In this document: piece after piece, positions 1 to 64,000 of the stretch
How positions within the stretch are numbered: the stretch's first letter is position 1
How the letters are laid out: each line of letters opens with the position of its first letter
Assembly (NCBI RefSeq): GCF_048593235.1
Contig: NC_133618.1
Coordinates: 471,579,294-471,643,293 of the forward strand
Length of the DNA stretch: 64,000 nt
Reading direction: 5' to 3'
Origin: Sminthopsis crassicaudata
Lineage: Eukaryota
Notes under the pieces: generated by a model
What the model saw: only the letters and a program-made list of their open reading frames with translations
Told to the model about the DNA's origin: nothing
The model's database searches: none
Translations under genes and position numbers: made by a program

Positions 1-454
1 CAAACAATGGCACAAAAATGTGAAAGCTATCCTTTGAAAGTTAATCCTATTGGGTAAGTACCAGGGTATTTGATTTACTGTGAACAAAAAAGCCATAAAA
101 GATTTTTTTTGTATATTTAGCTTCTTCAGGAAGAAATTACCCAAGTTTCGGGTTTTGTTTTGTTTTGTCATTTTTATTTTGCTGTTATTAAGAAAAGCAT
201 AAATGAGCAGTTTAAAAGAAAGTAACAATGAATTCTAAACTCATGTTTAAGGAATTGATGCCTCTAGTAGGCCCAGCCCTCCTACTAGAAATGAATTGCC
301 ACAGAGTCCCAAGAAGCAGCACAGCACATTAAATTTTTTTTGTGTGTGAAAACCTTCATGTTTAGATTACTATTTACGTACAGTGATGCCAATTTTAAAC
401 ACTCATGTCCAATTTTACTGCAGAGATCATCATTCTGCTAGTTGTCCAATGTAA
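1..454 (+). CDS. Possible last two coding exons of an unidentified + strand gene (..QTMAQKCESYPLKVNPIG/DHHSASCPM*)
   Basis: Donor GG|gtaagta at 53/54, acceptor ttttactgcag at 423, phases compatible, stop 452-454, AATAAA near 880. No family recognised. Confidence 0.25.
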
Positions 455-1917
455 ATAGCATGGAGTCAACTCTAACTCCCATTTTTTATTTTTTTCTGAT
501 GAACCAATTATTCTTTTTTCTTCACATATGTCAAAAGTTTCCCTTAAGCACTGCTTGTCTGTATCAAGACCAATTCTAAACTCCTCAAGCTGACATTCAA
601 GATCCTTCATAAAATGACCTTTAATACACTGCCAATCTACTTTTCACTATTTCCATACTGTACCTTTCACTGCAGTCTCCTCTGTGGTTTGTTGAGATAA
701 TTCAGCTCTAATCCTCTGCTTATAATACCCTCTGCCATTCTCTGTAACTATACAAAACTCTTCTTCATCAAGGTTAGTTCTAATCTCACTTCTTTCAGAA
801 AGTCCTTTCATTTTACTTTTCCTTTAGCTTTGAGTTGTAGAACTATGAATTTTTCTTAAATTTTTTTACCTATGTTAAAAATAAAAATGTCATTTGATGT
901 TTATATCTTTCCAATGAGCCTTTAAAAAGAAAGATTATGTTAATTCTTTTGGTTTGTTCACAGGTTCAAGTTCAGTTCTAAGAATACAGTATGATTGAAT
1001 AATCTTCTAACAATTTGATGGTAGGCAGAGGAAGAGAAAGTCAATGACGAATGGCACCAGACAAATTGGGAACACTTCTAATTTGCCGGGATCAAACAAT
1101 TGGGGCCCAAGTGCCTTCATGAGATCTGGGGACAAAGGAAAGAGCAATTTCCACTCTTTGAGACTAGAGATATGGTATTTTAGGAGAGAGAAAGTCCAAC
1201 TCACCTGGGATTTTGCTGTCAGAAGTGCAGAGTTCATCCTCCCCTGCTCAGTACTCTCTTGTTGGGGAAGGACAAAGTCTGGAGAAGACAGAGCTGGGGA
1301 TGAGAAAGAAGCCATCAGAGACCTCCTCCTGTCCTGTAGATCTCTTATCAGGCTAGAAATTCTCACAGAAAATGGTGTGATGTTACACCCTCACTCCCCA
1401 AACACTTTGTGAAAAGCAGGAAAGTGAAATTAAGTCCAGGATCAAAAAGAAGTCCCACTGACCTGAGTCCTCTTATCTTTTTGGAGCTATTAGCTTCTAG
1501 ATGTTTCATCTATTATTTATGGTCCCAATTAAAGATCATTCTTGAAGACAATCTGACCACTCAAGGTACAGTTCTCAAAACTTTTATTAAATTGAGAGCT
1601 ACTCTATGATTTCTTATCAATGAAAGCCAAAGCATTTTGTTACACAACTTCCTATGGTATTGCAATCTTAAAATCCCCATTCTTTCCTGAACTGCTTTAG
1701 GGGAGGGATTAAGTTAAGAATCAGTAGAATATTTCACTTCCTTCCCAGAAACATCCCTTTGAGAAATCAGAGAGAGCAGTGCAATTTTCTAAGGGGAAAA
1801 GCAATTACATGAGAAAAAAAAAATTCTACATGGTTAAGACTCTGGCAATCGATTCCAGATGCAATTTTTTTCCTGGATCATTCATATCTTCTTCTTTGTT
1901 ACGCTCAAAATACTTAC

Positions 1918-2203
1918 CTTTCTCCTCAAGATCAATCCTTCAAATCACCTACTACTCACTGGATTCTTAATGTTGCAGTGCCCGGTTAGGAATTGTTCTG
2001 GCAACAGCCCTCAAAGACATACACTTTCTTTCTTCTAGGTTATGCTTGGATACTTTGAGCAAAAGTTTCTCCACTTGGGATGGATTCCAGGTCTGTAGGT
2101 CATGAGAATTCAGAAGAAAGGTCACTTTACTTTGGTGGTGAACTGCAGTAGAGAGTCCTTCTTCTGGTGCCCCCAGCTGTATACTTTATAGAATCTCTGG
2201 AGG
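1918..2203 (-). other. Candidate non-coding or 5'UTR exon downstream of the CpG island
   Basis: Acceptor tcttttctttgttcag, donor AAG|gtaagta; upstream candidate donor CAG|gtattt at 3352/3351. No recognisable coding frame. Confidence 0.35.
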
Positions 2204-3179
2204 ACTGAACAAAGAAAAGATGGAGTCAGCAAAAGGAACCTGGCAGCTCTGCTAATGGGTTAAGACCTAAAGTAGAAAAAGTAGTCAGAGCTATGCAAAC
2301 AGGTATATGTTGAATCATAATTTTGTTCATTTAGCAAACTGGCAAAGCATACCTACAATGATCAAAGCTTTATGCAAGCTGCTGTAGGGCATACAGAAAC
2401 GAATAAAACAAGGTCTCTGGCCTTCAAGAACTGAAGATCTAGTACACTGATGTTGTCCAGCATATGATGCTGAAGAGTCACTGTCAAGAGCTCCTCGAAC
2501 TGATTCTCACAGTCTCTTAGACCGACACTGGTGACGAGGATTCTTCTCTGACACACATACACTGGCTCCCACTGCACAAAAACCACCACCTTGATTCCGG
2601 TATTAGAAGCCCTTTACAAACTCGCTTCATTAAAGCTTTCTAGCTGTAATTCATAAAACACCAGCGTGGGAACGGCATGTTCTACAATCTAACAATCCTG
2701 GACTATCCCTCAATCTCTTCTTAGACCACCTTTTCCTACCCGGAGCATTTAATACCGTAATCAAAATCTACAATTAGATTGGACTTCGGCCCCCCAAATC
2801 CACCTACCGAAGCCCTTCTTTTCCTTCAAGTCTCTCTCTCCTTAAATTTACCCTGGCATTTATCCAGGACCTCTCCATTGTACTTATCACACTACCCTTC
2901 AGGTCAAAGCTCCGTGGATACACGCACGTCTTTTATTCCTCATGAAATCATATGGCAGGGGAGGGAGAGAGGTCTGTATTTTATGGGGGATCTTTGTATC
3001 CCCGATGTCTCTCCAATGACATACACAGAATAGGTAATTAATAGTTATTGGTGACAGGAAACCAAGGGGATCTTAACTCCTTTACACAAATGAAGCCCAT
3101 ACAAAAGAGGGCTTTTGTTTTTCTAGGTACAACACACACAAACACACTCACACACACATCTCTCCCCATCCCCATCCCC

Positions 3180-3900
3180 ATCCCCAACTCCCGGGCCTTC
3201 TCAGTAGTTAAGCCCGCCCCTTGTCCCGCCCCTCTCAAGGGAAGGAACGGCCCAGATCGCACGCTACGCTCCAGGCCCCTAAGTTTCCTCCCGGACCCGC
3301 CCAGTTCGGGTTCAGGGTGCGGCGAGGAATTGGGCCCGGGTCACTAAATACCTGGAATTGGGTCCGGGGCCTGGCCTGACCTCAGATAAAGAACTGGTTC
3401 GAGGCCAAAGAACCAATCATGGCGTCGAAGCTGCGCGCGCATCCTCATGTCGTCTCAGAAGGAAGGGGGGAGCAGAGCCTGTGCCCTAGGCGCGTCGGGA
3501 CTACCACATCCACAATGCATCGCTTCCGTTTTCTGGCGGGTTCCTGGGTAAAAGATCTTGCGGCTTCGCACCGCTAAGTCCATTCCTCCTCTAGTACCCG
3601 GGATAACGGTCTGAGCTCTTTACTGAGAGCACGTGGACGCCAAAAAAACTAAACTCTGCAGGAAGTGATCGATTTTTCGACAATCACAGGTCGTGGTCAT
3701 TGAAATTTCCTCTCTCGTTCCCACCCTATCGTTTATCACGAAATGTTTCTTTGATTGTAGCTAAAGCCCGCCCTTCCGGTTCTGTTTCTGGGTCTGTAGA
3801 ATCCAGCAATGGTCGGTTTTTGTAGCGGGGAGTTGTAACGGACTAGAGCTGAAAAGAGGGCAGTGGTTGTAACACTGAAAGAGTGGCAGAAAAGGCATTT
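3180..3900. promoter_or_regulatory. CpG-island promoter, possibly bidirectional
   Basis: CpG-dense in an otherwise CpG-poor window. GC boxes 3213-3220 and 3225-3232, CCAAT 3413-3417, YY1-like catggcg 3418-3424, NRF1-like tgcgcgcgca 3432-3441, ZNF143/SBS-like ggactac...aatgca ~3498-3519, ETS-type cttccg/ggaagt sites. Confidence 0.75.
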
Positions 3901-4029
3901 CGTTAGGAGTCGGTGGGTGGGACGGAAGGATTCCATCCGCTTTTAGCAAGCAGAAACATCTCTGCAGAGGTAGGGTTAGATGCGCGTTTACAAGGGGAAC
4001 TAGTTGCCTCAGTGTCCTGTCTGAAAAGT

Positions 4030-4130
4030 GAGCTAGAGAAAGAAATGGCAACCCAATGCAAGGAAACTTCCAAAAGAGAACACGGAGCTCCAGACACAAT
4101 TGAAAAAGCTACGGAGCAGAAACTGGGCTG
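4030..4130 (+). mobile_element. RTE-related (Mar1-like) SINE 3' fragment
   Basis: gagaaagaaatggcaaccc...cagacacaattgaaaaagctacggagcag resembles the RTE/Bov-B-type tail. Confidence 0.45.
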
Positions 4131-5007
4131 GGAAGGGGCCTCCGCTTTTTGTGGGGGACCTCTACGTGGAGGAGGGACACGAGGAGGGCGGGGCCAACGT
4201 CATTGGAAAGGAGGATTGGACCCGCTATGAAAGCTGGATGTGTCGGAACCAATAGACTCCTAATTAGGAGAAACTGATTAATCTGAAGGCCTTTAGGAAC
4301 ATGGAAGGACTAAAGAAACAGACCATAATTTAGACTTTTAAGAAGGTTTTAACCACTAGGGCCCTAAGCTCTTTTTTTTTTTTTAAAGGCAGCGAGTCAC
4401 TAATATTAGGAGAAGATAACTTTAATTTTTTGTCTTCTAGAGAGTTGGGATAAATAAAGAAAAAAAATTGGAATCCGAAGAGGCTTTTTTTGAGTAGAAA
4501 AGTGGAAATAAAAGGGAGAACCCAACATCTAAGGCAGAGACTTGGAAATTTAATATTTTTGTAAATGATCTGAATGAGGAAGTACATAGTAAAATTTTCA
4601 AGCCCTCAGCAGAGATGCCAGGTTCATGGAAAATAAATTTCAAAAGACTCTTTAACTTCTTGGAGTACCTTAAGGCATCCATCCTAGTCTTGCAACTCAC
4701 ATGTGGATCTACCCAGACAAGCTACCTTAAGTTCAAGGTAGTCTGTGAGTCTGTATCTTTTCAAACCCATAGCTCCTAGCTCTTTATAGATAAGCCCATT
4801 TTAGTGACAAATCCCCTGTGTTAGTACAGGCAGTACTTTCTAATACTTCTGGTTTCTACCCCAACCTTTGAATCTTGGGAAGGAGAGGCTTTAAGAAAGA
4901 AATTTCCCTAGGGAATGATTGCCTATCCCTACTGGCAAGATTCTTGAACCACTTTCATTCACAGGGATCATTAAGGCACCCTTGGGAAGGAAGTGATGTC
5001 TTCATAC

Positions 5008-6351
5008 CTTACATCTTCCAGAAATCACACTTGATACGCAGTTCTCCAAATGACATTCACTTTATTATTTTCAAGTGTTGCATATTCAACCATAATCTGA
5101 AACAAATATTTGTGGTAATGAGACAATTCCACCTAGCTAAGAAGGTACATAGATGAGAGTATGTGGTGTGTTCTTAGCTATTAGGCACTCTCATCACATA
5201 TGTGGGCGTTTCTTACAATTTAAGCATACCCAGCTGACATTTGTATCCAACATGTATCCTAAGGGTCTCTTCTGAAACCTGAATGCTTGATGAAGAGGAT
5301 TTCTTTTTCTGTAGGCCACAGATCCCAGTTGTTAGTAGGGATGAATTCACTAGGTTATACCAAAAGATACTTGATTTTGGTAGTAATATGATGATTTCCC
5401 ATTCCTTTGCCATGAAGATGTAACCTTAGTCATTCCATTCCTCATTCCACTTGAAAAGCAATATAGAAGTCATATAGCAATGGGATTGTCTTATTCATAA
5501 GCGAGGAAATGAGAATGTAAAATAAATTTTTCCTTTCTCATCTTAATCCACTCAATCGAGAGAGTGTGATATTGAACCATAGCAGGCCGCAAAGAAAAAA
5601 CTTAGAATATGGTGAAATAAGATTAATTTCCCAGAAGTTCTGAAACTGGCCTTTAGCCATCTTAGTAAGGTGAAAAGACATTGTCTCCACATCAGCATTT
5701 CCTAATTGTGGACAACTTTCCAGGCTATTAAGATTCAGATTGTGATTCTTTTTTGATGAGGGAAGCTAATGGATAGAAAAGTCAACTATGTCAAAGATAT
5801 ACCTCCCCCCAAAATGCAATGAAGGAAGATGAAAAATCTTATTGATTCCCTAGTTTCCATAGCCTCCTAGCAAAGCTACATAATCCACAGAAATTCCCCT
5901 AAGTAGAAGGAAAGTACTCCCACCTCCTAATTTAGATCCTATCTGAGAGGATACCAAAGCCATTATTAAAATGTAGACTGAATATACATAAGCATGACAA
6001 TGTTTCCTACTTATTTTTAATGATCCAGACTTCTAACTACCTGGATTTTCTCTTTTGTATACATGGCCCATAACCACGATCCAATTGCTGCAGTACTGTT
6101 TATATTAAACTCCTGGAAAATGCAAGGTGGTGATAAAACAAAAATCTAGGGCAGAATTCTGGATAGATTCACTACATACTTCATTGACAAAAACCAGTAG
6201 GATAACCTCCTGCTATTAATTGAGCAACTAATACAGATATTGGCTTCAGCCATACCTTGCATGACAGAAAATTCATCTTCCGGGCAAGGTCTGCAATTCC
6301 AGTGACTTTAATAAGTGCATACTCAAATCTTTTGGAGTACTTAGGATATTT
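5008..6351 (-). other. Three candidate exons of an unidentified gene or pseudogene
   Basis: 6351-6256 (96 nt, KYPKYSKRFEYALIKVTGIADLARKMNFLSCK), 6112-6041 (72 nt, EFNINSTAAIGSWLWAMYTKEKIQ), 5096-5008 (89 nt, IMVEYATLENNKVNVIWRTAYQV*); each has a pyrimidine-tract AG and a GT donor, all entered in phase 0. Confidence 0.3.
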
Positions 6352-6955
6352 CTGAAATAGAAAATTGCATGTAAAACTCTCACTTTCCAAGTCCATGAAG
6401 TCATCTATCCCAAGTTTCAAATTGTGTTATATGACATTTGATAATTATTGTCTTATTTTCCCCTAGTATTCTCTAATATTTCTCATTGGTCTGAAAGAGT
6501 TTTTAATTATTATATGTTGAATACAGAATCAACCAGTGTTTTAGAATTTTCCCATAGTAATGCTAAGATGGGGCTTGCCATGAGCTCTCTTTGCCCTAAC
6601 TTTCTGAATGCTTAAGAACATTGTCTAGACTCTGGAAGCTTGGGCATGTTTCATAGGAGACAAATTGCCTCAAATCAAATACAAAAAATCTGGACCCTAT
6701 GGCCCAGAGACATATGATTCTAATATGTGGAACTGGCAACTTTAACCTAGGAAAGAAGTTAGGGATCATCCAATTCGTACCTAAGCAATAACTTCCTCTA
6801 AAATATTTCTGTGGAGCTGTCTCTTGAAGACCTCAGTCAATTTAGCAGTGGTAGCCTAAGTCATGAATAGTTCAAATTGGTAAGAAGTTTTTCTTTTTTG
6901 TGGAGTCAAGAACTAATGTTCCAATCTTTGCTCTGAAGCATGATTTAGGCAGAAA

Positions 6956-7500
6956 TGTAAGCCAAGTTGATTGGTTTTTGTTAGGTTCTTACTAAGTGTT
7001 AATGAGATAATGAGATGATAGGTTCTTACTATGTGCTAAGTTGGTACTTAACAATTCTCTAGTTCCCGCCTTTACTGGGAGTTTAACCCCTTTGAACTTC
7101 TGGGGAGGAGCTTGCATGGTTAGGAGGAGCAAGTTCATTGGTTGAAGTATTTTTTCCCAGAAGCCCCTGAGTTATTCCATGCCCATTCTCTGGGAGGATA
7201 AAAGAAGCAACATTGAGCAAGTTAAGAAGAGTCTTGTCTGGGCCAGATCTGGGGCGGCTCTCTGGAGGAACAAAGAGTCTCTACACGAAGTCAGTTAGCC
7301 GCAGTTGAGACAGCATATCTCCTCCCAGAGAGTTTCTGGAGTTTCTGGAGACAACAGAACATTACATATTGGTGCCCAACGTGAGGCGAGGACTTTTGCC
7401 TATCCTGACAAGGACTTATTCTGAGCCCTTCAGAGGAGCTAGCCCAGACCTTTGCATTTAAGAACTTATTCTGAGCCCTTCAGAGGAGCTAGACCTGACC
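6956..7500 (+). mobile_element. Truncated ERV: 5' LTR (~6956-7366), tRNA-Lys-type PBS (7370-7387) and start of leader
   Basis: tg...ca bounded segment followed by tggtgcccaacgtgaggc (close to the ERV2/ERVK PBS TGGCGCCCAACGTGGGGC); 29 bp direct repeat at 7414-7442 and 7464-7492. Left LTR edge is approximate. Confidence 0.65.
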
Positions 7501-8561
7501 ATCGCAGGTTTTCCACATGAATATGCACCGGAAGACACCAATTGTACTCATATATCTTTTTCTTATGTCTTCAGTTTTCCAAATGGCTTTAATCAAGCAA
7601 GATGTATCAGAGTTTGGAACTTTTTCACTGTGGTGCTAGCCATCCTCTGGTCAAAATTCAGTTTATTAACCAATATTTTTTCTTCAATGTGTCACCAAAA
7701 AATGACAATACTGTAGTAGAAGGCTTACTAGGAGGTAGTTCAAGGGAACTATGCCCTCTCTCAGTTTTGGATTACAAACATTTCCATCACCTAGAGCAGG
7801 AGTGGGCCATGTCTGGTCTGTGGTTATATCATTTGGTCTGGCCCTGACAAGACAACCAGAGGGAAAACTTGAAATTCACTAAATCTGGGGGTCTTTTTAA
7901 TAGCAAGGAACAAGCAAGGAATTTCCATTATAGGATAGGCAGCACACATACAAGTACATGACAGGATAGACATGTATATGCTTCTCATTGGCTGCCTATG
8001 GCTCCATCTGCCGGTATTGCAGTGACTTCAAGGGCGGTCAATGCCAGGCAAGCTGGAAGTATAAATGTTGCAAAAGTGTTAACACCCTGTGGTAAAACTA
8101 TGGCAATCCAGTAATGATGAGACTAGAAAGAATAGAATCATTTCAGGCTTGATCCAAATGATTTAATTATATGCCCCTGCCTCTTACAACAAGAAAGTCT
8201 GTGTACAGTCATTGTGGCTCAACAATGTGATGTCAACAGTAGTGTTTTGCATAAAATTTGTCAAAAGTAGAGGATTTAACAACCACCAATTTAACGAGTT
8301 ACTGAGTGATCTTGACTCATGTTATGATCTTATCTATCACACAAAGTGAGGTGACTGAGTCATGGGAAAATGCTCATGAGATTATTTGAATTGTGGGATG
8401 AAGTCAAGCAGTTCATGGAGATAAAGGGAAAACCTATCAGGGAATTCAATGGTAGCCAAGTAGCTATGTGCTCTGATTATTCCTGGGGAATATTACCAAG
8501 AACCTCTGAGAGTTGAACATCAAGCTGCAGGGCTCCAACCAGCTTCTCAGCTCCCTCTTTT

Positions 8562-8720
8562 CTTTTTTTTTTTTCTTTTTTTTTTAATTTTAGGCTGGGG
8601 TTAAGTGACTTGCCCAGGGTCACACAGCTAGGAAGTGTTAAGTGTCTGAGACCAGATTTGAACTCAGGTCCTCCTGAATTCAAGGTTGGTGCTCTATCCA
8701 CTGCGCCACCTAGCTGCCCC
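8562..8720 (-). mobile_element. WSINE1-type tRNA-derived SINE inserted in the hAT fossil
   Basis: Reverse complement of GGGGCAGCTAGGTGGCGCAGTGGATAGAGCACC... with A-tail; 17 bp TSD tctcagctccctctttt at 8545-8561 and 8721-8737. Confidence 0.9.
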
Positions 8721-8779
8721 TCTCAGCTCCCTCTTTTCAAACGTGAAATCGTTTGAAATTAAGTTAAGGATGTGGAAAG

Positions 8780-9121
8780 TGTGGCAACCACATTAGCACC
8801 CTGGATACCTTAAAATCAGCCAGAGTCAGGATAAGCAAAAGTCTTTATTCTTGGTCTTTAGTGGTAGAAGTCAAGGGGATGGACGCAGGATCTCTGTGAC
8901 CTCACCTCTTCCTCTCTCTCACAGAAGTGGCCCTCGCTAGTCTCACAACACCTCCTAGTCCCTCCCACAATTCTCTGTATACACCAAACGATTGGCCAGC
9001 ACAGGATAGTGGGAAGGGCCATTTTCCAAGCATATTCTTATATTGTCCAATTAGTAATTAGTCTTTAAGTGCTTGGTTGTCCAACCTCAGTGCATTAACT
9101 CAAGAGTTTCAACCCTTTACA
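8780..9121 (-). mobile_element. Solo LTR inserted in the hAT fossil
   Basis: tg...ca ends; exact 6 bp TSD ggaaag at 8774-8779 and 9122-9127; AATAAA and CCAAT on the minus strand. Confidence 0.8.
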
Positions 9122-11039
9122 GGAAAGTACAACTGAAAGGAATAACAGTGCATTTCCACACTCTGGAAGGCCAAAATTCTTCTATGATACTTGTATAAGA
9201 TGAATATGCAAAACTAATTTATTCATTTAATGAAAGATTCAAGGACATGAAAAGTAAACACATGGAATTGAACATCTTTGTTATACACTTCAATATGGAA
9301 CCAACTAATATGTCTGATAACCTAAAATATGAAATCATTCACCTGCAACATAATGATAAGCTGAAAGCTAGATACAACAACCTTCCACTGCTTGAGTTCT
9401 GTAAACATTATATAAGCAATAATGAATTTCCCATTATGAGGAGATATGCATTGAAATATGTATTTGTGCTTAGACAAACTTACTGCTGAGAAGAGTTCTT
9501 TTCAAAACTTACCATCGCAAAAGTTGACTGCCTTCCAGATTGACTGATGCAAACCTGGAAAAGCAGTTTTGTGAGTAACAACATCAATATCAGCTAACAA
9601 GATAAGTAGTTCTAGCCATCGTATTAGGGGTGAGTTAATTAAATGTTTGATCAAATATATCATCAGGCTAATTTTTAAGTTGACAATTTTGTGTGGCTCA
9701 TGAGTGATGTTATAAATATCCAAATGGACCTTGGCAGAGAAAGGTTCTTTATTGCTGACCCAGAAGAGGATTCTCCTAGAAGAGAAGATATTCTGTACTT
9801 CAGAATAGTTCTTCCCATATGTGGACTTGCACCATTTTTAGTCATTTCCCAGGACTATATATAGATCTCCCACATATGAACTAATTTTGAATGCCCAACA
9901 AAAGGAAGTAAGTCCAAGAGAAAGCCTCAGTGGAGATGCTTTCAGTACTAGTTAAGTAGCTATTGTCTATTATTGTCTATTGACATGGATGGGGTAGAAT
10001 CTACTCATTATGTAATGCTAGTGACCTTCCTTTATATTTTCACAATGCTTTAAAATAGAGATGTCTCCTTTTCAAAGACAAGTGGCAGTATCGAATGTCC
10101 ATTTCCCTCTCCTGTCCACTACCTCTATCAATCAGTGAGTGGTAAATCATGCCAACAAAAATCCAGTCTGACTCACATAAGGGCTAAGTAGGTGAGGCTG
10201 TGGACTTAGGTAAATGTGGAAAAGATTTGGAGAATGTGGAAAAAGAAGGTTAGTGAATCTTCAGATTCTTGGCACCTTTACCCCAATATTCTATTCCTAA
10301 TCTCATTCCAGTCTTCCCTTATATTAACTTATTTTAGAATCTTTAAATGCTTATTCACCTTAGTAGCCTATATTCCTGCATTTCCTCCACTGGCATCAAG
10401 CTAGCATGGCCCCAGGCAAAGAGACAATAAAGAATTTGGACTTTAAAACCTGGCTATTCTTTTGGTAAATACCAAAATACTCTACTGAAAAGAAGGCTGC
10501 TTGAAGACCTCCAAGACATGGGAAAGAGAACACTACATTCTTCCTCCATTGGGGAACTTCTCTTCCTTTGAGGCTGCTGCTATTCACAGCTACCATCCAC
10601 TGAAAATGCTGGTAATTTTTTTATGTACAAACTATACCTCTAAATCATTCTGCTTCATTCTGTGATCAGTTTGATACCTGGCTTACAGTTTGACTCCCCT
10701 CTACAACTGCTGCCCCAACTAAGGGACTTCTATGTCCTTATGGAGGTTTCCTCCAGTTCCTTAATCACTCACTTCCTCCACCTCCTTCCCTTTTATGAGG
10801 TGCTCCTCCATTGATATCAGTCTCACACTAAGATGATCATATCCTCAGTTTTGCCATCTCCCACCCCTGAGCCCTTTTATATTTCAGAATTCTTAAAACC
10901 AATTATACAACCATCATCCAAAGTCTTCTGTCCTGTCCTTCTGGGTTCTCTTACATAACCCTATTCTTCATCCTTAGCATGACCTCCAATCCTTTAACAC
11001 CTCAGTTCTCTTCCAGGTTACCTTCTCTGGGGGCCTTCC

Positions 11040-11175
11040 CCATTACAGTGGAAGTTTTTGAAGGCAGGGCCTATCTTATTGTCTCTTTGTTACCCTAGGT
11101 AATTTAGTGAGCTAAAAGCACACTGCCTGGCACATAATAGATGCGTGATAAAAATGTATTGAATTAATGAATTTA
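11040..11175 (+). mobile_element. L2 3' end fragment in intron 2 (repeated in every unit)
   Basis: gaaggcagggcctatctt...tgcctggcacataatagatg...gaattaatgaat is typical of an L2 terminus. Confidence 0.55.
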
Positions 11176-11185
11176 TCACACTTAC

Positions 11186-12224
11186 CTTGTCCCCAAAAGC
11201 ATTCATTTCTAGGTAGTAACTCTGATTCCCCACATTATACTGGTGATTGTGCTCCTTAATCAACTTCAAGTTCTGCTCCCATATTTTTCTCCTAAAAGGA
11301 TCCTCTTCCTATGAGAAAATTGAGAACCAAAGAGGTAATGGTAATAGAGAGATGGCCATGAGTTCTCTGCCTTAGAGTTGCAAGTTTACTGTCATATTTC
11401 CATGACTTTCAAAGCATGGGTATTTACCACTGGGAACATAAATTGTCTCTTCAACAACAAGTTAAAATTTAGTCACTTTCCATTTCCTTCCCTTTCCTGC
11501 AATATACAATTCTGTGATGTGGAATTAGCTACCTTAAATGAGGAAGTACCTCAGGGGTTGATTTAATCCAATCCATACCTAAATAGTCTTCTCTAAAATC
11601 TTTTTTTACCTCTGGATGGTACTCGATCGATCCATTTAATACATTCAAGCCACTTTGCAATAACATCCATTGCTAGGTAATTTCTCCTTATTATGATCTC
11701 AGATCTATTCATTCCAAGCAGTTTTCTAAAGTTTACATTGTAGAAAAAAGTAACTAAGCTGAATAAACTTTATTGCCTTCCTATAAGTGCATGTACTAGA
11801 AGTCACCCATGGTAGTTATAACTGTAATTCTTTTGACTTTCAGTTTCCAAGTAACTTCAACTAAACAGCATTTGTTAGTGTTTCAATTTTCTCATCTTTG
11901 TTGTAGCCATCTCATGGCCAAATTTCCTTTTTGTCCAGGTGATTTCTCCTATTGGTTGCCAAAAAACTGAACTCAGTGCTGCAAAGAGAGGTCTCAGTAG
12001 GGTAGAGTTCAGAGGAACTATCCCCTCCCTTGGATCTTTGAGGTATGCACATTTCCATGTATTACATACAGATTCTCACAAAATAGATGAACACTTACCT
12101 TAGTATAATTCCTCCCATAGGTGGACTTAAACAGTTCCCATTCTGTGTCCAGCTTTGTGTTTCTTGTTGGAAGACAATATGAAAGTCCCAAGAAAAGGGA
12201 AACAAGACAAAAGAATAGTCTCAT
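11186..12224 (-). pseudogene. Orphan 5' fragment of the cathepsin gene (exons 1-2: signal peptide plus most of the I29 prodomain)
   Basis: Exons 12224-12099 and 11308-11186 match the complete copies with intact splice sites. Homology stops at 10355 and I found no exon 3-7 motifs in 1-10354. Confidence 0.85.
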
Positions 12225-12311
12225 GGTGGCTATCTTTGGTGCTAACAGAATGTTCAGAGACTCTTCTGACTGCTGCAGCCTATTTCAAAAACATTCAACA
12301 TTTGTTTTATA
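12225..12311 (-). promoter_or_regulatory. TATA box and GCCACC Kozak context (orphan copy)
   Basis: Minus-strand TATAAA at 12311-12306, ~82 nt upstream of ATG 12224; GCCACC immediately before ATG. Confidence 0.55.
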
Positions 12312-14313
12312 CAAGTGTCTTACCTTACCTGGACAATATATCAAAAACTCTTTCCTTCTTCCCACTCCTCTCCAATATCTTTGGATAATTAAGTCAGTGA
12401 TAAGGAGACTAATGTTTTATTCACTTGTAGGTCAAAGAAGTTGAGAGTAAATTTAGAGTGAACACTAGATATGATGGATATTGAGGATATGTTTGTAGTT
12501 GTTGCCTATAAATGTGTGGTCACTTTTCCTCTCTTTCCCCACTCTTTTTTCCTCTTTAGGCTTAGTATGTCTGCTATATTCGTAGACATTTACTCATAAT
12601 TTTACAGACCTTTCTGCATACTATAGTCTCTTATTAGTAAACTTTTTTCATTGAGTAATATAACGGATGAAAACTAAAAGCTTAGAACCCTGTGAAATTC
12701 TTTCCCAAATACATGCCTGATTTTTTTCTGCTCTGCATTTTGACTCATGTCCCCATACATGAGCCTCACTGGAAAGAGAAGATCCCAAACTTTCCTTAAC
12801 TCACCTGTAGAAGAAGATGCAGTCACAATGGAAAAGAGAGAATGGTTTTTCAGCAATGTTGAGAAGTCTGCTTTTCTCTCTGCACAAAACTGTGAGTTTA
12901 GCTCCTTGTGTTTTCCTGATCCAGTATTTATATGTGATTTTTCTTCCCTAACCTGCCTGAAGGCTGTGTATCCTATCTTAAGATCTCGCTTGCTCTTGGT
13001 TTAATACTTGAGGCATTAGGAAGAAGTTGGGGAGAAAAATCAAACTTGCTTATCTTTGCCAAGCCTCAAGACATTTTAGATAAAATTACTGATTTGATTA
13101 TTGAGGGCAATTATGAAAATTTATAGGTAAATGGCCTAGGAAATCCAAAGAGAACCGGAGGTATAAACTCCTCTTGGAATCCAGGTCATGGAGGTAACTT
13201 TAAAAGTGCTTCTGTCCCAGAAGTTTGCATGCTTAGCTATGGACCCCCTAAGCAGTGACTGCCATGATTTCCCTCTTCTCCATTGATTCATTTCAGTGCA
13301 TGACTGAGAATTATACCCCTTTCTTTTGTGACAGACCAAGTGTAGTGGCTTTTATCTTAGGGATATTAGAAGGCCAGGAATGGAAACAAAGATCTTCTGA
13401 TTTCAGAAGGATCCCCATCCAGGGCAGGTAACCGTCATTTGGAGGTTCTTAGCCACTTTGAGTAATCCCTTTCATAAGAAAGATGCAATGGTATCCACAT
13501 ATGAAACTTGGTCTGTAGTAATTTCATTTCTTTCTTTGCTTTGCTATCACTGTTGTGAGAATGAGAAGCTGATGGAAATGCTAAGTATCTAAGTACATGA
13601 ATGGTCTTTAAGGCCAGTTGGTCAGAGTTGAAAATGGCCCCTGTAGGGCTTGTGTGAGTTTCTTTTTAGGCAGTTGTCCACAGGGAACAGAATTACAGAA
13701 TGGGGTTTCCCAACCATCCAGGTAGAGGGGCTTTGACATGTGGCATATATAATGCAGCGTCCCATTCAGTGAGGTGAAGGAAATTTGGTTCCTGCTAAAC
13801 ATTGCAAAATGAGGGTCCCCAGCAAGTTGAAGAGTATCCTCACCATGTGGGAGATAACCTGTGCTTCCTTCTATAAATGCCCATTACAGACTACCTCCTT
13901 TGAACAGTTTCCTGATATTGTTTGATTCCCTCTGCTTTCCCAGCAATAAAGGCACTTCTTTTGAGAAATGAGTCCAGGCTCCTGGTAATATTTATAGAAC
14001 AAACACACTTGGCATCTCTTTGCAAGGGCTGTGAAATGCTCTTTTGCATTTGAAAACTCTTGTTGCACCAGTTATAATGGGAGAGGTTGAAAATATCAAT
14101 CCAGTGTCAGTCAAGATATAGGAATATCCAGTTGTAATGATTATGGGATTGTATTAACTTTCTGTGAGTAAGGCAGTGATGCCTGCTGAAACAGCTCAAT
14201 CATTATCACCCTAAGCCATGATCTCCCACCTCCCAGAAGTTGCTTGTATTATAAATTTGCAGCAACATAGGAGGGGAGAAGGATGCTTGCAGAGAGTTTT
14301 GCATCTAGTTTCT

Positions 14314-15321
14314 TCTTTTTTAAAAAAATTAATTTAATTTATTTATTTTTGACAGTACATATGCATGGGTAATTTTTTTTTTTTACAACATTAACCCTTG
14401 TATTTACTTTTCCAAATTTTCCCATCCCTTCCTCTACTCCCTCCCCTAGATGACAGGCAATCCCATACATGTTAAATATGTTACAGTATGTCCTAGATAC
14501 AATATATGTGTGTAAAAATAAATTTCTTGTTGCACGATAAGAATTGGATTCCAAAGGTATAAGTAACCTGGGTAGAAAGACAATAGTGCAAACAGTTTAC
14601 ACTCAATTCCCAGTGTTCCTTCTCTGGGTGTAGCTGTTTCTGTCCATCATTGATCAACTGGAACTGAATTAGATCTTCTCTATGTTGAAGATACCCACTT
14701 CCCTTAGAATATATCTTCATACAATATCCTTGTTGAAGTGTATAGTGATCTCCTGGTTCTGCTCATTTTACACAGCATCAATGTAAGTCTCTGCAGGCCT
14801 CTCTGTATTCCTCCTGCTGGTCATTTCTTACAGAACAATAATATTCCATAACGTTCATATACCATAATTTACCCAACCATTCTCCAATTGATGGGCATCC
14901 ATTCATTTTCCAGTTACTATCCACTACAAAAAGGCTGCCACAAACATTTTGGCACACACAGGTCCCTTTCCCTTCTTTAGTATTTCTTTAGTATATAAGC
15001 CCAGTAGTAGCACTGCTGGATCAAAGGGTATGCACAGTTTGATAACTTTTTGGGCAGAGTTCCAAATTGCTCTCCACAATGGCCGGATTCTTTCACAACT
15101 CCACCAACAATGCATTAGTGTCCCAGTTTTCCCACATCCCCTCAACATTCATCATTATTTGTTCCTGTCATCTTAGCCAATCTGACAGGTGTGTAGTGGT
15201 ATCTCAGAGTTGTCTTAATTCGCATTTCTCTTGATTAGTAGTGATTTGGAACACTTTTCATATGAGTGGAAATAGTTGCAATTTTATCATCTGAAAATTG
15301 TCTGTTCATATCCTTTGACCA
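14314..15321 (-). mobile_element. 5'-truncated LINE-1 (ORF2 C-terminus, 3'UTR, A-tail)
   Basis: RGCGKTGTLMHCWW...PFDPAVLLLGLY is the L1 ORF2 C-terminal region; 14 bp TSD tgcatctagtttct at 14300-14313 and 15322-15335; TT/AGAA target site. Confidence 0.95.
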
Positions 15322-15569
15322 TGCATCTAGTTTCTAAGAAACCTTACCTGAAAATGTCAGACTGCTTTTGGACAAAGTTCTGCCGGACAAGTTCACTTTC
15401 TGTATTCCAACCCTGCAAGAAAGTAGCAAGACTCTCAAAGTCCCCACTCCCCTCTGCCTACAGGAATTCATACCCTAGAGAAATGGTTCTGGTTACTTAC
15501 AATGAGCCCTTTTCCTTTCACCTGGGATATTTTTACAGCTCCTCAGAAAGAGTTCTTGTGGACACAGTG

Positions 15570-15670
15570 GAGAGAGCAGTGGTCAGGGAGATCTGAGTTT
15601 TCATCTGGCCTCAGAAACACACTGTGTCTCTGATCTTGGGCAAGTCACTTAATGATTGCCTCAGTTTGTG
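15570..15670 (+). mobile_element. MIR/CORE-SINE fragment (in each unit)
   Basis: CORE motif tcttgggcaagtcacttaa...gcctcagttt. Confidence 0.6.
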
Positions 15671-15881
15671 AGAGAAGAGTATTTAGTTTACTGTGCACTC
15701 TAGATTGTGGAAACCAAAATTCAAGGTTTCCAGATAAGGTCATGGAGAAATCACAGGGACAAAATTCCTACAAAAACTTTTAAGAGATGAATGTTGGCAA
15801 TCTTTCAGTAATAAAATTATGAAGACAGAACCAGTAACAATTCTGCTGAGGAAGGAGACCTATCTTTAAAAGTCCAATGTA

Positions 15882-16040
15882 GGAGCAGCTACATAATATA
15901 ATGGATAGAGTGCTGGCCCTGTCCTTAGGAGGACCTGCTTTCAAATTCAGCCTCAGATTCTTAATATTTTCTAGCTGTGTGACCCTGGGCAAGTCACTTA
16001 ACACCACTTGCCTCAGGGAAAAAAAAAACAAACCAAAAAA
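15882..16040 (+). mobile_element. WSINE1-type SINE (in each full unit)
   Basis: ggagcagct...ggatagagtgct...ctagctgtgtgaccctgggcaagtcacttaac followed by an A-tail. Confidence 0.85.
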
Positions 16041-16275
16041 AAGTGTGAATGTGAAGGAACTCTACAGGCAATTTATATTTTTGAAAATTAATGCATAAAA
16101 TATTGAAGAAAAGAGATAAATGAAGAGAAATACAAGTGAATACTGGTCTGTGAGATGTGTTTTGGGAACACTCAGAATATTAAGGACAATAAAAATGGTT
16201 GAATAAGGTGTGGTCTCACAGCTTCATGGGGATTCCCTTAATAATAATGGATAGAAAGCAGAATTACTAAGCTCT

Positions 16276-16314
<39 letters not shown>

Positions 16315-16946
16315 GAGAAGAAAAAGATGTATGAGTGGACAGAACAGAAGGCCTCAAGATTCTGGTCTATGCTTGAGAATCAGTCAAAAACTGGGTTCAT
16401 TCTCAAATGACACAGAAGGGGCAGACTCTCAAGGTACAAGAGCTGGGCATACACTGGCATGGGATGAGAATGGAGAAGCCTTCCCATGCCTATGGATTGT
16501 TGTTAGCAACACGTAAGTAGCATGGGCCCTGAGAAGTGCTGTGGGCCATTGCTTTGGGTCTCCTATGTAGACTGTTGTGGTGGGGGAGATGCTCTGAATT
16601 GTGCACCCTGGGCTTTAGTTCATTAACATATCCATATCACCTCAACAACAACTTTGGGTGTCTGGAGCTCATGGGAGGCTCAGAAACCATCCACAATTCT
16701 CAGGCTCCAAAGCTTAGACTCAGTCTAACTGTCTTCTCTGGGTTTAGTTCATGTCTCAGGGGCTGTTTTTAGACAATTATGAGACAGTTAGTTAGTATAT
16801 TTTATCATGTTCTTTTGATATATGGGGCAGCCTATCATGACTTCCAGGTTCCCCTTTGCAATCTTACTTCCTGCTTTTGTGTACTGCCCCCTTATAAATT
16901 AATTATTCTAACTAGAAGTGTGAGGAGAATGTTCAAAGGGACTGAA

Positions 16947-17261
16947 ACAAAATACAATTTTTTTTTTTTATGGCTGGATGGCAGTTTATTAAAAAGAGAT
17001 CTTGCACTTGGAGTTGTTCAACATTCATCATTCATGTGAAATCACAGACAATCAGCTTATTAAATCTTGTTAGAAGATGAGCCTTGAACTCAGGAAGACA
17101 CATGTTACCTGTTTAACTCTGGGCAAGTGACTAAAACTCTCAGTAGCTCTAAATTTCTTTTTTTTTTTTTTTATTAATAGTTTTTATTTACCAGATATAT
17201 GCATGGGTAATTTTACAACATTGACAAATGCCAAACCTTTTGGTCTACAAAATACAATTTT
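16947..17261 (-). mobile_element. L1-mediated 3' transduction (also 28999-29314, 41269-41586, 53323-53639)
   Basis: Minus strand order: ~70 bp L1 3' end, poly-A, ~188 bp non-L1 DNA, AATAAA, second poly-A; 15 bp TSD acaaaatacaatttt; TT/AAAA target site. Confidence 0.8.
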
Positions 17262-18516
17262 AATGTAGCTGTGATCTAACTGGAATCCTTTTTAATGCTG
17301 GGGCAGGAGTTTTGCCATTTCTTTCTTAACCTTATCATATATTGGATGCATTATCTTTCTTTTTTTCCTGGACTTGAGAATTCAGGAAAGTGTGAAGCAC
17401 CTGGTGAGGAACTCCCTCTACTAATTGAGTGATATCTCAGTCACTTAGGTAGAGAGAGTAGTCTGAGGCAGGTGACTTGCCCTGTGGGCCTAGAAGTCCA
17501 CACAAACACATTTGCCAGGAGGAAGCCTTGATTCAAAGTTGCCCAGAGGAAACTTCTGTCAGTTGCAACATGCTGCTTCCTATAGGACAATGGCTGTTAA
17601 TCATGATATTTCCCAAGAGCACTAATTGTGGTAAAACTGATAGGAGGAAACATTCCAACTTAATTTTATGTAGGATGCTCATTATTTTAGTCAGTTTTTA
17701 GTGTGGATCCAGTTGGAGTGGTATTTCAAGAGAAATGTAAGATCTTTATAGCTCAAGAGTACATGCCTACCTCTCTAAATTGGACTTTTCTCATTTAGCT
17801 ATTTAGTACAGAGGCAGAGATGACATTTGTTTATAAACCTAGTGGAAACTTACTGAAATGACATCAGAGTTGTAGCACTACTTTTCTTTTTAAACCAATT
17901 AAAGCTTTTCTTTTTAAACCAATTATCTGTCTGTCACCAAGCACATACTAGATGCTAAATAAATATCAAATGATCTGTGTGGACTCATGATTATTATAAG
18001 AAAGGATTAAAAATATTATGCAGACTTTACTATTACTTAATTTGCTATAGTGATGAGAGAAACAGATTCTTGTAATGTGGTAAATGTCATTTGTGTGAGA
18101 GAGACTGAGGTGCAAATCAGTGGCAAAAGAAATATTGTCTTCTTGGAGGAGACTAGGAAGCAGGGACCTGAAAGAAAGTGGCTGGTTGACATATAGAGGA
18201 TAGCTGGTACTTGCATGTGGGTAATACCCAATTATGGAATACGAATCTTCCTTTCTTCAAACAAAGTTGTATTGGAGTACTGTTAATCAGTTCAGATCCC
18301 AGTAATGCTAATCTTCTGGCTTCCATTTAGTAACACTGAGAATGTTGTGGTCATCTCTTGGCTAAGATACTCTAATAAACAATGAAGCTCAGTATATCTA
18401 TACTGCTTTCTCATTCAGAAAAATTTTCAGGATTTTCATATGCTGGATATCAAGCCTTCTAGCTGGAACTCAGGGAAAAAAGAAAACCCCCATTGCTGTT
18501 AAAATAATATGTTGTA

Positions 18517-18682
18517 GGGACAGCTGAGTCGTATAGTAGTTGATGCACTGGCTCTGGAGTGAAAAGGACCTGAGTTCAAATGTAGCCTTAGACACTTAAT
18601 ACTTCCTAGTTGTGTGACCCTGGGCTACTCACTTAACCCCAATCACCTCACCCCAAAAATAGAACAAAAAAATAAAAAATAA
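18517..18682 (+). mobile_element. WSINE1-type SINE abutting the 3' end of the cathepsin gene (each full unit)
   Basis: tRNA-like head, gagttcaaat B-box, CORE, A-rich tail. Confidence 0.85.
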
Positions 18683-18691
18683 AATATTTGC

Positions 18692-18697
18692 TTTATT
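18692..18697 (-). terminator. AATAAA polyadenylation signal, copy A (also 30745-30750, 43017-43022, 55070-55075)
   Basis: tttatt on + strand ~200 nt beyond the stop codon, followed on the minus strand by a U-rich tract. Confidence 0.6.
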
Positions 18698-18900
18698 ACA
18701 CAGAATGCTAGCATAGCTCATATCTGGATCCACATTGGTAGCAAACCAAGAAGAAGCAGGTGTGAAAGTCTTTTGTTAGGCTGACAAAACTTGGTCTCAG
18801 ATCTTGGAGTCTTATCTCACTGCTGCTGACTGCTAACAGAAGAGGATTTCTTCTTCTATGGGCCCAGAACACAGATCCAGGGAACGATCTCTCCATCCGC

Positions 18901-21900
18901 TTACAGAAGAGGATAGACGGAATCAGAAGCAATACCACAGTGGTTGTTCCCGGTCCTTGCAATACGCATGTAGCCATTTTCACCCCAGGCCTCACCAAAG
19001 CTGAAAGCAAAGAGAACTGAATTATTACCTGGGCAGCTATTAAGAGAATCCACCTTGCAAATGAAAGTGTATGTTTTGTACTTTGTCTTCATTTCTGAGA
19101 GTATAATGACAGTGAGCCTAAGGCATCCACAGAAAAAACAGGATTTGGATATCCTGAGCCACATGGCTATTGGAATATTGGCTCAATCCCCAAATGCAAC
19201 TGAGGTAGGTGAAAGAGGAATTTGTTGTCAAGGCTCAGAAGGAATCAATGCCAGATTGTGAAACACAGCAAGTGGTAAAAAGCCGGCTCTGTTAAAGAGC
19301 TAAGACACTCTGCTTTTCATGGACCAAGTGGAGAAAACAAATCCCAGTGGATGTCCAGGTTCTTAAATCTAGGTAAACTCCACTGAATACAAGAGTCCTC
19401 AAAGCTCTTCCCTCCTTCACAAGGCAGTTCTACAGCTTTGTCATGTTCCTCCTTCCATACCTATTTTTAATAATCCAATATTTCCTGCCTCCAAATTGGC
19501 CTTGGCCATTTAACTTATCTAAAATACAATAGTTTTCTTCTGATTGAATAAACTTATTAATGGATTCTTCTTCTCCATATCCAACCAACACGACAGCATG
19601 GTTCAAATAATTCGGGTCACAACGTGGTTCAGTGAAGAGTCCTAGAGAAGGAAAGAAAAGAGCACTTTGGGTGAGTTTGGTGGCTTATTGGAAAGGGGAC
19701 AGGGCTTGTGTTAGGAGGTCCTAAGTGCAAAGAGATCCTTCCTAGCTGTGAGATGTTGGTCAAGTCACTTGTTTCTGTTTGCCTAAGTTCCCTCTTTTTA
19801 ATATGGGAATGATACTAGTATTCATCTTCCTGAGATTTTGGAAGAATGAAATGGAAGATAATTCTTATAGAGAGCACTTAGCATAGCCCCTGAGATCCAT
19901 TCAACCTTGTATTATTTATTTAGCTCAATCTTCCACAGTTGAGCCTTTTCTTTTTGGACACCATATCTGACTGACACCAAGTCTGTCTGATGGCTCACCT
20001 CCTCGATAGAAACGGAAGGAGTATGTGGCATGCATCGCCACGGACAATGGCCCCACGGTTGCCACAGCTTCCATCAGGGCTTTTTCATCTCCAGGGGGGA
20101 GCTTTTTATAACCTCTCATTGTAAGATGTGGACATCTAGATGTGGAGTAGCACCACTCATTTTTCTGAAAGAGATAATCACATGGAGGAAGTCAGCAAAG
20201 GTTGGGGATGAACAGATGAACATCATTTCCAGGAATCTGAGGAAAGCTCAAGTATCTAATGACATTTTTACAGAGAGATGGACCCAGCTGGGCTTTCTTT
20301 CTTTCTTTTTTTTTTTTTTAATTTTTATTTTATTTTATAATTATAACATTTTTTTGACAGTACATATGCATGGGTAATTTTTTACAACATTATCCCTTAC
20401 ACTTACTTCTATTCAGATTTTTTCCCTTCCTTCCCCAACCCCCTCCCCCAGATGGCAAGCAGTCTTATATATGTTAAATATATTACAGTATATGGGCTTG
20501 CTTTCTTAACCAGCAGGTTTGTGTCTCGATAGGGGGCCCTGGAAGATGTGGCATCCAACCCTTGGTGTGCAAAGGGTAAAAGCGTAAAGGTTGCCATTCT
20601 TTCAGAGTGGTGAGGACTTCCACCACATGCTGAGCCCTCCCATAATACAGAGGAGGAGAAGAGATCTCAAACCCCACTTTTATTCACACTAGAAGCTTGC
20701 CAAGTCAGCAGACAGCATGGAAGCCTAAGGGTTTCTGGCTGTTGTACCCTTGGGGAAAAGGCATTTTAAGGCAATCCATATATTAGAGGGACTTCCAAAT
20801 GCCTGGTTTGTTCACTGCAAACTTGCATGCATTTTATGAAAAAGAAAGGCATAGTCACTGTCTTAGTCAAATTTTCTGCTGGTTTCTCTGATGGTTGTTG
20901 CCATTGTTGCCGTTAGGTGCTACATGAACATGCTTAAATTATAGAAAATGTCCCTTCCTTCAGTGCAGCTCCCTTGCTCATTGGGACATCAGCTCTCCGA
21001 GGTCATGGTCCTCTTGGACATGGAAGGACAAACAAGCTCATCCCTTCCACAAACCTTTTCTTGGTTTCAGGAGCAAGTGGTTTCCCTTGGCCTTATGCCC
21101 AAGGAGCCAGCTGGATTTGCCTTTACCCAGCCTTGACCAGAGGGGCCAGCCCCGTGTCCAGGACAGAAGGTTTCCTCATGTACCTGGTTCTGGTATGGGT
21201 AGCAGAACTCAGTGGTAAGGCCTCCCTGTTCTATGAGGTAATCGTAGGCCGCGGTGACGAATCCCCCAACACAGCTACTTCCTGCTGTACAGTCTACTAG
21301 CTGCTGTTTGCTCAGTTGCACATTTTTGCCTGTTGTGCGGAAGAGCTGGCCTTCCAGAGCTCCAGCTGCTGAGAAGGCCCAGCAGGAGCCACAGGTACCC
21401 TGAAAGAAGAGATAGCATTCACTGAGCCTTGTGCTTAAGCTCCTGAGGGGCTCAGTGAGTGCAAGCCTCTGACCATGACAGGAGAGGTCTCCATTGGTTG
21501 CTAGACAAAAGAATCAGGGAGAAGCACTTAACATTCTGGTAAGAGTTCTGGTTTTCTGTCCCCTGAGAAGGACTTTGGGACTTCTGCTCCATGGCTCATC
21601 ACTTAGTGGGAAGGAGACATGGCCAGGATCGGGGCCCGTGCCAAGTCCCTTGAAGTCTCCCTATTTTCTGGCCCAGTTTCTTGCAGGTTTAAAGGTGGCA
21701 GCTCTGAATGGAAATATGCTCAATAAAGCAGAGTTCAAGAAGAAACCCTGGAAGGGGGGAAATACCTGTTGTACCACGGGTGTTAAAAAGCCACGCTTCC
21801 TCCAGTCTACTGATCTGGGAATGTCACCTAAAGGTGAGTTACAGTGGGTTTTGCCATTTTTTCCTGTCCTCGGTGTCATGGGCCGGCTCATCATGAGGTT

Positions 21901-24286
21901 GAATTCCTCATCAGTCTGAAAGAATGAAACAATTGCACAGAATGGGTGTCCTTTTTTCAGAGAAAGATAATTGGGGGGATGACCCATCTCCCCTGAACCC
22001 CCTGGCCAATACTGGCTGCATCTTCCCTCATTCTTCCCAACTCATTGGCTGGGGCACAGGAGTTGGAATACTTTTGACGCCCCAGTTTTTTTCTCTATTT
22101 TTCTTCCCATGTTATGGGCCAGCACTCTGAAACAAGGATTCTTAGAAGATGTTAAGGCAGTGGAATTGATGAGTCAATGGTTGTCTAGTTTAGCATGGTG
22201 ATTAATAGTTCTCCAAGTTCAGCATGATTGATTTAATCTTATAACAAATAATGGTTTCTTAGTGATATAATAATTGGTTTATACTCAGTGCAGAGAATAT
22301 AAGCTGAGCCAAACTTAGCCAAAGGAGGCAGAGACAGATTCGTTCCATTATTCAAGTTTGTATTGGCTGGAGGCTGAAGCACAAAAACTTGGGAGTCAGA
22401 CTCACTTCATCTCACATCACCTTAGTAGCCTATATTCCTGCATTTCCTCCACTGGGACCAAGCTAGCATGGCCCCAGGCAAAGAGACAATAAAGATTTTG
22501 GACTTTAAAACCTGGCTATTCTTTTGGTAAATACCAAAATACTCTACTGAAAAGAAGGCTGCTTGAAGACCTCCAAGACATGGGAAAGAGAACACTACAT
22601 TCTTCCTCCATTGGGGAACTTCTCTTCCTTTGAGGCTGCTGCTATTCACAGCTACCATCCACTGAAAATGCTGGTAATTTTTTTATGTACAAACTATACC
22701 TCTAAATCATTCTGCTTCATTCTGTGATCAGTTTGATACCTGGCTTACAGTTTGACTCCCCTCTACAACTGCTGCCCCAACTAAGGGACTTCTATGTCCT
22801 TATGGAGGTTTCCTCCAGTTCCTTAATCACTCACTTCCTCCACCTCCTCCCCTTTTATGAGGTGCTCCTCCATTGATATCAGTCTCACACTAAGATGATC
22901 ATATCCTCAGTTTTGCCATCTCCCACCCCTGAGCCCTTTTATGTTTCAGAATTCTTAAAACCAATTATACAACCATCATCCAAAGTCTTCTGTCCTGTCC
23001 TTCTGGGTTCTCTTACATAACCCTATTCTTCATCCTTAGCATGACCTCCAATCCTTTAACACCTCAGTTCTCTTCCAGGTTACCTTCTCTGGGGGCCTTC
23101 CCCATTACAGTGGAAGTTTTTGAAGGCAGGGCCTATCTTATTGTCTCTTTGTTACCCTAGGTAATTTAGTGAGCTAAAAGCACACTGCCTGGCACATAAT
23201 AGATGCGTGATAAAAATGTATTGAATTAATGAATTTATCACACTTACCTTGTCCCCAAAAGCATTCATTTCTAGGTAGTAACTCTGATTCCCCACATTAT
23301 ACTGGTGATTGTGCTCCTTAATCAACTTCAAGTTCTGCTCCCATATTTTTCTCCTAAAAGGATCCTCTTCCTATGAGAAAATTGAGAACCAAAGAGGTAA
23401 TGGTAATAGAGAGATGGCCATGAGTTCTCTGCCTTAGAGTTGCAAGTTTACTGTCATATTTCCATGACTTTCAAAGCATGGGTATTTACCACTGGGAACA
23501 TAAATTGTCTCTTCAACAACAAGTTAAAATTTAGTCACTTTCCATTTCCTTCCCTTTCCTGCAATATACAATTCTGTGATGTGGAATTAGCTACCTTAAA
23601 TGAGGAAGTACCTCAGGGGTTGATTTAATCCAATCCATACCTAAATAGTCTTCTCTAAAATCTTTTTTTACCTCTGGATGGTACTCGATCGATCCATTTA
23701 ATACATTCAAGCCACTTTGCAATAACATCCATTGCTAGGTAATTTCTCCTTATTATGATCTCAGATCTATTCATTCCAAGCAGTTTTCTAAAGTTTACAT
23801 TGTAGAAAAAAGTAACTAAGCTGAATAAACTTTATTGCCTTCCTATAAGTGCATGTACTAGAAGTCACCCATGGTAGTTATAACTGTAATTCTTTTGACT
23901 TTCAGTTTCCAAGTAACTTCAACTAAACAGCATTTGTTAGTGTTTCAATTTTCTCATCTTTGTTGTAGCCATCTCATGGCCAAATTTCCTTTTTGTCCAG
24001 GTGATTTCTCCTATTGGTTGCCAAAAAACTGAACTCAGTGCTGCAAAGAGAGGTCTCAGTAGGGTAGAGTTCAGAGGAACTATCCCCTCCCTTGGATCTT
24101 TGAGGTATGCACATTTCCATGTATTACATACAGATTCTCACAAAATAGATGAACACTTACCTTAGTATAATTCCTCCCATAGGTGGACTTAAACAGTTCC
24201 CATTCTGTGTCCAGCTTTGTGTTTCTTGTTGGAAGACAATATGAAAGTCCCAAGAAAAGGGAAACAAGACAAAAGAATAGTCTCAT
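18901..24286 (-). CDS. Cathepsin L/S/K-like papain-family (C1A) preproprotease, copy A, 353 aa, 7 coding exons
   Basis: Exons 24286-24161, 23370-23248, 21915-21766, 21399-21184, 20164-19999, 19641-19461, 19000-18901; all GT-AG, 1062 nt, open frame. Signal peptide [17 protein letters not shown]; ERFNIN-type [21 protein letters not shown]; MNAFGD; mature start IPRSVDWR; [11 protein letters not shown]; [11 protein letters not shown]; YWIIKNSFG; NHCGIA. Confidence 0.95.
19725..19890 (+). mobile_element. MIR fragment in intron 5
   Basis: ggtcaagtcactt...gcctaagttccctc...aatatgggaatgata...gagagcacttagcata. Confidence 0.6.
20304..20492 (-). mobile_element. Short L1 3' tail in intron 4, same orientation as the gene
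   Basis: Shares gacagtacatatgcatgggtaatt with the larger L1; TSD tgggcttKctttctt at 20289-20303 and 20493-20507 (1 mismatch). Confidence 0.85.
22128..22416. mobile_element. LTR-like element at the unit junction in intron 2 (also 34181-34469, 46453-46741, 58506-58794)
   Basis: tgaaac...ctcaca, 289 bp, internal tataag; no TSD found; its right end is exactly the unit boundary. Confidence 0.45.
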
Positions 24287-24373
24287 GGTGGCTATCTTTG
24301 GTGCTAACAGAATGTTCAGAGACTCTTCTGACTGCTGCAGCCTATTTCAAAAACATTCAACATTTGTTTTATA
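24287..24373 (-). promoter_or_regulatory. TATA box and Kozak context, copy A (also TATA at 36421-36426, 48693-48698, 60746-60751)
   Basis: Same TATAAA and GCCACC-ATG in every unit. Confidence 0.55.
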
Positions 24374-26375
24374 CAAGTGTCTTACCTTACCTGGACAATA
24401 TATCAAAAACTCTTTCCTTCTTCCCACTCCTCTCCAATATCTTTGGATAATTAAGTCAGTGATAAGGAGACTAATGTTTTATTCACTTGTAGGTCAAAGA
24501 AGTTGAGAGTAAATTTAGAGTGAACACTAGATATGATGGATATTGAGGATATGTTTGTAGTTGTTGCCTATAAATGTGTGGTCACTTTTCCTCTCTTTCC
24601 CCACTCTTTTTTCCTCTTTAGGCTTAGTATGTCTGCTATATTCGTAGACATTTACTCATAATTTTACAGACCTTTCTGCATACTATAGTCTCTTATTAGT
24701 AAACTTTTTTCATTGAGTAATATAACGGATGAAAACTAAAAGCTTAGAACCCTGTGAAATTCTTTCCCAAATACATGCCTGATTTTTTTCTGCTCTGCAT
24801 TTTGACTCATGTCCCCATACATGAGCCTCACTGGAAAGAGAAGATCCCAAACTTTCCTTAACTCACCTGTAGAAGAAGATGCAGTCACAATGGAAAAGAG
24901 AGAATGGTTTTTCAGCAATGTTGAGAAGTCTGCTTTTCTCTCTGCACAAAACTGTGAGTTTAGCTCCTTGTGTTTTCCTGATCCAGTATTTATATGTGAT
25001 TTTTCTTCCCTAACCTGCCTGAAGGCTGTGTATCCTATCTTAAGATCTCGCTTGCTCTTGGTTTAATACTTGAGGCATTAGGAAGAAGTTGGGGAGAAAA
25101 ATCAAACTTGCTTATCTTTGCCAAGCCTCAAGACATTTTAGATAAAATTACTGATTTGATTATTGAGGGCAATTATGAAAATTTATAGGTAAATGGCCTA
25201 GGAAATCCAAAGAGAACCGGAGGTATAAACTCCTCTTGGAATCCAGGTCATGGAGGTAACTTTAAAAGTGCTTCTGTCCCAGAAGTTTGCATGCTTAGCT
25301 ATGGACCCCCTAAGCAGTGACTGCCATGATTTCCCTCTTCTCCATTGATTCATTTCAGTGCATGACTGAGAATTATACCCCTTTCTTTTGTGACAGACCA
25401 AGTGTAGTGGCTTTTATCTTAGGGATATTAGAAGGCCAGGAATGGAAACAAAGATCTTCTGATTTCAGAAGGATCCCCATCCAGGGCAGGTAACCGTCAT
25501 TTGGAGGTTCTTAGCCACTTTGAGTAATCCCTTTCATAAGAAAGATGCAATGGTATCCACATATGAAACTTGGTCTGTAGTAATTTCATTTCTTTCTTTG
25601 CTTTGCTATCACTGTTGTGAGAATGAGAAGCTGATGGAAATGCTAAGTATCTAAGTACATGAATGGTCTTTAAGGCCAGTTGGTCAGAGTTGAAAATGGC
25701 CCCTGTAGGGCTTGTGTGAGTTTCTTTTTAGGCAGTTGTCCACAGGGAACAGAATTACAGAATGGGGTTTCCCAACCATCCAGGTAGAGGGGCTTTGACA
25801 TGTGGCATATATAATGCAGCGTCCCATTCAGTGAGGTGAAGGAAATTTGGTTCCTGCTAAACATTGCAAAATGAGGGTCCCCAGCAAGTTGAAGAGTATC
25901 CTCACCATGTGGGAGATAACCTGTGCTTCCTTCTATAAATGCCCATTACAGACTACCTCCTTTGAACAGTTTCCTGATATTGTTTGATTCCCTCTGCTTT
26001 CCCAGCAATAAAGGCACTTCTTTTGAGAAATGAGTCCAGGCTCCTGGTAATATTTATAGAACAAACACACTTGGCATCTCTTTGCAAGGGCTGTGAAATG
26101 CTCTTTTGCATTTGAAAACTCTTGTTGCACCAGTTATAATGGGAGAGGTTGAAAATATCAATCCAGTGTCAGTCAAGATATAGGAATATCCAGTTGTAAT
26201 GATTATGGGATTGTATTAACTTTCTGTGAGTAAGGCAGTGATGCCTGCTGAAACAGCTCAATCATTATCACCCTAAGCCATGATCTCCCACCTCCCAGAA
26301 GTTGCTTGTATTATAAATTTGCAGCAACATAGGAGGGGAGAAGGATGCTTGCAGAGAGTTTTGCATCTAGTTTCT

Positions 26376-27387
26376 TCTTTTTAAAAAAAATTAATTTAAT
26401 TTATTTATTTTTGACAGTACATATGCATGGGTAATTTTTTTTTTTTTTTACAACATTAACCCTTGTATTTACTTTTCCAAATTTTCCCGTCCCTTCCTCT
26501 ACTCCCTCCCCTAGATGACAGGCAATCCCATACATGTTAAATATGTTACAGTATGTCCTAGATACAATATATGTGTGTAAAAATAAATTTCTTGTTGCAC
26601 GATAAGAATTGGATTCCAAAGGTATAAGTAACCTGGGTAGAAAGACAATAGTGCAAACAGTTTACACTCAATTCCCAGTGTTCCTTCTCTGGGTGTAGCT
26701 GTTTCTGTCCATCATTGATCAACTGGAACTGAATTAGATCTTCTCTATGTTGAAGATACCCACTTCCCTTAGAATATATCTTCATACAATATCCTTGTTG
26801 AAGTGTATAGTGATCTCCTGGTTCTGCTCATTTTACACAGCATCAATGTAAGTCTCTGCAGGCCTCTCTGTATTCCTCCTGCTGGTCATTTCTTACAGAA
26901 CAATAATATTCCATAACGTTCATATACCATAATTTACCCAACCATTCTCCAATTGATGGGCATCCATTCATTTTCCAGTTACTATCCACTACAAAAAGGG
27001 CTGCCACAAACATTTTGGCACACACAGGTCCCTTTCCCTTCTTTAGTATTTCTTTAGTATATAAGCCCAGTAGTAGCACTGCTGGATCAAAGGGTATGCA
27101 CAGTTTGATAACTTTTTGGGCAGAGTTCCAAATTGCTCTCCACAATGGCCGGATTCTTTCACAACTCCACCAACAATGCATTAGTGTCCCAGTTTTCCCA
27201 CATCCCCTCAACATTCATCATTATTTGTTCCTGTCATCTTAGCCAATCTGACAGGTGTGTAGTGGTATCTCAGAGTTGTCTTAATTCGCATTTCTCTTGA
27301 TTAGTAGTGATTTGGAACACTTTTCATATGAGTGGAAATAGTTGCAATTTTATCATCTGAAAATTGTCTGTTCATATCCTTTGACCA
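26376..27387 (-). mobile_element. Same L1 fragment, unit 2
   Basis: ORF 26843..27214 and the same TSD. Confidence 0.95.
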
Positions 27388-30300
27388 TGCATCTAGTTTC
27401 TAAGAAACCTTACCTGAAAATGTCAGACTGCTTTTGGACAAAGTTCTGCCGGACAAGTTCACTTTCTGTATTCCAACCCTGCAAGAAAGTAGCAAGACTC
27501 TCAAAGTCCCCACTCCCCTCTGCCTACAGGAATTCATACCCTAGAGAAATGGTTCTGGTTACTTACAATGAGCCCTTTTCCTTTCACCTGGGATATTTTT
27601 ACAGCTCCTCAGAAAGAGTTCTTGTGGACACAGTGGAGAGAGCAGTGGTCAGGGAGATCTGAGTTTTCATCTGGCCTCAGAAACACACTGTGTCTCTGAT
27701 CTTGGGCAAGTCACTTAATGATTGCCTCAGTTTGTGAGAGAAGAGTATTTAGTTTACTGTGCACTCTAGATTGTGGAAACCAAAATTCAAGGTTTCCAGA
27801 TAAGGTCATGGAGAAATCACAGGGACAAAATTCCTACAAAAACTTTTAAGAGATGAATGTTGGCAATCTTTCAGTAATAAAATTATGAAGACAGAACCAG
27901 TAACAATTCTGCTGAGGAAGGAGACCTATCTTTAAAAGTCCAATGTAGGAGCAGCTACATAATATAATGGATAGAGTGCTGGCCCTGTCCTTAGGAGGAC
28001 CTGCTTTCAAATTCAGCCTCAGATTCTTAATATTTTCTAGCTGTGTGACCCTGGGCAAGTCACTTAACACCACTTGCCTCAGGGAAAAAAAAAACAAACC
28101 AAAAAAAAGTGTGAATGTGAAGGAACTCTACAGGCAATTTATATTTTTGAAAATTAATGCATAAAATATTGAAGAAAAGAGATAAATGAAGAGAAATACA
28201 AGTGAATACTGGTCTGTGAGATGTGTTTTGGGAACACTCAGAATATTAAGGACAATAAAAATGGTTGAATAAGGTGTGGTCTCACAGCTTCATGGGGATT
28301 CCCTTAATAATAATGGATAGAAAGCAGAATTACTAAGCTCTCTCTTTTTTTTTTTTTTTTTTTAATGAGAAGAAAAAGATGTATGAGTGGACAGAACAGA
28401 AGGCCTCAAGATTCTGGTCTATGCTTGAGAATCAGTCAAAAACTGGGTTCATTCTCAAATGACACAGAAGGGGCAGACTCTCAAGGTACAAGAGCTGGGC
28501 ATACACTGGCATGGGATGAGAATGGAGAAGCCTTCCCATGCCTATGGATTGTTGTTAGCAACACGTAAGTAGCATGGGCCCTGAGAAGTGCTGTGGGCCA
28601 TTGCTTTGGGTCTCCTATGTAGACTGTTGTGGTGGGGGAGATGCTCTGAATTGTGCACCCTGGGCTTTAGTTCATTAACATATCCATATCACCTCAACAA
28701 CAACTTTGGGTGTCTGGAGCTCATGGGAGGCTCAGAAACCATCCACAATTCTCAGGCTCCAAAGCTTAGACTCAGTCTAACTGTCTTCTCTGGGTTTAGT
28801 TCATGTCTCAGGGGCTGTTTTTAGACAATTATGAGACAGTTAGTTAGTATATTTTATCATGTTCTTTTGATATATGGGGCAGCCTATCATGACTTCCAGG
28901 TTCCCCTTTGCAATCTTACTTCCTGCTTTTGTGTACTGCCCCCTTATAAATTAATTATTCTAACTAGAAGTGTGAGGAGAATGTTCAAAGGGACTGAAAC
29001 AAAATACAATTTTTTTTTTTTAATGGCTGGATGGCAGTTTATTAAAAAGAGATCTTGCACTTGGAGTTGTTCAACATTCATCATTCATGTGAAATCACAG
29101 ACAATCAGCTTATTAAATCTTGTTAGAAGATGAGCCTTGAACTCAGGAAGACACATGTTACCTGTTTAACTCTGGGCAAGTGACTAAAACTCTCAGTAGC
29201 TCTAAATTTCTTTTTTTTTTTTTTTATTAATAGTTTTTATTTACCAGATATATGCATGGGTAATTTTACAACATTGACAAATGCCAAACCTTTTGGTCTA
29301 CAAAATACAATTTTAATGTAGCTGTGATCTAACTGGAATCCTTTTTAATGCTGGGGCAGGAGTTTTGCCATTTCTTTCTTAACCTTATCATATATTGGAT
29401 GCATTATCTTTCTTTTTTTCCTGGACTTGAGAATTCAGGAAAGTGTGAAGCACCTGGTGAGGAACTCCCTCTACTAATTGAGTGATATCTCAGTCACTTA
29501 GGTAGAGAGAGTAGTCTGAGGCAGGTGACTTGCCCTGTGGGCCTAGAAGTCCACACAAACACATTTGCCAGGAGGAAGCCTTGATTCAAAGTTGCCCAGA
29601 GGAAACTTCTGTCAGTTGCAACATGCTGCTTCCTATAGGACAATGGCTGTTAATCATGATATTTCCCAAGAGCACTAATTGTGGTAAAACTGATAGGAGG
29701 AAACATTCCAACTTAATTTTATGTAGGATGCTCATTATTTTAGTCAGTTTTTAGTGTGGATCCAGTTGGAGTGGTATTTCAAGAGAAATGTAAGATCTTT
29801 ATAGCTCAAGAGTACATGCCTACCTCTCTAAATTGGACTTTTCTCATTTAGCTATTTAGTACAGAGGCAGAGATGACATTTGTTTATAAACCTAGTGGAA
29901 ACTTACTGAAATGACATCAGAGTTGTAGCACTACTTTTCTTTTTAAACCAATTAAAGCTTTTCTTTTTAAACCAATTATCTGTCTGTCACCAAGCACATA
30001 CTAGATGCTAAATAAATATCAAATGATCTGTGTGGACTCATGATTATTATAAGAAAGGATTAAAAATATTATGCAGACTTTACTATTACTTAATTTGCTA
30101 TAGTGATGAGAGAAACAGATTCTTGTAATGTGGTAAATGTCATTTGTGTGAGAGAGACTGAGGTGCAAATCAGTGGCAAAAGAAATATTGTCTTCTTGGA
30201 GGAGACTAGGAAGCAGGGACCTGAAAGAAAGTGGCTGGTTGACATATAGAGGATAGCTGGTACTTGCATGTGGGTAATACCCAATTATGGAATACGAATC

Positions 30301-30953
30301 TTCCTTTCTTCAAACAAAGTTGTATTGGAGTACTGTTAATCAGTTCAGATCCCAGTAATGCTAATCTTCTGGCTTCCATTTAGTAACACTGAGAATGTTG
30401 TGGTCATCTCTTGGCTAAGATACTCTAATAAACAATGAAGCTCAGTATATCTATACTGCTTTCTCATTCAGAAAAATTTTCAGGATTTTCATATGCTGGA
30501 TATCAAGCCTTCTAGCTGGAACTCAGGGAAAAAAGAAAACCCCCATTGCTGTTAAAATAATATGTTGTAGGGACAGCTGAGTCGTATAGTAGTTGATGCA
30601 CTGGCTCTGGAGTGAAAAGGACCTGAGTTCAAATGTAGCCTTAGACACTTAATACTTCCTAGTTGTGTGACCCTGGGCTACTCACTTAACCCCAATCACC
30701 TCACCCCAAAAATAGAACAAAAAAATAAAAAATAAAATATTTGCTTTATTACACAGAATGCTAGCATAGCTCATATCTGGATCCACATTGGTAGCAAACC
30801 AAGAAGAAGCAGGTGTGAAAGTCTTTTGTTAGGCTGACAAAACTTGGTCTCAGATCTTGGAGTCTTATCTCACTGCTGCTGACTGCTAACAGAAGAGGAT
30901 TTCTTCTTCTATGGGCCCAGAACACAGATCCAGGGAACGATCTCTCCATCCGC

Positions 30954-33900
30954 TTACAGAAGAGGATAGACGGAATCAGAAGCAATACCACAGTGGTTGT
31001 TCCCGGTCCTTGCAATACGCATGTAGCCATTTTCACCCCAGGCCTCACCAAAGCTGAAAGCAAAGAGAACTGAATTATTACCTGGGCAGCTATTAAGAGA
31101 ATCCACCTTGCAAATGAAAGTGTATGTTTTGTACTTTGTCTTCATTTCTGAGAGTATAATGACAGTGAGCCTAAGGCATCCACAGAAAAAACAGGATTTG
31201 GATATCCTGAGCCACATGGCTATTGGAATATTGGCTCAATCCCCAAATGCAACTGAGGTAGGTGAAAGAGGAATTTGTTGTCAAGGCTCAGAAGGAATCA
31301 ATGCCAGATTGTGAAACACAGCAAGTGGTAAAAAGCCGGCTCTGTTAAAGAGCTAAGACACTCTGCTTTTCATGGACCAAGTGGAGAAAACAAATCCCAG
31401 TGGATGTCCAGGTTCTTAAATCTAGGTAAACTCCACTGAATACAAGAGTCCTCAAAGCTCTTCCCTCCTTCACAAGGCAGTTCTACAGCTTTGTCATGTT
31501 CCTCCTTCCATACCTATTTTTAATAATCCAATATTTCCTGCCTCCAAATTGGCCTTGGCCATTTAACTTATCTAAAATACAATAGTTTTCTTCTGATTGA
31601 ATAAACTTATTAATGGATTCTTCTTCTCCATATCCAACCAACACGACAGCATGGTTCAAATAATTCGGGTCACAACGTGGTTCAGTGAAGAGTCCTAGAG
31701 AAGGAAAGAAAAGAGCACTTTGGGTGAGTTTGGTGGCTTATTGGAAAGGGGACAGGGCTTGTGTTAGGAGGTCCTAAGTGCAAAGAGATCCTTCCTAGCT
31801 GTGAGATGTTGGTCAAGTCACTTGTTTCTGTTTGCCTAAGTTCCCTCTTTTTAATATGGGAATGATACTAGTATTCATCTTCCTGAGATTTTGGAAGAAT
31901 GAAATGGAAGATAATTCTTATAGAGAGCACTTAGCATAGCCCCTGAGATCCATTCAACCTTGTATTATTTATTTAGCTCAATCTTCCACAGTTGAGCCTT
32001 TTCTTTTTGGACACCATATCTGACTGACACCAAGTCTGTCTGATGGCTCACCTCCTCGATAGAAACGGAAGGAGTATGTGGCATGCATCGCCACGGACAA
32101 TGGCCCCACGGTTGCCACAGCTTCCATCAGGGCTTTTTCATCTCCAGGGGGGAGCTTTTTATAACCTCTCATTGTAAGATGTGGACATCTAGATGTGGAG
32201 TAGCACCACTCATTTTTCTGAAAGAGATAATCACATGGAGGAAGTCAGCAAAGGTTGGGGATGAACAGATGAACATCATTTCCAGGAATCTGAGGAAAGC
32301 TCAAGTATCTAATGACATTTTTACAGAGAGATGGACCCAGCTGGGCTTTCTTTCTTTCTTTTTTTTTTTTTTAATTTTTATTTTATTTTATAATTATAAC
32401 ATTTTTTTGACAGTACATATGCATGGGTAATTTTTTACAACATTATCCCTTACACTTACTTCTATTCAGATTTTTTCCCTTCCTTCCCCAACCCCCTCCC
32501 CCAGATGGCAAGCAGTCTTATATATGTTAAATATATTACAGTATATGGGCTTGCTTTCTTAACCAGCAGGTTTGTGTCTCGATAGGGGGCCCTGGAAGAT
32601 GTGGCATCCAACCCTTGGTGTGCAAAGGGTAAAAGCGTAAAGGTTGCCATTCTTTCAGAGTGGTGAGGACTTCCACCACATGCTGAGCCCTCCCATAATA
32701 CAGAGGAGGAGAAGAGATCTCAAACCCCACTTTTATTCACACTAGAAGCTTGCCAAGTCAGCAGACAGCATGGAAGCCTAAGGGTTTCTGGCTGTTGTAC
32801 CCTTGGGGAAAAGGCATTTTAAGGCAATCCATATATTAGAGGGACTTCCAAATGCCTGGTTTGTTCACTGCAAACTTGCATGCATTTTATGAAAAAGAAA
32901 GGCATAGTCACTGTCTTAGTCAAATTTTCTGCTGGTTTCTCTGATGGTTGTTGCCATTGTTGCCGTTAGGTGCTACATGAACATGCTTAAATTATAGAAA
33001 ATGTCCCTTCCTTCAGTGCAGCTCCCTTGCTCATTGGGACATCAGCTCTCCGAGGTCATGGTCCTCTTGGACATGGAAGGACAAACAAGCTCATCCCTTC
33101 CACAAACCTTTTCTTGGTTTCAGGAGCAAGTGGTTTCCCTTGGCCTTATGCCCAAGGAGCCAGCTGGATTTGCCTTTACCCAGCCTTGACCAGAGGGGCC
33201 AGCCCCGTGTCCAGGACAGAAGGTTTCCTCATGTACCTGGTTCTGGTATGGGTAGCAGAACTCAGTGGTAAGGCCTCCCTGTTCTATGAGGTAATCGTAG
33301 GCCGCGGTGACGAATCCCCCAACACAGCTACTTCCTGCTGTACAGTCTACTAGCTGCTGTTTGCTCAGTTGCACATTTTTGCCTGTTGTGCGGAAGAGCT
33401 GGCCTTCCAGAGCTCCAGCTGCTGAGAAGGCCCAGCAGGAGCCACAGGTACCCTGAAAGAAGAGATAGCATTCACTGAGCCTTGTGCTTAAGCTCCTGAG
33501 GGGCTCAGTGAGTGCAAGCCTCTGACCATGACAGGAGAGGTCTCCATTGGTTGCTAGACAAAAGAATCAGGGAGAAGCACTTAACATTCTGGTAAGAGTT
33601 CTGGTTTTCTGTCCCCTGAGAAGGACTTTGGGACTTCTGCTCCATGGCTCATCACTTAGTGGGAAGGAGACATGGCCAGGATCGGGGCCCGTGCCAAGTC
33701 CCTTGAAGTCTCCCTATTTTCTGGCCCAGTTTCTTGCAGGTTTAAAGGTGGCAGCTCTGAATGGAAATATGCTCAATAAAGCAGAGTTCAAGAAGAAACC
33801 CTGGAAGGGGGGAAATACCTGTTGTACCACGGGTGTTAAAAAGCCACGCTTCCTCCAGTCTACTGATCTGGGAATGTCACCTAAAGGTGAGTTACAGTGG

Positions 33901-36339
33901 GTTTTGCCATTTTTTCCTGTCCTCGGTGTCATGGGCCGGCTCATCATGAGGTTGAATTCCTCATCAGTCTGAAAGAATGAAACAATTGCACAGAATGGGT
34001 GTCCTTTTTTCAGAGAAAGATAATTGGGGGGATGACCCATCTCCCCTGAACCCCCTGGCCAATACTGGCTGCATCTTCCCTCATTCTTCCCAACTCATTG
34101 GCTGGGGCACAGGAGTTGGAATACTTTTGACGCCCCAGTTTTTTTCTCTATTTTTCTTCCCATGTTATGGGCCAGCACTCTGAAACAAGGATTCTTAGAA
34201 GATGTTAAGGCAGTGGAATTGATGAGTCAATGGTTGTCTAGTTTAGCATGGTGATTAATAGTTCTCCAAGTTCAGCATGATTGATTTAATCTTATAACAA
34301 ATAATGGTTTCTTAGTGATATAATAATTGGTTTATACTCAGTGCAGAGAATATAAGCTGAGCCAAACTTAGCCAAAGGAGGCAGAGACAGATTCGTTCCA
34401 TTATTCAAGTTTGTATTGGCTGGAGGCTGAAGCACAAAAACTTGGGAGTCAGACTCACTTCATCTCACATCACCTTAGTAGCCTATATTCCTGCATTTCC
34501 TCCACTGGGACCAAGCTAGCATGGCCCCAGGCAAAGAGACAATAAAGATTTTGGACTTTAAAACCTGGCTATTCTTTTGGTAAATACCAAAATACTCTAC
34601 TGAAAAGAAGGCTGCTTGAAGACCTCCAAGACATGGGAAAGAGAACACTACATTCTTCCTCCATTGGGGAACTTCTCTTCCTTTGAGGCTGCTGCTATTC
34701 ACAGCTACCATCCACTGAAAATGCTGGTAATTTTTTTATGTACAAACTATACCTCTAAATCATTCTGCTTCATTCTGTGATCAGTTTGATACCTGGCTTA
34801 CAGTTTGACTCCCCTCTACAACTGCTGCCCCAACTAAGGGACTTCTATGTCCTTATGGAGGTTTCCTCCAATTCCTTAATCACTCACTTCCTCCACCTCC
34901 TCCCCTTTTATGAGGTGCTCCTCCATTGATATCAGTCTCACACTAAGATGATCATATCCTCAGTTTTGCCATCTCCCACCCCTGAGCCCTTTTATGTTTC
35001 AGAATTCTTAAAACCAATTATACAACCATCATCCAAAGTCTTCTGTCCTGTCCTTCTGGGTTCTCTTACATAACCCTATTCTTCATCCTTAGCATGACCT
35101 CCAATCCTTTAACACCTCAGTTCTCTTCCAGGTTACCTTCTCTGGGGGCCTTCCCCATTACAGTGGAAGTTTTTGAAGGCAGGGCCTATCTTATTGTCTC
35201 TTTGTTACCCTAGGTAATTTAGTGAGCTAAAAGCACACTGCCTGGCACATAATAGATGCGTGATAAAAATGTATTGAATTAATGAATTTATCACACTTAC
35301 CTTGTCCCCAAAAGCATTCATTTCTAGGTAGTAACTCTGATTCCCCACATTATACTGGTGATTGTGCTCCTTAATCAACTTCAAGTTCTGCTCCCATATT
35401 TTTCTCCTAAAAGGATCCTCTTCCTATGAGAAAATTGAGAACCAAAGAGGTAATGGTAATAGAGAGATGGCCATGAGTTCTCTGCCTTAGAGTTGCAAGT
35501 TTACTGTCATATTTCCATGACTTTCAAAGCATGGGTATTTACCACTGGGAACATAAATTGTCTCTTCAACAACAAGTTAAAATTTAGTCACTTTCCATTT
35601 CCTTCCCTTTCCTGCAATATACAATTCTGTGATGTGGAATTAGCTACCTTAAATGAGGAAGTACCTCAGGGGTTGATTTAATCCAATCCATACCTAAATA
35701 GTCTTCTCTAAAATCTTTTTTTACCTCTGGATGGTACTCGATCGATCCATTTAATACATTCAAGCCACTTTGCAATAACATCCATTGCTAGGTAATTTCT
35801 CCTTATTATGATCTCAGATCTATTCATTCCAAGCAGTTTTCTAAAGTTTACATTGTAGAAAAAAGTAACTAAGCTGAATAAACTTTATTGCCTTCCTATA
35901 AGTGCATGTACTAGAAGTCACCCATGGTAGTTATAACTGTAATTCTTTTGACTTTCAGTTTCCAAGTAACTTCAACTAAACAGCATTTGTTAGTGTTTCA
36001 ATTTTCTCATCTTTGTTGTAGCCATCTCATGGCCAAATTTCCTTTTTGTCCAGGTGATTTCTCCTATTGGTTGCCAAAAAACTGAACTCAGTGCTGCAAA
36101 GAGAGGTCTCAGTAGGGTAGAGTTCAGAGGAACTATCCCCTCCCTTGGATCTTTGAGGTATGCACATTTCCATGTATTACATACAGATTCTCACAAAATA
36201 GATGAACACTTACCTTAGTATAATTCCTCCCATAGGTGGACTTAAACAGTTCCCATTCTGTGTCCAGCTTTGTGTTTCTTGTTGGAAGACAATATGAAAG
36301 TCCCAAGAAAAGGGAAACAAGACAAAAGAATAGTCTCAT
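30954..36339 (-). CDS. Cathepsin L/S/K-like preproprotease, copy B
   Basis: Exons 36339-36214, 35423-35301, 33968-33819, 33452-33237, 32217-32052, 31694-31514, 31053-30954; no coding difference from copy A seen. Confidence 0.95.
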
Positions 36340-38428
36340 GGTGGCTATCTTTGGTGCTAACAGAATGTTCAGAGACTCTTCTGACTGCTGCAGCCTATTT
36401 CAAAAACATTCAACATTTGTTTTATACAAGTGTCTTACCTTACCTGGACAATATATCAAAAACTCTTTCCTTCTTCCCACTCCTCTCCAATATCTTTGGA
36501 TAATTAAGTCAGTGATAAGGAGACTAATGTTTTATTCACTTGTAGGTCAAAGAAGTTGAGAGTAAATTTAGAGTGAACACTAGATATGATGGATATTGAG
36601 GATATGTTTGTAGTTGTTGCCTATAAATGTGTGGTCACTTTTCCTCTCTTTCCCCACTCTTTTTTCCTCTTTAGGCTTAGTATGTCTGCTATATTCGTAG
36701 ACATTTACTCATAATTTTACAGACCTTTCTGCATACTATAGTCTCTTATTAGTAAACTTTTTTCATTGAGTAATATAACGGATGAAAACTAAAAGCTTAG
36801 AACCCTGTGAAATTCTTTCCCAAATACATGCCTGATTTTTTTCTGCTCTGCATTTTGACTCATGTCCCCATACATGAGCCTCACTGGAAAGAGAAGATCC
36901 CAAACTTTCCTTAACTCACCTGTAGAAGAAGATGCAGTCACAATGGAAAAGAGAGAATGGTTTTTCAGCAATGTTGAGAAGTCTGCTTTTCTCTCTGCAC
37001 AAAACTGTGAGTTTAGCTCCTTGTGTTTTCCTGATCCAGTATTTATATGTGATTTTTCTTCCCTAACCTGCCTGAAGGCTGTGTATCCTATCTTAAGATC
37101 TCGCTTGCTCTTGGTTTAATACTTGAGGCATTAGGAAGAAGTTGGGGAGAAAAATCAAACTTGCTTATCTTTGCCAAGCCTCAAGACATTTTAGATAAAA
37201 TTACTGATTTGATTATTGAGGGCAATTATGAAAATTTATAGGTAAATGGCCTAGGAAATCCAAAGAGAACCGGAGGTATAAACTCCTCTTGGAATCCAGG
37301 TCATGGAGGTAACTTTAAAAGTGCTTCTGTCCCAGAAGTTTGCATGCTTAGCTATGGACCCCCTAAGCAGTGACTGCCATGATTTCCCTCTTCTCCATTG
37401 ATTCATTTCAGTGCATGACTGAGAATTATACCCCTTTCTTTTGTGACAGACCAAGTGTAGTGGCTTTTATCTTAGGGATATTAGAAGGCCAGGAATGGAA
37501 ACAAAGATCTTCTGATTTCAGAAGGATCCCCATCCAGGGCAGGTAACCGTCATTTGGAGGTTCTTAGCCACTTTGAGTAATCCCTTTCATAAGAAAGATG
37601 CAATGGTATCCACATATGAAACTTGGTCTGTAGTAATTTCATTTCTTTCTTTGCTTTGCTATCACTGTTGTGAGAATGAGAAGCTGATGGAAATGCTAAG
37701 TATCTAAGTACATGAATGGTCTTTAAGGCCAGTTGGTCAGAGTTGAAAATGGCCCCTGTAGGGCTTGTGTGAGTTTCTTTTTAGGCAGTTGTCCACAGGG
37801 AACAGAATTACAGAATGGGGTTTCCCAACCATCCAGGTAGAGGGGCTTTGACATGTGGCATATATAATGCAGCGTCCCATTCAGTGAGGTGAAGGAAATT
37901 TGGTTCCTGCTAAACATTGCAAAATGAGGGTCCCCAGCAAGTTGAAGAGTATCCTCACCATGTGGGAGATAACCTGTGCTTCCTTCTATAAATGCCCATT
38001 ACAGACTACCTCCTTTGAACAGTTTCCTGATATTGTTTGATTCCCTCTGCTTTCCCAGCAATAAAGGCACTTCTTTTGAGAAATGAGTCCAGGCTCCTGG
38101 TAATATTTATAGAACAAACACACTTGGCATCTCTTTGCAAGGGCTGTGAAATGCTCTTTTGCATTTGAAAACTCTTGTTGCACCAGTTATAATGGGAGAG
38201 GTTGAAAATATCAATCCAGTGTCAGTCAAGATATAGGAATATCCAGTTGTAATGATTATGGGATTGTATTAACTTTCTGTGAGTAAGGCAGTGATGCCTG
38301 CTGAAACAGCTCAATCATTATCACCCTAAGCCATGATCTCCCACCTCCCAGAAGTTGCTTGTATTATAAATTTGCAGCAACATAGGAGGGGAGAAGGATG
38401 CTTGCAGAGAGTTTTGCATCTAGTTTCT

Positions 38429-39440
38429 TCTTTTTTAAAAAAATTAATTTAATTTATTTATTTTTGACAGTACATATGCATGGGTAATTTTTTTTTTTTT
38501 TTACAACATTAACCCTTGTATTTACTTTTCCAAATTTTCCCGTCCCTTCCTCTACTCCCTCCCCTAGATGACAGGCAATCCCATACATGTTAAATATGTT
38601 ACAGTATGTCCTAGATACAATATATGTGTGTAAAAATAAATTTCTTGTTGCACGATAAGAATTGGATTCCAAAGGTATAAGTAACCTGGGTAGAAAGACA
38701 ATAGTGCAAACAGTTTACACTCAATTCCCAGTGTTCCTTCTCTGGGTGTAGCTGTTTCTGTCCATCATTGATCAACTGGAACTGAATTAGATCTTCTCTA
38801 TGTTGAAGATACCCACTTCCCTTAGAATATATCTTCATACAATATCCTTGTTGAAGTGTATAGTGATCTCCTGGTTCTGCTCATTTTACACAGCATCAAT
38901 GTAAGTCTCTGCAGGCCTCTCTGTATTCCTCCTGCTGGTCATTTCTTACAGAACAATAATATTCCATAACGTTCATATACCATAATTTACCCAACCATTC
39001 TCCAATTGATGGGCATCCATTCATTTTCCAGTTACTATCCACTACAAAAAGGGCTGCCACAAACATTTTGGCACACACAGGTCCCTTTCCCTTCTTTAGT
39101 ATTTCTTTAGTATATAAGCCCAGTAGTAGCACTGCTGGATCAAAGGGTATGCACAGTTTGATAACTTTTTGGGCAGAGTTCCAAATTGCTCTCCACAATG
39201 GCCGGATTCTTTCACAACTCCACCAACAATGCATTAGTGTCCCAGTTTTCCCACATCCCCTCAACATTCATCATTATTTGTTCCTGTCATCTTAGCCAAT
39301 CTGACAGGTGTGTAGTGGTATCTCAGAGTTGTCTTAATTCGCATTTCTCTTGATTAGTAGTGATTTGGAACACTTTTCATATGAGTGGAAATAGTTGCAA
39401 TTTTATCATCTGAAAATTGTCTGTTCATATCCTTTGACCA
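38429..39440 (-). mobile_element. Same L1 fragment, unit 3
   Basis: ORF 38896..39267 and the same TSD. Confidence 0.95.
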
Positions 39441-39650
39441 TGCATCTAGTTTCTAAGAAACCTTACCTGAAAATGTCAGACTGCTTTTGGACAAAGTTCT
39501 GCCGGACAAGTTCACTTTCTGTATTCCAACCCTGCAAGAAAGTAGCAAAACTCTCAAAGTCCCCACTCCCCTCTGCCTACAGGAATTCATACCCTAGAGA
39601 AATGGTTCTGGTTACTTACAATGAGCCCTTTTCCTTTCACCTGGGATATT

Positions 39651-39881
39651 CACCCCACATGTATGGGATTGCCTGTCATCTAGGGGAGGGAGTAGAGGAA
39701 GGGACGGGAAAATTTGGAAAAGTAAATACAAGGGTTAATGTTGTAAAAAAAAAAAAAAATTACCCATGCATATGTACTGTCAAAAATAAATAAATTAAAT
39801 TAATTTTTTTAAAAAAGAAGAAACTAGATGCAAAACTCTCTGCAAGCATCCTTCTCCCCTCCTATGTTGCTGCAATTGTTG
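39651..39881 (-). other. Unit-3-specific inverted templated insertion
   Basis: 39657-39875 is the reverse complement of 38372-38590; replaces 10 bp (tttacagctc); 6 bp fillers cacccc and ttgttg. Confidence 0.95.
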
Positions 39882-42800
39882 CTCAGAAAGAGTTCTTGTG
39901 GACACAGTGGAGAGAGCAGTGGTCAGGGAGATCTGAGTTTTCATCTGGCCTCAGAAACACACTGTGTCTCTGATCTTGGGCAAGTCACTTAATGATTGCC
40001 TCAGTTTGTGAGAGAAGAGTATTTAGTTTACTGTGCACTCTAGATTGTGGAAACCAAAATTCAAGGTTTCCAGATAAGGTCATGGAGAAATCACAGGGAC
40101 AAAATTCCTACAAAAACTTTTAAGAGATGAATGTTGGCAATCTTTCAGTAATAAAATTATGAAGACAGAACCAGTAACAATTCTGCTGAGGAAGGAGACC
40201 TATCTTTAAAAGTCCAATGTAGGAGCAGCTACATAATATAATGGATAGAGTGCTGGCCCTGTCCTTAGGAGGATCTGCTTTCAAATTCAGCCTCAGATTC
40301 TTAATATTTTCTAGCTGTGTGACCCTGGGCAAGTCACTTAACACCACTTGCCTCAGGGAAAAAAAAAACAAACCAAAAAAAAGTGTGAATGTGAAGGAAC
40401 TCTACAGGCAATTTATATTTTTGAAAATTAATGCATAAAATATTGAAGAAAAGAGATAAATGAAGAGAAATACAAGTGAATACTGGTCTGTGAGATGTGT
40501 TTTGGGAACACTCAGAATATTAAGGACAATAAAAATGGTTGAATAAGGTGTGGTCTCACAGCTTCATGGGGATTCCCTTAATAATAATGGATAGAAAGCA
40601 GAATTACTAAGCTCTTTTTTTTTTTTTTTTTTTAATGAGAAGAAAAAGATGTATGAGTGGACAGAACAGAAGGCCTCAAGATTCTGGTCTATGCTTGAGA
40701 ATCAGTCAAAAACTGGGTTCATTCTCAAATGACACAGAAGGGGCAGACTCTCAAGGTACAAGAGCTGGGCATACACTGGCATGGGATGAGAATGGAGAAG
40801 CCTTCCCATGCCTATGGATTGTTGTTAGCAACACGTAAGTAGCATGGGCCCTGAGAAGTGCTGTGGGCCATTGCTTTGGGTCTCCTATGTAGACTGTTGT
40901 GGTGGGGGAGATGCTCTGAATTGTGCACCCTGGGCTTTAGTTCATTAACATATCCATATCACCTCAACAACAACTTTGGGTGTCTGGAGCTCATGGGAGG
41001 CTCAGAAACCATCCACAATTCTCAGGCTCCAAAGCTTAGACTCAGTCTAACTGTCTTCTCTGGGTTTAGTTCATGTCTCAGGAGCTGTTTTTAGACAATT
41101 ATGAGACAGTTAGTTAGTATATTTTATCATGTTCTTTTGATATATGGGGCAGCCTATCATGACTTCCAGGTTCCCCTTTGCAATCTTACTTCCTGCTTTT
41201 GTGTACTGCCCCCTTATAAATTAATTATTCTAACTAGAAGTGTGAGGAAAATGTTCAAAGGGACTGAAACAAAATACAATTTTTTTTTTTTTATGGCTGG
41301 ATGGCAGTTTATTAAAAAGAGATCTTGCACTTGGAGTTGTTCAACATTCATCATTCATGTGAAATCACAGACAATCAGCTTATTAAATCTTGTTAGAAGA
41401 TGAGCCTTGAACTCAGGAAGACACATGTTACCTGTTTAACTCTGGGCAAGTGACTAAAACTCTCAGTAGCTCTAAATTTCTTTTTTTTTTTTTTTTTATT
41501 AATAGTTTTTATTTACCAGATATATGCATGGGTAATTTTACAACATTGACAAATGCCAAACCTTTTGGTCTACAAAATACAATTTTAATGTAGCTGTGAT
41601 CTAACTGGAATCCTTTTTAATGCTGGGGCAGGAGTTTTGCCATTTCTTTCTTAACCTTATCATATATTGGATGCATTATCTTTCTTTTTTTCCTGGACTT
41701 GAGAATTCAGGAAAGTGTGAAGCACCTGGTGAGGAACTCCCTCTACTAATTGAGTGATATCTCAGTCACTTAGGTAGAGAGAGTAGTCTGAGGCAGGTGA
41801 CTTGCCCTGTGGGCCTAGAAGTCCACACAAACACATTTGCCAGGAGGAAGCCTTGATTCAAAGTTGCCCAGAGGAAACTTCTGTCAGTTGCAACATGCTG
41901 CTTCCTATAGGACAATGGCTGTTAATCATGATATTTCCCAAGAGCACTAATTGTGGTAAAACTGATAGGAGGAAACATTCCAACTTAATTTTATGTAGGA
42001 TGCTCATTATTTTAGTCAGTTTTTAGTGTGGATCCAGTTGGAGTGGTATTTCAAGAGAAATGTAAGATCTTTATAGCTCAAGAGTACATGCCTACCTCTC
42101 TAAATTGGACTTTTCTCATTTAGCTATTTAGTACAGAGGCAGAGATGACATTTGTTTATAAACCTAGTGGAAACTTACTGAAATGACATCAGAGTTGTAG
42201 CACTACTTTTCTTTTTAAACCAATTAAAGCTTTTCTTTTTAAACCAATTATCTGTCTGTCACCAAGCACATACTAGATGCTAAATAAATATCAAATGATC
42301 TGTGTGGACTCATGATTATTATAAGAAAGGATTAAAAATATTATGCAGACTTTACTATTACTTAATTTGCTATAGTGATGAGAGAGACAGATTCTTGTAA
42401 TGTGGTAAATGTCATTTGTGTGAGAGAGACTGAGGTGCAAATCAGTGGCAAAAGAAATATTGTCTTCTTGGAGGAGACTAGGAAGCAGGGACCTGAAAGA
42501 AAGTGGCTGGTTGACATATAGAGGATAGCTGGTACTTGCATGTGGGTAATACCCAATTATGGAATACGAATCTTCCTTTCTTCAAACAAAGTTGTATTGG
42601 AGTACTGTTAATCAGTTCAGATCCCAGTAATGCTAATCTTCTGGCTTCCATTTAGTAACACTGAGAATGTTGTGGTCATCTCTTGGCTAAGATACTCTAA
42701 TAAACAATGAAGCTCAGTATATCTATACTGCTTTCTCATTCAGAAAAATTTTCAGGATTTTCATATGCTGGATATCAAGCCTTCTAGCTGGAACTCAGGG

Positions 42801-43225
42801 AAAAAAGAAAACCCCCATTGCTGTTAAAATAATATGTTGTAGGGACAGCTGAGTCGTATAGTAGTTGATGCACTGGCTCTGGAGTGAAAAGGACCTGAGT
42901 TCAAATGTAGCCTTAGACACTTAATACTTCCTAGTTGTGTGACCCTGGGCTACTCACTTAACCCCAATCACCTCACCCCAAAAATAGAACAAAAAAATAA
43001 AAAATAAAATATTTGCTTTATTACACAGAATGCTAGCATAGCTCATATCTGGATCCACATTGGTAGCAAACCAAGAAGAAGCAGGTGTGAAAGTCTTTTG
43101 TTAGGCTGACAAAACTTGGTCTCAGATCTTGGAGTCTTATCTCACTGCTGCTGACTGCTAACAGAAGAGGATTTCTTCTTCTATGGGCCCAGAACACAGA
43201 TCCAGGGAACGATCTCTCCATCCGC

Positions 43226-46200
43226 TTACAGAAGAGGATAGACGGAATCAGAAGCAATACCACAGTGGTTGTTCCCGGTCCTTGCAATACGCATGTAGCC
43301 ATTTTCACCCCAGGCCTCACCAAAGCTGAAAGCAAAGAGAACTGAATTATTACCTGGGCAGCTATTAAGAGAATCCACCTTGCAAATGAAAGTGTATGTT
43401 TTGTACTTTGTCTTCATTTCTGAGAGTATAATGACAGTGAGCCTAAGGCATCCACAGAAAAAACAGGATTTGGATATCCTGAGCCACATGGCTATTGGAA
43501 TATTGGCTCAATCCCCAAATGCAACTGAGGTAGGTGAAAGAGGAATTTGTTGTCAAGGCTCAGAAGGAATCAATGCCAGATTGTGAAACACAGCAAGTGG
43601 TAAAAAGCCGGCTCTGTTAAAGAGCTAAGACACTCTGCTTTTCATGGACCAAGTGGAGAAAACAAATCCCAGTGGATGTCCAGGTTCTTAAATCTAGGTA
43701 AACTCCACTGAATACAAGAGTCCTCAAAGCTCTTCCCTCCTTCACAAGGCAGTTCTACAGCTTTGTCATGTTCCTCCTTCCATACCTATTTTTAATAATC
43801 CAATATTTCCTGCCTCCAAATTGGCCTTGGCCATTTAACTTATCTAAAATACAATAGTTTTCTTCTGATTGAATAAACTTATTAATGGATTCTTCTTCTC
43901 CATATCCAACCAACACGACAGCATGGTTCAAATAATTCGGGTCACAACGTGGTTCAGTGAAGAGTCCTAGAGAAGGAAAGAAAAGAGCACTTTGGGTGAG
44001 TTTGGTGGCTTATTGGAAAGGGGACAGGGCTTGTGTTAGGAGGTCCTAAGTGCAAAGAGATCCTTCCTAGCTGTGAGATGTTGGTCAAGTCACTTGTTTC
44101 TGTTTGCCTAAGTTCCCTCTTTTTAATATGGGAATGATACTAGTATTCATCTTCCTGAGATTTTGGAAGAATGAAATGGAAGATAATTCTTATAGAGAGC
44201 ACTTAGCATAGCCCCTGAGATCCATTCAACCTTGTATTATTTATTTAGCTCAATCTTCCACAGTTGAGCCTTTTCTTTTTGGACACCATATCTGACTGAC
44301 ACCAAGTCTGTCTGATGGCTCACCTCCTCGATAGAAACGGAAGGAGTATGTGGCATGCATCGCCACGGACAATGGCCCCACGGTTGCCACAGCTTCCATC
44401 AGGGCTTTTTCATCTCCAGGGGGGAGCTTTTTATAACCTCTCATTGTAAGATGTGGACATCTAGATGTGGAGTAGCACCACTCATTTTTCTGAAAGAGAT
44501 AATCACATGGAGGAAGTCAGCAAAGGTTGGGGATGAACAGATGAACATCATTTCCAGGAATCTGAGGAAAGCTCAAGTATCTAATGACATTTTTACAGAG
44601 AGATGGACCCAGCTGGGCTTTCTTTCTTTCTTTTTTTTTTTTTTAATTTTTATTTTATTTTATAATTATAACATTTTTTTGACAGTACATATGCATGGGT
44701 AATTTTTTACAACATTATCCCTTACACTTACTTCTATTCAGATTTTTTCCCTTCCTTCCCCAACCCCCTCCCCCAGATGGCAAGCAGTCTTATATATGTT
44801 AAATATATTACAGTATATGGGCTTGCTTTCTTAACCAGCAGGTTTGTGTCTCGATAGGGGGCCCTGGAAGATGTGGCATCCAACCCTTGGTGTGCAAAGG
44901 GTAAAAGCGTAAAGGTTGCCATTCTTTCAGAGTGGTGAGGACTTCCACCACATGCTGAGCCCTCCCATAATACAGAGGAGGAGAAGAGATCTCAAACCCC
45001 ACTTTTATTCACACTAGAAGCTTGCCAAGTCAGCAGACAGCATGGAAGCCTAAGGGTTTCTGGCTGTTGTACCCTTGGGGAAAAGGCATTTTAAGGCAAT
45101 CCATATATTAGAGGGACTTCCAAATGCCTGGTTTGTTCACTGCAAACTTGCATGCATTTTATGAAAAAGAAAGGCATAGTCACTGTCTTAGTCAAATTTT
45201 CTGCTGGTTTCTCTGATGGTTGTTGCCATTGTTGCCGTTAGGTGCTACATGAACATGCTTAAATTATAGAAAATGTCCCTTCCTTCAGTGCAGCTCCCTT
45301 GCTCATTGGGACATCAGCTCTCCGAGGTCATGGTCCTCTTGGACATGGAAGGACAAACAAGCTCATCCCTTCCACAAACCTTTTCTTGGTTTCAGGAGCA
45401 AGTGGTTTCCCTTGGCCTTATGCCCAAGGAGCCAGCTGGATTTGCCTTTACCCAGCCTTGACCAGAGGGGCCAGCCCCGTGTCCAGGACAGAAGGTTTCC
45501 TCATGTACCTGGTTCTGGTATGGGTAGCAGAACTCAGTGGTAAGGCCTCCCTGTTCTATGAGGTAATCGTAGGCCGCGGTGACGAATCCCCCAACACAGC
45601 TACTTCCTGCTGTACAGTCTACTAGCTGCTGTTTGCTCAGTTGCACATTTTTGCCTGTTGTGCGGAAGAGCTGGCCTTCCAGAGCTCCAGCTGCTGAGAA
45701 GGCCCAGCAGGAGCCACAGGTACCCTGAAAGAAGAGATAGCATTCACTGAGCCTTGTGCTTAAGCTCCTGAGGGGCTCAGTGAGTGCAAGCCTCTGACCA
45801 TGACAGGAGAGGTCTCCATTGGTTGCTAGACAAAAGAATCAGGGAGAAGCACTTAACATTCTGGTAAGAGTTCTGGTTTTCTGTCCCCTGAGAAGGACTT
45901 TGGGACTTCTGCTCCATGGCTCATCACTTAGTGGGAAGGAGACATGGCCAGGATCGGGGCCCGTGCCAAGTCCCTTGAAGTCTCCCTATTTTCTGGCCCA
46001 GTTTCTTGCAGGTTTAAAGGTGGCAGCTCTGAATGGAAATATGCTCAATAAAGCAGAGTTCAAGAAGAAACCCTGGAAGGGGGGAAATACCTGTTGTACC
46101 ACGGGTGTTAAAAAGCCACGCTTCCTCCAGTCTACTGATCTGGGAATGTCACCTAAAGGTGAGTTACAGTGGGTTTTGCCATTTTTTCCTGTCCTCGGTG

Positions 46201-48611
46201 TCATGGGCCGGCTCATCATGAGGTTGAATTCCTCATCAGTCTGAAAGAATGAAACAATTGCACAGAATGGGTGTCCTTTTTTCAGAGAAAGATAATTGGG
46301 GGGATGACCCATCTCCCCTGAACCCCCTGGCCAATACTGGCTGCATCTTCCCTCATTCTTCCCAACTCATTGGCTGGGGCACAGGAGTTGGAATACTTTT
46401 GACGCCCCAGTTTTTTTCTCTATTTTTCTTCCCATGTTATGGGCCAGCACTCTGAAACAAGGATTCTTAGAAGATGTTAAGGCAGTGGAATTGATGAGTC
46501 AATGGTTGTCTAGTTTAGCATGGTGATTAATAGTTCTCCAAGTTCAGCATGATTGATTTAATCTTATAACAAATAATGGTTTCTTAGTGATATAATAATT
46601 GGTTTATACTCAGTGCAGAGAATATAAGCTGAGCCAAACTTAGCCAAAGGAGGCAGAGACAGATTCGTTCCATTATTCAAGTTTGTATTGGCTGGAGGCT
46701 GAAGCACAAAAACTTGGGAGTCAGACTCACTTCATCTCACATCACCTTAGTAGCCTATATTCCTGCATTTCCTCCACTGGGACCAAGCTAGCATGGCCCC
46801 AGGCAAAGAGACAATAAAGATTTTGGACTTTAAAACCTGGCTATTCTTTTGGTAAATACCAAAATACTCTACTGAAAAGAAGGCTGCTTGAAGACCTCCA
46901 AGACATGGGAAAGAGAACACTACATTCTTCCTCCATTGGGGAACTTCTCTTCCTTTGAGGCTGCTGCTATTCACAGCTACCATCCACTGAAAATGCTGGT
47001 AATTTTTTTATGTACAAACTATACCTCTAAATCATTCTGCTTCATTCTGTGATCAGTTTGATACCTGGCTTACAGTTTGACTCCCCTCTACAACTGCTGC
47101 CCCAACTAAGGGACTTCTATGTCCTTATGGAGGTTTCCTCCAATTCCTTAATCACTCACTTCCTCCACCTCCTCCCCTTTTATGAGGTGCTCCTCCATTG
47201 ATATCAGTCTCACACTAAGATGATCATATCCTCAGTTTTGCCATCTCCCACCCCTGAGCCCTTTTATGTTTCAGAATTCTTAAAACCAATTATACAACCA
47301 TCATCCAAAGTCTTCTGTCCTGTCCTTCTGGGTTCTCTTACATAACCCTATTCTTCATCCTTAGCATGACCTCCAATCCTTTAACACCTCAGTTCTCTTC
47401 CAGGTTACCTTCTCTGGGGGCCTTCCCCATTACAGTGGAAGTTTTTGAAGGCAGGGCCTATCTTATTGTCTCTTTGTTACCCTAGGTAATTTAGTGAGCT
47501 AAAAGCACACTGCCTGGCACATAATAGATGCGTGATAAAAATGTATTGAATTAATGAATTTATCACACTTACCTTGTCCCCAAAAGCATTCATTTCTAGG
47601 TAGTAACTCTGATTCCCCACATTATACTGGTGATTGTGCTCCTTAATCAACTTCAAGTTCTGCTCCCATATTTTTCTCCTAAAAGGATCCTCTTCCTATG
47701 AGAAAATTGAGAACCAAAGAGGTAATGGTAATAGAGAGATGGCCATGAGTTCTCTGCCTTAGAGTTGCAAGTTTACTGTCATATTTCCATGACTTTCAAA
47801 GCATGGGTATTTACCACTGGGAACATAAATTGTCTCTTCAACAACAAGTTAAAATTTAGTCACTTTCCATTTCCTTCCCTTTCCTGCAATATACAATTCT
47901 GTGATGTGGAATTAGCTACCTTAAATGAGGAAGTACCTCAGGGGTTGATTTAATCCAATCCATACCTAAATAGTCTTCTCTAAAATCTTTTTTTACCTCT
48001 GGATGGTACTCGATCGATCCATTTAATACATTCAAGCCACTTTGCAATAACATCCATTGCTAGGTAATTTCTCCTTATTATGATCTCAGATCTATTCATT
48101 CCAAGCAGTTTTCTAAAGTTTACATTGTAGAAAAAAGTAACTAAGCTGAATAAACTTTATTGCCTTCCTATAAGTGCATGTACTAGAAGTCACCCATGGT
48201 AGTTATAACTGTAATTCTTTTGACTTTCAGTTTCCAAGTAACTTCAACTAAACAGCATTTGTTAGTGTTTCAATTTTCTCATCTTTGTTGTAGCCATCTC
48301 ATGGCCAAATTTCCTTTTTGTCCAGGTGATTTCTCCTATTGGTTGCCAAAAAACTGAACTCAGTGCTGCAAAGAGAGGTCTCAGTAGGGTAGAGTTCAGA
48401 GGAACTATCCCCTCCCTTGGATCTTTGAGGTATGCACATTTCCATGTATTACATACAGATTCTCACAAAATAGATGAACACTTACCTTAGTATAATTCCT
48501 CCCATAGGTGGACTTAAACAGTTCCCATTCTGTGTCCAGCTTTGTGTTTCTTGTTGGAAGACAATATGAAAGTCCCAAGAAAAGGGAAACAAGACAAAAG
48601 AATAGTCTCAT
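43226..48611 (-). CDS. Cathepsin L/S/K-like preproprotease, copy C
   Basis: Exons 48611-48486, 47695-47573, 46240-46091, 45724-45509, 44489-44324, 43966-43786, 43325-43226; no coding difference seen. Confidence 0.95.
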
Positions 48612-50700
48612 GGTGGCTATCTTTGGTGCTAACAGAATGTTCAGAGACTCTTCTGACTGCTGCAGCCTATTTCAAAAACATTCAACATTTGTTTTATACA
48701 AGTGTCTTACCTTACCTGGACAATATATCAAAAACTCTTTCCTTCTTCCCACTCCTCTCCAATATCTTTGGATAATTAAGTCAGTGATAAGGAGACTAAT
48801 GTTTTATTCACTTGTAGGTCAAAGAAGTTGAGAGTAAATTTAGAGTGAACACTAGATATGATGGATATTGAGGATATGTTTGTAGTTGTTGCCTATAAAT
48901 GTGTGGTCACTTTTCCTCTCTTTCCCCACTCTTTTTTCCTCTTTAGGCTTAGTATGTCTGCTATATTCGTAGACATTTACTCATAATTTTACAGACCTTT
49001 CTGCATACTATAGTCTCTTATTAGTAAACTTTTTTCATTGAGTAATATAACGGATGAAAACTAAAAGCTTAGAACCCTGTGAAATTCTTTCCCAAATACA
49101 TGCCTGATTTTTTTCTGCTCTGCATTTTGACTCATGTCCCCATACATGAGCCTCACTGGAAAGAGAAGATCCCAAACTTTCCTTAACTCACCTGTAGAAG
49201 AAGATGCAGTCACAATGGAAAAGAGAGAATGGTTTTTCAGCAATGTTGAGAAGTCTGCTTTTCTCTCTGCACAAAACTGTGAGTTTAGCTCCTTGTGTTT
49301 TCCTGATCCAGTATTTATATGTGATTTTTCTTCCCTAACCTGCCTGAAGGCTGTGTATCCTATCTTAAGATCTCGCTTGCTCTTGGTTTAATACTTGAGG
49401 CATTAGGAAGAAGTTGGGGAGAAAAATCAAACTTGCTTATCTTTGCCAAGCCTCAAGACATTTTAGATAAAATTACTGATTTGATTATTGAGGGCAATTA
49501 TGAAAATTTATAGGTAAATGGCCTAGGAAATCCAAAGAGAACCGGAGGTATAAACTCCTCTTGGAATCCAGGTCATGGAGGTAACTTTAAAAGTGCTTCT
49601 GTCCCAGAAGTTTGCATGCTTAGCTATGGACCCCCTAAGCAGTGACTGCCATGATTTCCCTCTTCTCCATTGATTCATTTCAGTGCATGACTGAGAATTA
49701 TACCCCTTTCTTTTGTGACAGACCAAGTGTAGTGGCTTTTATCTTAGGGATATTAGAAGGCCAGGAATGGAAACAAAGATCTTCTGATTTCAGAAGGATC
49801 CCCATCCAGGGCAGGTAACCATCATTTGGAGGTTCTTAGCCACTTTGAGTAATCCCTTTCATAAGAAAGATGCAATGGTATCCACATATGAAACTTGGTC
49901 TGTAGTAATTTCATTTCTTTCTTTGCTTTGCTATCACTGTTGTGAGAATGAGAAGCTGATGGAAATGCTAAGTATCTAAGTACATGAATGGTCTTTAAGG
50001 CCAGTTGGTCAGAGTTGAAAATGGCCCCTGTAGGGCTTGTGTGAGTTTCTTTTTAGGCAGTTGTCCACAGGGAACAGAATTACAGAATGGGGTTTCCCAA
50101 CCATCCAGGTAGAGGGGCTTTGACATGTGGCATATATAATGCAGCGTCCCATTCAGTGAGGTGAAGGAAATTTGGTTCCTGCTAAACATTGCAAAATGAG
50201 GGTCCCCAGCAAGTTGAAGAGTATCCTCACCATGTGGGAGATAACCTGTGCTTCCTTCTATAAATGCCCATTACAGACTACCTCCTTTGAACAGTTTCCT
50301 GATATTGTTTGATTCCCTCTGCTTTCCCAGCAATAAAGGCACTTCTTTTGAGAAATGAGTCCAGGCTCCTGGTAATATTTATAGAACAAACACACTTGGC
50401 ATCTCTTTGCAAGGGCTGTGAAATGCTCTTTTGCATTTGAAAACTCTTGTTGCACCAGTTATAATGGGAGAGGTTGAAAATATCAATCCAGTGTCAGTCA
50501 AGATATAGGAATATCCAGTTGTAATGATTATGGGATTGTATTAACTTTCTGTGAGTAAGGCAGTGATGCCTGCTGAAACAGCTCAATCATTATCACCCTA
50601 AGCCATGATCTCCCACCTCCCAGAAGTTGCTTGTATTATAAATTTGCAGCAACATAGGAGGGGAGAAGGATGCTTGCAGAGAGTTTTGCATCTAGTTTCT

Positions 50701-51712
50701 TCTTTTTTAAAAAAATTAATTTAATTTATTTATTTTTGACAGTACATATGCATGGGTAATTTTTTTTTTTTTTTACAACATTAACCCTTGTATTTACTTT
50801 TCCAAATTTTCCCGTCCCTTCCTCTACTCCCTCCCCTAGATGACAGGCAATCCCATACATGTTAAATATGTTACAGTATGTCCTAGATACAATATATGTG
50901 TGTAAAAATAAATTTCTTGTTGCACGATAAGAATTGGATTCCAAAGGTATAAGTAACCTGGGTAGAAAGACAATAGTGCAAACAGTTTACACTCAATTCC
51001 CAGTGTTCCTTCTCTGGGTGTAGCTGTTTCTGTCCATCATTGATCAACTGGAACTGAATTAGATCTTCTCTATGTTGAAGATACCCACTTCCCTTAGAAT
51101 ATATCTTCATACAATATCCTTGTTGAAGTGTATAGTGATCTCCTGGTTCTGCTCATTTTACACAGCATCAATGTAAGTCTCTGCAGGCCTCTCTGTATTC
51201 CTCCTGCTGGTCATTTCTTACAGAACAATAATATTCCATAACGTTCATATACCATAATTTACCCAACCATTCTCCAATTGATGGGCATCCATTCATTTTC
51301 CAGTTACTATCCACTACAAAAAGGGCTGCCACAAACATTTTGGCACACACAGGTCCCTTTCCCTTCTTTAGTATTTCTTTAGTATATAAGCCCAGTAGTA
51401 GCACTGCTGGATCAAAGGGTATGCACAGTTTGATAACTTTTTGGGCAGAGTTCCAAATTGCTCTCCACAATGGCCGGATTCTTTCACAACTCCACCAACA
51501 ATGCATTAGTGTCCCAGTTTTCCCACATCCCCTCAACATTCATCATTATTTGTTCCTGTCATCTTAGCCAATCTGACAGGTGTGTAGTGGTATCTCAGAG
51601 TTGTCTTAATTCGCATTTCTCTTGATTAGTAGTGATTTGGAACACTTTTCATATGAGTGGAAATAGTTGCAATTTTATCATCTGAAAATTGTCTGTTCAT
51701 ATCCTTTGACCA
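50701..51712 (-). mobile_element. Same L1 fragment, unit 4
   Basis: ORF 51168..51539 and the same TSD. Confidence 0.95.
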
Positions 51713-54700
51713 TGCATCTAGTTTCTAAGAAACCTTACCTGAAAATGTCAGACTGCTTTTGGACAAAGTTCTGCCGGACAAGTTCACTTTCTGTATTCCA
51801 ACCCTGCAAGAAAGTAGCAAGACTCTCAAAGTCCCCACTCCCCTCTGCCTACAGGAATTCATACCCTAGAGAAATGGTTCTGGTTACTTACAATGAGCCC
51901 TTTTCCTTTCACCTGGGATATTTTTACAGCTCCTCAGAAAGAGTTCTTGTGGACACAGTGGAGAGAGCAGTGGTCAGGGAGATCTGAGTTTTCATCTGGC
52001 CTCAGAAACACACTGTGTCTCTGATCTTGGGCAAGTCACTTAATGATTGCCTCAGTTTGTGAGAGAAGAGTATTTAGTTTACTGTGCACTCTAGATTGTG
52101 GAAACCAAAATTCAAGGTTTCCAGATAAGGTCATGGAGAAATCACAGGGACAAAATTCCTACAAAAACTTTTAAGAGATGAATGTTGGCAATCTTTCAGT
52201 AATAAAATTATGAAGACAGAACCAGTAACAATTCTGCTGAGGAAGGAGACCTATCTTTAAAAGTCCAATGTAGGAGCAGCTACATAATATAATGGATAGA
52301 GTGCTGGCCCTGTCCTTAGGAGGATCTGCTTTCAAATTCAGCCTCAGATTCTTAATATTTTCTAGCTGTGTGACCCTGGGCAAGTCACTTAACACCACTT
52401 GCCTCAGGGAAAAAAAAACAAACCAAAAAAAAGTGTGAATGTGAAGGAACTCTACAGGCAATTTATATTTTTGAAAATTAATGCATAAAATATTGAAGAA
52501 AAGAGATAAATGAAGAGAAATACAAGTGAATACTGGTCTGTGAGATGTGTTTTGGGAACACTCAGAATATTAAGGACAATAAAAATGGTTGAATAAGGTG
52601 TGGTCTCACAGCTTCATGGGGATTCCCTTAATAATAATGGATAGAAAGCAGAATTACTAAGCTCTCTCTTTTTTTTTTTTTTTTTTTAATGAGAAGAAAA
52701 AGATGTATGAGTGGACAGAACAGAAGGCCTCAAGATTCTGGTCTATGCTTGAGAATCAGTCAAAAACTGGGTTCATTCTCAAATGACACAGAAGGGGCAG
52801 ACTCTCAAGGTACAAGAGCTGGGCATACACTGGCATGGGATGAGAATGGAGAAGCCTTCCCATGCCTATGGATTGTTGTTAGCAACACGTAAGTAGCATG
52901 GGCCCTGAGAAGTGCTGTGGGCCATTGCTTTGGGTCTCCTATGTAGACTGTTGTGGTGGGGGAGATGCTCTGAATTGTGCACCCTGGGCTTTAGTTCATT
53001 AACATATCCATATCACCTCAACAACAACTTTGGGTGTCTGGAGCTCATGGGAGGCTCAGAAACCATCCATAATTCTCAGGCTCCAAAGCTTAGACTCAGT
53101 CTAACTGTCTTCTCTGGGTTTAGTTCATGTCTCAGGAGCTGTTTTTAGACAATTATGAGACAGTTAGTTAGTATATTTTATCATGTTCTTTTGATATATG
53201 GGGCAGCCTATCATGACTTCCAGGTTCCCCTTTGCAATCTTACTTCCTGCTTTTGTGTACTGCCCCCTTATAAATTAATTATTCTAACTAGAAGTGTGAG
53301 GAAAATGTTCAAAGGGACTGAAACAAAATACAATTTTTTTTTTTTTATGGCTGGATGGCAGTTTATTAAAAAGAGATCTTGCACTTGGAGTTGTTCAACA
53401 TTCATCATTCATGTGAAATCACAGACAATCAGCTTATTAAATCTTGTTAGAAGATGAGCCTTGAACTCAGGAAGACACATGTTACCTGTTTAACTCTGGG
53501 CAAGTGACTAAAACTCTCAGTAGCTCTAAATTTCTTTTTTTTTTTTTTTTATTAATAGTTTTTATTTACCAGATATATGCATGGGTAATTTTACAACATT
53601 GACAAATGCCAAACCTTTTGGTCTACAAAATACAATTTTAATGTAGCTGTGATCTAACTGGAATCCTTTTTAATGCTGGGGCAGGAGTTTTGCCATTTCT
53701 TTCTTAACCTTATCATATATTGGATGCATTATCTTTCTTTTTTTCCTGGACTTGAGAATTCAGGAAAGTGTGAAGCACCTGGTGAGGAACTCCCTCTACT
53801 AATTGAGTGATATCTCAGTCACTTAGGTAGAGAGAGTAGTCTGAGGCAGGTGACTTGCCCTGTGGGCCTAGAAGTCCACACAAACACATTTGCCAGGAGG
53901 AAGCCTTGATTCAAAGTTGCCCAGAGGAAACTTCTGTCAGTTGCAACATGCTGCTTCCTATAGGACAATGGCTGTTAATCATGATATTTCCCAAGAGCAC
54001 TAATTGTGGTAAAACTGATAGGAGGAAACATTCCAACTTAATTTTATGTAGGATGCTCATTATTTTAGTCAGTTTTTAGTGTGGATCCAGTTGGAGTGGT
54101 ATTTCAAGAGAAATGTAAGATCTTTATAGCTCAAGAGTACATGCCTACCTCTCTAAATTGGACTTTTCTCATTTAGCTATTTAGTACAGAGGCAGAGATG
54201 ACATTTGTTTATAAACCTAGTGGAAACTTACTGAAATGACATCAGAGTTGTAGCACTACTTTTCTTTTTAAACCAATTAAAGCTTTTCTTTTTAAACCAA
54301 TTATCTGTCTGTCACCAAGCACATACTAGATGCTAAATAAATATCAAATGATCTGTGTGGACTCATGATTATTATAAGAAAGGATTAAAAATATTATGCA
54401 GACTTTACTATTACTTAATTTGCTATAGTGATGAGAGAGACAGATTCTTGTAATGTGGTAAATGTCATTTGTGTGAGAGAGACTGAGGTGCAAATCAGTG
54501 GCAAAAGAAATATTGTCTTCTTGGAGGAGACTAGGAAGCAGGGACCTGAAAGAAAGTGGCTGGTTGACATATAGAGGATAGCTGGTACTTGCATGTGGGT
54601 AATACCCAATTATGGAATACGAATCTTCCTTTCTTCAAACAAAGTTGTATTGGAGTACTGTTAATCAGTTCAGATCCCAGTAATGCTAATCTTCTGGCTT

Positions 54701-55278
54701 CCATTTAGTAACACTGAGAATGTTGTGGTCATCTCTTGGCTAAGATACTCTAATAAACAATGAAGCTCAGTATATCTATACTGCTTTCTCATTCAGAAAA
54801 ATTTTCAGGATTTTCATATGCTGGATATCAAGCCTTCTAGCTGGAACTCAGGGAAAAAAGAAAACCCCCATTGCTGTTAAAATAATATGTTGTAGGGACA
54901 GCTGAGTCGTATAGTAGTTGATGCACTGGCTCTGGAGTGAAAAGGACCTGAGTTCAAATGTAGCCTTAGACACTTAATACTTCCTAGTTGTGTGACCCTG
55001 GGCTACTCACTTAACCCCAATCACCTCACCCCAAAAATAGAACAAAAAAATAAAAAATAAAATATTTGCTTTATTACACAGAATGCTAGCATAGCTCATA
55101 TCTGGATCCACATTGGTAGCAAACCAAGAAGAAGCAGGTGTGAAAGTCTTTTGTTAGGCTGACAAAACTTGGTCTCAGATCTTGGAGTCTTATCTCACTG
55201 CTGCTGACTGCTAACAGAAGAGGATTTCTTCTTCTATGGGCCCAGAACACAGATCCAGGGAACGATCTCTCCATCCGC

Positions 55279-58200
55279 TTACAGAAGAGGATAGACGGAA
55301 TCAGAAGCAATACCACAGTGGTTGTTCCCGGTCCTTGCAATACGCATGTAGCCATTTTCACCCCAGGCCTCACCAAAGCTGAAAGCAAAGAGAACTGAAT
55401 TATTACCTGGGCAGCTATTAAGAGAATCCACCTTGCAAATGAAAGTGTATGTTTTGTACTTTGTCTTCATTTCTGAGAGTATAATGACAGTGAGCCTAAG
55501 GCATCCACAGAAAAAACAGGATTTGGATATCCTGAGCCACATGGCTATTGGAATATTGGCTCAATCCCCAAATGCAACTGAGGTAGGTGAAAGAGGAATT
55601 TGTTGTCAAGGCTCAGAAGGAATCAATGCCAGATTGTGAAACACAGCAAGTGGTAAAAAGCCGGCTCTGTTAAAGAGCTAAGACACTCTGCTTTTCATGG
55701 ACCAAGTGGAGAAAACAAATCCCAGTGGATGTCCAGGTTCTTAAATCTAGGTAAACTCCACTGAATACAAGAGTCCTCAAAGCTCTTCCCTCCTTCACAA
55801 GGCAGTTCTACAGCTTTGTCATGTTCCTCCTTCCATACCTATTTTTAATAATCCAATATTTCCTGCCTCCAAATTGGCCTTGGCCATTTAACTTATCTAA
55901 AATACAATAGTTTTCTTCTGATTGAATAAACTTATTAATGGATTCTTCTTCTCCATATCCAACCAACACGACAGCATGGTTCAAATAATTCGGGTCACAA
56001 CGTGGTTCAGTGAAGAGTCCTAGAGAAGGAAAGAAAAGAGCACTTTGGGTGAGTTTGGTGGCTTATTGGAAAGGGGACAGGGCTTGTGTTAGGAGGTCCT
56101 AAGTGCAAAGAGATCCTTCCTAGCTGTGAGATGTTGGTCAAGTCACTTGTTTCTGTTTGCCTAAGTTCCCTCTTTTTAATATGGGAATGATACTAGTATT
56201 CATCTTCCTGAGATTTTGGAAGAATGAAATGGAAGATAATTCTTATAGAGAGCACTTAGCATAGCCCCTGAGATCCATTCAACCTTGTATTATTTATTTA
56301 GCTCAATCTTCCACAGTTGAGCCTTTTCTTTTTGGACACCATATCTGACTGACACCAAGTCTGTCTGATGGCTCACCTCCTCGATAGAAACGGAAGGAGT
56401 ATGTGGCATGCATCGCCACGGACAATGGCCCCACGGTTGCCACAGCTTCCATCAGGGCTTTTTCATCTCCAGGGGGGAGCTTTTTATAACCTCTCATTGT
56501 AAGATGTGGACATCTAGATGTGGAGTAGCACCACTCATTTTTCTGAAAGAGATAATCACATGGAGGAAGTCAGCAAAGGTTGGGGATGAACAGATGAACA
56601 TCATTTCCAGGAATCTGAGGAAAGCTCAAGTATCTAATGACATTTTTACAGAGAGATGGACCCAGCTGGGCTTTCTTTCTTTCTTTTTTTTTTTTTTAAT
56701 TTTTATTTTATTTTATAATTATAACATTTTTTTGACAGTACATATGCATGGGTAATTTTTTACAACATTATCCCTTACACTTACTTCTATTCAGATTTTT
56801 TCCCTTCCTTCCCCAACCCCCTCCCCCAGATGGCAAGCAGTCTTATATATGTTAAATATATTACAGTATATGGGCTTGCTTTCTTAACCAGCAGGTTTGT
56901 GTCTCGATAGGGGGCCCTGGAAGATGTGGCATCCAACCCTTGGTGTGCAAAGGGTAAAAGCGTAAAGGTTGCCATTCTTTCAGAGTGGTGAGGACTTCCA
57001 CCACATGCTGAGCCCTCCCATAATACAGAGGAGGAGAAGAGATCTCAAACCCCACTTTTATTCACACTAGAAGCTTGCCAAGTCAGCAGACAGCATGGAA
57101 GCCTAAGGGTTTCTGGCTGTTGTACCCTTGGGGAAAAGGCATTTTAAGGCAATCCATATATTAGAGGGACTTCCAAATGCCTGGTTTGTTCACTGCAAAC
57201 TTGCATGCATTTTATGAAAAAGAAAGGCATAGTCACTGTCTTAGTCAAATTTTCTGCTGGTTTCTCTGATGGTTGTTGCCATTGTTGCCGTTAGGTGCTA
57301 CATGAACATGCTTAAATTATAGAAAATGTCCCTTCCTTCAGTGCAGCTCCCTTGCTCATTGGGACATCAGCTCTCCGAGGTCATGGTCCTCTTGGACATG
57401 GAAGGACAAACAAGCTCATCCCTTCCACAAACCTTTTCTTGGTTTCAGGAGCAAGTGGTTTCCCTTGGCCTTATGCCCAAGGAGCCAGCTGGATTTGCCT
57501 TTACCCAGCCTTGACCAGAGGGGCCAGCCCCGTGTCCAGGACAGAAGGTTTCCTCATGTACCTGGTTCTGGTATGGGTAGCAGAACTCAGTGGTAAGGCC
57601 TCCCTGTTCTATGAGGTAATCGTAGGCCGCGGTGACGAATCCCCCAACACAGCTACTTCCTGCTGTACAGTCTACTAGCTGCTGTTTGCTCAGTTGCACA
57701 TTTTTGCCTGTTGTGCGGAAGAGCTGGCCTTCCAGAGCTCCAGCTGCTGAGAAGGCCCAGCAGGAGCCACAGGTACCCTGAAAGAAGAGATAGCATTCAC
57801 TGAGCCTTGTGCTTAAGCTCCTGAGGGGCTCAGTGAGTGCAAGCCTCTGACCATGACAGGAGAGGTCTCCATTGGTTGCTAGACAAAAGAATCAGGGAGA
57901 AGCACTTAACATTCTGGTAAGAGTTCTGGTTTTCTGTCCCCTGAGAAGGACTTTGGGACTTCTGCTCCATGGCTCATCACTTAGTGGGAAGGAGACATGG
58001 CCAGGATCGGGGCCCGTGCCAAGTCCCTTGAAGTCTCCCTATTTTCTGGCCCAGTTTCTTGCAGGTTTAAAGGTGGCAGCTCTGAATGGAAATATGCTCA
58101 ATAAAGCAGAGTTCAAGAAGAAACCCTGGAAGGGGGGAAATACCTGTTGTACCACGGGTGTTAAAAAGCCACGCTTCCTCCAGTCTACTGATCTGGGAAT

Positions 58201-60664
58201 GTCACCTAAAGGTGAGTTACAGTGGGTTTTGCCATTTTTTCCTGTCCTCGGTGTCATGGGCCGGCTCATCATGAGGTTGAATTCCTCATCAGTCTGAAAG
58301 AATGAAACAATTGCACAGAATGGGTGTCCTTTTTTCAGAGAAAGATAATTGGGGGGATGACCCATCTCCCCTGAACCCCCTGGCCAATACTGGCTGCATC
58401 TTCCCTCATTCTTCCCAACTCATTGGCTGGGGCACAGGAGTTGGAATACTTTTGACGCCCCAGTTTTTTTCTCTATTTTTCTTCCCATGTTATGGGCCAG
58501 CACTCTGAAACAAGGATTCTTAGAAGATGTTAAGGCAGTGGAATTGATGAGTCAATGGTTGTCTAGTTTAGCATGGTGATTAATAGTTCTCCAAGTTCAG
58601 CATGATTGATTTAATCTTATAACAAATAATGGTTTCTTAGTGATATAATAATTGGTTTATACTCAGTGCAGAGAATATAAGCTGAGCCAAACTTAGCCAA
58701 AGGAGGCAGAGACAGATTCGTTCCATTATTCAAGTTTGTATTGGCTGGAGGCTGAAGCACAAAAACTTGGGAGTCAGACTCACTTCATCTCACATCACCT
58801 TAGTAGCCTATATTCCTGCATTTCCTCCACTGGGACCAAGCTAGCATGGCCCCAGGCAAAGAGACAATAAAGATTTTGGACTTTAAAACCTGGCTATTCT
58901 TTTGGTAAATACCAAAATACTCTACTGAAAAGAAGGCTGCTTGAAGACCTCCAAGACATGGGAAAGAGAACACTACATTCTTCCTCCATTGGGGAACTTC
59001 TCTTCCTTTGAGGCTGCTGCTATTCACAGCTACCATCCACTGAAAATGCTGGTAATTTTTTTATGTACAAACTATACCTCTAAATCATTCTGCTTCATTC
59101 TGTGATCAGTTTGATACCTGGCTTACAGTTTGACTCCCCTCTACAACTGCTGCCCCAACTAAGGGACTTCTATGTCCTTATGGAGGTTTCCTCCAGTTCC
59201 TTAATCACTCACTTCCTCCACCTCCTCCCCTTTTATGAGGTGCTCCTCCATTGATATCAGTCTCACACTAAGATGATCATATCCTCAGTTTTGCCATCTC
59301 CCACCCCTGAGCCCTTTTATGTTTCAGAATTCTTAAAACCAATTATACAACCATCATCCAAAGTCTTCTGTCCTGTCCTTCTGGGTTCTCTTACATAACC
59401 CTATTCTTCATCCTTAGCATGACCTCCAATCCTTTAACACCTCAGTTCTCTTCCAGGTTACCTTCTCTGGGGGCCTTCCCCATTACAGTGGAAGTTTTTG
59501 AAGGCAGGGCCTATCTTATTGTCTCTTTGTTACCCTAGGTAATTTAGTGAGCTAAAAGCACACTGCCTGGCACATAATAGATGCGTGATAAAAATGTATT
59601 GAATTAATGAATTTATCACACTTACCTTGTCCCCAAAAGCATTCATTTCTAGGTAGTAACTCTGATTCCCCACATTATACTGGTGATTGTGCTCCTTAAT
59701 CAACTTCAAGTTCTGCTCCCATATTTTTCTCCTAAAAGGATCCTCTTCCTATGAGAAAATTGAGAACCAAAGAGGTAATGGTAATAGAGAGATGGCCATG
59801 AGTTCTCTGCCTTAGAGTTGCAAGTTTACTGTCATATTTCCATGACTTTCAAAGCATGGGTATTTACCACTGGGAACATAAATTGTCTCTTCAACAACAA
59901 GTTAAAATTTAGTCACTTTCCATTTCCTTCCCTTTCCTGCAATATACAATTCTGTGATGTGGAATTAGCTACCTTAAATGAGGAAGTACCTCAGGGGTTG
60001 ATTTAATCCAATCCATACCTAAATAGTCTTCTCTAAAATCTTTTTTTACCTCTGGATGGTACTCGATCGATCCATTTAATACATTCAAGCCACTTTGCAA
60101 TAACATCCATTGCTAGGTAATTTCTCCTTATTATGATCTCAGATCTATTCATTCCAAGCAGTTTTCTAAAGTTTACATTGTAGAAAAAAGTAACTAAGCT
60201 GAATAAACTTTATTGCCTTCCTATAAGTGCATGTACTAGAAGTCACCCATGGTAGTTATAACTGTAATTCTTTTGACTTTCAGTTTCCAAGTAACTTCAA
60301 CTAAACAGCATTTGTTAGTGTTTCAATTTTCTCATCTTTGTTGTAGCCATCTCATGGCCAAATTTCCTTTTTGTCCAGGTGATTTCTCCTATTGGTTGCC
60401 AAAAAACTGAACTCAGTGCTGCAAAGAGAGGTCTCAGTAGGGTAGAGTTCAGAGGAACTATCCCCTCCCTTGGATCTTTGAGGTATGCACATTTCCATGT
60501 ATTACATACAGATTCTCACAAAATAGATGAACACTTACCTTAGTATAATTCCTCCCATAGGTGGACTTAAACAGTTCCCATTCTGTGTCCAGCTTTGTGT
60601 TTCTTGTTGGAAGACAATATGAAAGTCCCAAGAAAAGGGAAACAAGACAAAAGAATAGTCTCAT
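55279..60664 (-). CDS. Cathepsin L/S/K-like preproprotease, copy D
   Basis: Exons 60664-60539, 59748-59626, 58293-58144, 57777-57562, 56542-56377, 56019-55839, 55378-55279; no coding difference seen. Confidence 0.95.
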
Positions 60665-62753
60665 GGTGGCTATCTTTGGTGCTAACAGAATGTTCAGAGA
60701 CTCTTCTGACTGCTGCAGCCTATTTCAAAAACATTCAACATTTGTTTTATACAAGTGTCTTACCTTACCTGGACAATATATCAAAAACTCTTTCCTTCTT
60801 CCCACTCCTCTCCAATATCTTTGGATAATTAAGTCAGTGATAAGGAGACTAATGTTTTATTCACTTGTAGGTCAAAGAAGTTGAGAGTAAATTTAGAGTG
60901 AACACTAGATATGATGGATATTGAGGATATGTTTGTAGTTGTTGCCTATAAATGTGTGGTCACTTTTCCTCTCTTTCCCCACTCTTTTTTCCTCTTTAGG
61001 CTTAGTATGTCTGCTATATTCGTAGACATTTACTCATAATTTTACAGACCTTTCTGCATACTATAGTCTCTTATTAGTAAACTTTTTTCATTGAGTAATA
61101 TAACGGATGAAAACTAAAAGCTTAGAACCCTGTGAAATTCTTTCCCAAATACATGCCTGATTTTTTTCTGCTCTGCATTTTGACTCATGTCCCCATACAT
61201 GAGCCTCACTGGAAAGAGAAGATCCCAAACTTTCCTTAACTCACCTGTAGAAGAAGATGCAGTCACAATGGAAAAGAGAGAATGGTTTTTCAGCAATGTT
61301 GAGAAGTCTGCTTTTCTCTCTGCACAAAACTGTGAGTTTAGCTCCTTGTGTTTTCCTGATCCAGTATTTATATGTGATTTTTCTTCCCTAACCTGCCTGA
61401 AGGCTGTGTATCCTATCTTAAGATCTCGCTTGCTCTTGGTTTAATACTTGAGGCATTAGGAAGAAGTTGGGGAGAAAAATCAAACTTGCTTATCTTTGCC
61501 AAGCCTCAAGACATTTTAGATAAAATTACTGATTTGATTATTGAGGGCAATTATGAAAATTTATAGGTAAATGGCCTAGGAAATCCAAAGAGAACCGGAG
61601 GTATAAACTCCTCTTGGAATCCAGGTCATGGAGGTAACTTTAAAAGTGCTTCTGTCCCAGAAGTTTGCATGCTTAGCTATGGACCCCCTAAGCAGTGACT
61701 GCCATGATTTCCCTCTTCTCCATTGATTCATTTCAGTGCATGACTGAGAATTATACCCCTTTCTTTTGTGACAGACCAAGTGTAGTGGCTTTTATCTTAG
61801 GGATATTAGAAGGCCAGGAATGGAAACAAAGATCTTCTGATTTCAGAAGGATCCCCATCCAGGGCAGGTAACCGTCATTTGGAGGTTCTTAGCCACTTTG
61901 AGTAATCCCTTTCATAAGAAAGATGCAATGGTATCCACATATGAAACTTGGTCTGTAGTAATTTCATTTCTTTCTTTGCTTTGCTATCACTGTTGTGAGA
62001 ATGAGAAGCTGATGGAAATGCTAAGTATCTAAGTACATGAATGGTCTTTAAGGCCAGTTGGTCAGAGTTGAAAATGGCCCCTGTAGGGCTTGTGTGAGTT
62101 TCTTTTTAGGCAGTTGTCCACAGGGAACAGAATTACAGAATGGGGTTTCCCAACCATCCAGGTAGAGGGGCTTTGACATGTGGCATATATAATGCAGCGT
62201 CCCATTCAGTGAGGTGAAGGAAATTTGGTTCCTGCTAAACATTGCAAAATGAGGGTCCCCAGCAAGTTGAAGAGTATCCTCACCATGTGGGAGATAACCT
62301 GTGCTTCCTTCTATAAATGCCCATTACAGACTACCTCCTTTGAACAGTTTCCTGATATTGTTTGATTCCCTCTGCTTTCCCAGCAATAAAGGCACTTCTT
62401 TTGAGAAATGAGTCCAGGCTCCTGGTAATATTTATAGAACAAACACACTTGGCATCTCTTTGCAAGGGCTGTGAAATGCTCTTTTGCATTTGAAAACTCT
62501 TGTTGCACCAGTTATAATGGGAGAGGTTGAAAATATCAATCCAGTGTCAGTCAAGATATAGGAATATCCAGTTGTAATGATTATGGGATTGTATTAACTT
62601 TCTGTGAGTAAGGCAGTGATGCCTGCTGAAACAGCTCAATCATTATCACCCTAAGCCATGATCTCCCACCTCCCAGAAGTTGCTTGTATTATAAATTTGC
62701 AGCAACATAGGAGGGGAGAAGGATGCTTGCAGAGAGTTTTGCATCTAGTTTCT

Positions 62754-63765
62754 TCTTTTTAAAAAAAATTAATTTAATTTATTTATTTTTGACAGTACAT
62801 ATGCATGGGTAATTTTTTTTTTTTTTTACAACATTAACCCTTGTATTTACTTTTCCAAATTTTCCCGTCCCTTCCTCTACTCCCTCCCCTAGATGACAGG
62901 CAATCCCATACATGTTAAATATGTTACAGTATGTCCTAGATACAATATATGTGTGTAAAAATAAATTTCTTGTTGCACGATAAGAATTGGATTCCAAAGG
63001 TATAAGTAACCTGGGTAGAAAGACAATAGTGCAAACAGTTTACACTCAATTCCCAGTGTTCCTTCTCTGGGTGTAGCTGTTTCTGTCCATCATTGATCAA
63101 CTGGAACTGAATTAGATCTTCTCTATGTTGAAGATACCCACTTCCCTTAGAATATATCTTCATACAATATCCTTGTTGAAGTGTATAGTGATCTCCTGGT
63201 TCTGCTCATTTTACACAGCATCAATGTAAGTCTCTGCAGGCCTCTCTGTATTCCTCCTGCTGGTCATTTCTTACAGAACAATAATATTCCATAACGTTCA
63301 TATACCATAATTTACCCAACCATTCTCCAATTGATGGGCATCCATTCATTTTCCAGTTACTATCCACTACAAAAAGGGCTGCCACAAACATTTTGGCACA
63401 CACAGGTCCCTTTCCCTTCTTTAGTATTTCTTTAGTATATAAGCCCAGTAGTAGCACTGCTGGATCAAAGGGTATGCACAGTTTGATAACTTTTTGGGCA
63501 GAGTTCCAAATTGCTCTCCACAATGGCCGGATTCTTTCACAACTCCACCAACAATGCATTAGTGTCCCAGTTTTCCCACATCCCCTCAACATTCATCATT
63601 ATTTGTTCCTGTCATCTTAGCCAATCTGACAGGTGTGTAGTGGTATCTCAGAGTTGTCTTAATTCGCATTTCTCTTGATTAGTAGTGATTTGGAACACTT
63701 TTCATATGAGTGGAAATAGTTGCAATTTTATCATCTGAAAATTGTCTGTTCATATCCTTTGACCA
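62754..63765 (-). mobile_element. Same L1 fragment, unit 5
   Basis: ORF 63221..63592 and the same TSD. Confidence 0.95.
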
Positions 63766-64000
63766 TGCATCTAGTTTCTAAGAAACCTTACCTGAAAATG
63801 TCAGACTGCTTTTGGACAAAGTTCTGCCGGACAAGTTCACTTTCTGTATTCCAACCCTGCAAGAAAGTAGCAAGACTCTCAAAGTCCCCACTCCCCTCTG
63901 CCTACAGGAATTCATACCCTAGAGAAATGGTTCTGGTTACTTACAATGAGCCCTTTTCCTTTCACCTGGGATATTTTTACAGCTCCTCAGAAAGAGTTCT

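Follow-up and report, generated by a model that had tools for sequence, protein, structure and literature searches.

Cathepsin W, a mammalian C1A protease of the F/W subgroup with an ERFNAQ-type propeptide, carries a long insertion between its catalytic histidine and its catalytic asparagine. The His-Asn hairpin is among the few sites where papain-family enzymes take large inserts, and in the understood cases the insert alters how the enzyme works: the loop of cathepsin L governs its two-chain maturation, and in falcipain the insert serves substrate binding. In falcipain-2 and falcipain-3, an insert of 14 residues between the catalytic His and Asn forms a beta-hairpin "arm" that binds haemoglobin (PMC3317066).

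The 64,000-nucleotide stretch of Sminthopsis crassicaudata DNA that we analyzed (the window) contains an intact, transcribed cathepsin L-like gene with seven coding exons, encoding about 353 amino acids. (This length is the sum of the exon lengths; searches were run exon by exon or with database proteins.) The features of the first copy, in the order of transcription, are:

24161..24286, minus strand: coding exon 1, signal peptide with a hydrophobic N-terminus
23248..23370, minus strand: coding exon 2, I29 propeptide of the ERWNIN type (PF08246, E=2.4e-10)
21766..21915, minus strand: coding exon 3, end of the propeptide and start of the mature enzyme (DIPRSVDWR)
21184..21399, minus strand: coding exon 4, catalytic Cys (PF00112, E=3.1e-21)
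19999..20164, minus strand: coding exon 5 (KNEWCYST...FRFYRG), spliced at its donor to exon 6 in RNA
19461..19641, minus strand: coding exon 6, 181 nt, which encodes the expanded loop together with the catalytic His and Asn (from sequence, splice sites, Pfam and a spliced contig)
19598..19600, minus strand: catalytic His codon (NHAV), from translation and Pfam alignment
19481..19573, minus strand: 31-codon loop between GYG and YW, GC 0.31 versus 0.46 for the left part of exon 6
19526..19528, minus strand: sole Cys of the loop
19463..19465, minus strand: catalytic Asn codon (IIKN|S), from translation
18901..19000, minus strand: coding exon 7, with the stop codon TAA at 18903-18901

The combination of a signal peptide, an I29 propeptide (PF08246) and PF00112 places the protein in papain family C1A. 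The propeptide in exon 2 is of the ERW/FNIN type, and among PDB entries cathepsin V is closest, followed by L, K and S, so the protein belongs to the cathepsin L-like subfamily. The catalytic Gln, Cys, His and Asn are all found: the catalytic Cys is in a CGSCWAFS context and is preceded by the oxyanion Gln (exon 3 ends in ..VVQQ and is followed by the start of exon 4), and exon 6 encodes both the His strand (NHAV..VGYG) and the Asn strand (WI.KNS). The disulfide cysteines are also present, including both members of the Cys156-Cys209-type pair (EPRC and NNHCGIA). Trp177 of the NSW motif is replaced by Phe (NSF). All seven exons are open and have canonical splice sites, both in the window and in Antechinus.

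Exon 6 lies between an acceptor (...ttctctAG| at 19643-19642) and a donor (|GTatgg at 19460-19459), and the frame that starts at 19639 has no stops (the remaining two frames have 3 and 8). When exon 6 is aligned to Pfam Peptidase_C1 (PF00112, E=1.4e-5), 58 of its residues are matched to 33 profile positions (156-188), so it has about 25 residues beyond the profile. This confirms the first-pass annotation of this DNA, which quoted the same translation, described an in-frame insert of about 25 residues between His and Asn, and suggested alignment to C1A models as a check. Counted between GYG and YW, the loop has 31 residues; human cathepsin V has 10 there, and the canonical cathepsin L of marsupials has 8-9. 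The excess over cathepsins L and V is 21 residues, which agrees with the 118 nt that the annotation had given for the human CTSL exon. The loop is acidic and rich in Asn and Gln (mean hydropathy -1.08; net charge -2). The C1A protease is intact apart from this loop, which is inserted in frame between its catalytic His and Asn.

The gene lies in a fourfold tandem array of 12-kb units, and exon 6 recurs at three more places:

31514..31694, minus strand: exon 6 of tandem copy 2, identical to copy 1
43786..43966, minus strand: exon 6 of tandem copy 3, identical to copy 1
55839..56019, minus strand: exon 6 of tandem copy 4, identical to copy 1

Every coding exon, with its splice dinucleotides, is identical across the four copies, and the units are 99.8-99.9% identical overall. 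It is true, as had been reported, that exon 6 is 181 nt long and free of stops in all four, but because the units are nearly identical, the open frame is one observation rather than four and the copies do not support it independently. The near-identical array was seen in the Sminthopsis window only; in Antechinus, there was no second copy within 10 kb downstream, nor in about 6.6 kb upstream of exon 1.

The sense-strand RNA evidence consists of contigs from one run (X9). A contig of 242 nt joins exon 5 to exon 6 (19999|19641), skipping 357 nt that are bounded by CT..AC on the plus strand, which is GT..AG on the minus strand. It continues from 19640 to 19484 without a gap or a mismatch, through the loop as far as Arg52. 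The annotation had asked whether RNA junctions confirm the full 181-nt exon. The exon 5/6 junction and the loop up to Arg52 are confirmed, but the donor end (19461-19483), with the last loop codon (Lys53, 19483-19481), is outside the contig. A second X9 contig begins at the acceptor of exon 7, with 6 foreign letters. Two segments of exon 6, one of 69 nt (19553-19485) and one of 39 nt (19527-19489), run in frame from GT to AG. We rejected these as cryptic mini-introns: the spliced contig retains both. Introns of 39-69 nt would also be shorter than the usual vertebrate minimum. Transcripts that splice out the insert had been named as evidence that would count against it; in the transcript that we have, the loop is retained. 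Abundant spliced antisense RNA overlaps exon 6, so part of the RNA coverage there does not come from the cathepsin gene.

The first-pass annotation considered the loop to be new. However, the orthologous gene of Antechinus flavipes (XP_051829712.1, "cathepsin L2-like") has a loop of the same length (31 residues), and its locus is 85-91% identical to the window, introns included. Dromiciops gene A, a paralogue, has a loop of 33 residues that aligns over its full length at the DNA level with a single 6-nt indel, and its exons 5-7 are open. We refer to the dasyurid genes and Dromiciops gene A as family A and to their sister family as family B. In family B the loop has 15-22 residues; the other loops have 21 residues in Monodelphis and Gracilinanus (9 in one Gracilinanus gene) and 10 in echidna. 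Across the marsupial-only cathepsin L-like genes the range is thus 9-33 residues, so the loop is old and variable in length rather than specific to the Sminthopsis genome. All of the expanded-loop genes form one clade (SH-aLRT 95), separate from canonical marsupial CTSL, in a quick tree of the C-terminal 135 amino acids, a short alignment with no K/S outgroup in which the Antechinus orthologue stands in for the window gene. With its separate clade and a loop outside the 8-10 residues of CTSL and CTSV, the gene is not an orthologue of CTSL or CTSV proper. By these sequence comparisons, it is one of a clade of fast-evolving cathepsin L paralogues that is restricted to marsupials, and the loop of family A would have reached 31-33 residues before Microbiotheria and Dasyuromorphia split.

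A search with exon 6 against 1.84 billion representative proteins gave just 6 matches. The relatives (models from Antechinus, koala, bilby, sugar glider and opossum) are predictions only, and several are truncated, chimeric, or have part of the loop modelled out; the Antechinus model is partial. Two Sarcophilus models, P0002 and P0007, have apparent loops of 18 and 10 residues, having dropped 13 or 21 loop residues. We set these short loops aside as probable modelling artefacts because the skip in P0002 falls exactly on the 39-nt GT..AG segment and because both models are mistranslated in the middle; a genuine shorter allele is the less likely reading. We found no specific paper in a literature search on marsupial cathepsin L expansions. 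The family is undescribed in the literature we found, and automatic gene prediction copes with it poorly. A paper on the opossum uterus mentions a highly expressed "CTSL1-like" gene, which is a candidate relative only.

The presence and length of the loop are conserved, but its sequence is poorly conserved. It is 54.8% identical to the loop of Dromiciops gene A, versus 79% and 95% for the two flanks of exon 6 and about 70-73% for introns 5 and 6, so by this comparison the loop changes no more slowly than the introns on either side of the exon. We could not recognize a conserved stretch in the middle of the loop between the window gene and Dromiciops gene A, and the loops of the opossum and Australian genes are unrelated in sequence. 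Relative to Antechinus, dN/dS is about 1.8 in the loop (9 non-synonymous changes and 1 synonymous change), 0.55 in the whole gene, 0.15-0.27 in the propeptide exons, and 0.72-1.13 in exons 4-6. The block ENY(C/Y)ILDKLN is common to the window gene and Antechinus. The single Cys of the loop, for which the annotation had noted a possible dimerisation handle, is replaced by Tyr in Antechinus and by Asn in Dromiciops gene A, so a conserved disulfide or dimerisation role is unlikely.

We propose, with somewhat better than even confidence, that the loop corresponds to the one at which cathepsin L is cleaved to give its heavy and light chains, in an acidic, flexible and expanded form. The heavy chain in the PDB (1icf_A) has 175 residues, and alignment arithmetic places its end 4 residues past GYG, which bears out the annotation's statement that the cathepsin L cut site is in this loop. 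On the R domain, a short acidic hairpin loop connects the strands of the His and the Asn; the loop described here would be an enlarged form of it, and it is probably exposed to solvent and flexible. Such a long loop may be tolerated because the flanking catalytic strands stay fixed and because the Cys156-Cys209-type disulfide bridges it; this disulfide would join both halves of the enzyme even after the loop was cut or excised. The loop is most likely a floppy linker or a cutting site, not a new catalytic feature. Its likeliest role would be that of an accessible maturation site that yields a two-chain enzyme, with little constraint on its sequence; cleavage within the loop is suggested solely by the analogy with cathepsin L. 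AlphaFold models were computed from shallow alignments. The partial Antechinus protein had a mean pLDDT of 53 (below 50 in the loop, with no hairpin) and the full-length bilby protein P0013 had a mean of 63, so we infer the flexibility of the loop rather than read it from the models. There are counter-points. In the dasyurid loop, 9 of 31 residues are hydrophobic (including the conserved block ENY-ILDKLN), which is more than a purely disordered linker needs and could mean a small structured element. Also, two paralogue families have retained a long loop over tens of millions of years, which may indicate selection for it.

There is a less likely alternative: the loop could be a functional exosite, an arm or hairpin protruding from the enzyme to bind a particular substrate, inhibitor or partner, and its fast evolution could be adaptive. 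The insertion point is the same as that of the falcipain arm (PMC3317066), and phmmer matched part of the insert to a single PDB family, falcipain-2 (E=0.0024), but that match is due mainly to the flanking LNHAV.LVG.G motif. Retention in two paralogue families would fit an exosite, and the dN/dS of exons 4-6, together with the recent fourfold amplification, would fit diversifying or dosage selection. On the other hand, a loop that varies from 9 to 33 residues, that is unrelated in sequence between opossum and Australian genes, and whose middle is not recognizably conserved in Dromiciops gene A argues against an exosite. Nor was a hairpin confidently predicted (in a low-confidence model). The block ENY(C/Y)ILDKLN, which might seem to mark such a site, is expected by chance: at about 10% divergence from Antechinus, some block of 10 residues should be conserved.

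A further reading, which we consider unlikely, is that the loop is a fast-evolving interaction module in a recently amplified, marsupial-specific family of secreted or lysosomal proteases, comparable to the rodent placental cathepsins. Its changes in length and sequence would then be adaptive, for example by retargeting the enzyme to other substrates or by escape from inhibitors, whether the animal's own or those of pathogens, in reproduction, lactation or immunity, and the antisense RNA would regulate the gene.

It seems quite improbable that the gene is decaying or non-functional, or that most mature mRNAs have lost the segment, either of which would leave the loop without meaning at the protein level. 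A dN/dS near 1 in exons 4-6, the Phe in place of Trp177, the difficulties of the gene builders with the Antechinus and Sarcophilus models, and the antisense RNA, which makes some of the coverage foreign to the gene, could all be read this way. But the seven open exons with canonical splice sites (and the open exons 5-7 of Dromiciops gene A) and the low dN/dS of the propeptide argue against decay, and the frame was kept although about 45% of the loop's bases have changed since the split from Dromiciops. Similarly, removal of the segment is at odds with the spliced contig, which keeps both candidate mini-introns, and with their size.

As for the origin of the loop, cross-species comparison suggests that it probably grew step by step as acidic units of the EEN type were added and replaced, through slippage or turnover of GAA/AAC-rich (Glu/Asn) codons. 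The first-pass annotation saw a hint of internal duplication in a repeated "GAAGAA...ATAAGTT" pattern, but this is statistically invisible within exon 6: when the halves of the insert are compared, 71 of 500 shuffles reach the observed score, and when the insert is compared to the downstream sequence, 350 of 500 do. Local DNA alignments of the insert to its flanks, to exon 7 and to itself were no better than shuffles. A stretch that resembles KYWIIKNSWG..WG, which was suggested by the falcipain alignment, was not significant in the DNA either. Finally, capture of an intron as exon sequence is very improbable, and we reject it: the loop is AT-rich (GC 0.31) and, besides the in-frame GT..AG segments, has one string like an acceptor (TTGTATTTTAG) and one like a donor (ATAAGT), but genes of the cathepsin L/V/K/S type have no intron at this site, the region is a single exon in all relatives examined, and the graded loops of 8-10, 15, 19-22 and 31-33 residues, which share EEN/QYE units, fit stepwise expansion instead.

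An expanded processing loop would leave the established view of protease mechanism unchanged. A natural series of loops of 8-33 residues in one young mammalian clade is a test set for how loop length affects activation, stability and specificity.

Compared to known systems, the gene is most like human CTSL and CTSV, to which exons 4 and 5 have their best PDB matches. It shares their fold, their catalytic residues, the ERWNIN-type I29 propeptide, the layout of seven coding exons, and the positions of the exon borders (..YRG|G.. and ..KN|S..), and their loop is at the same position and is also acidic and Asn-rich. It differs in the length of the loop (31 versus 10 residues), in having NSF instead of NSW, and in its fast-evolving catalytic domain; and marsupials have another gene, with a loop of 8-9 residues, as their CTSL orthologue. 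Cathepsin W also has a long insertion between His and Asn, but the L-type propeptide and the exon matches to cathepsins V, L, K and S set our gene apart from the W/F subgroup. Falcipain-2 and -3 are likewise papain-family enzymes with an extra segment between the catalytic His and Asn (PMC3317066). Their insert, however, is a beta-hairpin of a fixed 14 residues in all family members, versus 9-33 residues among the relatives of our gene and no hairpin in the low-confidence AlphaFold model, and there is no phylogenetic relationship. The true relatives are the marsupial genes that automatic annotation names "cathepsin L2-like" or "procathepsin L-like": the Antechinus gene is the orthologue, and the rest belong to the same expanded-loop clade.

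The window gene is a complete cathepsin L-like gene on the minus strand, with seven coding exons whose lengths add up to a product of about 353 amino acids.

Coding exons of the window gene
24286-24161, minus: exon 1, signal peptide
23370-23248, minus: exon 2, I29 propeptide (PF08246, E=2.4e-10)
21915-21766, minus: exon 3, end of the propeptide and start of the mature enzyme
21399-21184, minus: exon 4 (PF00112, E=3e-21)
20164-19999, minus: exon 5
19641-19461 (181 nt), minus: exon 6, with His, loop and Asn; acceptor and GT donor
19000-18901, minus: exon 7

The gene encodes all the catalytic residues (Gln, Cys, His and Asn) as well as the usual disulfide cysteines. In PDB sequence matches, exons 4 and 5 come closest to cathepsins V and L, with K and S close behind. 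The residue after Asn-Ser is Phe in place of Trp (codon 18998-19000, minus). Asn-Ser-Phe is common to the window gene, the Antechinus flavipes locus (L001, same codon) and the Sarcophilus genes of family A (dasyurids plus Dromiciops gene A). Trp is kept in Dromiciops gene A and in all genes of family B, the sister marsupial family, so the change is dasyurid-specific.

The first-pass annotation had described exon 6 as an open exon of 181 nt with an insertion of about 25 residues, and our results agree with this. The acceptor is pyrimidine-rich (...ttccttctctAG directly before the exon), a GT donor lies at the other end, and the frame from 19639 has no stops (the remaining two frames have 3 and 8). 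Against the Pfam family Peptidase_C1, exon 6 residues 2-59 cover only profile positions 156-188, which leaves about 25 residues without an equivalent in the profile.

That exon 6 is open in all four copies of the gene, as was also claimed, is true but adds no support: all coding exons and splice dinucleotides of the four full copies are identical, so this is one observation. The copies lie in a tandem array that starts at about 10355 (window 10355-64000). Its units share 99.8-99.9% identity and alternate in length between 12,053 and 12,272 bp, as if a 24.3-kb two-unit block had been duplicated. A fifth, partial unit at the array edge has identical exons 1 and 2 only (12099-12224 and 11186-11308, minus); the exons for the signal peptide and the I29 propeptide are orphans there. 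In L001, tblastn found no second gene copy within 10 kb downstream or about 6.6 kb upstream of exon 1 (a window-like neighbor would start about 6.7 kb upstream).

We mapped RNA contigs from four runs (four studies) to 18400-20200. A 242-nt contig from run X9 matches 20082-19998 and 19640-19484 with no mismatches. The 357 nt that it skips end in CT..AC on the plus strand, or GT..AG on the gene strand, which confirms the exon 5/exon 6 junction (19999 to 19641). It carries the loop through codon Arg52, and the last loop codon (Lys53) is past its end. The contig also retains two in-frame GT..AG segments, of 69 nt (19553-19485) and 39 nt (19527-19489), either of which might have been a mini-intron. 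RNA therefore bears out the predicted exon as far as Arg52; the last 23 nt and the donor are beyond the spliced contig. Another X9 contig begins at the exon 7 acceptor, preceded by six foreign letters, as a junction would give.

The deepest contig of run X6 on this region (18700-19670, depth 27.7) might be taken for pre-mRNA of the window gene. We rejected this, as its loose ends map elsewhere (16483-16508 and 21677-21706) with junctions that are canonical on the plus strand. It is instead an antisense spliced RNA, repeated in each array unit, with a 967-nt exon (18704-19670) that spans cathepsin exon 7, intron 6 and exon 6. Its GT-AG introns are 16513-18703 and 19671-21676 (plus), and of the flanking exons one ends at 16512 and one starts at 21677. 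A further X6 contig (record 15, 19998-20166) joins 19998-20072 (minus) to 20053-20166 (plus); this strand switch inside exon 5 probably arose as an artefact of assembly or of the library. Contigs from all four runs also cover a short element at 18583-18643, at depths from hundreds to tens of thousands. These are many different contigs with foreign sequence on both sides. The element, in the 3' flank, is probably SINE-like, interspersed and highly repeated; L001 has a further copy at 3811-3913.

When we compared the exon 6 peptide to 1.84 billion representative proteins, there was one strong match: XP_051829712.1 from Antechinus flavipes ("cathepsin L2-like"), whose loop is equal in length to the window's (EEESNNNFMELEENYYILDKLNDQDQLGGRK). 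L001 aligns to the window gene end to end, including introns, at 85-91% identity, and all seven exons are open. In two Sarcophilus models (P0002 and P0007) the loop is shorter, at 18 and 10 residues. The P0002 skip, however, is exactly the 39-nt GT..AG segment, and translation is wrong in the middle of both models, so the short loops are probably modelling artefacts. Antechinus and Sarcophilus proteins resemble each other (90%, 93 columns) more than either resembles the window gene's product, which suggests that the window may come from a dasyuromorph outside this pair. Further marsupial genes came from word searches with the conserved propeptide and a bilby relative, and koala and Dromiciops loci were added. 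Dromiciops has two paralogues of the long-loop clade about 55 kb apart (10001-17145 and 64832-71904 of locus L003). The NCBI model P0011 appears to combine exons 1-4 from the first paralogue with later exons from the second, after which it runs out of frame; if so, the protein database lacks the true product of either.

Loop lengths, counted between GYG and (Y/F)W
Window gene: 31 residues
Antechinus (family A): 31
Dromiciops gene A: 33
Koala (family B): 15
Bilby (family B): 19
Sugar glider (family B): 21
Dromiciops B (family B): 21
Sarcophilus and Antechinus (family B): 22
Monodelphis and Gracilinanus (sequence unrelated): 21
One Gracilinanus gene: 9
Echidna L-like: 10
Human cathepsin V: 10
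Canonical marsupial cathepsin L: 8-9

In a quick-mode maximum likelihood tree of the C-terminal 135 residues (with the window gene represented by its Antechinus orthologue), all long-loop marsupial genes form one clade (SH-aLRT 95), apart from canonical marsupial cathepsin L and with an echidna gene as a neighbor. Because the alignment is short, the mode quick and K/S outgroups absent, the tree gives clade membership and not deep placement.

The loop DNA aligns over its full length to that of Dromiciops gene A with a single 6-nt indel, but at just 54.8% identity, versus 79% and 95% for the flanking parts of the exon and about 70-73% for introns 5 and 6 (gapped global alignments). The loop's identity is below that of the introns, so its sequence is not conserved and has drifted at the intron rate or faster, although the loop itself, its frame and its rough length have been kept. 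Retention of the frame is enforced anyway, with the catalytic Asn and the final exon downstream. By Nei-Gojobori counts per exon against Antechinus, dN/dS is 0.55 for the whole gene, 0.15-0.27 for exons 1-2, 0.72-1.13 for exons 4-6, and about 1.8 for the loop (9 non-synonymous and 1 synonymous changes, too few for a test).

The loop is AT-rich (GC 0.31 versus 0.46 upstream), acidic, and Asn/Gln-rich, and EEN and QYE(E/G)xK units are shared among the relatives. At the position of the window loop's only Cys (19528-19526), Antechinus has Tyr and Dromiciops gene A has Asn. An origin by internal duplication had been suggested, but no duplication is statistically detectable within window exon 6 alone. 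The window's GGCCAA GGCCAA (GQGQ; 19492-19503, minus) is GACCAA GACCAA in L001 exon 6 and GAAGAA AACCAA in Dromiciops and koala, which looks like slippage-type turnover of short units. Because both hexamers differ at the same base between the window and Antechinus, the sequences suggest slippage or homogenisation of both units, and not two independent point changes.

The loop joins the His strand to the Asn strand in the R domain. We take these residues to be His 163 and Asn 187 in cathepsin L numbering (from alignment offsets and the cathepsin L sequence). This would place the end of the 175-residue heavy chain of PDB 1icf four residues past GYG. In cathepsin L it is within this loop that the cut between heavy and light chains is made, as the first-pass annotation had it. 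The window gene also has both cysteines, in EPRC and NNHCGIA, that form the interchain bridge of cathepsin L. We propose that the loop is a grown-out, flexible, acidic version of the cathepsin L processing loop, which we consider reasonably likely. Because the disulfide and the sheet would hold the enzyme together, it could accommodate an enlarged loop, and maturation might involve nicking or excision of this loop. Two AlphaFold runs gave low-confidence models.

The main rival is a true exosite like the arm of falcipain-2/3, which occupies the same place. However, that arm is a fixed 14-residue hairpin (PMC3317066), as compared to 31 residues in the window loop, and we think that an exosite is unlikely. 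A dead or loop-skipping gene fits the data poorly and seems quite improbable; an exonised intron is also a poor fit, and we give it very little credence.

We conclude that the insertion is real and is the feature of a lineage, namely of an unstudied marsupial gene family known from automatic annotation, on which we found no paper in the library searched. The insertion had been thought new. Cathepsins K, S, L and V, which are well studied, do lack it, but it is not peculiar to the window locus, as the loop of the same length in Antechinus shows, and other C1A enzymes are already known to have insertions at this site.
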